Source: Rebecca billardiae RCC1528
Lineage: Eukaryota; Protista; Haptophyta
Direction of reading: 5' to 3'
Assembly: GCA_965240325.2 (NCBI GenBank)
Contig: OZ251233.1
Coordinates: 1,240,001-1,304,000 of the forward strand
DNA: 64,000 nucleotides
In this document: in pieces, positions 1-64,000 of the stretch
Layout of the letters: every line of letters begins with the position of its first letter
Numbering within the stretch: the stretch's first letter is position 1
Notes under the pieces: model-generated
Seen by the model: the letters and a program-made list of their open reading frames with translations, nothing else
Told to the model about the DNA's origin: nothing
Database searches by the model: none
Program-made: the position numbers and the translations under genes

Positions 1-913
1 GTGCGAGGGGAGACGCCACACTTCCACGAGCTGCAATCAACAAGTTCGTCAACGGTGGCTCTAAGCCGCGGGGCCGCCTGTCGCGGCTGCCTGCTGATTT
101 CACGATGCACAAGTCATCACCACAAGAACAGCTGATACCACACACACACACAGAACGCCACTCCCTTCCCTTGCATCTGGTGCGGAAATTTTGCATGTTC
201 CGGCGGCAGGAGTACGAATGCCTTAACTATGAGCAGCCCTTGGAATGTCGAGACCAAGACTCCGATGCCTTCGGCCGACCATCACCTCCCTACTGACTCG
301 GATGCGGCAGTGAGCCCATCCAGTTGGCTCCGACGCACATGCAGCCGCTCTTCCATCGACTGCCCAGCCTCCCTGCGCCACAGCAGACAGACATGCTGTC
401 GCTGAGCGGCCACTCTGAGCTTGGCGGGTGAGTCAGCTGGTTTTATAAGTGGTTAGTCGACTTTCTTCACTAACCGCGCTTCGGCTTTGCTCGAACTGAA
501 AAATCGCATTCCCTTCGCCGAAGCAGACGGTGCACGTTTCTATAATATTTAATAATAATCCGGCGGACGACTCAGCTGTGCTGACTTTGAAACTGCGCCG
601 AAGTTCATCCGAAGCTGAAGCAGCCAGCCTAGCAGCAGCAGTCACAGTCACTCCGCAGCGCGTAGTAACTACGTTCGTAGCTTAACGTCCGCCCAGACAC
701 AGGAATAAGGTGGTAGATGCGCTGCCACGCTCCAGCTGGGCACCGCCGCCGCGCGGCGGCAGCTACATGCATGCCGCGCTGGTGCGGCGACTGTCACTGC
801 CGACTGCTGTGACTATCCAGCGGCTGCCAGAGTGTCGTTTTTTCGGCGCTCGTGTGCAACTGGTCCGCATGATATCTATGCTGATGACTATGTCTAGTCG
901 TCAGACTAGCAGT

Positions 914-977
914 AGCACACGCGCTTGCAGTTTCGGGCCATTGTCAATGGCCATTTGGACCATGGGTGAAGATACTT
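914..977 (-). pseudogene. Small copied fragment of the neighbouring duplicated gene
   Basis: 931-977 (TTTCGGGCCATTGTCAATGGCCATTTGGACCATGGGTGAAGATACTT) is identical to 1742-1788 and to the matching segment of the 28.5-30.4 kb copy. Looser similarity extends back to 914. Confidence 0.8.
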
Positions 978-994
978 GGGTGAAGTATCTTCTA

Positions 995-1256
995 AACAAG
1001 GTCATGGCCAGGCTCACGTCCCGTCCACCGACTATCATACATCTATAGGCAGAATTCGCGGACGAGTGCCCTTTTTGGCACTACGAACTCAATGTCTAAA
1101 GGAGGTCTCAAAAACTCTGCGAAACTCCGTCTCCTCCGGCCCTGAAAATCGTCCCCCGTCCGACCTTTTTTCTTGACTTTATTTTGAAACGTGTTTAGTG
1201 CGGCCCGCGGGCGGGCTCCATGCGGAGCGCTCCGCGCCCCAGTGCACCGCTGACCA
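995..1256. repeat. Dispersed repeat, probably a degenerate transposon end; inverted relative of 15646-15890
   Basis: Blocks TAAAGGAGGTCTCAAAAA, CCCTGAAAATCGTCC, TTTTTTCTTGA and TTTTGAAACGTG recur as reverse complements, in collinear order, at 15.65-15.89 kb. Confidence 0.7.
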
Positions 1257-1259
1257 TGT

Positions 1260-1312
1260 AACGACGTGGTATGCTATTAAACGGGCAGGCGATATGTAAC
1301 TATATATATATA
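1260..1312. mobile_element. Isolated terminal remnant of the AACGACGTGG MITE family
   Basis: AACGACGTGGTATGC(tatta)AACGGGCAGGC followed by a short (TA)n tract matches the left end of the element at 22578. Confidence 0.65.
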
Positions 1313-1435
1313 CATTCCCTTTATAATAATAACGGACTGGTGTGGCTGCGTGTGAGTATTGTGATCGACATACCGAGTATGATGTAGCTATACTGCTATT
1401 GAGTCTTATTGCAGTGTAAAGAACATACACGCCTG

Positions 1436-3292
1436 CTAGTGTCGTTTTTTGCTGCTGGCAATCTGCTTGAGCATCTCACGCACCCTGTGCAGTGTGTGTT
1501 CGTCAAATCCCAGAGATGCATTGCAACATGTAGCCTGGAAGCTCCGGTAGTCGAAGACCTCAGCTGGATCGGCGTATGGCAACCTGCCAAGGGCATCAGC
1601 CTCCGGGGGAATGCAGGACTGGTCTTGCACAGAATGATGAGTCTTCACTGTCTTGCCCCTGGTCCTGGAGAAGACTGATTTCATGGCGCACGGTGACCAG
1701 AGCATGGTGGGACGTCCCAGCTTCGAAGCACATGCGCTTTCTTTCGGGCCATTGTCAATGGCCATTTGGACCATGGGTGAAGATACTTTGATCACCTGCT
1801 CTTGCGAGGTTTTTGAGCCAACAAGCACATCAGAAGTCCAGGCAGCGTGCCAGTTGCGAAAGCGGTTGGTGTCGATTGCCACGGTAACACTCGACCCCAG
1901 GCGCTCAAAGGCAGGGCAACAGAGCTGGTCCTCGGTCTCCCGAGTCACCACAATCTCAAGTTGGCATCCATGGCCAGCCACAGTCACATTCATCCACTCA
2001 AAGAGGCTTAGGAAGGCCACCTCCGGCAGTGACTTCCCGCTCCCTGCTCCACCTCGCATGTGCACAAAGGCAGACACCCTGTCCCTGCCCTGGCCACTGG
2101 CCTCCATGGCAGGGTCAAGGCCCCATGGGGAGAGGATTGGCACCAGCACACGCATGCTGCCATACCACTCACTGAACCGGCCAGCGCCTGCACACGTGAG
2201 TTCTTTCACTGGCAGGACGTCCTCGCCCTTTCTCGACTGGTGATCCACCCACCTGTCAAGTTGACCCAGCACCGGCCCTTGCCCTTGGAGCACGTTGTTG
2301 TGGCGGTGAGTGAGCTGCGCTCGAGCCAGTGCACTGCCCTGGAGGATGGACTTGACTGAGAAGCTCGTCTTCGTCAGGTTTTGCACACCGCACACCTCCT
2401 CCACCTCCTCCAAGCATGATTGAAACCGCAGCCTGCCATCCAGGACCTCCAGGTAAAAGTCTCGCACGAAGCGCAGGATCCGTGGGTAGCCTAGGACGTG
2501 CACACGCCCGTATGGCATGTGGCTTGAAACATTGTCTGCAACGAAGTCGAGCATGGCATGCTCCTGCTTCAAGAGGGCGGATGGCGAGTTAAAGATGGGC
2601 GTAGTGAGGTTGAGGAATGTCTGGTTGCAAAAGCCAGGAGCCAGGACCACACGCCGCCGCTCCACCTCAGCCAGAGCTGCGAGCTCGACCCCCACCCAGT
2701 CAGCGTGCTGCGGACAGCGGAGGCGCAGATGCGCACCCTCAGAGCAGCTGCTCGCACGATGGACGTACTTGAGCAGACGGCCTACTGCCATCGCGCTCTC
2801 AGGCGGAAGGACATGGAATAGGCCGTCGGCTCCTCTGTTGGTGCCAAGTGCAGTCGTCGTGTTGGGTAGACCTGCTGTGTCCACAATGACCGCACTGCTC
2901 GTGTGAGACGCCAGTGTACGCAGGTCAAGTGAACCCTGGATGGAGCACGTGCCATTGCGGGTCACGAGGGAGAGGGCGGAAAGCGCGTAGGGTTCATGGT
3001 CGCGTCGAACGTAGGGGTACTTGTTCGTTTTCTCAAACACGCCGGGCAAAATCGGATGCACTCTGTTCTGGTCCTTGTCGGAGCGAGTCGGCGGCCGCTG
3101 TCGTTGGCGCTGAGAGCGCGGCAGCCCTTGTCGCTGCTGTGACCGCTGAGACGGCAAGTGCAGGCGAATGCTCGCAGGCGCCTCGGCTATGTCACTGGCC
3201 GGGTCGCGGCGAGCCTGAATGAGCACAGCGCCAAGCATCGCGACGCACAGCCATCGAGACATTCTTCTGCTTATGCGGGCTGCGCCAAGCAA
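1436..3292 (-). CDS. Secreted or type II membrane protein, possibly a divergent GT-B fucosyltransferase-like glycosyltransferase (copy 1)
   Basis: 618-codon intronless ORF with an N-terminal hydrophobic segment (WLCVAMLGAVLIQA); the conserved start is probably MSRW. AFVHMRGG and SDVLVGSKTS loosely resemble the VHxRxGD and DxxxGSxSS motifs of GT11/GT23-like enzymes. The frame is preserved in the second copy. Confidence 0.7.
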   Translation of the reverse strand: MLGAARISRRMSRWLCVAMLGAVLIQARRDPASDIAEAPASIRLHLPSQRSQQRQGLPRSQRQRQRPPTRSDKDQNRVHPILPGVFEKTNKYPYVRRDHEPYALSALSLVTRNGTCSIQGSLDLRTLASHTSSAVIVDTAGLPNTTTALGTNRGADGLFHVLPPESAMAVGRLLKYVHRASSCSEGAHLRLRCPQHADWVGVELAALAEVERRRVVLAPGFCNQTFLNLTTPIFNSPSALLKQEHAMLDFVADNVSSHMPYGRVHVLGYPRILRFVRDFYLEVLDGRLRFQSCLEEVEEVCGVQNLTKTSFSVKSILQGSALARAQLTHRHNNVLQGQGPVLGQLDRWVDHQSRKGEDVLPVKELTCAGAGRFSEWYGSMRVLVPILSPWGLDPAMEASGQGRDRVSAFVHMRGGAGSGKSLPEVAFLSLFEWMNVTVAGHGCQLEIVVTRETEDQLCCPAFERLGSSVTVAIDTNRFRNWHAAWTSDVLVGSKTSQEQVIKVSSPMVQMAIDNGPKESACASKLGRPTMLWSPCAMKSVFSRTRGKTVKTHHSVQDQSCIPPEADALGRLPYADPAEVFDYRSFQATCCNASLGFDEHTLHRVREMLKQIASSKKRH

Positions 3293-3350
3293 GGGCCCTT
3301 GCCGTCAGGCTCATCCTGGGCTCCGGACCGGAGGAGAGTACCAGACACTA

Positions 3351-3467
3351 CAGTTTACTAAGAATAAGAGACGCACACAGCTCAGGCAGGCGAGATTACT
3401 GTATCTCGCCTGCCTGAGCTGTGTGCGTCTCTTCGGTCGTTTTCACCACATATAATTCTTAGTAAAC
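3351..3467. mobile_element. Tc1/mariner-like MITE remnant (TA|CAGTTTACTAAGAAT end) containing a perfect 31-bp hairpin
   Basis: Arms 3366-3396 and 3403-3433 are perfect reverse complements. GTTTACTAAGAAT and ATTCTTAGTAAAC form an outer inverted repeat. Related ends lie at 11283-11297, 28142-28167 and 39127-39182. Confidence 0.65.
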
Positions 3468-3529
3468 AAGGCGGACGTCGTGCTGTCCGGCGCGCACGCA
3501 CGCCGACTCAGCGCGACTCAGCGGTGCGA

Positions 3530-6500
3530 GAGATGGGCCCCGCGCCGCCGAGCACCATGCGCTCGGTGCACCCCCTCCGGCTCGCACCGCCCCACCCGTG
3601 GCCCTTGCGACTGCGCCCCCGACGCGAGCGCACTGCCCGCTCGCTCGGCCCGCGCTGAAAGCAAACGCTGCCGGCTGCGCGCGGCCGCGCGAGCGCACGG
3701 CCGAGCGGCCGAGCGCGCGTGCTGGGGGGATGCACTCGCGTCTCCGCCACTCGCACGCACGACGCCGCGCAGGGCGTGGTGCCCGCCAGCCACGCGTGAA
3801 CAGCTGCCAAGTCTGCGCGCAGAGCTCGGTCGCGGCGCGCGCGCGGCTGTTGAAAATAAAGGCTGCGCGACTCCTGCTCGCCACCGCCGACCCGCGGTGA
3901 TCATGGGCGCCGGAGTGTGCGCTCGTCTCGACCGCCACGCACCACGGCAAGGGACGGCCGCTCCCTCGAAGCGAGGCGCGTGCGTGCGCAGCGCGGCCGT
4001 GATGGCGCGCACCAGAGCCAGCTCGGACGAGGTGGAGGATGGGGGCGCGGGGCGGGGACGGGCTGGGCCGGTGTGTTGCGCCAGCCACGACCGCTGCTCG
4101 CCGCCGCGATGATCGCGCTCGACGGTGCTTCGACAGTGCTCGTCTCGGCCGCCGCGGCAAGCCGAGCCCGCACCTTCGACGTGAGGCGCGCGCGCGCCCG
4201 GCCGCACCGCAGTGGGACGGCCGTGCGCAGATGAGCTGGCGCTCGCGCGCGATGAGGAGCGCCCTGACGCTTGCCGCGCTCACTACGCAGCACACCAGGC
4301 GCAGGCTTGACGAAGGGTCAGATAGGGGGCCGGGTGCGGGGGCAGCTTCGACCGGGGCGAGGCGCTGGGCCGGCTGCTGCGCTCCACATCCGCAGCGCCC
4401 GGCCGCGCGGCCCGCCTCTCCGGCGCGGCCCAGCCAGCAGCGCTCGGCGGTAGCTGCCACTGCAGCAGCACCCGGCAGGCGGCGCCGCGCGCGCCGCGCG
4501 ATCTGCTCGGGCGCGGAGCGGCAGCCTCGGTACCGCAGGAGCGTGCGCGGCGGGGCTCACACACACCCCGCCGCGCAAGAGCCGCGCAATTGGCAGCCGT
4601 GACGCGCCGCTCGGCGCGGCTGCACTCCCGCCCTGACTGGGCAGCCCTTCTGCACGCTGTGATGCCCTCGCGGGCGTGGCCCGTTCACCCACCAATTCGG
4701 CCATCCAATGGGCCAGATTGCCCGCGCACAGCCATGCTGTGCTGCGCCACGCTGGGCGCAACAGCACCTAGCCAGCCACAACGGCGCAAGCCAGCTGCAG
4801 GTTTAGCAGAGAGAGGTGGCATTGCCACCTCTCTCGGCTGCAGTTGCTGAGTGGTCCGCGGGACACTCGCAGGCCGCGCTGCGACAGAGACCACAAATGG
4901 CGGCGGTGGGCGGCGACGCGGGCGATGGCTGCTGATTCGACGGTGTGCACAAAGCAGCCAAGGCTCGTTGATAGACGCCCGCCATCGCCGCATGCCTCCC
5001 CAAACCGCCCAGCGCGGCTATCGGACGGCCCGCGCCGCTCGCCGGAGACAGGTCGGATGGCGAGTGAGACTGGGCTGGGACAGATACGCACCTTGGGCTC
5101 GTGCGAGGCGCAGGGGCGGATACGGCGCTCCACGTACGCGCCTCCAGGCGCACGACCGCCTCGTCCGACGCGGGCTCGCGCCCATCGTGCGCCGCGGGAT
5201 GCGGACTCGTGGGGAGAGGCCATGCTGATTCGCGCGCAGCCGCGACCAACGGTCGTCGGTGACGACGTCGCGAAAAAAAGATTACCAACGCCGATATTCC
5301 AGGCGAGGGAATTCAGGGAAAAGTCAACTGGGCCTCGGAAGCCAGCATGGCGGCGCCGCTTCCCGGCCGTCCGCCGGAGGGCGGCTCTCGTGCGCGTCGC
5401 GTGCGCGCGCACGGCGGCCCAGTGGTGCGCGAGAGGATCCACGCGCCGTCGAAGCACGCGCCCGGAGCGCCTCGGCCAGCTCACCACGTCCCACGCGCTG
5501 CCATCGCGACAGTGCGCGGCGGCGCGAGCGCACCGCCACTCCCCTCGCTCGGCCGCGCTGCCACGCAAACGCAGCCGGCCGCGCGCGGCCGCGCGGGTGC
5601 ACTGCCGAGCGGTCGAGCGCGCTTGCTGGGGGGATGCACTCGCGTTTCCGTCGCTTGCACGACGCCGCACAGTGCGCGGTGCCCGTCAGCAACGCGTGAA
5701 CAGCTGCCAAGTCTGCGCGCAGAGCTCGGCCCGGCGGCGTGCGCGGCCGTCCAACATAGAGACTGCTCTTCTGCTGCTCGCCACTGCCGACCCGCGCTGA
5801 CCGCGCTGGGGTGTGCTCGTCTCGATCGCCACGTGCACGCGTCCCTGTAAGGGGCGGCCGCGCCTTCGACGTGAGGTGCGTGCGCGACCAGCGGCATGCA
5901 GCAGCTCGGCCCGTAGGCCGCTCGCGGCCTTGATGGCGCGCACTGGAGGCAGCTCGGACGAGGTGGGAGATGGGGGCGCGGGGGCGGGGGCAGCTGAGCT
6001 GGTGCGCGGCGCCAGCCACGTCCGCGGTGCGCTCCCGCCACGCCGCTGCCGAGCAGCACGCGCTGCGGTCGCTCGGCTGGCTCGCACCGCCCCACGCGCT
6101 GCCGTCGCGCTCGCGCGGGCGCGCGGTGGACAGCCCGCGACGACAGCGCGCTGCCCCAGGCCCAGCATCGGTACGGCCGCGACAGCCCGAGCCTGGGGCA
6201 CGGGCAGCCCGTGCGGGCGCGCGCGGGCATAGTCGCGGGATGCCACGCCTCGACCTCGGCCGCGGCGCCGCGTGCTGCGCCGAGGTCAGGCGAGCCCAGC
6301 CGAGCCGCACTGGACGCGGGCGCGCCTGGCATCGCGCGCTCGGCGCAGCCGGCTCCGGACGCACTAGCCTCGGTGCTGCAGCCGCAGCCCGAGGCTGGCT
6401 CGCGGTCGTCGCGTGCGCCCTCGTGCGGGCAGCCCGTTGGGCTCCACGCCTCGCACTCGGCTTGAACGCCGCGTGCTGCGCCGCGGCTCATCGCACCTCG

Positions 6501-6760
6501 CCAGCCAGGCCAGCAGCTGCCGCATGGTGTGAGCACTCGGCGCAGGCCGCGCGCGGCAACTGCGACCACTAACTATGGCGGCGGCGGGCGCGGGCGCGGG
6601 CGATGGCTGCTTGACTCGACGACGCGCAAGACGCAGCCAAGGCTCGCCAGTAGGCGCCCGTCGTCGCTCGTCCGCCGCCCAACCCGCCATCCCCCGAGGC
6701 CGTCCGACTGCACGCTGAGGGCGGCCGGGCTGCCGGCCGGACCGAGCACTGGCGCTGAGT
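3530..6760. repeat. Old degenerate tandem duplication (about 3.5-5.1 kb versus 5.4-6.8 kb), non-coding
   Basis: Collinear shared blocks GCTGGGGGGATGCACTCGCGT, CGCGTGAACAGCTGCCAAGTCTGCGCGCAGAGCTCGG, CAGCTCGGACGAGGTGG, CGCGGGCGATGGCTGCT and GCAGCCAAGGCTCG. Boundaries are approximate. Confidence 0.75.
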
Positions 6761-8028
6761 CTCACGCTGGCGCGGTGGCACAGGGGCTGGCCATGTGACG
6801 TATGCCTCCAAGACGCATGCCTTCGCGTCTGGCACCGGAGGGCGCGCGCGCGCCGAGCCCTGCGTGCTCGCCGCCGGCACGCGCCGGCGGCGAGCCGGAA
6901 GCCGCGCCGCCGCGGGCCGCGCGCTCAGCGGCGGCACTCTTTGCGCGCGGCGGCACTCGCGGTCTCGAGCAGCGGTGCAGCGCGCGACTCGCCGGCTGTG
7001 CGAGCACGCGCTCGCCCCGCACGCCGCCGCGCCGCCTTGAGCGTGCTGTGAGCGCCAACGACACAAAGCACGTGCCAACCGCCGCCTCGGCAGCCATGCT
7101 GGCTGCTCCGCGGCCGCGGAAAGACGAACGCCCAGACGACCACACGGATTCGTTTCGTCAGCGGCCGCCAGCCCGGTAGAAAGAGCGATGGCGGCATGGC
7201 CTCCGGGCGCGGGCGGCGCCTTCACCGCTCCGCCCGCGCCCGCTCGCGCGACTGCAGGCGCGCGCGGTCGCGCACGGGCCGGGGAGGCGCGAGCCGCAGC
7301 AAAGACGCGTCACCCGGCGCCCGGCGCGCACCCGCCCGCGCGCCTGCTCCCAGCGGGGCGAGCGCTGCGCCGCGGCGGTCGCGGCCGCGCATGCAGAGCT
7401 ATATACACCCTAACCGCAAGGGAGCAAGACACGCGCCGGGCACGCGTACGCAGCCCCGCGCAGTGGCGCGGGCGCAGCGCTGTCAACCCATCGCGCACTC
7501 ATGCGCCCGCCACCCGCGTACCGCTCGCGCCGCGCCGCGCCGGAGCGCGCGCGCGCGTGGCGGCCGGCGGCCGAGTCTGCCGGCTGCCGCGGGCGTCGGG
7601 CGTGGGAACACAGCCACGGCGCATGCCGCCGGTGCGGCAGACCGCGCATGGGCGGGTGCGCACGCGACGGATCACGTGCGTGTACTACGAGGCCCCGCGC
7701 CAGCCCGTGGCGCTCCGGCCGCGCGCCGGCCCGCTTCACGCGCGACCGCATCGCACGAGCGCACTGATGCCGACCGCGAGCCGTCGCCGCGGCCGCGCCT
7801 TCGCAACGGCAGCGTGCGAGCCGTCTCGCGATGAGCTGGACACGATGCATTCGCGCTGCACGCCGCGCGCCCGCCGCGCAGCGCGCCCTCGCGCCCTCTT
7901 GCCGCGCCCAAGTCGCTGCGGCGATGCGACGTGCTCGTGCGCCAGTGCGGAAAGGCCGGACGGCCCTCCCCTCCATGCTCCTTCCGTGGAGACAGATATT
8001 TCAGTTTGTGGGGGTCGGTAATGGGGGT

Positions 8029-8060
8029 ATCACGCCTTAACCAAGTGTGCACGTTAAAAC
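8029..8060. repeat. 32-bp transposon-end motif, exact reverse complement of 34038-34069
   Basis: ATCACGCCTTAACCAAGTGTGCACGTTAAAAC. At 34 kb it follows TA|CAGTTTACTAT, and a related end GCACGTTAAAACAAATAAACTG|TA lies at 17250-17271. Confidence 0.75.
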
Positions 8061-8067
8061 TAAGTAT

Positions 8068-8491
<424 letters not shown>

Positions 8492-8572
<81 letters not shown>
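8492..8572. repeat. (AT)n microsatellite
   Basis: Directly visible, followed by (TAAT)n. Confidence 0.98.
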
Positions 8573-8577
<5 letters not shown>

Positions 8578-9293
8578 TTAATTAATTAATAAGCTATATC
8601 GTCCATCAATAATATCGTCAGCATCGTCGTGATATATATCCGGGCATATCTGCTGATCCGCCGATCATCGACATCATCTGTCATCTGTGAGTGAGTCTCC
8701 GGTCCGTGAACGGTTAGTTTGGTGGTCCGACTAGCTGACTGCTGTCGCTGAGCCGCAGAGTGTGAGTCAGAGTCGGAGTCTCACTCTCAGCACGACAGCA
8801 CGCTGACATGCACGAGTTCGGACGACGAGTTTTTCGTCATCGTCGGTTCGAGTCACGAGGGGCGGGGTTCTGCGGCGGCCTTCCGACCGACCGACGGCAG
8901 CAGACTCAGTTCCGCGACGCCGACCGTTGACGTACGACTGTGACGACTTGATCGATACGATGACATTTTTCTGTCGTCCGTTCGACGGCGGTCGTCGTCA
9001 CTGTTGGATCGTATTCGTAAATTATTGAGCAGCAGTAACGTAGTATAGCCAGTAGTCTGACTTCGCTGACTTCGGCCCCATATTATAATCGTCCGCGACG
9101 CGATGCGGCTTATCCGCTTATCATCACCCAGCCCGACTGGGCGACTGGCCCGCGACCGCGTCACAGACTTAGTGCCACTCACTCACTAACTTACGACAGA
9201 GGCCAGTCAGTGAGTCAGTCACAGTGCCACTGATCACCCTGACGACTACGGACTAGCAATGGTGCACTCACCCGAGGCCGTGATGATGACCGG

Positions 9294-9430
9294 ACTCATT
9301 CTATGATTTAACGACACAGGTAGGACGACGCGGGTCTCCTGATTCGTCGGCGGCAGTGCCCGATCGTCGACACGAAGTCGGCGTTGGTGGCAGAGCATAG
9401 CCTGCACCGCGATCGTAAAGCTTGAGCGCG
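9294..9430. repeat. ~137-bp segment duplicated at 28367-28505
   Basis: Identical except for a 2-nt insertion in the 28 kb copy. Confidence 0.9.
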
Positions 9431-9762
9431 GCCTTGAGCTGCTGAAGCGCGATCCACCTGCGCTGCGCGGCTCGCATGGCGGCAGCGGAGACTATATATA
9501 TATAAGAGTCACTCATTACTGGAGACTGCTCGTCCCCGCCGCGGCCGAGCCATCGTCCATCGACGAGCGTTCAGTCAGTACTTCAGTGGGCAGCGCCGCG
9601 CGTTCTGTCGTAGTTACAGTACTTACACTCGATGGCACGCCAGTCAGTCACTTGTACCGGTACTCGGTAGAGCCATCGCAGGCCACGCACGGCGCAGCCG
9701 GCAGCGACCGGCCGCGCGCGCCGCCCGCCCTCTACGCCAGCTCGCCCGCGCACCCCGCCGCG

Positions 9763-10800
9763 TCAAAGCCCGACCGTCGCGTTCCTCGGGATCCAGCCGG
9801 TCGCGACGCGCACGCCTTTGGTGTGCCCCTGCTTCTCGGGCTTCTTCAGATTCCGGGGCTTGAGCACGACGACGGTGCCGCCGGACTTGTACGGCCAGCG
9901 CTGGTCGAGCTTCGCCTCGACGTGGTAGTACTTGAGCAGCCCGTCCGGGTTGAACTTGTGCTGGAAGTTCTCGTTGTCCAGCGCCATGTAGAAGTCGTGG
10001 ATGATCACGCGCGTGTTGGCGTGCACGTACTGGAGCGCGTTGAACGCGCACGCGCCGCGCGCCTGCCCGTCGCAGAAGATGATGTCGGGCTTGGTGGGCA
10101 CGCGCTCGACGGCGCGGAGGTACGTGGCGTACGTCTCGAAATCACCCTTGTGCTTCGTCGCGCACGTCGCGCACCACCCCTTCTTCACCCCCGAGTCCCA
10201 GGGGAAAGTGTACAGGCTGCCGTCCTTGGGCGCGTGCTGCAGGAACACTCGGCGCCCGCGCTGGTACCGCGGGTCTGGGTCGGAGTAGTGGTCGGCGCGA
10301 GCCATCTCGGCGCGGTACGGCGAGTCGGCGAAGCTGAGCCTCTCGGACGGCGCGATCGAGCGGTCCGGCCACACGTGGAACAGCTCCACGTTCGTGATGC
10401 CCAGCTCGTGCAGGTTGCGCCGGATGTCGTCGGCGAACGGGTCCACGTTCTCAATCGTGTACAGCTGCTTGACGTGCTTGGCAAAGAAGATGGTGGAGGC
10501 GCCGCCGCCGAACTCGACCATCACGGTGCGCTCCGGGTCCATGAACGAGGTCATGAGCTCACGGCACTGCCGTGTCATCCACGGCAGGTGCTTGTCGTAG
10601 TCGGCGGCAGTCGAGCCGCGCACGTGCGACGTGCCGCCGCTGCCAAATGCGGGCGCGGCCGCGCAGGCGAGGGCAAGCGCGGCTATTCGCGCGTGCGCAC
10701 GATGCGGGCAGCCCAAGAAGCGCGCCATGCAACGCCGCCGAGGCGCACGTCGTGCGCTAGTGCTCGCGCCAGCGCTCGCGTGAGCCTCGCCGGACGCCAT
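9763..10800 (-). CDS. Class I SAM-dependent methyltransferase-like protein, probably secreted or Golgi
   Basis: Motifs LPWM, VEFGGGASTIFF (SAM motif I), LYTIEN, PDIIFCDG and VIIHDF. A signal-like segment IAALALACAAAPAFG suggests the start may be ATG 10728. Strong GC3 bias. Confidence 0.85.
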   Translation of the reverse strand: MASGEAHASAGASTSARRAPRRRCMARFLGCPHRAHARIAALALACAAAPAFGSGGTSHVRGSTAADYDKHLPWMTRQCRELMTSFMDPERTVMVEFGGGASTIFFAKHVKQLYTIENVDPFADDIRRNLHELGITNVELFHVWPDRSIAPSERLSFADSPYRAEMARADHYSDPDPRYQRGRRVFLQHAPKDGSLYTFPWDSGVKKGWCATCATKHKGDFETYATYLRAVERVPTKPDIIFCDGQARGACAFNALQYVHANTRVIIHDFYMALDNENFQHKFNPDGLLKYYHVEAKLDQRWPYKSGGTVVVLKPRNLKKPEKQGHTKGVRVATGWIPRNATVGL

Positions 10801-11231
10801 ACCTGTAAAAGCCCCGGCTGCTGTTTCATACAGTTTAAATTCCCCTTTATAACGGGCTCCGGGTGATCAGACTGGCGGCCGAAGCCTCCAGCCCTACCCT
10901 GGCCAGCCCCCAACCAACCACCACCTCACCCAACCTCAAACCACTGAAGTCTAAACGACGTAGTGGCGACTATTACTAGATTTCCACACATACAAAGATT
11001 GGACGCTCTCGAGTCCACACATACAAAGATTGGACGCTTTGCGCCCGAAGTTTGTCCTATTTGCAAATACGGTAGAAGACCACGGGGGTGGGCATCAGGT
11101 CAGGGGCGTTCCCCGCATCGGTCATACGCCAAATTGAACCGTCTTCCTATTGGAACGGGCTTCGTCCATTTGAAGCGGGTACATTGAATACGGAAAAAGG
11201 CAAAGCCCCCCCAGGGGGGGCTTTGCTTTTC

Positions 11232-11297
11232 GGGAGCGTGTGGCAGGATCCCGGGAACGCCCTTGAAGAGGTGTTTTGCGTAATTCTTAGTAAACTG
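11232..11297. mobile_element. Transposon end (ATTCTTAGTAAACTG|TA) with a subterminal block also found inverted at ~30398-30436
   Basis: GGGAGCGTGTGGCAGGATCC..GGGAACGCCCTTG matches CAAGGGCGTTCCC...GGATCCTGCCACACGCTCCC. The terminal 15 bp are the exact reverse complement of 3351-3365. Confidence 0.7.
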
Positions 11298-11303
11298 TAA
11301 CGC

Positions 11304-13478
11304 ATGCGCTGGCTGCACGTCGTGTGCGCGACGCTGCTGCCATGCGCCGCGGCGTCCAGCGCCAGTGGCGCTGGCGACGTCTGCGCGGCGTCGGCAGCGC
11401 ACGCGGAGCGATCGGGCACGCCGCCCCGCCGCATCGCGCGCTGGGGCGACTGGGTGCCACCGGACGCGGCGGAACTGCGCGAGTTTGAGCTCGGCTTCTC
11501 GCAGGCGATCGCTGACAACTCGCACCTGCTCAAGGCGGACCCGACGTCGCGCGGAGCGTACCAAGGCGGCTGCGACCTGAGCCACACGCGCCGGTGCACG
11601 TGGTGCCCGGTGCAAGCGCGCGCGCACGCGCAGGCGCGCAACGGCTCGGCGGCGCTGTTTGCGCACGGCGTCGAGACGATGCTCGACGACCGGCCGCTGC
11701 ACGCGTGGCGCAACGCCGAGCGCGTGCTCGCGAAGCCGAGGACGCACGAGCTGCGCGGCGTGAAGCAGCTCGACTTCTACTGCTCCGCCTTCTTCGACGG
11801 CGGCGCCTTCGTCATCACGCACCGCAAGCAGACGCTGCACAGCACCGACGGCATCACCTTCCAGAAGCGCGGCCGGCCGCGCCTGAGCCCGGACGGCGGG
11901 TTCGACACGTGCCTCTCGCGCGTCGACGACGGGAAGGGCGCGCCCGTGTGGGTCGCGGGCGGCGACGGCGCGGTCTGGTGCGGCGGGCGGCAGCCGAGCC
12001 TGTATGCCCTCGAGCGCAGCGCGGACGGTGGCTTCTCCGGCCGCGTGGCACGCCACGGCGCGCCGCCGCCCACCGCGCGCGCCGCGCGCATGCCGAACTG
12101 CCCGGGTTCGGTGCGCTCGCGCAGGCCCCCGGCGTGGGGCCAGCTCGCCACCAACCGCTCGCTCATCCCGGCGGGCGGCGACGCGTGCACGCACGTCTTC
12201 CACTCCGCCGCGCGGCGGGCGGACGTCGTCTCGACGCGCGCCAACTTTTGCGCCCTCGACGCGATTGGCCAGCAGCACTGGCGGCAGATCCGCGGCGTGC
12301 ACCTGCGCGAGACGCCGTCGGTGCGGCTGCTCAGCAAGACGCAGCTCCCCGCCTCCGAGTTCTGGGTGCCCCGCCTCTCCGCGTACTTCGACCTCGAGAG
12401 CAAGGCAGATCATTACCGCATGCAGGCATATGCGCTGTACGCAGCACCCTACCCCGCGCCGGCCGTGCCCGCCGCCGCGCCGCCCGAGGGGGAGGGCGAC
12501 GCGCTCATCGTGGGCGTGCAGGTGGTGCTCAACTACGCGAAGGCGGCGGACATGCCGCTCTTCGCGCGCAACTGCTCCGCCGTGCGCGGCGGCGCCGCGC
12601 TGTGCGACACGGCAGACGCGTATCTCGTGACCTCGCGCGATGGGATCCACTTTGACGCCGGCTGGGTGTACGCGCGGCAGCCGTTGGTGCAGCGCGGGAC
12701 GCGGCGCTCGGACCCGGACGGCGGCATCATCACGCCGTGCGGCGCGCCCGTCTTCGCGAACGGTCAGACGTGGCTCTTCTACGCCGGCTACCCCGGCTCG
12801 CACGAGAAGCGCGGCAAGCCGACGGCGTACGGCGCGCGATGGCCGATGCACGCGCTCGTCGCCCTCGAGCCGGCCAACGCGAGCGAGCCCGCGCAGGTGT
12901 GGATCCGCGAGTTCGAGCTCGAGCTGGGCGGAGGCGCGGCGCTGTCGGCGGTCGACGTGCTCGTCGGCCGCACCGACGCGGCGGCGGGCGGCGCGGCGGC
13001 GGGCGGCGTGCCGGCGGCGGGCGTCGTGCAGCTCAGCCTCGAGCACGTGAGCGGCATGGCAGACCTGCCGTGCGGCGCGGTGCTCGACCGCGTCACCCAC
13101 ACACTCGCGCCACTCGCGCGGCCGATCGCGGCGGGCGAAGCGCGGAGCGGTCTGCAGGATGAGGGCGACGCCGACTCGCCATGCACGGTGCGCGTGGGCG
13201 CACTCAGCGCGCACCGCAGCACACCGCACGCCGCGGCGACGGTGCGCGTGAGGCTGCATGTTCGGCTCGAGCGTGCGCGCATCTATGCGCTCGCGCGCGC
13301 ATCCATGGCGGCAGGGGTCCGCTCCACTTCCGCCGCTGCGAAGAAAGCCTCCGCAGCTCACCACGCGGGCAAGCCGTCGCACGATCGGGGGCGCGATGCC
13401 AGCACCGCCTTTGGAGTTCGAGTCGGTCACAGTCGCGCGCACCCACTGGCGCCCCATGCGGCATGTGCCGAACGATGA
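11304..13478 (+). CDS. Secreted protein, possible glycoside-hydrolase-like beta-propeller
   Basis: Signal peptide MRWLHVVCATLLPCAA. Asp-box-like HSTDGITF and TSRDGIHFD, and WLFYAGY, are typical of sialidase or five-bladed propeller families. Coding-like GC3. Confidence 0.7.
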   Translation: MRWLHVVCATLLPCAAASSASGAGDVCAASAAHAERSGTPPRRIARWGDWVPPDAAELREFELGFSQAIADNSHLLKADPTSRGAYQGGCDLSHTRRCTWCPVQARAHAQARNGSAALFAHGVETMLDDRPLHAWRNAERVLAKPRTHELRGVKQLDFYCSAFFDGGAFVITHRKQTLHSTDGITFQKRGRPRLSPDGGFDTCLSRVDDGKGAPVWVAGGDGAVWCGGRQPSLYALERSADGGFSGRVARHGAPPPTARAARMPNCPGSVRSRRPPAWGQLATNRSLIPAGGDACTHVFHSAARRADVVSTRANFCALDAIGQQHWRQIRGVHLRETPSVRLLSKTQLPASEFWVPRLSAYFDLESKADHYRMQAYALYAAPYPAPAVPAAAPPEGEGDALIVGVQVVLNYAKAADMPLFARNCSAVRGGAALCDTADAYLVTSRDGIHFDAGWVYARQPLVQRGTRRSDPDGGIITPCGAPVFANGQTWLFYAGYPGSHEKRGKPTAYGARWPMHALVALEPANASEPAQVWIREFELELGGGAALSAVDVLVGRTDAAAGGAAAGGVPAAGVVQLSLEHVSGMADLPCGAVLDRVTHTLAPLARPIAAGEARSGLQDEGDADSPCTVRVGALSAHRSTPHAAATVRVRLHVRLERARIYALARASMAAGVRSTSAAAKKASAAHHAGKPSHDRGRDASTAFGVRVGHSRAHPLAPHAACAER

Positions 13479-13592
13479 AATGATATATGAATTATGATGC
13501 TGCTGATGATATTGAAATCCACGCGTCGTCAAGCAGCAGTTTAAAATTAAAATACTACGACTGCTGTTGAAACTCCCGCGCTCGTTTCCACG

Positions 13593-14939
13593 ATGGCGCC
13601 GCATCGCTTCTCGACGCGTCGGGTCGCGCTCGTGCTCCTCGTGGGCGCGCCGCCTGCGCTCGCGTGGGCGGCAACGCGCCCAGCCCACGCTGGTCTCGTC
13701 GCTCGCGCGCCTCGCCTCGGCCGTGTGGCGCGAGCGCACGTGCCATCGGCGCTGATGTGCGCTCTGGGTGGCGGCAGCGGTGGCGGCGGCGCGGGCACGC
13801 CTGGCGGGCGCGGACGTGGCGGGGACGGTGGAGGCGGGGACGGCGCGGACGACGAGTACTCTCGCCTCTGGCCCTTCTTCATCCCGCTCCTCCACGCGGC
13901 GAACAAGGGCCTGCTCGCGTGGGCGGTCGCCCCCGAGCTGCGCGATCTCGTCGTGCGCGTGGTGGACGTCGGCTTTCTCGGCTTCTTCGGCGGGCTCGCG
14001 GCGCTGGCGACGGCCGCGCCGGCACACGCGCTGGTGGGGCTGCGCCTCGCGCTCGTCAAGGTGGGGCTCGCGCACATGCTCCTCGAGACGCTCGTGAACG
14101 GCATCCTCCTCCCGCTGCACAGGTGCCCCGACAAGGTGCGCTGCGGTGCGCTGCGCTGTGGCGCGCTGCACTGTGGCTGCGGTTGCGCACTGTGGCTGCG
14201 GTTGCGGTGCGGCTACGGCTGCCGCTGCCGCTGCCGCTGCGGTGTGGTGTGTGGTGTGTGGTGTGTGGCGGTGCGTCCAGCGTGTGGTCCGGACGAGGCG
14301 CGGGCCGCAGTGTGGGCAGCAGCGTGTGGCGCTAGCGTGCTCGCCCCTCGCCCCGCGCGTGCCCGGCCCGCTCGCGCGCTGAGGCGCACACCGTGCGCGG
14401 CCCGCCTATGCTCGGCGCGCGCGGCGCAGGGCGCGCGCTCGCCGACGCTGCGGCCGGGCATCTGGGCCCACCACGTGCTGGCGGCTATCGCGTTCAGCGC
14501 TGTGCTGGTCTCGGGCGCGTACGCGCAGGATGCAGTCTTCCTGTGCACGACGGAGGTGACCGCCGCGCTGCCGCCCGCGCTGCAGGAGATGCGGCGCGCG
14601 AGGCGCGAGCGCGCCGAGCCCGAGCTCGCCGCCTCCCTCGTGCTGCTGATGCTCACGGGCTTTGCGTTCCGGTGCGCGGTCTCGTGGGCCGTCGTGGTGC
14701 CCAACGCGCGGCCGTCGGTCCGCGCGATGCTCGAGCTCGCGCGCGGCGAGGCGGCCGCCCCGGGCGTGGCCGCGGCGCGCGGCGTCGTGTGGTCGTGCGC
14801 CGTCGGGCTGGGCGCCCTCAACTGCCACTGGATGCACCGCGTGCTGCTCGGCGCGCGCAAGGCGGTCGCGAAGGCGCGCGGAGGGGCGGGCGCGAGCGGC
14901 GGCAAGTCGGCGCGTGCGCCGGCGGCGGCCGGTGCATGA
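13593..14939 (+). CDS. TLC (TRAM/LAG1/CLN8) domain membrane protein with one in-frame intron at 14136-14429
   Basis: IWAHHV, TTEVT, GFAFRC and LNCHW match the TLC HH / E / F-R / LN-W pattern. AAG|GTGCGC...GCGCAG|G removes a low-complexity stretch. The start is uncertain (13593 or 13755). Confidence 0.75.
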   Translation: MAPHRFSTRRVALVLLVGAPPALAWAATRPAHAGLVARAPRLGRVARAHVPSALMCALGGGSGGGGAGTPGGRGRGGDGGGGDGADDEYSRLWPFFIPLLHAANKGLLAWAVAPELRDLVVRVVDVGFLGFFGGLAALATAAPAHALVGLRLALVKVGLAHMLLETLVNGILLPLHRCPDKVRCGALRCGALHCGCGCALWLRLRCGYGCRCRCRCGVVCGVWCVAVRPACGPDEARAAVWAAACGASVLAPRPARARPARALRRTPCAARLCSARAAQGARSPTLRPGIWAHHVLAAIAFSAVLVSGAYAQDAVFLCTTEVTAALPPALQEMRRARRERAEPELAASLVLLMLTGFAFRCAVSWAVVVPNARPSVRAMLELARGEAAAPGVAAARGVVWSCAVGLGALNCHWMHRVLLGARKAVAKARGGAGASGGKSARAPAAAGA

Positions 14940-15409
14940 GGTGGGCCCTGCAGATGGCAGATGGCGAGACTTGAGTCAGACTCAGCGGCTCGTCGCACGG
15001 TGTCAGCCCAGGTTTCGCAACTTACCGCGCTGACTTGCTGACTTGCTTAGCTATAATGTCGTTGTTAGACTGAAGAAGAAGCGTGGGTGCTCCCTACCGC
15101 CGTAAACCGCGCGTGTGCCCGGTGTGGGCGATAGGTCCACCGGAAGGCGACTGTCAGGCGGGGCTAAGACCGCCCCGAAGGGGCAGGCGGACATGATGTC
15201 ACATCATCACGGATGATGCGTCGGGCAGCCCCAAAACCAGGGTTTGGGGCTCCGGACTGGCGGCCGAGATAGTGCCGGATCGTGCCTCCGCCGGTACGTA
15301 CGGGTAGGTAGATGCGGAAATAACTTGCGCCCGCGACTCCTGTCTCCTGTGGAACGGTGTCACCGAGGACTGGTGCCCAGTCTGACACTTGACAGTCGTC
15401 AGTTATATG

Positions 15410-15570
15410 ATGGCGCACGGCCCCCCCGAAAGGTCTGAGCGGCACTGAGCGAAAGCCGCGGGCCGGCGCGGGCCGGCGCAGGGCAGTGGCACTGGCGCCG
15501 GGCGCACGTGCTCCGCAAAATCGCCGCCGAAAAAGATATAATGGCGCGCGTGATTTTGGGGATCCATATG
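15410..15570. mobile_element. Degenerate solo copy of the ATGGCGCACG terminal repeat family
   Basis: ATGGCGCACG-Cn-GAAAGGTCTGAGCG..TGAGCGAAAGCCG..GGCGCACGTGCTCCGCAAAATC, as at 20802, with many small insertions. Confidence 0.75.
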
Positions 15571-15645
15571 ATTTACGGAATTCGGAGCAGCAGGGAATGG
15601 CGGGCCGTTAAAAGAGTGTAGTCGGAATAATTATAATAAAGCCTT

Positions 15646-15890
15646 ATGGCCCGCGGCGCGGTGCAGGGCGGAGCGCGCAGCGCGGAGCCCGCAGTGCGGG
15701 CCCTGAACCACGTTTCAAAAAGATCTTTGATCAAGAAAAAAGGGACGGACGATTTTCAGGGCTGGAGGAGACCGAGTCTTTCGATTTTTTGAGACCTCCT
15801 TTAGCATGCATCAGGCACGAAATCGGGGCACGTCCGAAGATTCCCCTATTCAATCGTGGACGGGACGAAGCCTGGCCGTGACTTTATTAG
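15646..15890. repeat. Dispersed repeat, inverted relative of 995-1256
   Basis: See 995-1256. Confidence 0.7.
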
Positions 15891-16760
15891 CGAAACGGTT
15901 CGTTACCGGAGCGATTTTGTTTGAGTCGTAGTGAGATGCCGCGAACCGATGTGACCATGTACGTCCCTTGAATCAGTTGAATCAACTATCCAATCGCGCC
16001 GTGTCTGTATCAGGAGCCGACAAGGCAAGGGTCTCAGTAGCCGAACGGCCAACCTCGGCGTATCTCGTCAATACTATCTGTGACACGAAGCGGGAGCCGG
16101 GCCCGGCCCCGGGCGCGCGGCGGGCCGGCGGCTTGCGTTTTGTTGTACGCCGGTTGCGGAGGAGGCGAGGGCGCCACGAGCGACCGACTCGTCGCACTCG
16201 CGAGGGACCGGGGTGAGGACGGCGATTGGCAGGTACGCGCGGCGAGTGGCGCCTGGAGCGCGCGGCTGCGGCGGGTCCCGACTGCCGTCGACATCGCGTT
16301 CGTGCCCCCGCTCACTCCGCGCGCCCCCGCCGCCCCGTGTCGATGCCTGCGCGCGGCCGCGCGCGTCGGGCGCCCGTGCCGCGCCGCGGCAGCCGCCCTG
16401 TATTCGGGCTCTCGCAAGCTCGGGGGCAGCGGCGCCTGATGCCGGACTGATCGATCTCTGAGTCTTCGACTTCACCACGCGCCGCCCTTGCCATGCCTTT
16501 CCGGGGTCTCCCAGAACTCTTCTTGAGAGCAGGCGCGCCGACGATCCGAGTCCATCGTCGGTCGACTCTGAGCGAGGGCTACGCCTCGGAACTGAACGGT
16601 ACTCTACGAGGAGGACGAGCTGCGCGGGCGACGGTGGTGCGTGACGTCCCCAGAGCTGGCCGTGCCTCTGCAACGCGTGCCGAGCCTGATCGAGGTGTGT
16701 CAGCGGCCCGTGCACGCGCTGCGAGTGCGCGAACCGGATCACCGGTGCCCTCGCACCTCG

Positions 16761-17063
16761 GCACCGTGCTCCCTCGGGCTGTCAGCTCCGCGTGGCCTGG
16801 CGTGCACGTAGAGTTGCGCTCATGCGTCGATCACGCCTCGCGCCCGCCTGTCGGCCGTCGCGCAGGCGCTGGTCGAACCCTACTCGGACCAGTGCAAATC
16901 ATCTCAATCCTGGCACTGCCGGCGCGCGGTGACCGCGGACAGCGGTCAGCAGCAGGCGCAGCGGCCCGAACGAATCCGCGGCCCCGCACCGTGCTCCCTG
17001 GCTGTCAGCTCCGCGTGGCATGGCGTGCACGTGGAGTCGCGCTCATGCGTCGATCACGCCTCG
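16761..17063. repeat. Pair of ~80-bp direct repeats (16761-16840 and 16986-17063)
   Basis: GCACCGTGCTCCCT..GGCTGTCAGCTCCGCGTGGC.TGGCGTGCACGT.GAGT.GCGCTCATGCGTCGATCACGCCTCG occurs twice. Confidence 0.85.
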
Positions 17064-17633
17064 TCGCATCCGCCTGTACACAATCGGCGCCGCGCCGGCG
17101 GCTGCGATGGGCCCGCCCGGCGCGGCGGGCGGCGGCGCGCCGCTGGATGGAGTCTACGGGTTCAAACCCCCAGTTTCCAGGTCTCTCTTCGGAGAGCGTG
17201 CGAATCTGCGATGAAGGATGGCGCGGCAACCTGCCACCGTGAGCCTTACGCACGTTAAAACAAATAAACTGTAGTTGTACGGGCATGCAACTGCCAACTG
17301 GTCTGTCAATGACAATAGACGACTGCGCGACGGAGGGTGCACCGCCACCGCGGGCCCCGAACTACTACGTTCGTTCTGAAACGGAAAAGGACCGCGGAAC
17401 ATTCCTTTGGCGGAACGCGGTCATAAATAGAGTTGAACTCGATCCGGAGTCGGCCGGGCGGCCCCCACTGCTCTGAATTGCGATTCCCGTGAGACCCGTC
17501 CTGGCCGGGCCCGCCAAGCGGTACCATTCCGCCTCCAACGTGATGAATAGATTCTCGGAACCAATACAAAAAAATAGTCATACATTAGCTAGTGCCCTAG
17601 TCATAGTACGTGTACGGGTGATGACGGGCGGGC

Positions 17634-18827
17634 ATGAAGCCTCCAGTCAACTTCATTTTGGCCATGGCGAGCCGCGCGCTTGCAGCGCTGCTGCTGGCAA
17701 CGGCGCTGCGACAGAGCGCGGGCGCCCGCCCGCCCGCCGCATTCGACGTCACGTACGAGCCCGCCGCGGCCGAGCGCAAGTGGCTCGTGGGCCAGCTGGA
17801 GCGCGGCCGGTGGGTGCACGCGACGCCGGTCGAGGGGCGGATTTGCCGCACAGCCAACGCGCGTGAGCAGATCGCGCAGCAGAAAACAGCGCTCCGTGCT
17901 GCGGACGCGGCGTTCGCGCACGAGGATGTGGTGCGCACCGCATCGGACGCCCTCTCGCGCCTCACCATCTGCCAGCCTGGCCCCTCTCGCGGCGGTGGCT
18001 CGGGTGATGCACCGCCGTGCGACATCGAGCCAATTGAGCCGCTCTCGGGCGTGGCGCGCCATCCGTTGGTCGAGATCGGCTGCGGGCTGCGCGCGAACAC
18101 GGGCGTGATGAACGTGAGCAAGTACAACCTCACCCATCTCGTTTTCGCCTCCCGCTGCCCGCGCAAGGGCTCGGGCGTGGTGCCGAGAGTGCGCTTCCCG
18201 CAGGCGGCTATGTCGTCCGGCCCACCCGCGCCGCGCGCGCTGCTCTTCGACGCCGGCTGCGGCTCGACGTTCGCAGCTGGGCCGCTCACGAGCGACACGG
18301 CGCCGCTGCGCGACGGCCCGACCCCGCCTCTCTCGCTCCCGCTCTTCGCCCGCATGTACGAGGCGCAGTGCATCCGCTTCGACGAGCTGCACGGCTGGGA
18401 GGCAGATCCGGCGGACAAGGCGTTTTGGTGGCAGGGCGTGCCGCACGAGCTGCGGCCGCGGGTGCACTTCCACAACGTGCCCGTTGTGCCCGGCGACCCG
18501 ACCACCGACGTGCTGCTTCACATCGTGCGTACCGCCCGCCCCGAGGACTTCGTGGTGCTCAAGATCGACATCGACAACTTTAAGGTCGAGTACGATCTGG
18601 TCTCTGAGATTCGGACGAACCGGCGCGGCACGAACGTCTCGGCGCTGATTGACGAGTTCTTCTTCGAGTACCACTTTCGGGTGCGCAAGGAGATGCCCGT
18701 GAAGGGGTATCGCTCGATCATGCCATTCTGGCGCGTGCTGGGCAAACGCGGCCATTCGGTTGATGACGCGCTTGCGCTCATGCGCGAGTTCCGACAGCTC
18801 GGCATACGCTCGCACTTTTGGGTCTAG
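17634..18827 (+). CDS. Secreted FkbM-like methyltransferase-fold protein
   Basis: Signal MASRALAALLLA (ATG about 17664). Motifs LLFDAGC, LHGWE, DFVVLKIDID, IDEFFFEYH and C-terminal FRQLGIRSHFW. Confidence 0.75.
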   Translation: MKPPVNFILAMASRALAALLLATALRQSAGARPPAAFDVTYEPAAAERKWLVGQLERGRWVHATPVEGRICRTANAREQIAQQKTALRAADAAFAHEDVVRTASDALSRLTICQPGPSRGGGSGDAPPCDIEPIEPLSGVARHPLVEIGCGLRANTGVMNVSKYNLTHLVFASRCPRKGSGVVPRVRFPQAAMSSGPPAPRALLFDAGCGSTFAAGPLTSDTAPLRDGPTPPLSLPLFARMYEAQCIRFDELHGWEADPADKAFWWQGVPHELRPRVHFHNVPVVPGDPTTDVLLHIVRTARPEDFVVLKIDIDNFKVEYDLVSEIRTNRRGTNVSALIDEFFFEYHFRVRKEMPVKGYRSIMPFWRVLGKRGHSVDDALALMREFRQLGIRSHFWV

Positions 18828-18838
18828 TCTCTAATCTA

Positions 18839-19393
18839 GGGCTCCGGCTCCGGTCCACCCCCCCCCCCCCCCAGCTCCGTTACGTCTCGGCCCCGAGCCG
18901 AAGTCAACCAAGCGGACCATGCAGCAGAGTCCCTTCCGAGTGATCCGACCCCCTATTGAGTATTGATGACTTCAACGACGAGAAATGTCGCATCCGACCA
19001 CCTCCCAATTACCAATAGGTTCAGGGCTCTATTTTACTATGTAATTACGACCCGTCCCTTATTCAGATTTCATTATTTTCAGCACAGCTAGTCCGGGAGC
19101 GTTCTGGATACCTGTATACATATGCGAAAGTGTCGCCCGGACTGCTGGGTATTTAGTTATAGAAAATAGAGTCTGAACCTATTGGAGGTCGGGCTGATGA
19201 TGTGATGATCCATCTGGCCGTAATGTCGTCCGCAACTCAGTCAGGGACCGCGCCTGTGGTGGTCTAGGAGCTAGACAGTAGCAGCTAGTGTAGATCATCA
19301 GAGGCAGCGATCCCGCCGATTGCAGTGTCAAGATCACTAGATGTAACGCTCCAGTGACCGGACTGGGGGGGGTGGACCGAAGCCGCGGAGCCC
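18839..19393. mobile_element. Fold-back MITE with GGGCTCC...GGAGCCC termini flanked by TA
   Basis: Terminal inverted repeats GGGCTCCG..CGGTCCACCCCC, plus an internal inverted pair CCAATAGGTTCAG..CTCTATTTT (~19012-19035) and AAAATAGAG..TGAACCTATTGG (~19163-19185). Confidence 0.75.
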
Positions 19394-19694
19394 TAGATAG
19401 AGTCTAGCTGACTGAGTGAGTGACACTCTTACTCTAGGCTTCTCTAGACGACGACAAGACTAGCCGTCAGTAGTCTAACTAGATTATAGCTAGCTAAATG
19501 GCGCCATGGCGGGCCGTAGGTCCGCCCCTTGTCTCTATCAGTCGGCCCGGGAAAAATAAAATAATATAAATAAAATAATTAATAAAATCGCCTCGCCAAG
19601 AAAAGAAAATCGCCTCGCTCACTACCGGGCGCCCTCGCAGCTCCCACTGCCAGCCAGGGACGCTCTGGACACGGCATCATCATTATTCATTATT

Positions 19695-20647
19695 GGCTCC
19701 GGTCACTGTCCGGGACGTCCAGCAGGGGTGCATTCAGGCTCTCTGGGGGGGTCTGGGGGGGGCTCCCCCCAGCCGATCGAAGGACCAAATACGCCTCAAT
19801 AAGGCCCCAACTCGCCAGAATTCGCATAGCAGACCGTGTGACTCGCTGGTGTTGGCTGAGGGCTGCGTCGTGCGGCGTCGGCTCTGCGCCGGGCGGCCAT
19901 GACGCATTGCACACAGCCCCGATATCGGCGCCTCCCTCGCGAGTCAAGACGGTAGCGTAGTGCAGGATCGAGCAACGCATTGACCGCTGCGGCGCACCGC
20001 GCAGGCCACGCCGCACCTCAGCACTCGCGAACAAGCTCTGAGCCAGCCAGCTGTGGCAGTCCTCTGAGGAGCTGCAGCCAAGCACGAGCTCGTGCGCATA
20101 CCCGTGGCACCACGAGCTGACGGCGCGGCCCGGGGCGCGAGCAGCTAGAAGCCGACAAGCTCATGCGCACGCCCGCACCGCCGCGAGGTGTGGCCGCCGG
20201 CGCGAGCAGCTCGACGCGGACAGCGCGCAGCTTGCTCGAGTCGACGAGCAGCTTCTCGCCCATCGGTGACTCTCAGTGCACGAAGGTGCACCCGAGGCGC
20301 GAGCGCGACAGGGTGCCGCGGCCAACCAGCGGATGCGCCCGGATCAAGGCCTCCAAGACGTCTCGTCTCCTCGCCCGCTCGGCGGCGCTCCATCGTGCGA
20401 GAGACCGGTCCGGGAGCCCAAAAAAAAGTTCAGCACGATGGAGTCCTCCGTGTTCGACTGTGACGACGCGTTCAAACACGTCGAGGCGTGAGAAGACGTC
20501 GATTACTTCGATGAGGACTACGTTACTTCGTCCGCCGCCCCGGAGATCTTTCGATTGGTACCCTCATCGCCCTCTGGCTCCCAGGGGTTCGTCTAAATGC
20601 ACCCCCCCCCATAGGGTCAGTGGACGTCCCTGACTGTGGCTGGAGCC
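19695..20647. mobile_element. Degenerate non-autonomous TIR element with GGCTCC ends
   Basis: Left GGCTCCGGTCACTGTCCGGGACGTCCA..GGGGTGCATT versus right AATGCACCCC..TGGACGTCCCTGACTGTGGCTGGAGCC. The interior has only broken ORFs. Confidence 0.6.
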
Positions 20648-22465
20648 GCCTATTCATCATTGCCGCCGCAATCATTGCATCGTCCTACGACGGCTCGGAG
20701 TAGATGCCAGAGTGCCCAGACGCAGTGCCAGTGAGCCCTATAGTTCAAAGTAGCTATAACTAGTTGATGATGAGTAGTATAATCAGAGCCGTCAGTTATT
20801 TATGGCGCACGCCCCCCCCCCCCCCCCCCCGAAAGGTCTGAGCGTGAGCGAAAGCCGGGGGGGGGGGGCGGCGCACGTGCTCCGCAAAATCAAAAAGAGG
20901 ATGCGCGCAGGATTTTGGGGTTTTTTGTAGGTGGATTTAGGTGTGCACACCGCATAGAGACCCGATATCGCTGCCAATGATTGCGCGTTTCTAGTGGACG
21001 TTAATTTTAACGATATAGTAACTACACCGAGTTACTAGGGGAATGCAGGGTGTCAGAATGAATTAAATATAGTACATGATCGGCTACGCCGATCTTCGGG
21101 TAGTAAACAACGAAGTTGAGGGCGCACGGCCCTAGTTGTCGCGTTCTGACACTGTTCCAGTAGTACTTCAGTCTTCACGAATCGCGCAGCCCACGAGTTG
21201 ACACGTTATTCGGTGAGCCGAGCAGCCGGCTTGTGTCGGACTTGCCTGCGGAGAGCAGCAACTGCCTGCCGTCGCAACTGCCTGCTCGGTCATCGGCTGC
21301 TCACAGCTCAGTGACCCAGTACTTCACGAATCGCGCAGCTCATCGTGAGCAGCAGCCGGCTTGTGACTTGTGTCGCGACACGGTCGTACCGCGGTCCGAC
21401 GGTGCATGAGCCGTGACGGTCCGCGCGGACTGCGCGGAGCCGAGGCCCATCATGCTGCTCACAGCTGTCAGTGACAGTGAGTAACGGCGACGCAGCGAGG
21501 CAGAGCGGCGCGCAAGATGATGTGACTCATCGACTGCATCAATAATTCCAAGCACACTCGGTCTCGCGGGTCTATAGTTAGCCGCCTCACAGCTCGTCTC
21601 CACAACGGGGCTGCCGAGCCCGCCGCCGAGCCCGAGCCCGACCGGGCACTCCGGCGCCGGTCACCGAGCCCTTGAATCACCGCTGTCAGCTGCCTGGCTC
21701 ACTGCCACTCCGCCACCCACAGCCACCAGTTACCGCCGCCACAATCACCGCTACAGTCCCCCCCGTCGAGCCCGCCACCATCACCGCCTACATCGCCGCC
21801 GCCAAGCCCGCCGCCGCGCCCGCACGGGCACCTGACGAGTGACGTCGCTGCGCACATCGCCGCCACCAAGCCGGCTGCCATCACCGCCACCATCACAATC
21901 GCAGCCCGGACCCCGCCGCCGAGCTCGCTGCTGAGCCCGCTGCCGTCGTAGCCGCCAGCGGTCGCCACCGATGACCGAGCAGGCAGTTGCAGCGACTCGC
22001 TCGGAAACGCACGACTTCGTCCTGCAAATGCTTCCCGGCGACTTGTCGACTGACGGGAAGCTGGAAAAGACGGCGGCGTGAGTGTTGGTACCATCGATGT
22101 GGAGCATTAGCGTCCGCTTGCATTCGTGCTGAGAAGGGGTACACAAGGCTAGGCCTTCGTCGTGGGTATCCAATGTCACTCAACACCTTGCTGATCGACC
22201 CGACGACGAGTGTCCGGCGTGAGCGGCACAGCAAACTACCATTCGTGCGAGCAACGCGGAGGACGGCGCTCGGGGCAAAGTGAGGCACACTGCCGCTGCG
22301 CAGCGGGCCGAGCGCGGCGCATCCTCCGCGGACCGACTCGGCCGAAGCCGCGCCTCACGCCGTGCGCAGCCTCACCGCCCGAGTCCTCCGCTGATTCCGC
22401 TCCGCTCGCACCAGCCGCCGAGGCAAACACTCAAACTACGACCTACCCGGCCTTAGTTAGCTTGC

Positions 22466-22954
<489 letters not shown>

Positions 22955-22963
22955 AAATATATA

Positions 22964-25002
22964 CACAGTAAAGAAATCGATTTTCGGCGTTACCGTAACC
23001 CGTCCGCGCTTCCGCCCAGTGGGGATGCGCTGGAATTTTTTTCATGCCCCGTTCGCGGCACTTCGCGCCGCCACAGTGGAGAAAGATCGGGCCGAAGCCC
23101 GTTTGAGCATGGTCGTTCGTGCGCACGCCCATTCGAATCGATGGCGCGCTCCGAGCGGCGGGCGTGCGCGCATTTTTGCCGCGAGGGGGGCTGCGAGGCG
23201 TCGGCCGGCTTACCAAGGCGGTTCCCCGGGGCGGCGTCACCCTCGCCCGCCCCTCCTCGCCCACCCTCGCTCCACGGGCGGCCACACGTGAGCTGTTAAG
23301 ATGACTTCACGGGGGCCGCGCGGCACGCGCGCGGAGAGGCGAGGAAGTGGTGTTTCGCGGAAAAACGTTCTATAGCATTGTGCTCAACCCATGTGGGCAC
23401 CCGCTCCACAAGTTTGTACGCCGCCAAACCGCACACAGCGGCCTGAGCAGCTCCCAGACTGACTTTCGCTCTTGAAGCCTGTTTTTGGGCCAGATCTTGG
23501 TGTGGATGTAGCGCGGCGAGGAGGCGCCGGGCGCGCGCCCGAGCTGCGTGCTGGCACTCGCCATGACCCATAGGCATCGTCCGTCGCGAACGACCCGGCT
23601 CGCCTCGACCTCTCCGACCCGCCGGGCAGCCACGACCGAGCGCGCAGCCAACGGTGTCCAAACAGAGGCTTCTCAGACCGCGTGGGATGGGCATAGGCGC
23701 GAGAGAGGGCGCCCAGCGCGCTCTTGGGATGCACAGGAGCACGCACTGATGCGTATGGAACCATCCCATCACGATCGCCCCGACCTGGCGCGCCCTATCT
23801 GGCCCGTCAGGCTGCCCGCGCCGCCGCCGCCGCACCACGCCGCCGCCACAGGCGCCGCCGCATCGCGGGCACGTGGGTAAGTCTGTATTCAACAAATACA
23901 GAATTTCCGGTGCGGCCCTCTTTTGGGCGGCAAGGTCGATCTGGTCGACACCTGCCGCGCGGCATGGGCCACGGCGCGGCGAGGTGGCGGCTGGCGCACC
24001 GCTGCGCGGGCGGGATGGCTCGAGGACACCACCGCCCCGCCTCCCACGCCGCGCCGAGCGCGTGCGCCGTGCTCTCGTCGCGTACCGAATTTCCTGCGGC
24101 GAGCGACGCCACACAGCGCGACCATGCCATCGCGCGACGAGGTGCGTTCAGCTCAGCGATTTGTCGTATTTGTTGAATACATGCGGGTACGAATCGGACG
24201 CACGACGCCCTTGACGCACACGTCGAGAGCCACGCGCGCGGCGTGGACTGGCACGCGACGCGGAGATGGCGGGCGCGGTGCCGCGGGCGCGCGACTGGTC
24301 TAGAACAGCACAATGAAGCGTGGGACGGCGCCGCGCGCGTGGGCTCGCTGCCGTCTCCTCGCAGTCGAATATTTCTGTGCACCCTCCTACCAGGTTACAG
24401 TCGACCGACTTGCACGCGGCATGCGAGCACTGCGTGCGGGGAGGAGTGTGACATGGCAGGCTGTGGCGAGGTGGATGGCCGTGCAGGAGTATGCTAGGAA
24501 GGGCCGCTCCTGCGCTCGCGCGGTGCCTCGCGCACGCCTCGTCGAGGACGAGCGTGTTTGAATGGCTCCGGGGAGGCCTGAGACTTCGCTTGTTCACAGC
24601 AGCGCGCGACAGGTGCACACAACGAAGGTGACGACCAGGCACTCCGGCGAGGGCGGCTGTGCTGGCAGCAGACTGCATTCGGAGTAAGATGCGCCATCTT
24701 ACGCGCCGCTTCGCCTCGCTGCATCGCCGCACTGAGCAGCAGGGCTCCACGCTCACGAATGGCTCACCACGAGCTACGTGACCGGCCAGCCGCGTGCAAC
24801 CCGGCGAGGCAGAGAGGGGCGGAGGGATGGGGAGGCTGGGTGGGATGTTGCAGTCCCATGCCCGGGGCACTCGCCAGGCGCCTGCGCGACCACCGTAGCG
24901 TCGTCTGTGCGCTCGTGCGGCCCGCGCGAGAATTTCCCCGAAAATCGGCTCGTGTCGGACGCCTCGGACGGGTTACGGTAACGATAATCCCGTTTTTGTT
25001 CA

Positions 25003-25007
<5 letters not shown>
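22964..25007. mobile_element. 2.0-kb non-autonomous DNA transposon with CACAGT...ACTGTG termini (EnSpm/CACTA- or Transib-like) in a TA repeat
   Basis: ~43-bp imperfect TIRs sharing CACAGT and CGTTACCGTAACCCGTCCG. TA on both sides. Internal inverted 15-mer GTATTCAACAAATAC at ~23885 and ~24166. Confidence 0.85.

Positions 25008-25094
<87 letters not shown>
25008..25094. repeat. (TA)n microsatellite
   Basis: Directly visible. Confidence 0.98.
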
Positions 25095-25097
<3 letters not shown>

Positions 25098-25856
25098 TAG
25101 CCGTCCTCGTGAACGCCGACGCCAACTGCTGGCCGAAGGTGGGCACGCCGCCTGGCATGTCGATGCCGAGGCGGCTGCGTGTGTTCCTACTCAGTGGGAT
25201 TTACGTGTCCTCATGCCTTGGCGAGCGGCAGCAGATGCGGTGGGCATGCCGCTCGCCGTCGACGAGACGCGGTGCGTGAGTGATCCCGTTTCATGGTGTG
25301 TTGGGGAGCACCGCGTGGAGGAGAAATCCCATTGAGTGATGGGAAGGAAAGGGGCAAGGCACGTGTGAGTCGCGCACGCACGAGGGCCGGCCAGCGGGGG
25401 CTGGGCAGGTGGGGCAGTGCGAGTGAGATGGAACCCGAAGAGGAGAGATAGCAGGCAGCCCGCCCCGCGGGCGCGGCGCTGCGGAAGCAGGAGAAGGCTA
25501 GACGGCCTTTGCGGATGCTGTGAATGGCCCGCGGGTGCGCACGGGGCCCGGCGCGCGGTGTGCCGCCAGCGGTCCTTGTGTAGGAGCCGGCTGGCGTTGG
25601 CACCGGGGCGATCCCGAGGCAGGGCGGGAGAGCCGCCGCCGCCGGCGACGCAGGGCCACGAGCCCGGCTGCAGCCATCTCGCGCGCCCGCGCCTGGCGAA
25701 GCAGCCAGGGGGCGCCGGAAACAGCAGATCTCCGCGGCGACAAACCCGGACAGACTGTTTGTCCGGGAGCAGCGCTTTGAGGCGATGGTCTGGTAGAGGG
25801 CGATGTGGCTGATGAGCGGCGCTGGCGCCCGGCGTTCTTGTCGTCCTCTTAGACAA

Positions 25857-27024
25857 TCAGTTATTGTACCAATAACCCCACATATATGATCGGCTACGCC
25901 GATCTTCGGGTAGTAAACAACGAAGTTGAGGGCGCACGGCCCTGGGCATCGCGCGCAGGTGCTTGACGAGCTGGTTCGGCACCGTGTTGATGCCGAGCTT
26001 TACGGTCATACGGTGAGGTGGCTGCCCGACGGGCTCGGGCTCGTGAGGTGAGCGAGCGCGCGCTTCAGCTGCGCGCGCCTGCGCGCGGCGTCGGTGCTCG
26101 ATGCTTGGCCACGCGCGCTTGTGGATGCGGGGGCCCGCCTTGCTGATGGTGGGCGAAACGGCGATGCGCCGCCGTATCTCCGCCGCCCGGCTCACCGACA
26201 CCGGCAGCACGCGGCTCACGAAGGCGTCGCACGGCATGTGGAAGTCGGCCGCGTGCACGCCCATGAAGTCGGTCACCGCGACGTCCTGCGCGGTCAGCGT
26301 CCTCGCGGCCGCGGCCGCGTCGGCTGCGCCCGTCACCTTGATCTGCGCCACATGGCGCGCACAGCGGAAGCGGCAGCACTAACGTCGCCAGCGCGCCCGC
26401 GTCCAGTTCGACGCGCCGCGTGCCGAGATGCCACGCCGATCGCAGCTCGAGCTCGTCGACAAGCGTCTGCTGGCCGGCGCCGCCCCACCAGTAGGCGTGC
26501 TTGGAAAGCCGCAGCAGCTTGAGCTTCGCGGTGACGCACAACTGTTGCATCTCGGACACGAGCGGCGCGACCGCCGCGAACCACACCCTCCGCCGCGTCG
26601 CCGGCTTCGTGAAGGACGGGTCGTCGTACTCCATCGGCACGCGCGCGTGCGCGCGCGCGCTCCCGCCCTCGTCTGTGCGCAGGTGCAGCTTTTTGTCGCC
26701 GCTCGTGCGCGCCCGTTCGGCATAGCGTGCAGTCCATGATGTACAGTCCATGATCAAATTCGAATGTCGCCGCCACGTCGTCCTCCGGCCGCACAGCCGC
26801 CGTCTCGCATCGGCGCCGCCATCGCGCCGCCGATGGCCGCGCGCCGCCAGCGGCGCGTCCAGGACGGCGCCCATCGCGGCAAAGTCGACGTCCGCGTCGA
26901 GCGCGACGGATGCGAGTGCGTCATCGAACCCGCCAGCGCCTTCTCTCGGCTCGGGCGGCGGCCGCGACCGCGGCGGATCGGGCGGCAGCGAGGCGTCGCC
27001 GTCGCCCGGCCGGGCGTCGTCCAT
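25857..27024 (-). pseudogene. Frameshifted gene remnant of unknown family inside the 7.2-kb TIR element
   Basis: Protein-like segments in different frames (MEYDDPSFTKPATRRRVWFAAVAPLVSEMQQLC... and VTDFMGVHAADFHMPCDAFVSRVLP...) and a 14-bp tandem duplication at ~26730-26755. Confidence 0.45.
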
Positions 27025-28544
27025 GCCTAGCGCAGCCTGCGCGCGCGAGCTCCGCGGCGAGGCGGGCGGAGACGGTGCCGGGCCAGGAGAGAAGGGACGC
27101 GCGGTGAGCGTCCACGGGCCGCCTCGGCAAGCCGATGTCCGCGCGTACCGGGGGCGCCCTGGGCGCCGCGAGGCGGGCGCGCGGCGGCGGCACCCGCTTC
27201 TTTCTCGCCGCGACACGCGGGTGCCGGCGGTGTCTACGCAAGCCAACTGCCGAGTCCGACCGTGCGCCTGCCCGCGTATGTACACCCTTTTCAGAGAAGT
27301 AGAGAACTCTTATGACTTATTAGTCAATAGAGGAGAATCCAGAAGGGTCGTACGTGAAGCGGTAGAAATTCTCAAGCACACGAGGTTTTCAGGCCCGGCC
27401 ATCATTGTTGATGAGCGAATTCAGGCCTCATCAACAAATGATCATATGGGTCGAGAGCGAGAATGTTCGCCTTCAGGCTATGTCTTTCATCTGAAATACA
27501 AGAATTGGATTGCCACCGAACCAAATGTTTGGTTCGCTTTATGCAGAATCTCGTTTCAGTTGAATGGCGGGCGATCGTCTTTCGTTGAAACGGTGTTTTT
27601 GAAGCGCAGTTCTCTTAAGAGGAGAGGGATGCGTCTAATCTAAAACGCTGTTTTTCAGAAGCGCGTGAATCAAAGCCGACCCAACCTCTTGTTTTTATGG
27701 TTGGCGAGCTGTTTCAGGCTCTTACAATTCAGGCATCTTACTACGACGGAATGTTCCAACACACGGCTGGTGTTATGTGCTATTCCGCCCTGCATTCCCC
27801 TAAGTGTTACTATCGTTAAAATTAGCATCTACTACAAACGCAATCATTGCGGCAGCGATATCCACTCATACGTACGAAGGCCACCCACAAAAATCCCCAA
27901 AATTCTGCGCGCATCCTCTTTTTGATTTTGCGGAGCACGTGCGCCGCCCCCCCCCCCCCCCCCCCCCCGGCTTTCGCTCACGCTCAGACCTTTCGGGGGG
28001 GGGGCGTGCGCCATTAATCAGGTTAAAAGGGGCGCGTATAATTTGAAATACTATTTACCGGTAAGATTCCGTCCAAAAATCCATACGGGTCGTAGCGTTT
28101 TGCGCGGCCTCGCGCCTAATATCAGCGTTTCGCTTCGAAGATGCGTCTCTTATTCTTAAGTAAACTGTAGGCGCGCTGAAAGATGGCGTCTTTGGCGCTT
28201 CATTCAAAGATACCGGTCGCCCCATAGGATTTCGATGAGATCTTACATGTGTATTGATCAAGGGGCTTAACCAAATACCAACCACGATCACACACCCCAC
28301 TTCAAGCGGCAGAAGAGCCGATCCACAAACTCTCTTTCCTACTTACATACAGTATGATGTAGCTATACTCATTCTATGATTTAACGACACAGGTAGGACG
28401 ACGCGGGTCGCTCCTGATTCGTCGGCGGCAGTGCCCGATCGTCGACACGAAGTCGGCGTTGGTGGCAGAGCATAGCCTGCACCGCGATCGTAAAGCTTGA
28501 GCGCGCTGATTGAGTCTTATTATTGCATGTAAATAACACGCCTG

Positions 28545-30359
28545 CTAGTGTCGTTTTTTGCTGCTGGCAATCTGCTTCAGCATCTCACGCACCCTGTGCA
28601 GTGCGCGTTCGTCAAATCCCAGAGATGCATTGCAACATGTAGCCTGGAAGCTCTGGTAGTCGAAGGCCTCAGCTGGATCAACGTATGGCAACCTGCGAGC
28701 GGCACCAGGGGGAATGCAGGACTCGTCTTGCACAGAATGATGAGTCTTCACGGTCTTGCCCCTGGTCCTGGAGAAGACTGATTTCATGGCGCACGGTGTC
28801 CAGAGCATGGTGCGACGTCCCAGCTTCGAAGCACATGCGCTTTCTTTCGGGCCATTGTCAATGGCCATTTGGACCATGGGTGAAGATACTTCGATCACCT
28901 GCTCTTGCGAGGTTTTTGAGCCAACAAGCACATCAGAAGTCCAGGCAGCGTGCCAGTTGCGAAAGCGGTTGGTGTCGATTGCCACGGTCACACTCGACCC
29001 CAGGCGCTCAAAGGCAGGGCAACAGAGCTGGTCCTCGGTCTCTCGAGTCACCACAATCTCAAGTTGGCATCCATGGCCAGCCACAGTCGCATTCATCCAC
29101 TCAAAGAGGCTTAGGAAGGCCACCTCCGGCAGTGACTTCCCGCTCCCTGCTCCACCTCGCATGTGCACAAAGGCAGACACCCTGCCCTGGCCACTTGCCT
29201 CCATGGCAGGGTTAAGGCCCCATGGGGAGAGGATTGGCACCAGCGCACGCATGCTGCCATACCACTCACTGAACCGGCCAGCGCCTGCACACGTGAGTTC
29301 TTTCTCAGGCAGGACGTCCTCGCCCTTTCTCGACTGGTGATCCACCCACCTGTCAAGTTGACCCAGCACCGGCCCTTGCCCTTGGAGCACGTTGTTGTGG
29401 CGGTGAGTGAGCTGCGCTCGAGCCAGTGCACTGCCCTGGAGGATGGACTTGACTGAGAAGCTCGTCTTCGTCAGGTTTTGCACACCGCACACCTCCTCCA
29501 CCTCCTCCAAGCATGATTGAAACCGCAGCCTGCCATCCAGGACCTCCGGGTAAAAGTCTCGCACGAAGCGCAGGATCCGTGGGTAGCCTAGGACGTGCAC
29601 ACGCCCGTATGGCATGTGGCTTGAAACATGGTCTGCAACGAAGTCGAGCATGGCATGCTCCTGCTTCAAGAGGGCGGATGGCGAGTTAAAGATCGGCGTA
29701 GTGAGGTTGAGGAATGTCTGGTTGCAAAAGCCAGGAGCCAGGACCACACGCCGCCGCTCCACCTCAGCCAGAGCTGCGAGCTCGACCCCCACCCAGTCAG
29801 CGTGCTGCGGACAGCGGAGGCGCAGATGCGCACCCTCAGAGCAGCTGCTCGCACGATGGACGTACTTGAGCAGACGGCCTACTGCCATCGCGCTCTCAGG
29901 CGGAAGGACATGGAATAGGCCGTCGGCTCCTCTGTTGGTGCCAAGTGCAGTCGTCGTGTTGGGTAGACCTGCTGTGTCGACGATGACCGCACTGCTCGTG
30001 TGAGACGCCAGTGCACGCAGGTCAAGTGAACCCTGGATGGAGCACGTGCCATTGCGGGTCACGAGGGAGAGGGCGGAAAGCGCGTAGGGTTCATGGTCGC
30101 GTCGAACGTAGGGGTACTTGTTCGTTTTCTCAAACACGCCGGGCAAAATCGGATGCACTCTGTTCTGGTCCTTGTCGGAGCGAGTCGGCGGCCGCTGTCG
30201 TTGGCGCTGAGAGCGCGGCAGCCCTTGTCGCTGCTGTGACCGCTGAGACGGCAAGTGCAGACGAATGCTCGCAGGCGCCTCGGCTATGTCACCAGCCGGG
30301 TCGCGGCGAGCCTGAATGAGCACAGCGCCAAGCATCGCGACGCACAGCCATCGAGACAT
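28545..30359 (-). CDS. Second intact copy of the 1436-3292 gene
   Basis: 604 aa, near-identical, with in-frame indels only. 3' flank homology extends to ~28346. Confidence 0.75.
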   Translation of the reverse strand: MSRWLCVAMLGAVLIQARRDPAGDIAEAPASIRLHLPSQRSQQRQGLPRSQRQRQRPPTRSDKDQNRVHPILPGVFEKTNKYPYVRRDHEPYALSALSLVTRNGTCSIQGSLDLRALASHTSSAVIVDTAGLPNTTTALGTNRGADGLFHVLPPESAMAVGRLLKYVHRASSCSEGAHLRLRCPQHADWVGVELAALAEVERRRVVLAPGFCNQTFLNLTTPIFNSPSALLKQEHAMLDFVADHVSSHMPYGRVHVLGYPRILRFVRDFYPEVLDGRLRFQSCLEEVEEVCGVQNLTKTSFSVKSILQGSALARAQLTHRHNNVLQGQGPVLGQLDRWVDHQSRKGEDVLPEKELTCAGAGRFSEWYGSMRALVPILSPWGLNPAMEASGQGRVSAFVHMRGGAGSGKSLPEVAFLSLFEWMNATVAGHGCQLEIVVTRETEDQLCCPAFERLGSSVTVAIDTNRFRNWHAAWTSDVLVGSKTSQEQVIEVSSPMVQMAIDNGPKESACASKLGRRTMLWTPCAMKSVFSRTRGKTVKTHHSVQDESCIPPGAARRLPYVDPAEAFDYQSFQATCCNASLGFDERALHRVREMLKQIASSKKRH

Positions 30360-30559
30360 TTCTTCTGCTTATGGGGGTACTGCAAGCAAGGGGGTTTGCA
30401 AGGGCGTTCCCGCAGGATCCTGCCACACGCTCCCCCCCCAGGGTGTGCCCGAGGTACAACCCAGCGGCTATGTACCATTTAGACGACTTTGTTCCACTAC
30501 CATGTGCCCCACGGACGCCACGAGGTCCACGACGGGGCCGCCGACGGCATGCTTCAACT

Positions 30560-31020
30560 TTCGGACCCGCGGGCTCTCAGCGCGCGCGCCGAGTCAGAGC
30601 CGCTGCCTGGTGAGCCGTGTGAGTCGGGCTAACGGCATCATGCATTCTAGACACTACATACATGCAGTAGACCACCTCAGGAACGGACGAACATGCTCAC
30701 TCAGCTTCCGCGCCAGCCCCAGGCGGCAGCTGCGGCTGCGCCGCCGCGGGCACCGTCGACCACTTTCGGGCCGCATGCTCTCAGCACGCACGCGGAGTCT
30801 GCTAGCAGCTGCGGCCTGGTAGGCCATTCGAGTCGGGCTGACGGCATCATACATTCCAGACATCACGTGAGTGTAGCAGCCAACCCCAGAGGCAGGTAAG
30901 CATGCTCACTAGGCCACTGTCGATGTCAGAGTCTCCAGACCCTGCGCCGCGGGCACCGTCCGGCGTTCGCCGTCGACGTCGACCCGGGTGAACATTCGGA
31001 CCGTGGGCCAGCACGCGCAC
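30560..31020. repeat. Degenerate ~210-bp tandem repeat (about 2 copies)
   Basis: GAGTCGGGCT.ACGGCATCAT.CATTC.AGACA, CATGCTCACT and CCGCGGGCACCGTC each occur twice at similar spacing. Confidence 0.65.
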
Positions 31021-31745
31021 GCGCTGCCTCCGCCTCCTTCTGCGCAGTTCGCGCGGCCTTCTTCTGGTTGAATTCCCACAACGACCACGAGTCATTCTGG
31101 CCATCATTGAGCCGCACGTTGTCCGGCTTCGGCGCGGCGACCTCTACGGCGGGCACAGGAAGGATACCGAGCTGGTCGGCGAGCTCAGCCGCGTCGAACC
31201 TCACCACCTCAGCCTAGCGCACGTCATCAAGTTCGACCTCGTGCTGCTCACGCAGGCGCGCGAGCTTGGCGGCCTGGCGTGCCGACTACTTTGGCAAGCG
31301 CAACGTTGGCGCGGAAGGCTGGAGCAATCTTCCAGCGCATCCCCGCCGGCGTGGCTGTGAACACACTCAACTTCGATGATGCGAGCGCGCCAGAGGGCTC
31401 GTTGTCGTCGGCCGAGCACGCAGCCGCGCGCCCCAACACCAGCGCATGGCAGCCGCCTTCTGCGCAACTACCGCGCACTATACCTTGTAGGTCTCCGCTT
31501 TCGCCTCAAGCGAGTACGGCTTGACGCCCTTAGCCGCCTTCATCGAGGCGCTTGCGCTGGGCCCGGCCGGCGCGCACAGCGTCAGCGCGGGCGTACCGAT
31601 CAGCGCAGCGCCTGAGCTGCGAGCGGCCGAGGACGATGCCAGCAGGCACCGCGACCCGACTGGTGACGTATACTGACGGGCACGTCACCCCACGCGCCGA
31701 CAGGCTGCTCAGCCCTGCCGCGGCGCGCCCGCCACGCACCCGCCG

Positions 31746-33494
31746 ATGAGCGAGCCACTGTCGCCATCGCCCGGGTCCGAAAAACGAAGCAGTCCGAAAA
31801 GCGAAGCAGCGACCTGTAGTCACCTTCGTCCTCGCGCGCAGAACGGCACGCGCCTCGACGCCTCCGCCGCCCGACGCTCCGCCGCGACGCGTCGTCGGAG
31901 CTGCTGGCGCGCGATGCTGGGGCGGCGCGCATGGGTTGCCGTCGTGCTTGCGCTGCGCGTCAGTCGGGGCGCGCCGGAGCCCGCGCCGCCGTCGCTCGGC
32001 GGCGCGAGCGGCGGCGCGAGCGGCTGTGCGAGCGGTGGCGCGCCGGCCGGCGAGCGCCACCCGACGTACCGCGTGGCGGTGGTGCTGCCGTGGCTGGGCA
32101 AGAACGTACCGTCGTACATGCAGCACACGCTGTCGTCGTGCGCCACCTCCGAGTACCTCTTCGACTTCTTCGTCTTCCACGAGTCCCACCCGAAGCTCGC
32201 GCGCATGCGCGTGCCGCCCAACGTGCAGCTCGTCGACCTCGGCCAAGACGGGCTCGCGCGGCAGGTGGCGACCGCGCTGGCGGCGGAAGAGGGGCTGCCG
32301 CCGACCGAGGGGGCGGCCGTGCTCCGGCACATGACGGCCATCTTCCGCAAGGTGCCGTACATGGTCGTCGAGTACAAGCCCGCGTACGGCGTCGTGTTTG
32401 CGCGCTGGCTACAGCCGTACACCCACTGGGCGTTTTCGGACACGGACGTGGTCTACGGCGATCTGCCGCTGTTCGTCACGGCGTCGGAGCTGGCGGAGTA
32501 CGACCTGGTGACGTACACGTACGGCGACCACTGGAGCCTCTTCCTCCGCGGGCAGCTCACGCTCCACCGCAACGCGCACGCCGTGAACACCGTGTACAGG
32601 GCGTGCGAGTTTGTGGGCCCGGGGCTGAGGTCTGAGCTGGTGCGCAAGCTGGAGGAGCTGGGCGCGATCGGCGCGGCGGCGGCGGCGGCGAGGCGCGGGG
32701 GGCGGAAGGTGCGGAAGCAGCGCAAGCCCGCGTTCAACCCGACCGACGAGGGCTGCTACTCCGCCGCCGCGCTCAGCCACCGGCCGCACCTGCGGATCAA
32801 GTGGCGGTACACGTTCTGGACAGACCTCAATGCCTCCGGCCCCTTTGCGCTGGTGGGCGGCTCGCTCCGCCACTGCCCGAGCGACGGCGGGCAGGGCGCG
32901 GGGCGGCGGCGCGGGGCATGCGAGCTCGGGCCCGGCGCGGACCGGGACGACTCGCCCGCCGCCGCGGCCGAGCTCCGCCACTCCGCCGGACTGCCCGGAC
33001 TTTTCGAGCCCGCGGGCGAGTGGGTGCCGGTGGCGCGCGCGCCCAACACGAGCTGCACCGCGTGGGTGAAGCAGCTCGAGTGGCGCGTGTGCACGGGCCT
33101 CGGCGGCGCGCACCTCGGCGGCGCGATGGGCGAGGAGGTGGCGTACACCGACGGCGTGCTCCGCGTGCGCGCCGCCGCGTGGCGCACGCCCGACCGGCGG
33201 TACGACCACGCCGGCATGCTGCACATGCACATGGGCAAGCGCACGAGGCGCATCTTTGCCAGCGCGCCGCCGCGCGCGCCGCGCGCCGAGCCGCCGGCCG
33301 AGCGCGCGCCGCCGCCGCGCGGGCCGACGCTCGTCGTGCTCGACCCGGCGTCCGGCCGCTCGCCCAGAGGCGGGCCGCTCCTCCCGCGCCCGCGGCAGGA
33401 GCCGCGGACCGAGGCGGAGTGGCGCGCGCTCGTCGACGACGCGTGCGCGTCGCGCTTTGGCGGCGAGCGCGTCGTTCCCGTCGCGTGCGGATGA
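31746..33494 (+). CDS. DUF6625-like putative GT-A glycosyltransferase, secreted or type II (likely start ATG 31914)
   Basis: VVLPWLGK..PSYM...SC, PPNV, EYKPAYGVVF, YTHWAFSDTDVVYGDL (DxD) and GQLTLHRN follow the DUF6625 pattern. Signal or anchor AWVAVVLAL. Confidence 0.8.
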   Translation: MSEPLSPSPGSEKRSSPKSEAATCSHLRPRAQNGTRLDASAARRSAATRRRSCWRAMLGRRAWVAVVLALRVSRGAPEPAPPSLGGASGGASGCASGGAPAGERHPTYRVAVVLPWLGKNVPSYMQHTLSSCATSEYLFDFFVFHESHPKLARMRVPPNVQLVDLGQDGLARQVATALAAEEGLPPTEGAAVLRHMTAIFRKVPYMVVEYKPAYGVVFARWLQPYTHWAFSDTDVVYGDLPLFVTASELAEYDLVTYTYGDHWSLFLRGQLTLHRNAHAVNTVYRACEFVGPGLRSELVRKLEELGAIGAAAAAARRGGRKVRKQRKPAFNPTDEGCYSAAALSHRPHLRIKWRYTFWTDLNASGPFALVGGSLRHCPSDGGQGAGRRRGACELGPGADRDDSPAAAAELRHSAGLPGLFEPAGEWVPVARAPNTSCTAWVKQLEWRVCTGLGGAHLGGAMGEEVAYTDGVLRVRAAAWRTPDRRYDHAGMLHMHMGKRTRRIFASAPPRAPRAEPPAERAPPPRGPTLVVLDPASGRSPRGGPLLPRPRQEPRTEAEWRALVDDACASRFGGERVVPVACG

Positions 33495-34499
33495 TGCTGA
33501 CGATGACTCCGATGAGCATCATCAGCTGCAGCGCGGCGCTGACGACGCCGCGTAGGCCCCGCGGTCGTACTTATGAGCAGCCCGTCGGCGTAGCTCACCG
33601 GGTCCTGACGTCGGTCAGATCGTCGTCCGGACTCCGTGTAGTGAGCGTGTATAGTGCGTGTACTGTACTGGACAGCGCCGCGTCGAGGGCGAGCGACGTC
33701 GTGCGCGCGCGCTTGGCGCCGGCGCGCGCGTCCGCGCGCTCGTCATCGCGCTCGTCATCGCCCGTCGTCAGATCGACGACAGCATGATCGGCGCGACGGC
33801 GTGAAGGGCCGTGTGGGTTCACTGGGCTTGGATCGCGAGCGTACTCGCTCAGGTCGATGAGCACCATCCGTCAAGCCTCCACCAGCGGCGGCGCGAAGGC
33901 GGGTTGCACACAGCGGCTCCCGCCGCTCGGTCGGGTGCTTGCACAGGTACCGGACATGGAGATTTCAGTAGCGGAGTCCGGATCAACTTGGACCGAAGAC
34001 TGATGCGAGATTCGGCGTGTGCGGTACAGTTTACTATGTTTTAACGTGCACACTTGGTTAAGGCGTGATTGACGCCATCCAACACTGCACAAAGACACCG
34101 CCACAAAACAGACCGGCGCAGGCAGGTGAGGGGCGCGTTGCCGCACCTCATCGAGGCGGCCATTGCAGCAAGCGGCCGCCCCGCGCTCGGAGGCACGCGC
34201 TCGAGAGCGCGCTCTGACACCACACGGGGAGGGTGCTGCACCTGGATGTTGTATCCCAGCCACCTCGAGAGTGCAGCCGCGCCAAACACCTGCCTGCGCT
34301 GTGAGCGACGCCACGTCGACTGATCGAGCCCCAGCCGAAGGGAAGAACTGGAAGATGAAGGGTGGGCAGGTCCACATGCCCGGCGTAAACTGCGCGCTGC
34401 TCGCCTGCGGAGGCAAGCAGCGCACCCCCGCCGCCTTCGCAGCAGCGGGGGCGGGGGAAAGCGGCCCCTCTCGGCTGCCGCCAGCCCCTGTCTGCCCAC

Positions 34500-35270
34500 C
34501 TACCCCGGTTGTGGCACAGAGCCTTCGCCTGCCCCGAACACAAACACCTTGTGAACAGGGCCAGGCGCGGCCCCACGCCCCATCGGGACGAGTGGGCCCG
34601 CGAAGAGCGCGCCCACGACCTCGTCGGTCGTCGCCGACGCCGCGCCCTCATGCCCAGGCGCCGCAGCCGGGGCGCCATCACCCAGAGGGTGATGGCAGCC
34701 CCCGGCCTCTTGGCGGTCCGAAGACATGCGGGACGGCCGCGACGACGGGTCCGACGATGCCGAAGGCGCGAGCTCACGGAAGGGGCCAGAGTTGGGAAGC
34801 TGCGGCGTCGGGCCATCACTCGCCTCGGCAGCGCGTTTGTCCCGCCGCGCACGCGCAGCCGGCTTCAGCGAGCCATCCGCGCGGTGCTTCTTCTTCCAAG
34901 ACTTGGACCTCTTCGCAGCACCAGGCACACCAGAGGCTGGCGTGGCTGCCCCCCCCTTGCGAGGTGGGACCGGCCCGCGGGCCGGGGCGCTGGGGGCGGG
35001 GCCGCGGCTCCTACTCGGAAGCCCAGCCCCGCCCTGTGGGGTCGCCGCACCGTCCACGTCCCCAGGGGCGTTGCCCGACATGAACACCTTGATTTGAAAG
35101 CCACCGTCGCCGGTGACCCTCGCCTCCACGGTGTAGCTGCGGGCCGGGTCGCGGGCGAGCAGGTGGTCGACGAGTCTCGCCGTCTCGTCCGCCACCGCGC
35201 GCGCCATCGTCGGCCCCACCCCCGTCGGCACGCCCATCGCCTGGTCAGCGTCGGGCGGGCCACACTCCAT
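34500..35270 (-). CDS. Hypothetical protein with a basic NLS-like segment
   Basis: Non-overlapping part of ORF 34500..35963, starting MECGPP. It has a globular-looking stretch RLVDHLLARDPARSYTVEARVTGDGGFQIKVFM and KRSKSWKKKHR. No family recognised. Confidence 0.35.
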   Translation of the reverse strand: MECGPPDADQAMGVPTGVGPTMARAVADETARLVDHLLARDPARSYTVEARVTGDGGFQIKVFMSGNAPGDVDGAATPQGGAGLPSRSRGPAPSAPARGPVPPRKGGAATPASGVPGAAKRSKSWKKKHRADGSLKPAARARRDKRAAEASDGPTPQLPNSGPFRELAPSASSDPSSRPSRMSSDRQEAGGCHHPLGDGAPAAAPGHEGAASATTDEVVGALFAGPLVPMGRGAAPGPVHKVFVFGAGEGSVPQPG

Positions 35271-35346
35271 CGCGGAGGGTGGCGACGAGGACAGTAGTAT
35301 CAGTAGACCTGTGCTCCCTGGTCCCCGTGAAGCCGCACGCATCGCG

Positions 35347-38240
35347 ATGCTGAAGATGAACCTGCCGCGCTTCGAGCTGCGCGGCCGTTGGTCCACGGAG
35401 CGCCAGTCTGGCTCGCCCAAGATCGTGCGGTCCTCCGACCTCGAGCCCATCCGCGAGCCTCCGCCGCCGACGCGCCCGGTGCTCGTTCTCGTCGAGCAGG
35501 TGGAGGGCGGTTCCAAGCTCGGGCGCGCGGCGTTCGGCGTGCTGCTCGACGAGCTGCGCGCGCTCGGGCTCCGCATCACGGAGCTCGATGCGTCGCGCAA
35601 GTGGTACGCCGTCCACGCGCCCTTCTCCCTCCTCCTCGCCGAGGCCGAGCGCATCCGCCTCACCAAGCCCGCGCTCGACGCGTCGATCGGCCAGATCAAG
35701 GTGTCGGCCGCGGCGCTGCACCTGCTCGCCTCGGGCGACCGGCCGGCGTCGCTCTTCTCGCCGGCGGAGCTGGTGCTGCTGCACTCGAGCCTGCTCCACC
35801 GCCCCGCGATGCGCGCCGAACACCTCGCCGACGGCGGCGCGCTGCCCGCGCGCCGCTCGATGCACGAGCGCGCGGTGTGCTCGCAAGGCAGCTCGCTCTT
35901 CGGCGCGTGCGAGGCGCTGGGCGCGGCGACGGTGATCGCCCCGCACGAGCCCGAGAAGCTCAAGTCGCTCGAGACGATGTGGCTCCGCCCCCGCCGCGCG
36001 TGGCTCGCCGACGGCTACCTCGACGCGCTCGTGTGGCAGCCCCGCGCGCGCATAGAGAACTACTATGGCCCGACCGAGGTGAGCAGAGGGCCAGGGCCCC
36101 GGCCGTGCGCGGCGCAGCGTGTTCGCGCGCGCGCGTCACGCCCGCGCGTGCTCTGCGTGTCGCGCGCGCGTGGGCGCGGGTGGAGCAAGGGGCTGCGTGG
36201 TGGTGGTGGGGGGTGGCGCGTGCACGCGTCAGGGGGCGCCGGGGTCCGGTGCACGGGCGGTGCGCGTGCACTCGCCCCGGGGGCCCCTTGGCAGCGCTCA
36301 GCTGGCTGACGCGCCCCTCCACCGCCTGCTCCCGCGCGGCGCTGCGCTGCGGCTGCCGCGCGCGGCTGCCCCCGCCGCCGCCGGGACACGCGCGCGCGGC
36401 CCGGCGGGCGCAGACGGCGTTCTACTTTGAGTTCATAGCGCACCTCACGCGCGGCCTCGTCGCGCCCGCGCTCGGCTCGGTGTGCGTCGTGCTGTGCTAC
36501 ATGGTGCTCCCGCGCGCGCTGCCGTCGGCCGAGGCCGCGGAGCGCGCACAGCACGCGCTCACGGCCGCGTACGCCGTCTGCCTCGTGCTGTGGGCGGCGT
36601 GGTGCGTGGAGGCGTGGAAGCGGCGCGAGGCGCGCTGCGCGCTCGACTGGGGCACGCTCGCGCTCGTCGACGCCGAGCTCGACGGCGCGCCGCGCGTCGG
36701 CTTCCGCGGCACTCTGCGCGTCTTCTCCCCGCTTACGCGTCAGAACGAGTGGTGCTTCCCGCCGCAGCGGCGCGCGCTGCGCTACGCGCTCACCGTGCCC
36801 GCGACGCTGACGTGCCTCGCCGTGGTGGGCGCGGACATGTACGTGTGGCTGTGGGCGTACTACGCCGCCGTGCGCCGCTGGTCGGGGGGCACGCTGCTGG
36901 AGACCGCGCTGCAGCAGCTCCCGACCGCCGGGTACTGCCTCTCGGTCGCGGCGCTCTCGGCGCTGTACCGGCCGGTCGCGGCCGCGCTCACCGAGTACGA
37001 GAACTACCGGACGTCGGAGGCGCACCGGAACGCGCTGATCGTGAAGCGGGTGCTGTTCGAGATGGCGAACAACTTCTCGACGCTCTACTACATCGCCTTC
37101 TGCAACCGCGACCTCGCCGAGCTGCGTTCGTACCTGCTGCAGCTGCTGGTCGTGTTTCAGATCATCTTCCAGCTGATCGAGAGCGCGGGGCCGGCGCTCG
37201 GCCGCGCGCTCGGCAGGCTGCTCGGCCGGCGGAAGCGGCGCGAGGCGGCGGCGTCGAGGCTGCGCGCCGCCGCGGCGGCGTCGGCGCCGAGCAGCCCTAC
37301 CCTCGGCGCGGACGCCGCCTCCGCCGCCGAGCGCGCCGCGCTCCTCGCCGACGTGGAGACGCAGCTCGAGCTGCCGCCGTACGACCCGTTCGACGACTTT
37401 GTCGAGCTGGCGGTGCAGTTCGGGAACGTGCTGCTCTTCGCGGCGGTGCTGCCGATCGCGCCGGTGTTCGCGCTGGCGAACAACCTGCCCGAGATCCGCG
37501 CGGACGCGCTCAAGCTGATGCGCTCGCACCGCCGCCCGGCGCACGCGGACGGCGCGCGCCAGGTGCACGGCATCGGCGCGTGGCTCGTGGCGTTCCAGGT
37601 GATCACCGGCTGCGCGGCGCTCACCAACCTGGCGCTCCTCACGTACATCTACGGCTGGCTCGAGCACCTCGAGCCGTCGGGCCGGCTGGTCGTGTTCCTC
37701 TCGGGGCAGCAGCTCGTGCTCGGCGCGATGGCCGTGCTCGCACTGCTCGCGCCCAAGCTGCCGCACGACGTGGCCGTGCGCGTCGCCGTCGCCGTCGATG
37801 CGACCGAGCGCTCGCTCCGTGAGATCGCCGCGCCGCTCGCGACGCGGCTGCGGCACCACCACCGCGCGGCGAGCCGGATCCAGGCGGCGGTGCGCGCGGC
37901 GCTGGCGCGCCGGCTGATCAAGCGGTGCAACGCCGCCGCGCTCACCATCCAGGCCACCGCGCGCGACTTCCTCGGCCGCTCGCGCCGCGAGCGCTTGATG
38001 CGGCGCAGCTTCAACAGGTCGCTCGCGCGCGCGACGAACGTCGCGCGGCTGCGGCGCACCTGCCACGGCGCCGCGCTGCACGCGATCGTCGTGGGCTGCG
38101 TCGGCGTGCTGCTCGCGCTGGTGCTCCGCGGCGCGTGGTCGGACAGCGCCGGCGCGCTCTACCCACCCGAGCCCGCTCCGACCGGGCTCTTCGAGCAGCT
38201 GCGCGCGCTGCTGGGCGGGCACAACGGCCGGCGCTCATGA
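35347..38240 (+). CDS. ANO: Anoctamin/TMEM16 family protein (ANO8/10-like) with C-terminal IQ motifs; exons 35347-36078 and 36414-38240
   Basis: Splicing GAG|GTGAGC...GCGCAG|ACG gives IENYYGPTETAFYF. Further motifs are ENYRT, LIVKRVLFEMANNFSTLYYIAF, DDFVELAVQFG..LF, ALANNLPEIRADALKL, RRP and IGAW. Confidence 0.93.
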
Positions 38241-39126
38241 GACTCCCTTGTGAGTGCCGTGCAGCGATCGCGACCACGGACCAGCAGGTATATCATACTG
38301 TACCAGGCCTGCTCATCATGCAAAATCCCTTATTGATGACCGTCATCCGCGGACGATTCAGTGCGGGCATCACGCACTACTGCTGCTGCCCGGATTGTGC
38401 CGATTTTGAACGTCGTAGTGGCCGTTTGAACGGTGCGACCGGGGTCGCGCGCCCGCAGTGGGCAGTGAGTGCAGGTAGTGATGGCGGGCTGCCCCACCGC
38501 CCAGCAGCCTAGCTGGGCCGCTGGCGGGGGCCTTAGCAGCCGCAGTACTCTCGTAGCTGGGTCCGCTGCAGCTGGGCGGCGGGGCAGTTACGAGTACAAG
38601 ACCAAGTGGGCGCTGATGTCGGCTGATGACACTGCTCGGAGTACGACAAGTCGCGGTCAGCGCGGTAGGCGTTGTGCTGTCTGTACAAGTGCATGCGCAC
38701 AATGGCTTGCATCAGGCCCGCGCTCAGCGGCTTCGCCGACCGGCCCATAGGCCGGCCACGCTTGCGTGCACCGATGGATCTGGGTGCGCGGCGGCGACCG
38801 GACGCGAACGCGGTGCAGGCGGCATGCCGCACGCGCTACGCGGCAGCAGTTGCAGGGCTGCCCTCTGTCCCCCGACCCGCGACCGCGGAGGGCACGTAGT
38901 GAGTACCCATCATACTCAGACCAAAGGAATATAAAGTTAGAAGAGCTCAGACGATGACAATGCGCGCGGGAAATCTGATGATGATGATAAAGTATGGCCC
39001 ACCATTATGCTAAACTTTACTACAGTTTTCGCCACTACCGTAGGCACCGCTTGGTGGCACCGCGCGCCGCCAGGCGACAATAATAATACTCAGCGGCGTG
39101 CGACGCCACTGCTGACCAAGCGGTGC

Positions 39127-39182
39127 AGTTTACTGATGAGAATAATAATAAGAGACGCACACAGCTCATCAGGCAGGCGAGA
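39127..39182. mobile_element. Degenerate copy of the 3351 MITE end
   Basis: CAGTTTACT..AGAATAATAATAAGAGACGCACACAGCTCATCAGGCAGGCGAGA. Confidence 0.75.
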
Positions 39183-39501
39183 GTGTCTATCATAGACTCT
39201 AGAGTTGGACCAAGGGCGGTAGTTGGACGATCGTAAAACTGCATGTACCTATAGCTTAATTAGCGGGCCGTGTCTTCGTCAGATTTATTCCCGCTTCGTC
39301 TGATGACACCATGGAGAAGGGCGGTCGGTTCCTTTGGTCGGTTGATGTGTTTTCAGCAGCAGATTACCCCCGTACATCTTGACTACATAGTAGTATCGGC
39401 GATCATATCGGCGGTCGATCAATCTCATCATCGTCAATCCCGGGAATCCACGGGAATCCACCTCTCATCGGAACGTCACCCAAGCCCCGAAGCCATTCAC
39501 C

Positions 39502-42500
39502 ATGCCGCCCGGCGCGGGCGCCGTGCGGCGGGCGCTCTTCCTCCTCGTGAGTGGCACGCTGCCGCTCGCCATCGCCAAGAGCGCCGCGACGTCTCCAAGT
39601 CCAGGCCATGAGGGGCATCCCGGCCCGACGAGCCCCACTGGGATGGATGCACTGAAGTCGTCGTGGTACGCGCTGCGCCGCCGAGCCGCCCATGCGCTGC
39701 AGGCCCTCGCCACGCGGGCCTGCTTCAAATGAGCACCCCCTACCCTGTGGTGCTACGCCCGCTGGTTTTCGCCTACATGCGCTGCGCAGGCGCGGCCGTG
39801 CACTTCAAGGTACGTACACGGGCAGCGACGGCGGGGCCGGCAGCGCTGCTTGGGGGAATGGTGCGCAAGTGGCCAACATGCTCACTGGGTCAGGCGGGGA
39901 CGACATCTTCTACGGAGGCGACGGCGGAGACGTAGCTGGAGACTCCTCTCCCGATGGCTCATATGCGGACGGCGGCAGCGTCTTCAACACGTTCGAGGTG
40001 CGTGAGACGCCACCAGTCCCCGCATCGCTGTCTGTGCCCCTGCGCGCAGTCGCAGACTGGCACGCACGCCACGCGTGCTGCCATGCATGGGCCGTCGCGC
40101 CGTCGACGCAGAGTGGCCGACTGCCGTCCGCACACCAGCTTGCCATCGGCCCACACGTGCCTCTGTGTTCCCTGGCTGCACCAATGAGCGTACTGCCGAT
40201 CCGCACTGCAGGTCCTCTGCGGTTGCCATCTCGCTCTCACCAACGCGCGCGGCGCGCACATGCACACGCACACATGCGTCACGCGTGCAGGGAGGTGCAG
40301 GTGACGACACCTTCCATGGAGGCGTCGGATCACTTTACGGCTCCTATAGTGTTTATGGTTATGCTGATAATCACTTCTTCGGAGAGGATGGCAATGATGA
40401 GTTCTTCGCCGGGAAAGGGAAGGCAGAGTACTACATGCAAGGCGGTCCAGGGGGCGGTCGCACCAACACGTACAACTTCTTCTCTGGTGCGCTGCAGCAG
40501 CAGGGCGCGCGCCCGCGACATCGATCATCGGTCGATCGGCCTGCCCACTGCCTGGCTTCAGTCAGCTTCATTGAGCCCGGAGCAGCGCCCTGCACGGCTG
40601 CTGCCGCTGCTTGCACATCCGACGCGTTCGTGACACGCCCCTTTGCCCGTCATCCGCACGCCCTGCGTACTGCCCAGGCGGAGATGGTGACGACTACCTG
40701 ATGGTGGCTGATTCGGGGCAGTTCTCCACTAACCGCCTTACAGGTAAGCGCGCGCGTGGTGGCGATGAGGAGGTGCTGCCGTGATATTGATGCGCCGCGC
40801 ATGCACATTCGCGCGGCGTGCTGCTAACGCACGACGCGTCGGTGCGCGCGCCTGTGCCTGCGCCTGCCCGCCGAATCCGCGCGCAGGAGGCCCTGGCTAT
40901 GACCACATTTTCGCCGAAGGCGAGGGCCACTATTACGACGTGTATTATCCGCACAAATTCAAAACCACAGTCGACGCGGTTGATGGTGAGTACGACAAGA
41001 TCTACGCGAACGATGGTCAGTACGACCTGATCTACGCGGACCTCCAAGACTATGTCGACGCGGACCTTTACGATAGTGTCATTCGTGTCTCACTTCCGTC
41101 TGAGCCACCACTACCGCCAGCGACGGCAGAGCTACCACCGCCACCGCCGACAACCCCAACCCCGCCACCGCCGAGTCCGGCGCCGCCGCCGCCGTCATCA
41201 GCGCCGCCGCCGCCGGCCCCGCCGCCGCCGAGCCCGGCGCCGCCGCCGCCGTCATCAGCGCCGCCGCCGCCGACCCCGCCGCCGCCGAGTCCGGCGCCGC
41301 CGCCGCCGTCATCAGCGCCGCCGCCGCCGGCCCCGCCGCCGCCGAGCCCGGCGCCGCCGCCGGCGACATCAGCGCCGCCGCCGCCGACCCCGCCGCCGCC
41401 GAGTCCGGCGCCGCCGCCGCCGTCATCAGCGCCGCCGCCGCCGACCCCGCCGCCGCCGAGTCCGGCGCCGCCGCCGCCGTCATCAGCGCCGCCGCCGCCG
41501 GCCCCGCCGCCGCCAAGCCCGGCGCCGCCGCCGGCGACATCAGCGCCGCCGCCGCCGACCCCGCCGCCGCCGAGTCCGGCGCCGCCGCCGCCGTCATCAG
41601 CGCCGCCGCCGCCGACCCCGCCGCCACCGAGTCCGGCGCCGCCGCCGCCGTCATCAGCGCCGCCGCCGCCGTCATCAGCGCCGCCACCGTCGACCTCGCC
41701 GCCGCCGAGTCCGGCGCCGCCGCCGCCGTCATCAGCGCCACCGCCGCCGGCCCCGCCGCCGCCGAGCCCGGCGCCGCCGCCGGCGACATCAGCGCCGCCG
41801 CCGCCGACCCCGCCGCCGCCGAGTCCGGCGCCGCCGCCGCCGTCATCAGCGCCGCCGCCGCCGACCCCGCCGCCGCCGAGTCCGGCGCCGCCGCCGCCGT
41901 CATCAGCGCCGCCGCCGCCGGCCCCGCCGCCGCCAAGCCCGGCGCCGCCGCCGGCGACATCAGCGCCGCCGCCGCCGACCCCGCCGCCGCCGAGTCCGGC
42001 GCCGCCGCCGCCGTCATCAGCGCCGCCGCCGCCGACCCCGCCGCCGCCGAGTCCGGCGCCGCCGCCGCCGTCATCAGCGCCGCCGCCGCCGTCATCAGCG
42101 CCGCCACCGTCGACCTCGCCGCCGCCGAGTCCGGCGCCGCCGCCGCCGTCATCAGCGCCGCCGCCGCCGGCCCCGCCGCCGCCGAGCCCGGCGCCGCCGC
42201 CGGCAACATCAGCGCCGCCGCCGCCGACCCCGCCGCCGCCGAGCCCGGCGCCGCCGCCGCCGTCATCAGCGCCGCCGCCGCCGGCCCCGCCGCCGCCGAG
42301 CCCGGCGCCGCCGCCGGCAACATCAGCGCCGCCGCCGCCGACCCCGCCGCCGCCGAGCCCGGCGCCGCCGCCGGCAACATCAGCGCCGCCGCCGCCGACC
42401 CCGCCGCCGCCGAGCCCGGCGCCGCCGCCGCCGTCATCAGCGCCGCCGCCGCCGACCCCGCCGCCGCCAAGCCCGGCGCCGCCGCCGGCGACATCAGCGC

Positions 42501-44171
42501 CGCCGCCGCCGACCCCGCCGCCGCCGAGTCCGGCGCCGCCGCCGCCGTCATCAGCGCCGCCACCGTCGACCTCGCCGCCGCCGAGTCCGGCGCCGCCGCC
42601 GCCGTCATCAGCGCCGCCGCCGCCGGCCCTGCCGCCGCCGAGCCCGGCGCCGCCGCCGGCGACATCAGCGCCGCCGCCGCCGACCCCGCCGCCGCCGAGT
42701 CCGGCGCCGCCGCCGCCGTCATCAGCGCCGCCACCGCCGGCCCCGCCGCCGCCGAGCTCGGCGCCGCCGCCGCCGACATCAGCGCCGCCGCCGCCGACCC
42801 CGCCGCCGCCGAGCCCGGCGCCGCCGCCGCCGTCATCAGCGCCGCCGCCGCCGACCCCGCCGCCGCCGAGTCCGGCGCCGCCGCCGCCGTCATCAGCGCC
42901 GCCGCCGCCGTCATCAGCGCCGCCACCGTCGACCTCGCCGCCGCCGAGTCCGGCGCCGCCGCCGCCGTCATCAGCGCCGCCGCCGCCGGCCCCGCCGCCG
43001 CCGAGTCCGGCGCCGCCGCCGCCGTCATCAGCGCCGCCGCCGCCGACCCCGCCGCCGCCGAGCCCGGCGCCGCCGCCGCCGTCATCAGCGCCGCCGCCGC
43101 CGACCCCGCCGCCGCCGAGTCCGGCGCCGCCGCCGCCGTCATCAGCGCCGCCGCCGCCGTCATCAGCGCCGCCACCGTCGACCTCGCCGCCGCCGAGCCC
43201 GGCGCCGCCGCCGCCGTCATCAGCGCCGCCGCCGCCGGCCCCGCCGCCGCCGAGCCCGGCGCCGCCGCCGGCGACATCAGCGCCGCCGCCGCCGACCCCG
43301 CCGCCGCCGAGCCCGGCGCCGCCGCCGCCGTCATCAGCGCCGCCGCCGCCGACCCCGCCGCCGCCGAGTCCGGCGCCGCCGAGCCCGGCGCCGCCGCCGC
43401 CGTCATCAGCGCCGCCGCCGCCGTCATCAGCGCCGCCGCCGCCGACCCCGCCGCCACCGAGCCCGGCGCCGCCGCCGCCGTCATCAGCGCCGCCGCCGCC
43501 GACCCCGCCACCACCGAGCCCGGCCCCGCCGCCGCCGTCATCAGCGCCGCCGCCGCCGACCCCGCCACCACCGAGCCCGGCGCCGCCGCCGCCGTCATCA
43601 GCGCCGCCGCCACCGACCCCGCCGCCACCGAGCCCGGCGCCGCCGCCGCCGTCATCAGCGCCGCCGCCACCGACCCCGCCGCCACCGAGCCCGGCCCCGC
43701 CGCCGCCGTCATCAGCGCCGCCGCCGCCGACCCCGCCACCACCGAGCCCGGCGCCGCCGCCGCCGTCATCAGCGCCGCCGCCACCGACCCCGCCGCCACC
43801 GAGCCCGGCGCCGCCGCCGCCGTCATCAGCGCCGCCGCCACCGACCCCGCCGCCACCGAGCCCGGCCCCGCCGCCGCCGTCATCAGCGCCGCCGCCGCCG
43901 ACCCCGCCACCACCGAGCCCGGCGCCGCCGCAGCCGTCATCAGCGCCGCCGCCGCCGGCCCCGCCGCCGCCAAGCCCGCCGCCGCCGCCGCCCATCCCGC
44001 CGCCAAGCTCGCCACCACCGCCACCGCCGCCGCCGCCGCCGGTGCCGCCTCCATCGGCGCCACCGAGCTCGCCGCCGCCGTCTCCGCCAAGCCCAACACC
44101 ACCGCCGCCGCCGCGCCCAACCCCGCCGCCGCCAAGCCCGCCGCCGCCGCCTCCCATCCCGCCGCCAAGCT

Positions 44172-44204
<33 letters not shown>

Positions 44205-44370
44205 TGCCGCCTCCGTCGGCGCCACCGAGCTCGCCGCCGCCGTCTCCGCCAAGCCCAATACCACCGCCACCGCCGCGCCCAACCCCGCCGCCGCCAAGCC
44301 CGCCGCCGCCGCCGCCGCTCCCGCCGCCAAGCTCGCCACCACCACTGCCGCCGCCACCGCCGCCGAGCCC

Positions 44371-44403
<33 letters not shown>

Positions 44404-47400
44404 TTCGGCGCCACCGAGCGCGCCGCCGCCGTCTCCGCCAAGCCCGCCACCGAGCTCGCCACCACCGCCCCCGCCATCTCCGCCGCCGAGCCCGCCGCCG
44501 CCACCTCCGCCGAGCCCGCCACCAACCTCACCACCGCCGCCGCCGCCGTCACCACCGCCGAGCTCGCCACCGCTGCCTCCGCCATCGCCCCCACCCAGCC
44601 CGCCGCCACCGCCGCCGCCGAGTCCGCCGCCACCACCGCCGCCGTCGCCGCCGCCGAGCCCGCCGCCGCCGCCGCCACCGATGCCGCCACCGCCATCACC
44701 GCCGCCGAGTTCGCCACCACCGCCGCCGCCGTCACCACCGCCGAGCTCGCCGCCGCTGCCTCCGCCATCGCCCCCACCCAGCCCGCCGCCACCGCCGCCG
44801 CCGAGTCCGCCCCCAAGCTCGCCGCCACCACCGCCGCCGTCGCCGCCGCCGAGCCCGCCGCCGCCGCCGCCACCGGTGCCGCCGCCGCCGCCGCCTAGCC
44901 CGCCACCGGCCCCGCCGCCCCCTCCACGGGCTGAGCCGCTCCCGCCACCCTCGCCGCCCTCGCCGCCGCCGAGTCCACCACCGCCGCGACCGCCGCCGCC
45001 GTCACCACCGCCGCCGCCGCCGTCATCACCGCCGCCGCCGCAGCCCAGCCCGCCGCCGTCACCGCCGCCGCCGCCGCCGCCCAGCCCGCCGCCCAGCCCG
45101 CCGCCGAGCTCGCCACCACCTCCGCCGCCATCACCGTCACCGAGCTCGCCGCCGCCACCACCGCCATCGCCACCACCGAGGCCGCCGCCACGGCCGCCGC
45201 CATCACCGCCTCCGAGCTCACCGCCACTGCCGCCGCCATCACTGCCACCGAGCTCACCGCCGCGACCGCCACCATCCACACCGCCGAGCTCGCCGCCGCC
45301 GCCGCCGCCAAGCCCGCCACCGAGCTCGCCGCCACCGCCCCCGCCATCACCGCCACCGAGCTCACCGCCGCGACCGCCGCCCTCACCTCCACCGAGCCCA
45401 CCGCCGAGCCCGCCGCCGCCGCGCATGGGCTGCACCGACCCGTCCGCCGACAACTACGACTCACTTGCCGTCGTGCTCGCGCCGGACGAGTGCTTCTACG
45501 CCGTCCTGGGCTGCACCGACTCGACCGCCAAGAACTACCGCGCGCGCGCCAACACGGACGACGGCTCATGCGTGCCCTTCGTGTACGGCTGCATTGCGAG
45601 CCGCGCGACCAACTACGACGCGTCGGCGAACACGGACGACGGCAGCTGCGCGTACGCCATCCTCGGCTGCACCGACTCGACCGCGCTCAACTTCAACTCG
45701 GTCGCAAACACGGACGACTCCAGCTGCGTGCAGCCCGTCCCTGGCTGCACCGCCGCGGTCGCGCTCAACTTCCTCTCGACGGCCAACGTGGAGGACGGCA
45801 GCTGCGTGTACCCGGTGCTCGGCTGCACCGACTCGACCGCGATCAACTACAACGCGGCGGCGAACACGGACGATGGCGGCTGCATCCCCACCGTGCCCGG
45901 CTGCACGGCGCTCAGCGCGCTCAACTACAACTCGGCCGCGACGCTCGACGACGGCGGCTGCGTCTTCGCGGTGCTCGGCTGCACCGACCCGCTCAGCCCG
46001 AGCTACTCGCCTTCTGCGAACACGGACGACGGCAGCTGCGAGTTCCCCGGCTGCACCGACTCCGAGGCCGTCAACTTCGACCCGAGCGCCACGCGCACCG
46101 ACTTCTCGTGCGTCGCGCACGTCGACGGCTGCGTCGACCCGGCCGCGGTCAACTTCGTCTCCGCGGCCACGCGCCAGCCGGCGAGCGTCACCTGCCAGTA
46201 CGCGGGCTGCACCAACAGCCTCGCCGTGAACTACGACCCGAGCGCGACGCTGCTCGACTCGAGCTGCACCTTCACGCGCGCCTCGGGCCGCGCGTTCGTG
46301 CTCGGCTACCTCGGCGGCTGCGACGCGCTCGCCGACGCCGAGGTGCGCGACACGACGAGCGACAACGGCGCGTACTCGCTCACGTACACGACCTCCGCCG
46401 CCTTCGAGCTGCGCGCGGGCGCGACCTGCACGGACCGGTACACGGACCAGGCGCTTGCGTTTGACCTGAGCGCGCCCGTCGGCGCGACGGCGATCACGCC
46501 GCTCACCACCGTGCTCACGGCGATGCTCGAGGTGCACGGGCTCGACGCGACGGCTGCGAATGCGCGCGCGCGCGCCGTGTTCCTCGACGGCGTCGACGCC
46601 GGCACCCAGATCGCAATCTCGAGCTACAACGCGATGGCGGGCGTGGTCGCGGGCGAGGCGGCCGCGTCGTACGTGCTCGCCGCGCACAAGGCCATCACCG
46701 TCGCCGTCGCCGCCGTCACCTCCACGCTCGGCGGCGCAACGGCCGCGTCCGCGCTCGGCGCGCTCGGCGCGCTCACCGCCGCGGATGCCGTGTATGATTC
46801 GTCGCAGCTCCAGGCGCTGATGGCGGACATGCTGGCGGCGGATCCGGGGCTGACCGACCCCGGCGCCGGCGCGCGCTCGAGCGCGGCGACGGCCGCGGCG
46901 GACGAGAGCACCACCTTCCGCAACGCGCTCATCTCCCGCCGGCGCCTCCTCACCGCCGAGCGCCGCCGTCTGCAGGGCGGGCTCGGCGCGCTCGAGGCGG
47001 CGACCGGCGTGCCCGCGCCGCTCGGCTGCACGGACGCGAGCGCGAGCAACTTCGACTCGTCGGCGGTGGTGGACGACGGCACATGCGCCGTCGAGGGGTG
47101 CACCGTCTCGACCGCCACGAACTACAACGTCAAGGCCTCCGTCGACGACGGCTCGTGCGTGTACCCGGTCACCGGCTGCACTGTCTCGATCGCGGCCAAC
47201 TACGACTCGGGCGCCGAGCTGGACGACGGCAGCTGCACGTTCGACGTGGTCGGCTGCACGAGCAGCACGGCCATCAACTACCTGTCGGCGGCGAACGTGG
47301 AGAGCGGCGAGTGCATCGAGCCCGTGGCGGGCTGCACCTCGCCCAACGCGAACAACTTCGACTCGGGCGCCACCATCGACGACAGCAGCTGCGTGTTCGA

Positions 47401-48580
47401 CGTGTCGGGCTGCACCGACTCGTCAGCGGCCAACTACAATTCGGCCGCGACGCTCGACGACGGCTCATGCGTGTACGCGGGCTGCACCAAGACGGCCGCG
47501 GAGAACTACGACTCGACGGCGGGGCTGAACCGGCCGGGCAGCTGCATCTACGCCGTGCGCGGCTGCATGAGCTCGGCCGCGGCCAACTTCCTCTCCGCCG
47601 CGACCGTGGGCGACAGCAGCTGCGTGTACCAGGGCTGCACGGACACGGGCGCGACCAACTTCAACCCGACGGCCACCTCGAACGACGGCACGTGCGCCTA
47701 CCCGCGCCTCGGCTGCACCAGCTCGTACGCGACCAACTTCGTGCCCAACGCGGACACGGACGACGGCACGTGCGTCTTCCCCGGCTGCACGGACACGGCC
47801 GCGACCAACTACGACTCGAGCGCCAACACGGACGACTTCAGCTGCGTGCTGCCCATCGTCGGCTGCACGGCGACGGACGCGCTCAACTACGACTCGGGGG
47901 CGGACGTGGACAGCGGCGCGTGCGTGATCCCCGGCTGCACGGACAGCATCGCGACCAACTACAACTCCCGCGCCACGCTGGACAGCTCCGAGTGCACCTA
48001 CCCGCCGCCGCCCAGCCCGCCGCCCAGCCCGCCGCCGAGCCCGCCGCCGCCGAGCCCGCCGCCGAGCCCTCCGCCGAGCGCGCCGCCCAGCCCGCCGCCG
48101 AGCCCGCCGCCCAGCCCGCCGCCGCCGCCCTTGCCGCCGCCCAGCCCGCCGCCCAGCCCGCCGCCGAGCCCGCCGCCGCCGATCCCGCCGCCCAGCCCGC
48201 CGCCGAGCGCGCCGCCCAGCCCGCCGCCCAACCCGCCGCCCAGCCCGCCGCCGAGCGCGTCGCCCAGCCCGCCGCCGAGCCCGCCGCCAAGCCCGCCACC
48301 GCCCAGCCCGCCGCCGCCTAGCCCGCCGCCAAGCCCGCCGCCTAGCCCGCCGCCGCCACCCTCGCCGCCGCCGCCGCCGCCGCCCTCGCCGCCGCCGCCG
48401 CCGCCCAGCCTGCCGCCGCCGCCTTCGCCACCGCCGGCCCCGCCGCCCTCGCCGCCGCCTTCGCCACCGCCGCCGCCACCGCCTTCGCCACCGCCGCCGC
48501 CGCCGCCCTCGCCGCCGCCGCCGCCGCCCTCGCCACCGCCACCCAGCTTGCCGCCGCCGCCGAGCGCGCCGCCGCCGCCA

Positions 48581-48612
<32 letters not shown>

Positions 48613-49397
48613 CGTCGGAAGCGTGAGTAGCAGCAGCGGCTCGGGCACATCGGGCGACGACGAGAGCAGCGACCCCGACGGCGCAGCTGTGGACAACCCA
48701 ACGGTCGACGGCTCGGCGGTTGGGGCGGCCAACCGCCCAGTTGTCATCGGTGTGGGCGTGGCGGTGGCCTCTGTCGTGCTCTTGCTGCTGTGCGTTGGCA
48801 CGTACGTGCTGGTCGGCAAGTCTGTGTGCTTGGTGCGTGCCCGCGTGCCCGCGTGCCGACACCGCGCGGACGTCGGCGCGCGCGCTGCCACGCTCGCGCG
48901 CGCTCGCTCCCATCAACCACGCTCGCCTGAACCCCGCGCACGCCCGCGCACGCTTGGCGCCTCCGCAGGCGAGCAAGAAGGAGGATCTTGCGGCCGTGCA
49001 GACCCAGGCCCCTGTGCGCGGTCACCAACCGAACCAGGGCTCTGACAGTACATCGTCGGCGGACTACACGAGACCCTCGTTGCTCGAGGCCATGGCGAAC
49101 TCGCTGCTCGGAAAGGGTGGCGCGCGGCCGCAGCAGCCGCCACCGGCGCCGCCGGGGCCCGAGCAGCCGTCGAGCAGCCGCGAGACGCCACCGCAGCCGT
49201 CACTCTTCGACGGTGTGGCGGATGCCTTCATCGCGCCCTTCCGCTTTGTCTCCAGTGGCGGCGGCGCGAGCAGCTCGACGGCTGGCACGGCTGCGCGCTC
49301 CTATGCGGCGCCGTACGGCGGTGCTGGCGACATGAACACGACCATGGCGTCGCGCGGTGGCGCCCGCACGCCGAGCGGCGCTGGCGCTGCTGTGTAT
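39502..49397 (+). CDS. Giant (~3002 aa) type I cell-surface protein; exons 39502-39665, 39790-39997, 40291-40486, 40678-40743, 40887-48832 and 48969-49394 plus stop
   Basis: All five introns are GT-AG and keep the frame. Order of domains: signal peptide, RTX-like repeats (GSGGDDIFYGG, GGAGDDTFHGG, GEDGNDEF, GGDGDDYL, GGPGYDHI), Pro/Ser stalk, 11+13 GCT-x-A-x-NY-x-DDGSC repeats, second Pro stalk, TM helix (VVIGVGVAVASVVLLLLCVGTYVLV) and cytoplasmic tail. Confidence 0.88.
41160..43975 (+). repeat. Coding minisatellite with a 57-bp unit (PPPPSPAPPPPSSAPPPPT/A) and a 420-bp higher-order period
   Basis: Unit spacing 41173 to 41230. Sequence from 41281, 41701 and 42121 repeats in register. Less regular Pro-rich sequence continues to ~45420 and again at 48001-48612. 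Confidence 0.92.
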
Positions 49398-49399
49398 AA

Positions 49400-49668
49400 G
49401 GGACCAGGCCCGCCTCGCGGCGGACTCGGCCCGCGGTCCGGCGGCAGCCGCGGGGGCGGCGGCCGGGTGACAGTAGCGGCGGAGCGCCCGACTGCTATTC
49501 CTCCTTCCGCGCGACGCTCCGGCTACGCGGCTAAGGTAGCGATGGGCCTGCCGACCCCCCTCTTTGCCAGTCGCCCCGACTCTGCCCGCAACCCGCGCTA
49601 TCTAACGAGGGTCGCAGTTGATCAGCAAGGGGACTGGCTGAGGGGCGGCGGCTCCCGGCCACCGTCGC
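49400..49668 (-). repeat. Split direct repeat B2
   Basis: Matches 50187-50466 except for two small indels. Confidence 0.93.
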
Positions 49669-49721
49669 CACAACCGGAACAAGCCATGCCCACCACAGTC
49701 GAGCCGGGTGGGAGGGCAGGG

Positions 49722-50181
49722 TGCGAAATCAGTAGCGACGCCACCGCCCGCACCCGAGGAGGAATAAGCCGACGGCCCGCTCGCAGCCGACGAGGGTTGC
49801 GCCCGCCCTTAGCCGAGGAGTCGCCACCGAGCGGGGTACGGTCGGTGGACCGAAGTGCTGCTGAACAGCTGGGGCTATCAGCCCAGGCCCCGCCCTGCCT
49901 CGGCTGCCGAAGAGCAGGCCTGCCGCGGCCCGCATCGGCGGCGCTCAGAGGTAGAATCTACCGGTTCGGTACAGGCGGGACCGGCTGCCCGTATACAGCC
50001 CGCCCAGGAATCATACCGCTTCGCTGGGCGCGCACCCGACGCCCGGAGCTTGCTGCCCGCCCAGGCACGGTCCGGTCAGCCGCCCTAGCAGGTCAGCAGC
50101 GGTTAGCAGCATTGAGGAGCAGCCGATCATGGCGGCGGGCTGGCCCAGTTATACCCCTATAACCGAACGGTTATAGAACAA
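49722..50181 (-). repeat. Split direct repeat A2 (460 bp)
   Basis: Appears identical by eye to 54737-55196. Confidence 0.95.
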
Positions 50182-50186
50182 TAACT

Positions 50187-50466
50187 GGGACCAGGCCCGC
50201 CTCGCGGCGGACTCGGCCCGCGGTCCGGCGGCAGCCGCGGGGGCGGCGGCCGGGTGACAGTAGCGGCGGAGCGCCCGACTGCTATTCCTCCTTCCGCGCG
50301 ACGCTCCGGCTACGCGGCTAAGGTAGCGATGGGCCTGCCGACCCCCCTCTTTGCCAGTCCGCGCCCCGACTCTGCCCGCAACGGCGCAACCCGCGCTATC
50401 TAACGAGGGTCGCAGTTGATCAGCAAGGGGACTGGCTGAGGGGCGGCGGCTCCCGGCCACCGTCGC
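50187..50466 (-). repeat. Split direct repeat B1
   Basis: Matches 49400-49668. Confidence 0.93.
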
Positions 50467-50644
50467 GTAGAAGGGTGCCACACTTCGGAGAGGTGGAGGC
50501 CCGGTGGCCCGGGGGCCGGTGGCTCGAGGCCGTCCGGGCCGCCGCCGCAGAGGGGAAGGGTGGGAGTCTGCCCGGTCTGCCGTGGTGAAGGCAGCGACGA
50601 AAGACGCCTGCCGCTGAGCGACGAGATCGCAAGAAGCGACAGCA

Positions 50645-50985
50645 CGCGATGTGCATATCGACCGCTGAGAGAATAAGGGATGGCAAGCAAGCGATGTGCA
50701 CATTGCAGACCGAAGATGAGACTGCAAGCAAGCGATGTGCACATCGCTGAAAGGTGAGACTGCAAGGAAAGCGATGTGCATATCGCTGAAAGATGAGATT
50801 GCAAGCAAGCGATGTGCATATCGCTGAAAGATGAGATTGCAAGCAAGCGATGTGCATATCGCTGAAAGATGAGATTGCAAGCAAGCGATGTGCATATCGC
50901 TGAAAGATGAGATTGCAAGCAAGCGATGTGCATATCGCTGATGGAAGATGAGATTGCAGGAAAGCGATGCGCGGATCGCTGAACG
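50645..50985. repeat. Tandem array of about 8-9 38-bp units, each with an 18-bp palindrome
   Basis: Unit GCAAGCAAGCGATGTGCATATCGCTGAAAGATGAGATT starts at 50683, 50724, 50762, 50801, 50839, 50877, 50915 and 50956, with degenerate edges. Confidence 0.95.
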
Positions 50986-51043
50986 AAGAAGGGGGAGATG
51001 GCCGGGGGCGAGCCTGCGCGCCGAGCGGCGAGAACGCCCGGCG

Positions 51044-52801
51044 TCAAAGGGCCAGCGCCGCTTCGCCCGCCAACCGAGGCTCGGCCGCGAGCGAGCAGAG
51101 CTCGAGCCACATGTCAGCCGACGTCTCCCGGCGCCGGCTGAGGGCGTCGGCGAGGCGGTTGCGAGCACCGGGTAGATGGCAGCACCAGAGCGTGATCGCG
51201 TGCTCCGCCACCAGCAGCGAGAGGCGCTGCAGGAGGCCATTGAGCAGCGCCGAGCCCGGCACACGCCACCGGCGCAGCCACCCGAGGGCCACCTTGCTGT
51301 CCGTGAAAAGGCGAACGTGGCAGCCCGCCAAGTACGGCGCCCACTCGATGGCAGCATGGAGGAGCATGTACAGCTCCATGTCTGCGATGTGCCTCAGCTC
51401 GCCCGACACGCGCAGCGACGCCAAGTCCTTGCGCAGCGCCCAGCCGTTGGAGCAGGCGGCGCCGCCGCCCGCCGCCTCCCAGGCGGCGTCGGTAGCAATC
51501 ACCGGCGCGCCCACCGCCAGGCCCACCGGGCGGAACAGCCGCCGCCAGCCGGCACCCCGCTCGAGGAGCGCGGCGAAGAATGCGCACTCGCTGGGCAGCG
51601 CGGCGCCGAGCTGGGTCGAGAGACGGCCCTGCGCAAACGCCGACGGCGTGTGCGCGAGATCGACGAAGGGGCGAAGGAAGGCCCGGCACGACGGCTGGAT
51701 CGTAGCCGCCCAGCCGAGGCAGCCAATGAGCTTCTGCAGCTCACGCTCGGAGGGCCGCGATGCCCGCAGCTCGGAGAGGAGCGCGGCGTACCGCGCGCGC
51801 TTCTCTGCCGGCAGCGAGACGGCATCGTTGGCGACGTCGACGTCAAAGCCCAGGACCACGGCGCGCTTGGCGGGCGCCACGAGCTTGCCCGGCTTGTCGG
51901 CCGGGTCGAGGCCCATGGCGGTCAGCGTGGCGCACAGCCGCTCGAACGCCGCCTCGAGATCGGCCTTGCGATCGCCCCACCCGAAGAAATCGTCGATGTA
52001 CGAACCGAGGCTGAACGAGAGGAGGCCGGACCAACGCGCGACGAAGGCGTCGCGAACGGCGTCGGACAGGCGCACAAACCAGTAAGGAGAGGATGCGAGA
52101 CCGAAGGGAAGAGATGTGAAGAAGTAGTAGAACCCGCGCCAGAACACGCAGAGCAGGCTGTAGTCCTCCGGACGTACGGCCATCCGCGTGTACGCGCGCG
52201 CGATGTCCACCTTGAACACGTAAGAGTCAGGCGTGAGGGAAGACAGCATGCGGTCGATGTGCTCGAAGGAGAAGGAAGGGGCGTGCACCCGCGGGTTCAC
52301 GCCCGAGGCGGTCATGTCGACGATGAGGCGCCTGTCGGCGCCCTCATCTTTGGGCACCGAGCCCAGCGGGGACACGACCATGCGCGCGCGCGGGAAGGGG
52401 CGGTGCTGGAACGGGCCAGCCAAAACGCCGAGAGAGACGTACTCCGCGATGCGAGCGTCGACAAACTCGGGGAAAGCGCGCGCTGAAGGATGATTGGGAC
52501 GGAATGCGGCAGACGGCTGGCCGGCGAAGAGCACGTCGACGCCGTCGCGCAGCTCGCGCGACAGGTCGACGCCCGCGCCGCCCAGCAGGAACGCAGACAC
52601 TTGCTGGAAACGAAGTTGGAGCGCGGTCGGCGCGACTGGCAGCCTGGCGGCGAGGCCAGCCAGCATGCGCGAGCGCTGGCACATCTCGGCGGCTGTGATC
52701 GGCGGGCAGGTCACTGTAGGGGCCGCACCGGCAGCCCACGACACCGGCAGGTCGAGCGCATCGACGCCGGCGTTCTCGCCACCCGCCGCCGCCGCCGCCC
52801 C
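51044..52801 (-). CDS. pol: DIRS-type reverse transcriptase-RNase H
   Basis: SPLGSVPK, RRLIVDM, KVDIARAY, LPFGLASSP, YIDDF and LGF (RT). TDA, HIADMEL, TDS and HLPGARNRLADALSR (DIRS RNase H). The frame is open from directly after the gag TAG. Confidence 0.95.
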   Translation of the reverse strand, partial: GAAAAAGGENAGVDALDLPVSWAAGAAPTVTCPPITAAEMCQRSRMLAGLAARLPVAPTALQLRFQQVSAFLLGGAGVDLSRELRDGVDVLFAGQPSAAFRPNHPSARAFPEFVDARIAEYVSLGVLAGPFQHRPFPRARMVVSPLGSVPKDEGADRRLIVDMTASGVNPRVHAPSFSFEHIDRMLSSLTPDSYVFKVDIARAYTRMAVRPEDYSLLCVFWRGFYYFFTSLPFGLASSPYWFVRLSDAVRDAFVARWSGLLSFSLGSYIDDFFGWGDRKADLEAAFERLCATLTAMGLDPADKPGKLVAPAKRAVVLGFDVDVANDAVSLPAEKRARYAALLSELRASRPSERELQKLIGCLGWAATIQPSCRAFLRPFVDLAHTPSAFAQGRLSTQLGAALPSECAFFAALLERGAGWRRLFRPVGLAVGAPVIATDAAWEAAGGGAACSNGWALRKDLASLRVSGELRHIADMELYMLLHAAIEWAPYLAGCHVRLFTDSKVALGWLRRWRVPGSALLNGLLQRLSLLVAEHAITLWCCHLPGARNRLADALSRRRETSADMWLELCSLAAEPRLAGEAALAL

Positions 52802-54734
52802 CTAGATGCGGCCCACCGCCGCCGGCCAGCCGTCGCCGGACAGCCCCACCGCGTGGGCCCCCGCGAGGTGATCGGGCGACGCGCAAATGGCACACCGCGG
52901 CGCGTGGAACTCGTCGAACTCGCCGGGGCCAAACGCCGTGCCGCCGCGGCCGATCGGGCATGACGCGAAGGTGCAGCGCTCGCCAGTGAGCTGGAAGCGC
53001 TGGCAGGCGCGCGCCGCGTTCGCCTGCGCCTTGGTGAGCAGCGGTGCGCCCCCCGCGCCCACAAACTTCTGCAGCGACGGCGGGACGTAGTGGTCAGGCC
53101 GCGCGGTGCGCGGCGCGAAGCCCCCACCGCCGCCGGGCGGGAGCGCCCCGCCCCCGCCCCCCGCCGCTTCGAGCGCCGCGCCGCCGGCCCCACCCAGCTC
53201 GGCGGGTGCGAGGCGAGGCCGCTGCGACGCCGCCCCCGCGTCGCGATCGCCCGCCGGCGCCGACCGCTTCAGCATAGGAGCGGCCGCGACCGCGGCGTTG
53301 GCCGCGCGCAGCGACGCCGACACCGCTTGCGCCGCCGTCAGCTCGGCGTTGAGCGCGCGCGCCTCGGCCGACTCGCTGTCGCGCAGGAAGAGGATCGATG
53401 ACGCGCGGCCCGAGCGCCGCTCCTCCGCCGCGGCGGCAACGAACGATTTGTTCACCACCGAGAGGAGGGACTCGGCGGGCATCAGGCCGCGCAGCTGCTC
53501 GAGCCACGACGAGAACTCGAGCGCCTCGGCCCGCATGGCCGGCGACCAATGAGAGGCTGGGGAGGGGTCATCTGGCGAGGCGGCCGGGATAAACGTCGTC
53601 GTGAGGCAGCCCAGCAGCGCCTCGAGGGACTGGAAGGGCTGGTCCTTCGGCTGCACCCCGCCGAGGAGACGCCCCCCGCGAGAGAACTCGCGAGCGAAGC
53701 GCTCCCCCAGGCCTGGAAATGCCCGTCGTGAGGCAGCCCAGCAGCGCCTCGAGGGACTGGAAGGGCTGGTCCTTCGGCTGCACCCCGCCGAGGAGACGCC
53801 CCCCGCGAGAGAACTCGCGAGCGAAGCGCTCCCCCAGGCCTGGAAATGCCTGGACCATATCGCGCAGGTTGTAGCTCGTGCAGAGCTGGCCAGACGAGTC
53901 GCGCACCACGAGCGCGCGGGGCGCGTCACGCGCCGGGTCCGCGACCACCCGGCGCGCCGGGCCGGCCCCCGACGACGCCCCCGCCTGCTCCGACATCGCC
54001 TGCATGAGCGCCGCCACCGACTGGGCCGAGAACCCGAGCCCGGCGGCGTGAGCGGGCAGCGCGGCGGTAGAGGCAGGGCCAGCAGCGCCCCCCGGCGCGC
54101 GGTCGGCCGCCGCCGCCGCCGTCCCCGCCGGTAGCGCGGTAAGGCCGGGGGCGAGCGCGTGCGCCGCGAGGCCCGCAAGCAACGACGACGGCGCGGCCGC
54201 CGCCGCCGCGCCCGCCGCGTCCAGCGCGACCGAAACCCCGGGAGCAGCAGAAGCAGCCGCTCCGAGCGTGGGTGCGAGGCTGGGGAGCAGCGGATCCGAG
54301 GAGGCAGGCGGAGGCATCGCCGCCGCGGCCGCCGCTGGGACCGAGGTGGGCGGGCGGGGCAGCGCGGCCGGGACGGTAGGCGTCGGGGCGAGCAGGGCCG
54401 GCGCCGCCGGGGCGAGCCCCGCCGCCCCCGCCGGGACCAACGCGGCGAGCTGGGCCAGCAACGGCGACAGCTGCGCCAGCTGCGCGGTGAGCTGCGCCGC
54501 GACGCCGGCGCTGAGCGGGATCCCCTCCACCGGGTGCGCCGGCGGGACCAGCGCGGCACTCGCCGCTAGCGGGGCACTCACCGACGGGGCCGCCGGCGCC
54601 GCCGACGCGGGCACGGGCCCTTGAGCGTCTTGAGCACCGCCGCGACCCGTGGCCGGGCCCTGTCGCTCGCGAGTGCGGCCGCCGCGGAGGGCCACCAGGC
54701 GCCCCAGCGAGAGCGCAGCCGAAATGCAGATCAT
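52802..54734 (-). pseudogene. gag: Gag-like ORF1, frameshifted by a 127-bp tandem duplication
   Basis: Ala/Pro-rich N-terminus and a C-terminal Cys/His cluster (CQRF..C....C...H...CAIC....H....H). Removing one unit of 53597-53723/53724-53850 gives a single 601-aa ORF. Confidence 0.85.
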
Positions 54735-54736
54735 GA

Positions 54737-55196
54737 TGCGAAATCAGTAGCGACGCCACCGCCCGCACCCGAGGAGGAATAAGCCGACGGCCCGCTCGCA
54801 GCCGACGAGGGTTGCGCCCGCCCTTAGCCGAGGAGTCGCCACCGAGCGGGGTACGGTCGGTGGACCGAAGTGCTGCTGAACAGCTGGGGCTATCAGCCCA
54901 GGCCCCGCCCTGCCTCGGCTGCCGAAGAGCAGGCCTGCCGCGGCCCGCATCGGCGGCGCTCAGAGGTAGAATCTACCGGTTCGGTACAGGCGGGACCGGC
55001 TGCCCGTATACAGCCCGCCCAGGAATCATACCGCTTCGCTGGGCGCGCACCCGACGCCCGGAGCTTGCTGCCCGCCCAGGCACGGTCCGGTCAGCCGCCC
55101 TAGCAGGTCAGCAGCGGTTAGCAGCATTGAGGAGCAGCCGATCATGGCGGCGGGCTGGCCCAGTTATACCCCTATAACCGAACGGTTATAGAACAA
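54737..55196 (-). repeat. Split direct repeat A1 (5' end of the element)
   Basis: Matches 49722-50181 and contains the hairpin CTATAACCG-AA-CGGTTATAG. Confidence 0.95.
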
Positions 55197-55499
55197 GAAC
55201 TTTGCATCGTCATCATCATCTCTTCCTATCGGCCGCGCATGCAATCGAGCCGCTACCGCGGCTCTTCATCATCATTATTGGCAATGGCGCGAGGAAGTCA
55301 GCGCGACGAGGCCTATATCATCGCGTAGTTGTCGACGCGCGTCCCCGATATACCGCGGTTCGGGGACTACCGACTGGAACGCGCTAGATCGAAGAGGCGG
55401 CACTTACTGTATAGCCGACTGTCAACAATCACGATCCGCGTGCGCGATGCCAGCGTCTAAACTCATCGTCATCAGCCGACGTACGCCGCGCCGTCGCCT

Positions 55500-56508
55500 T
55501 CACTCAGCGTGCTGCCGGCGCAGCCAGTGGAGCTGCTGCTGCCGGTGCGCGTGCAGCGGGATGCTCGTCAGCTCGCGCAGCTCCTCGGGCGAGCGGTAGA
55601 TCGAGATGAGCAGCCGGTACGCCAGCCACTCGATCTCGAGGTTGCCCTCCTGCCGCGCGGCGTAGATGTAGTGGCACAGCCCGAGCAGCAGCTCGTTGTG
55701 TTCGCACTCCTCGAACCGCAAATACGTGAACACCGAGTTGACCTGCGCGCGCAGCAGCGAGCCGACCGAGAGGACGAACGTGATGTAGATGCCGGACATG
55801 CCCATGTGCGAGAGCAGCGCGAGGATGCCGCTGGGCATCACCTTGCCCGAGAGCGCGAGCGTCGTGGGCTCGCGCCCCTGCGCGCCCGTGAGCGACCAGT
55901 ACCCCTCGGCGGAAAGCGACAGATAGCACGGCACCGAGCGCACCAGCAGCTCTGCCGGAGGGGTCTCCGCCTCGCCCGGCGGCGCGAGCGCGTCCGGAGG
56001 CGGCAGCGCGCCGGGGAGCGCGCTCGCGGGCCACGGCAGCACGAGCGCCGAGGTGCTGGCCGACGGCAGGAAGAGCGCCGGCGGGAGGCACGACGCCACG
56101 CGCGCGCCCGCCGACGTGGGCGCACCCGCGTGCGCGCGCGGCGCGGCGCGCTCGTCATCCACGTCCGCGGCATGGCGCGCGCGCGCGTCGCGCCGCTTGG
56201 CGTGCGCGCCGCCTGCGGTGCTCGCGGTGCCGCCCGTCGGGCCGGCGCCCCCCTCGAACGCCACGAGCTGCTGCAGCAGCACCGCCTTCGCCGCCTCGTC
56301 CAGCGGCCAGCGGTGCGCGAACTCGGACACGCGGCCGCCCGCCATCCGGTCCTCCGCAGGTGTCCGCATCGCGCTCACGTCCCAGCCGGAGCTCGCGGCG
56401 CTCGCGCCGGGCGGCAGGTGCATGAGGGTGAGCTCGACGTGGAGGACGACGGGGGAGCACTCCGCGCCGGGCGGCGAGAGCTCCGCGTCGGCGCTCGGCT
56501 CGTCGTGC

Positions 56509-56544
<36 letters not shown>

Positions 56545-59500
56545 TCCGGCGTCGCGTCGGGGTCGCGGCTGTCTGGGCCGCCGCCGGCCGGGTCGCCCGC
56601 GTCGCCGCCGCTGTCGGCGCCGTCGGCGCCCGCGCCGGCGGCCGAGCCCGCGGCGGGCGCGGTGGCGTCCGGCTCGCCGCCGCCGCCGCGGTGTCGGCGC
56701 TCGCGCAGGCCGCGGCGCTCGCGCGCGCCGCGCGCGTGCGCGCGCGCCGCGCGCCGTTGGCGCGCGCCCAGCTCGGGTGCTAGCCCGAGGGATGTGCAGT
56801 TGAGCGACTGCGCGAGGAGGAGCCGCTCGGGCGGGCTCGCGTCCCAGAACGTGGCCGCGTGCCGCGCGAACACCAGCCGCTGCAGCTGCCCCGCCGAGAA
56901 GTCGTGCTCGAGCGCCGAGCCGCCCGCCTGCTCGAGCGCGGCCACGTCGAGCGCCGTCGCCTCGGCCACGCGCAGCGCGACCCCTTGGTAGATTGCGTGC
57001 GAGCGCGAGCCGTCGGTGAGCCACACGCGCACGGTGGCGGAGGCGAGCGGCTGCAGCACCAGCGCCACGTTCGCGTCCGAGAAGAGGTACAGCGGCCCGA
57101 AGATGAGCACGAGCAGCAGGCCGAAGAGCACGAAGCCCTGCGTGGCCTTGGCCACCCAGCCGACGGGAGCGCCGTGCTGCAGCCGCGCGGGCCGCCACAG
57201 CCGCCACTCGCACGCCGCGGTGAACAGGGCGCCGTGCAGCGCCTCGAGCTTCTGCCAGTCGCGGAAGTAGAGCGAGGTGCGCGTCGCCGCCCAGTCCGAG
57301 AGCAGCCGCAGCTCGTACGCGAACGGCGTCGCCCTGTACACGAGGTAGAGCCAGTACCGAGACGGGGTCTGGCTGCGAGTGAGCCACTCGCCCTTGTAAT
57401 CGCCAACGGCCGGCTCGCCTTTGTAAAGCGGGTAGCCCTCGGCGAGCTGCCGGCCGGAGAGGAGGAGGTAGGCCCCCTTGAGCGCGTACGCGACCACGCT
57501 GAACAGCGACGGCTCCGCCCAGTGCCGCAGCGCCACCGCGTGCAGCGTGAGCCACGTGAGTAGGTGATGGGTATACTTGGGTAGCAGCGAGCGGCCCGCG
57601 GCGCTGCGCACATAAATGAGCCGATCTGTCACCATGAACGAGAGCTGCAGGAGCAGCGCCCAGAGGTACTCCGCGGGGAAGAGCCGGCCGGACAGCCCCT
57701 CGCGCGCCGCCGAGCCCACCAGATCGATCCCGCCGCCCGGCCCGAACAGCCCCGGCGCGCGCGCGTCCGCGGGCCGGCCGCGCGCCGCCGCGTGCGGCGC
57801 CGCGGGCATCGCGACCGTGAGCCAGAGCAATAGCACCAGGTCGGTCGCGACGAGCGGCATGTAGAGGTCGCAGCCGGGCAGCTTGGACGAGTTGTCGAGC
57901 ACGGCGCCAAAGTAGGCGCGCGGGAACGCGGCGGCGCGCGCCGCCGACGCGCGCGCCGCGCGCAGCCAGCGCGGGCTGCGCCGCGGCCGCGCCCGGCGCG
58001 CGGCGGCCGCCGCCGTGCCGCCGGCGCCGGCGGATCGGCTGACGACGCCTGGCGACGCGCCGCCGCCGCCGCTGCCGCTCGCGCCGCTCGCAGCCGAGCT
58101 GCCGGTCTGGGAGCGCCCGCCCAGCGCGCTCAGCTCCATCAGCCCGGCCACGCCGCCGCCCGCGCGCTCCGCCGGCAGAGGCGGCGGCCGAGCGCAGGAG
58201 CCCGCGGCGCGCGCGCGCGCGAGCGCGGCCGCGCGCTCGAGCGCGGACGCGGACGGCGAGAGACCGGCGCCCCTGTGCACGCGCGCCGCGTGGGCGGCGG
58301 ATGGCGGCGAGGCGGCGCGCGCCGCCGCGCCGCGCCGCCTGCGCGCGCCGCCGCCGCCGGCCTCGGACGGCGAGTCCGGCGCCGCATCGGCCACGGTCCA
58401 GTACCCGTGTGTCACGAGCGTGTAACGATGCAGGTACAAACACAGCAGCAGAAGCAGCCATGGCCACGCGGCGAGCGGCGGCGAGCCGAGGAGGGCGCTC
58501 AGCGCGGCGTCGGCCGCGCGCGCGGCGGATGCGGCGCCGTCGGCATCGGGCGCGCCGCGCGCGCACGCCCAGAGCGTGCTGACGGCGGTGGCGGCGGGCG
58601 AGGGCGGCGGCGCCATCGCCGCCACCGCCACCGCCGCGCCGTCGGCCGCGCGCTCCGCCGCGGCCGCGCGCTCCGCCGCGGCCGCGCGCGCCGCCCAGCG
58701 CGCCGCGGTCGCGAGCAGCCACTGCGCGCGCGTGAGCAGCAGACACAGCGTGCAGTACAGGTTGAGTGCCTGCCACAGCGCGCGCGGCGGCCGCGGCGCC
58801 TCGAGCGCGGCGACGCACGCCGCGAGCAGGCTCGGCGGCAGCGCGAGCAGCTGCGCGCGCGCGCCGCGCGCCACAGCCATCGGCAGCAGAGCCGAGCCGA
58901 GCGCCAGCGAGCGCGTCCACTCGAACTCGAGCGCGGCGCGCCACAGCGCGCCCAGGTACCGGGAGATGGCGCGCGTGAGGCCGCGGCCCCTGTACGCGCG
59001 CGCGAGCCGCGCCACCGCGCGCGAGGCCGCGCCGAGCTCTGCCGCAGCGTCCTGCTGCACGTGCGTGCGCGCGCCCGCGAAGAGGGGAGGCGGCGGCGGG
59101 CGCGCGCGCCGGCGCTGCGCGTCGCGCGCGCCCGGCCCGCCGCCGTCGCGCGCGCCGCCCTCGCTCGCAGCACCGCCGGCGCCGTCGGCGCCGGCCCCTG
59201 CCAGCCCGTCCGCGCCGCCGTGCCCACCACCACCCTCATCGCCGCCGTCGTCGCCGCCGTCGCCGTCGTCCGCAGCGCCGTCGTCCGCACCGTCTGGGAT
59301 GGGGACACACATGGCCGCCAGCCGTACACGCAGGTACGCGCGGCGCGCCGCAGGGTCGAGCAGCTGCAGCGCGCCCTCGTCCGCCTCCGCCGCCCCGGGG
59401 CCATCCGACGGTGGCCCCGCCGCCGTCGCCGCCGCCGCCGCCGTCGCGCTCAACGGCGGCCCCGCCGCCGGCCCCGCCGCCGCCGCCGCCATCGCTGCTG

Positions 59501-60585
59501 GCTGCTCAGAGCTCAAGCTGAGGCGCTCCGTGCGATCGGCGTCGGCGGCGCCGCCCGCTGCGGCGCGCGCGGGCGATGCGAGCGCGGGCGCGCAGCTCGG
59601 GATCGGCGCGTCGGTGCTTGAGCACGTGGCGACGTGCACCTCCGCTCGCGGCCTCGGCGCGCGCGCGCGGTCTGCGCGGCCGGCTCGATCCACGCCGCCG
59701 CCCGCACCGCCACCGCCGCCCACACCGCCGCCGCCGACGTCGGCGGCGGCGCCACCGCCGCCATAGCCCGCGCCGGCGACGACGCCCGACGCGACGAGGT
59801 CCCGGCCCAGCCGCTCGATGCGCGTCGAGCGCTCCCGCTGCGCCTGCAGCGCCGCATCAATCCGAGCGGCGCGCGTCGTCGCCTCGTCCCTCAGCCTGCG
59901 CGCCAGCGCGTCGGCGCGCGCGTGCCGCGCGCGCGCGTGCCGCCGTCGCAGCACAGCGTATGCGTCCGAGTTGAAGGCGTGCGCGTGGGCGAGGATCGCG
60001 CCGCAGAGGAGCGCGTGCGCGAGCACGGGCCAGCCGAGCCGCGCCGACTCCTCCGGCGACGGCGGCGCGAACGGTATGAACCGAGCCAGGCGGCCGAGCG
60101 CCGCTGCTGAGAGCGCGCACGGCGCCGACGCCGCCTGAGGCACCGGCAGGGACGGCGGCGGCGACGGCGGCGGCGGCGGCGCGAGCGACGGGGGCCACCA
60201 GGCCGCCGACGCCGGGTATGCTGGGTGCGGCGGCGGTGCAGGCGGCAGCACGCCGCTGCCGCCGCCGTCGCCGCCCGCGCCCGTGAGCCACGCGTGCTGC
60301 GCCCGCGCCGTGCTCACCAGCCCGTCGAGCGCCAGCGCCCCCGGGGACAGGGCGACGCATGCCCACGCGGCCAGGGGCGCCCACGCCGCGGCGGCGGAGG
60401 TGCTGGGCGCGGCGTGCAGCAGCACGGGGCTTGAGTGCCACAGCGCGAGCGCGTACGCCAGCGCGCTCGCGTCCAGCCAGTCCGCCCGCCGCCACGCCAG
60501 CCACATCGCGCCCACCGCGGTCAGCGGTAGCGCGAACGTGCGCCACAGCGCGCGCACGCGCCGCAGACCGTCCTCGCCGCCGTCA

Positions 60586-60629
<44 letters not shown>

Positions 60630-60737
60630 GGCGGTCGCGGCCGGGTCCGCCGCGGTGGGCGGCGCTGCGGCGTGGAGAGGCGGGCGTGGCTTCGACGGCG
60701 CTGCCGGTCGCGGCGGCGCCGACGGCCGCTGAGCCAT

Positions 60738-60784
<47 letters not shown>

Positions 60785-62696
60785 GCGGCTGCTGCTGCAG
60801 CAGCTGCTGCAGCCGCGAGCTGCGCCGACGCGCCGCCGCCGCCGTCACGGCAGGGAGCGAGCTCATGGTGCGCGGCCACTCGTAGAAGCGCGGGCGGTGC
60901 ACCCAGCGCCAGCGCGCCTGCACGTACGCCGCCGCCCTGCCCTCCGCCGCCGCGTGCGCCCGCTCGTCCGCGAAGCCGTCGCCCGGCGCGCGCCGCGTGC
61001 GCGCCTCGAGCCGAGCGCGCGCGTGCGCACACGCAATCACGACCCTGAGCGCGAGAATGTCAGCAAGGGCGAGCGCGAGGGCGTCGGCCCAGAGCGCGGT
61101 GTGCACCCACTCGGCGGTGGGCGCGGCGCCGAGCCGCGCCGGCGGGATCGGCGCAGACACGCCCAGCGCCCACGCCACCAGCGGCGCGCGCATCCACGAC
61201 GTTTCCGCGATCCCGCCGGAAGCTTCCGGAAGGCCGCCGCGCGCGCCCTCTGCGCACGCGACAGCAGTGAGCACGGCCGTGCCGACGCGGAGCAGCCAGC
61301 GGAGCAGCGCGCCGCCGCCCACGAGCGCGCCGAGCGCGTGCGCCGCGCGCGAGCCCCACCGCCGCGTCGGCAGCGCCAGCCCCGCGATCGTCAGCGCGTC
61401 GACCAGCGCGCCGGCCGACGCGGCGCGCTGCACAAGGGCGCGCAGGCAAAGCGCGCTCGCGCACAGCGCGCGCGGCACCGTGCGCGCCATCGCGTCGGTC
61501 GCGACGAGCGTGCGCGCCTCGACGAGCCAGCCCAGCCCCCACGGCCCGTCGAGCGGCGCCGCGCCGCGCGCCACGCCGCCCTCGCCCCACGGGCGGCCGC
61601 CGCTGCCGCCGCCGTCCGCGGGCCGCAGCGAGCGCAGTGCGAGCACGCACGCGCACGCGCACACGAGCGCCGCCTCGGCCGCCCACGCGCGCCGCCACGG
61701 CGCGTCGCCGCGCGCGGCGCTGGCCAGCGCGCCGAGCGCGAGCGCGCACACCCAGCGCCACCCGCGCGCGCTCGACACCGGCAGCGCGAGCGCGAGCGCG
61801 CCGGCGAGCGCGTAGCCGCAGCCAAAGGCGCCGCGCGCGCCCATTGCTCCGAGCGCGCGACTCAGCTTGCGAAGTGCGGCCGACGCGGCGGCGGCGCGCG
61901 GCGTGGGGCCGAGCACGGCGGAGGGCGGGAGCGGCCGTGCGAGCTCGTCCAGCGCGACGCTGAGCGCCGGCCCCGCCCGCACCGCGCCGCAGCTCACGAG
62001 CGCGAGCCCGCAGCCGAACAGGCAGAGCCCGCGCGCGGCGCGCATGCGCGCGACCAAGCGCGCTGTGCCGTACGCGGCGCGCGCGGCGCGCGAGGCGCAG
62101 GCCGCGCACGCCTCCGCGCGGAGGGCGGCGAGCGCCATCGGCGTGTCCGGCGGCCCGTCGTGCGCCGGCTCGTCCACCGCGTCGTACCAGCGCGCGCGCG
62201 CTCGCCAGCGGCGCGGCGCGGCGGACGGCGCGAGCGCGAGCGCGACGCTGCCGAGCACCGCGGTTGCGGCGGGGGCGGCGAGCGGCGCGCACAGCCGGAC
62301 GGAGGCCGGCGCGAGGGCCTCGGCGGCGGACATCGCGAGGCTCGTCGCGGCGACGGCGAGGAGCATCCCGAGGCTCGCGCGCCGCAGCAGCAAGAGCGCG
62401 CGCCACGCGTGCGCCGCCGCCGCCAGCATGGTGGCCGCCCACAGCGCGAGCACGATGCTGCGCACCGCGGCGCTGTGCGCGCACGCCGCCGCGACGGGCG
62501 AGAGGAGTAGCACGACGGCCGCGTGCAGCGCTGCGGTCGCCGGCTTGTCCTCCGCGCACAGCAATGCGCGCGCTCGTCCTCCACACACGGCAATGCGCGC
62601 GGCCGCGCGTGCCGACTCCATCGTTGCGAGCGCAGCCACAATGTTGCACGCGCTACCGTAGGCCGTAGCCGGTCCTCGCGCCCGGCCGGGCGGCAT
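55500..62696 (-). CDS. PIEZO: Piezo-family mechanosensitive channel
   Basis: C-terminal Piezo signatures DRLIY, YRATPFAYELR..DW..T.TSL...WQKLE, IFGPLYLFS, GIYITFVLSVG, LC..IY.AR and LISIYRSPE, with many TM segments. The start may be ATG 62621. In-frame introns cannot be excluded. Confidence 0.92.
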
Positions 62697-62779
62697 TCGC
62701 TGGGCGGAGTTCCGCGGAGGACGGCCATCATCACACTGCGGCGCCGAGTGAACCCCGCGCGTGCGCTCGGTCCGTCGCG

Positions 62780-64000
62780 ATGGCGCCTCCGCCGAGCACG
62801 TCGGCGGCGGCGACGGAGGACGACGACGACGTGTTCCTCCCCGTCTCGCCCATCGCGACGATGATCTCCAGCCGCTCGTCCAAGCTGCTCTGGGCGCTGT
62901 GGGGCGATACGAACGCGCACGTCGACGAGCAGCCGTCGCTGAGCACGATCGAGCGCACGCGCTCCGACGTGGACGACATGTCGATCCCGACGCGCTGGTC
63001 GGTGCGCGGCGTGCTGCTGATCGTTGGCGGCCTCCTCCTCCCCGTGCTCGCCTTCACCTTCGCGCAAGCCGCCTTCTTCCTGCTCGAGGTGCTGTGGTGC
63101 CAGTGGCTGCACGTCGGCGACATCGGCACCGCCAGAGGGTGCGAGCTGTGCGTGTGGCTGCTCACGCCGGCGATCGGGCTGGTGCTCTGCGCGCTGGCGA
63201 TGCCACTCCTGCAGCGGCTGCGGCCGAGCTGGCGCCAGGTGCGCGGCCGCGCCCGCCGCGCGCGCGCGCGCGCGCGCGCCCCGCCCCGCCCCGGCCCGCG
63301 CCGCGCCGCCTGTGCCCGTGGCGCCCGCGGCTGCGGCGGCGCCACCCGACGCTCGCGCGCGCGCGCGCGCGCGCGCGCGCGCGCCCTCGCGTGGGCGCAG
63401 CGGCTCAAGCCCCTCGGCCGCGGCTCGCTGCCGCTGCTCTGCTGGTGCACGTGCGTCGTCGGCATGCTGCTGATCGCGCCGGTCGGCCGCGTGTGGTACC
63501 GGTTTTACGATACGGTGCGCTTCGCGCCGGCGGCGCTCAACGTGACCGACCTGCCCGAGGCGGCGCTCGCGGGCGCGCGGCAGTTCACGCTGGGCTCGGG
63601 GGTCGTCGCGTCGGCGCTGGTGAGCGAGCACACCGTCGTCAAGGCCACCGCGCACTCGTACTTTTGCGTCGCGCCGCTCGTGAGCAACGATGAGGCCGCG
63701 CTCGCTCTGATGGACTACGCCCACGCGCTCATGCCCGCCAAGTCGGCGCCGGGCGCGGGCGGCGAGCCGGTGGAGCCGAGCGCGGCGGGCGGCGGCAGCC
63801 TGGGGGCTCGAGACGCGGCGAGCGCGGCCGACGACCCGCTGCCCGCCGAGCCGCTCGGCGTCGCGGGCGCCGCCTCGCCGCCCGCGCCCGCGAGCGTCAA
63901 CGTGTCAGCGTGGGTGGCGTACACGGGCGCCGTGCCGTGCATTGAGCCGATCCACGAGACGTGCTCGACGAACGCGTTCGCCGCGACGCACTGCCGCCCG
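62780..64000 (+). CDS. Multi-pass membrane protein of unknown function, truncated by the window end; intron 63239-63400
   Basis: MAPPPSTSAAATEDDDDVF... stays open to the window edge, with hydrophobic segments GVLLIVGGLLLPVLAFTFAQAAFFLL and LCVWLLTPAIGLVLCALAM. CAG|GTGCGC...GCGCAG intron. Absent from the ORF track because there is no stop. Confidence 0.75.
   Translation, partial: MAPPPSTSAAATEDDDDVFLPVSPIATMISSRSSKLLWALWGDTNAHVDEQPSLSTIERTRSDVDDMSIPTRWSVRGVLLIVGGLLLPVLAFTFAQAAFFLLEVLWCQWLHVGDIGTARGCELCVWLLTPAIGLVLCALAMPLLQRLRPSWRQVRGRARRARARARAPPRPGPRRAACARGARGCGGATRRSRARARARARALAWAQRLKPLGRGSLPLLCWCTCVVGMLLIAPVGRVWYRFYDTVRFAPAALNVTDLPEAALAGARQFTLGSGVVASALVSEHTVVKATAHSYFCVAPLVSNDEAALALMDYAHALMPAKSAPGAGGEPVEPSAAGGGSLGARDAASAADDPLPAEPLGVAGAASPPAPASVNVSAWVAYTGAVPCIEPIHETCSTNAFAATHCRP

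Follow-up and report, generated by a model that had tools for sequence, protein, structure and literature searches.

The locus described here raises the question of how a split-repeat retroelement that encodes a reverse transcriptase (RT)-RNase H, and apparently no tyrosine recombinase (YR), comes to be integrated into a genome. Self-BLAST and repeat finding across the window, the whole 64-kb stretch of DNA that was analysed, place a 5,802-bp element on the minus strand, from 55201 to 49400, 3-5 bp from the ends given in the original prediction (49397-55196), and bear out the A1-gag-pol-B1-A2-B2 layout proposed there. Read along the minus strand, A1 is followed by 4,270 bp of internal sequence, B1, A2, a 53-bp spacer, and B2. 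The 5′ split direct repeat A1 (54737-55201) and its internal copy A2 (49722-50186), which abuts B1, are both 465 bp long and 99.8% identical; they had been described as 460-bp repeats that look identical, and the pair stands with a single mismatch between A1 and A2 at element base 5 (C versus A). The internal copy of the 3′ repeat, B1 (50187-50466, 280 bp), and the terminal copy, B2 (49400-49668, 269 bp), differ solely by an 8-bp and a 3-bp indel, and the spacer between A2 and B2 occupies 49669-49721. The strand, this spacer, and the non-identity of B1 and B2 were absent from the original prediction, as were the ORF1 frameshift and the 38-bp array discussed below. The element lies 300 bp downstream of a Piezo-like gene, and comparison of both flanks revealed no target-site duplication (TSD), as had been predicted; similarity at the element ends amounts to one offset 4-nt TTAT/TTCT microhomology, with no clear common core. 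A core-duplication model of the insertion site was considered and rejected because it misfits the observed right junction. The Piezo and anoctamin genes of the window are without introns. Measured over 2 kb at a time, its GC content ranges from 53 to 87% and is mostly 60-80%; an Rfam search of the window gave no match.

The element retains an uninterrupted DIRS-type RT-RNase H, encoded by ORF2 (51044-52801, stop codon 51046-51044), which is open straight from the gag stop and has its first ATG at 52666 (540 aa). ORF2 matches RVT_1 in Pfam (E 2.5e-8) and, weakly, RT_RNaseH, and its alignment retains YIDD and the D/E/D/D columns of RNase H; a homologue search returned 9,519 relatives, including the RT-RH-YR fusion proteins P0030, P0048, and P0104. 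The protein ends ∼30 residues past the RNase H motif ADALSR with no further domain, and neither Pfam nor this end position gave any sign of a methyltransferase domain in the element. Upstream, ORF1 (52802-54734) starts at the ATG at 54734, 2 nt past A1, and ends in a TAG at 52804-52802. ORF1 is gag-like by its position and by a conserved Cys/His motif in its C-terminal part, which follows an Ala/Pro-rich N-terminal half and is kept in the related sequences L006 and L007 (BLASTP E 1e-9 and 8e-4); it matched no family, and searches of Pfam and PDB revealed no enzyme domain in it. In the window copy, ORF1 is split over two frames because of a perfect 127-bp tandem duplication (53597-53850, with halves 53597-53723 and 53724-53850; TRF period 127, 2.0 copies, 100% match). 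This duplication is found only in the window copy and is missing from the read-assembly contigs L001, L002, and L005, which come from three sequencing runs; L001 and L005 carry an intact 601-aa ORF1. The window was aligned to the read assemblies segment by segment, and ORF1 and ORF2 served as separate queries. Five differences separate the window copy from the read-assembly version, three of them synonymous, which gives no sign of selection (p 0.22); the other two are amino-acid differences between the window pol and that of the read-assembly version, P0001. A reading of both pol differences as synonymous was rejected, because both change amino acids. The original description of the element as intact thus holds for the RT-RNase H as an uninterrupted frame and fails for the frameshifted gag and the twice-altered pol, and on the basis of the ORF1 frameshift and the two pol changes the window copy has probably ceased to act as a source element.

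The gag and pol frames are one and the same, separated by a single TAG that is followed by GGG (52799-52804). This arrangement, an in-frame gag-TAG-GGR-pol, is found in the window element, L001, L003/L006, and L007, and so is common to three lineages including that of the window; its conservation suggests that the TAG is a candidate site of translational read-through. Gammaretroviruses use a gag-UAG-pol read-through of this type, with both genes in a common frame and a single UAG followed by GG(A/G) between them. The window element resembles them in these respects; on the other hand, no conserved downstream pseudoknot is demonstrable, and the element is neither an LTR retroelement nor a retrovirus. 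RNA structure 3′ of the gag TAG is stable, yet no more so than that of shuffled GC-rich sequence. The conservation of gag-TAG-GGR-pol together with that of the Cys/His motif of ORF1 indicates a family that is functional or was so until recently.

Downstream of pol, 577 bp separate the stop codon from B1, in line with the ∼580 bp first estimated. Most of this interval, in which relatives have ORF3, is filled by a tandem array of a 38-bp unit (50641-50989; ∼8-9 copies; TRF period 38, 7.7 copies, 91% match), each unit containing a short palindrome. The rest, from the array to B1, includes a unique 174-bp stretch (50467-50640) with no YR match by profile or tblastn. Because the interval is too short and too repetitive, a YR cannot hide after pol. 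A Pfam scan of all element ORFs of ∼150 aa or more found no YR, a tblastn search of the element for YR gave no match, and a YR profile derived from four RT-RH-YR fusions, run on the stop-to-stop pieces of at least 25 aa in all frames of the 64-kb window, returned 0.77 as its lowest E value. The Ngaro element L008 served as positive control: its YR is detected by this profile (E 1e-47 and 1e-13), although the L008 pol is only 32% identical to that of the window element. The non-YR tails of P0051, P0110, P0137, P0143, and P0147 matched no Pfam family. These searches uphold the prediction that there is no YR: as far as its sequence can tell, the element is without a recombinase gene, its pol-B1 gap being taken up by the array and 174 bp of unique DNA.

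Judged by its split direct repeats, the end of its RT-RNase H, and the lack of a methyltransferase domain, the element is a member of the DIRS order and of Ngaro type; of the features of this type, an encoded YR is missing. PAT-like elements, named beside Ngaro in the original label, share the same-order RT-RNase H and split direct repeats but possess the methyltransferase domain. DIRS-1 also has an RT-RNase H of this order, but its terminal repeats are inverted, and it carries an internal complementary region as well as a methyltransferase domain; the terminal repeats of the window element are direct only, and it has neither of the other two features. The whole LTRs, TSD, and DDE integrase of LTR retrotransposons are likewise absent. 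The closest resemblance in layout is to the Ngaro elements of Cafeteria burkhardae (types 1-4, PMC8547959) and to L008, with which the window element shares split repeats, a gag-like ORF1, an RT-RNase H without methyltransferase, and the absence of a TSD; like the Cafeteria elements it resides in a GC-rich protist host, and in common with L008 it has an internal tandem array, an A2-B2 spacer (53 versus 118 bp), and a palindromic B|A junction. Unlike these, in which ORF3 encoding the YR adjoins or overlaps pol, it has no ORF3, and its gag and pol form one frame across the TAG, whereas those of L008 lie in different frames. Non-autonomous derivatives of DIRS-order elements have been described, among them Chlamydomonas TOC1 and Trypanosoma cruzi SIRE, the latter a fragment of ∼435 bp equivalent to the A2-B2 repeats in VIPER (PMC9940879, PMC6681497). 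These resemble the window element in lacking a recombinase, in their presumed reliance on the proteins of autonomous relatives, and in keeping the terminal repeat structure. Short derivatives of the TOC1/SIRE type are recognised by terminal repeats kept and coding capacity lost; the window family, on the other hand, keeps a full gag, in the read-assembly version, and an apparently competent RT-RNase H, so that only the integration function would be needed from elsewhere.

The repeats retain what would be expected of a recombinase substrate. A near-perfect 68-nt palindrome spans the B1/A2 junction (50134-50201; folding energy as DNA -25.7 kcal/mol, z -5.5, none of 200 shuffles as stable), with the B1|A2 split point in its left arm, and the first ∼50 nt of A1 comprise its inner hairpin and right arm. 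The junction of the YR-encoding L008 is also palindromic (z -3.3), again with the split point in the left arm; a search of metagenome contigs with the 28-nt palindrome of L007 gave no match. In the standard model for DIRS-1 and PAT-like elements, the circular junction is restored from the internal copy (PMC7192593), and the B1|A2 junction is presumed to be the circle junction here. The palindrome is a retained cis feature of the kind expected for YR recombination. One copy cannot by itself show site-specific recombination, because any break in the BA unit of a circle gives an exact internal abutment.

Our tentative explanation, and the one we favour, is that this is an integration-defective Ngaro-like element, competent for reverse transcription and mobilised by a YR supplied in trans. 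Since the element has no detectable recombinase gene, the enzyme would probably be borrowed from a relative. The element would make Gag and, through UAG read-through, Gag-Pol; its RNA would be copied to cDNA by its own RT; the internal B1A2 copy would restore the ends and form the circle junction; and the circle would then be inserted by a YR that an autonomous Ngaro-like element residing in that genome provides in trans. In favour of mobilisation in trans are the negative YR profile with its positive control, the retained junction palindrome, and, in the read assemblies, an unbranched post-pol junction with an intact 601-aa ORF1 and pol. Against it, the copy in the window may be allelic to the version assembled from reads, both stemming from one locus, the synonymous share of their differences carries no signal of selection, and the element is not flanked by a short common core such as the 10-bp core found at both ends of L008. 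Within the 64-kb window, moreover, neither a YR-bearing partner nor a second insertion site was seen, self-BLAST found no further A or B copies, and there is no second RT. A duplicated 1.9-kb low-GC gene (1395-3295 and 28505-30392) was considered as a YR-only partner and rejected, as its product looks secreted and gives no YR signal. An exact look-up of Piezo and a word-indexed search with its C terminus recovered no flanking read-assembly contigs and no empty site.

Related sequences show how widely the unusual 3′ region is distributed. In the RT phylogeny, the window pol and three metagenomic lineages form a long-branched clade (stem 1.2 substitutions per site) nested among YR-bearing RTs, which argues that YR loss is secondary. 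The clade pols are 41-43% identical to the window pol where measured, L009 being placed by profile score only, whereas typical relatives are ∼30-36% identical. In canonical relatives the YR ORF adjoins or overlaps pol; in all four lineages of the clade, including that of the window, pol is followed at once by a non-coding tandem array, with no adjoining YR ORF. Scans of metagenome, viral, and genome contigs yielded no pol relatives, and a word-indexed search with the pol alignment found no matches and missed even the relative P0004.

A somewhat unlikely reading, and the strongest of the alternatives, is that an autonomous Ngaro-like copy lost ORF3 after insertion, for example by array-linked deletion or slippage, and has never moved in its present form. 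Internal deletion is the commonest fate of retroelement copies. Deletion variants are already known in the type, as in C. burkhardae Ngaro type 2b, which is without ORF1 (PMC8547959). The further damage to the window copy, namely the 127-bp gag duplication and two pol substitutions, fits such a remnant, as do the single known locus and the 3,002-bp contig of P0005 (JGI sample 3300045701), in which an ORF of 315 aa, a typical YR size, lies 470 bp past pol and beyond the array. Against a dead-end copy, the removal of ORF3 must have been clean, with the pol stop, B1, and the palindrome at the junction all left untouched; L001 and L002, contigs from two of the three runs, pass through the pol stop into the array unbranched (L005 ends 28 nt before the pol stop codon); and four lineages share the pol stop, the array, and the absence of an adjoining ORF3, which indicates that the unusual 3′ region is older than the window copy.

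A more far-reaching possibility, which we regard as doubtful, is that a distinct, long-branched clade of at least four lineages from high-GC microbial eukaryotes has lost the YR altogether, shares gag-UAG-pol read-through and the array next to pol, and persists either by obligate parasitism on the recombinases of other elements or by integrating without a recombinase. Given the length and position of the 315-aa ORF in the P0005 contig, a YR gene may well be general to the clade. Less probable again, and in our view improbable, is the specific form in which the whole clade relies on the host's repair of double-strand breaks, or on its recombination, to insert cDNA, possibly with the palindromic junction as an aid. 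Such independence would agree with the lack of a YR ORF beside pol in the window element and three further lineages, with the 792 bp past pol in L009 that give no YR signal, with the missing common core at the two ends of the window copy, and with the long clade stem. On the other hand, the window copy is the sole complete element of the clade that was compared, the L009 sequence is degenerate, a microsatellite terminates the contigs of L003, L004, and L006 only 257-309 bp past pol, the P0005 ORF lies where a YR would be expected, and split repeats with a junction palindrome are typical of YR elements.

Finally, it is very improbable that a YR is present and was missed, being too divergent for the profiles or hidden by a mis-assembled 38-bp array, for although Pfam is weak on Ngaro-type YRs (P0048 and P0104 match below cutoff, and the YR ORFs of L008 have no Pfam record), tandem arrays tend to collapse in assemblies, and AlphaFold gives an unusable model (pLDDT 39) for the last 372 residues of ORF1, the custom profile succeeds on L008 and finds nothing here in any frame, the homologues of ORF1 have a zinc-finger-like motif only, the off-frame ORFs of the element are Arg/Pro/Gly-rich, as expected for high-GC sequence, and the array with its 174 bp of unique DNA is too small to encode ∼300 aa.

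DIRS-order elements are defined by their recombinase, and the significance of the locus depends on which reading applies. Should it be no more than a deletion product, it amounts to ordinary transposon decay. If a whole clade is without recombinase, the necessity of this enzyme for split-repeat retroelements is put in question. An element that keeps gag and RT and outsources integration only, as in the trans-mobilisation that we favour, would separate cDNA synthesis from recombination in a poorly understood pathway and would provide a natural system for testing the cis-site needs of Ngaro recombinases, the junction palindrome being one candidate.

Self-comparison of 48.5-56.5 kb against the entire 64-kb window revealed two pairs of direct repeats, A (49722-50186 with 54737-55201, 465 bp, 99.8%) and B (49400-49668 with 50187-50466, 269 versus 280 bp), and no further copy of either in the window. 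The coding capacity lies throughout on the minus strand; in that direction, from 55201 to 49400, the 5,802-bp element comprises A1, an internal region of 4,270 bp, B1 and A2 with no gap between them, a spacer of 53 bp, and B2. This A1-[ORFs]-B1A2B2 layout is of the split-direct-repeat retroelement type and agrees with the gag-pol architecture of the original prediction, whose ends fell within a few bases of those re-mapped here; the A repeats described there as identical-looking proved near-identical but not fully so, with a single mismatch between A1 and A2 at element base 5. The only differences between B1 and B2 are an 8-bp and a 3-bp indel, and, as anticipated, the two flanks share no duplication. 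The interval between the pol stop and B1, put earlier at ~580 bp and measured at 577 bp, is made up of 54 bp, a tandem array of 38-bp units covering ~350 bp, and a unique stretch of 174 bp, and thus offers no room for a protein of ~300 aa. Each unit of the array (window 50641-50989) contains a 16-18-nt palindrome, so the 3' untranslated RNA of the element would bear about eight tandem hairpins.

Pfam detected no tyrosine recombinase (YR) in element ORFs of at least ~150 aa on both strands. Because Pfam is weak on Ngaro-type YRs (its matches to two relatives' proteins, P0048 and P0104, fell below cutoff), a custom profile was built from four of the pol relatives that are RT-RH-YR fusion proteins, using their C-terminal tails, which bear the R, HxxR and Y motifs. 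Against stop-to-stop pieces of at least 25 aa in all six frames of the 64-kb window, its best match (E 0.77) was at the level of chance, and tblastn with all the YR tails and the YR of L008 as queries found no YR in the window. As a positive control, the profile detects the YR of L008, a Ngaro-like element at an independent locus (contig 48% GC; pol 32% identical to the window pol), where the YR overlaps the end of pol, with E 1e-47 and 1e-13. The predicted lack of a YR, in the element and its neighbourhood, is supported as firmly as is possible from sequence analysis.

The RT-RNase H frame (ORF2) stays open between 52801 and its stop codon (51046-51044), upholding the uninterrupted DIRS-type enzyme originally described; it matches Pfam RVT_1 at E 2.5e-8 and RT_RNaseH weakly, and an exhaustive HMMER search returned 9,519 relatives at E<=0.001. 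In alignment with relatives it retains YIDD, the RNase H acidic residues and a terminal ADALSR motif, ending ~30 residues past the latter with no methyltransferase or other domain. The gag-like ORF1 starts at ATG 54734, 2 bases past A1, and has an Ala- and Pro-rich N-terminal half and a C-terminal Cys/His motif conserved in ORF1 of two related lineages; Pfam and PDB profile searches found no enzyme domain in it, and its structure model was of poor quality. In the window copy, a perfect tandem duplication of 127 bp (53597-53723 / 53724-53850), which had been overlooked, breaks ORF1 into two frames. Gag and pol lie in one frame, separated by a single TAG followed by GGG or GGA, in the window element and its read-assembly versions and in two related lineages (L003/L006 and L007), and not in L008, a pattern that suggests Gag-Pol synthesis via UAG read-through; hairpins after the gag stop are stable, yet no more so than shuffled GC-rich sequence.

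Records of the exact pol and gag proteins are limited to Logan assemblies from three consecutive runs (ERR14847148-50), where they lie on contigs of 3.6-3.7 kb matching window 54766->50912. Compared piece by piece with the window, these contigs are free of the 127-bp duplication and hence have an unbroken ORF1 of 601 aa ahead of pol, and they differ by five transitions, three synonymous in ORF1 and two amino-acid-changing at variable positions in pol. Two of the three pass the pol stop and continue unbranched for 132 nt into the 38-bp array. The contig from ERR14847148 ends at window 51072, 28 nt short of the pol stop codon, which could reflect a graph branch from a variant 3' region or merely low coverage. 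The Logan versions are either other loci or alleles of the window locus. That the window element is an immobile deletion, arisen after insertion, is unlikely, while being the most credible competing account of its missing YR.

Phylogenetic analysis of 68 RT-RNase H proteins places the window pol in a clade with the relatives' proteins P0004 (43% identity) and P0160/P0005 (41-43%), with support 100 and a stem length of 1.2 substitutions per site; this clade is flanked on both sides by YR-fused proteins, so that YR absence is a derived state. L009 is a degenerate fourth member. In each of the four lineages the pol stop is followed immediately by non-coding DNA containing a short tandem array (38-bp units in the window lineage, a CCGTAT microsatellite in L003/L004/L006, units of ~17-21 bp in L007, GTCCA repeats in L009), and none, unlike L008, has an ORF3 adjoining pol; the 792 bp 3' of the L009 pol hold no YR signal. 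The contigs of L003, L004 and L006 end inside the microsatellite and that of L007 455 bp past pol, and the P0005 contig carries a YR-sized 315-aa ORF, known by length and position alone, starting 470 bp past pol, for which the lack of a Pfam record is uninformative, since the YR of L008 likewise has no such record; given these short contigs and this ORF, a YR may well be encoded elsewhere in the clade. A clade integrating independently of a recombinase is improbable, and a missed or mis-assembled YR is a very small chance indeed. The pol of the P0004-type relative lies between two copies of a perfect 47-bp direct repeat (L006 1239-1285 and 3060-3106; L003 367-413 and 2188-2234), copy one between gag and the pol ATG and copy two 66 bp past the pol stop. 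In L007, a 28-bp perfect palindrome (~3465-3492) occurs ~370 bp past the pol stop and ~140 bp past the array; beyond it, at the end of the contig, is an open frame starting with ATG. The palindrome may represent a junction palindrome, or it may precede the 315-aa ORF.

The window genome is that of a GC-rich, non-human eukaryote, intron-poor in recognisable genes, as the intron-free anoctamin (35388-38237, plus strand; single ORF, Pfam E 9e-83) and DUF6625 (31746-33491, plus strand; E 1e-21) genes indicate; GC is 53-87% in 2-kb windows, mostly 60-80%. The genome of Cafeteria burkhardae has ~70% GC. With its high-GC genome and its Ngaros (PMC8547959), this species is a comparable host, although nothing links the window to it. 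A Piezo-like channel gene (55503-62696, minus strand) is uninterrupted over 2,398 aa (Pfam Piezo_THU9_anchor E 2e-39, Piezo_cap E 4e-29); the retroelement, in the same orientation, lies 300 bp beyond the Piezo stop and may be in or beside the gene's 3' UTR. About 8 kb of GCC/GGC-type repeats (~41000-48900; up to 87% GC, 9/12/15-bp period), with long open frames on both strands, end ~350-500 bp from B2 and could be a gene for a Gly-, Ala- or Pro-rich repeat protein or a minisatellite. Elsewhere, low-GC islands hold a 1.9-kb direct duplication (1395-3295 and 28505-30392, 96.8%) encoding 604/618-aa proteins with a signal-peptide-like start and N-glycosylation motifs, proteins for which Pfam, PDB and YR searches were all negative, and a 226-bp inverted repeat pair (8274-8493 versus 22738-22963, 94% identical) is spaced 14 kb apart.

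By structure, the element conforms to the definition of Ngaro-like elements, namely split direct repeats and no methyltransferase domain (PMC13465315), except that the defining recombinase is absent, and we therefore call it Ngaro-like rather than a full member. Known YR-less derivatives such as TOC1 and SIRE, the latter a short repeat fragment, are described as non-autonomous, and Cafeteria has Ngaro variants without ORF1; our literature search found no description of a variant retaining gag and RT without a YR. L008 is by comparison complete and canonical (5019-12059 of a 3.2-Mb ENA contig), running A1, 35-bp tandem array, ORF1, pol (with one in-frame stop), overlapping YR, B1A2, 118-bp spacer, and B2. 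A near-perfect palindrome of 68 nt (DNA fold -25.7 kcal/mol, z -5.5) spans the B1|A2 junction of the window element. Its left arm contains both the junction and the sole A1/A2 mismatch, the A2 base pairing and the A1 base being unpaired. Because YR-encoding L008 also has a junction-spanning palindrome with its split point in the left arm (z -3.3), the window element looks as if it retains the cis site of a YR element. L008 has a 10-bp core at both ends, with one mismatch; no clear common core was found at the window element's two ends.

Architecture, RT-RNase H, YR absence and junction palindrome are the directly observed part of the mechanism, and the remaining steps would follow the standard model for DIRS-order elements (PMC7192593, PMC8547959). 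Site-specific insertion is not provable from one copy, because any break of the BA unit in a circle gives exact internal abutment. As the element encodes no YR, trans complementation by an autonomous relative is the most economical reading, put tentatively at a little under an even chance; of the semi-autonomous idea first proposed, YR absence has been borne out by all searches, whereas supply in trans is favoured rather than demonstrated. Under trans complementation, the element would be transcribed, Gag and read-through Gag-Pol would be made, cDNA would be synthesized, its ends being rebuilt into a circle junction by means of the internal B1A2 copy, and the circle would be inserted by a tyrosine recombinase that the autonomous relative may provide.
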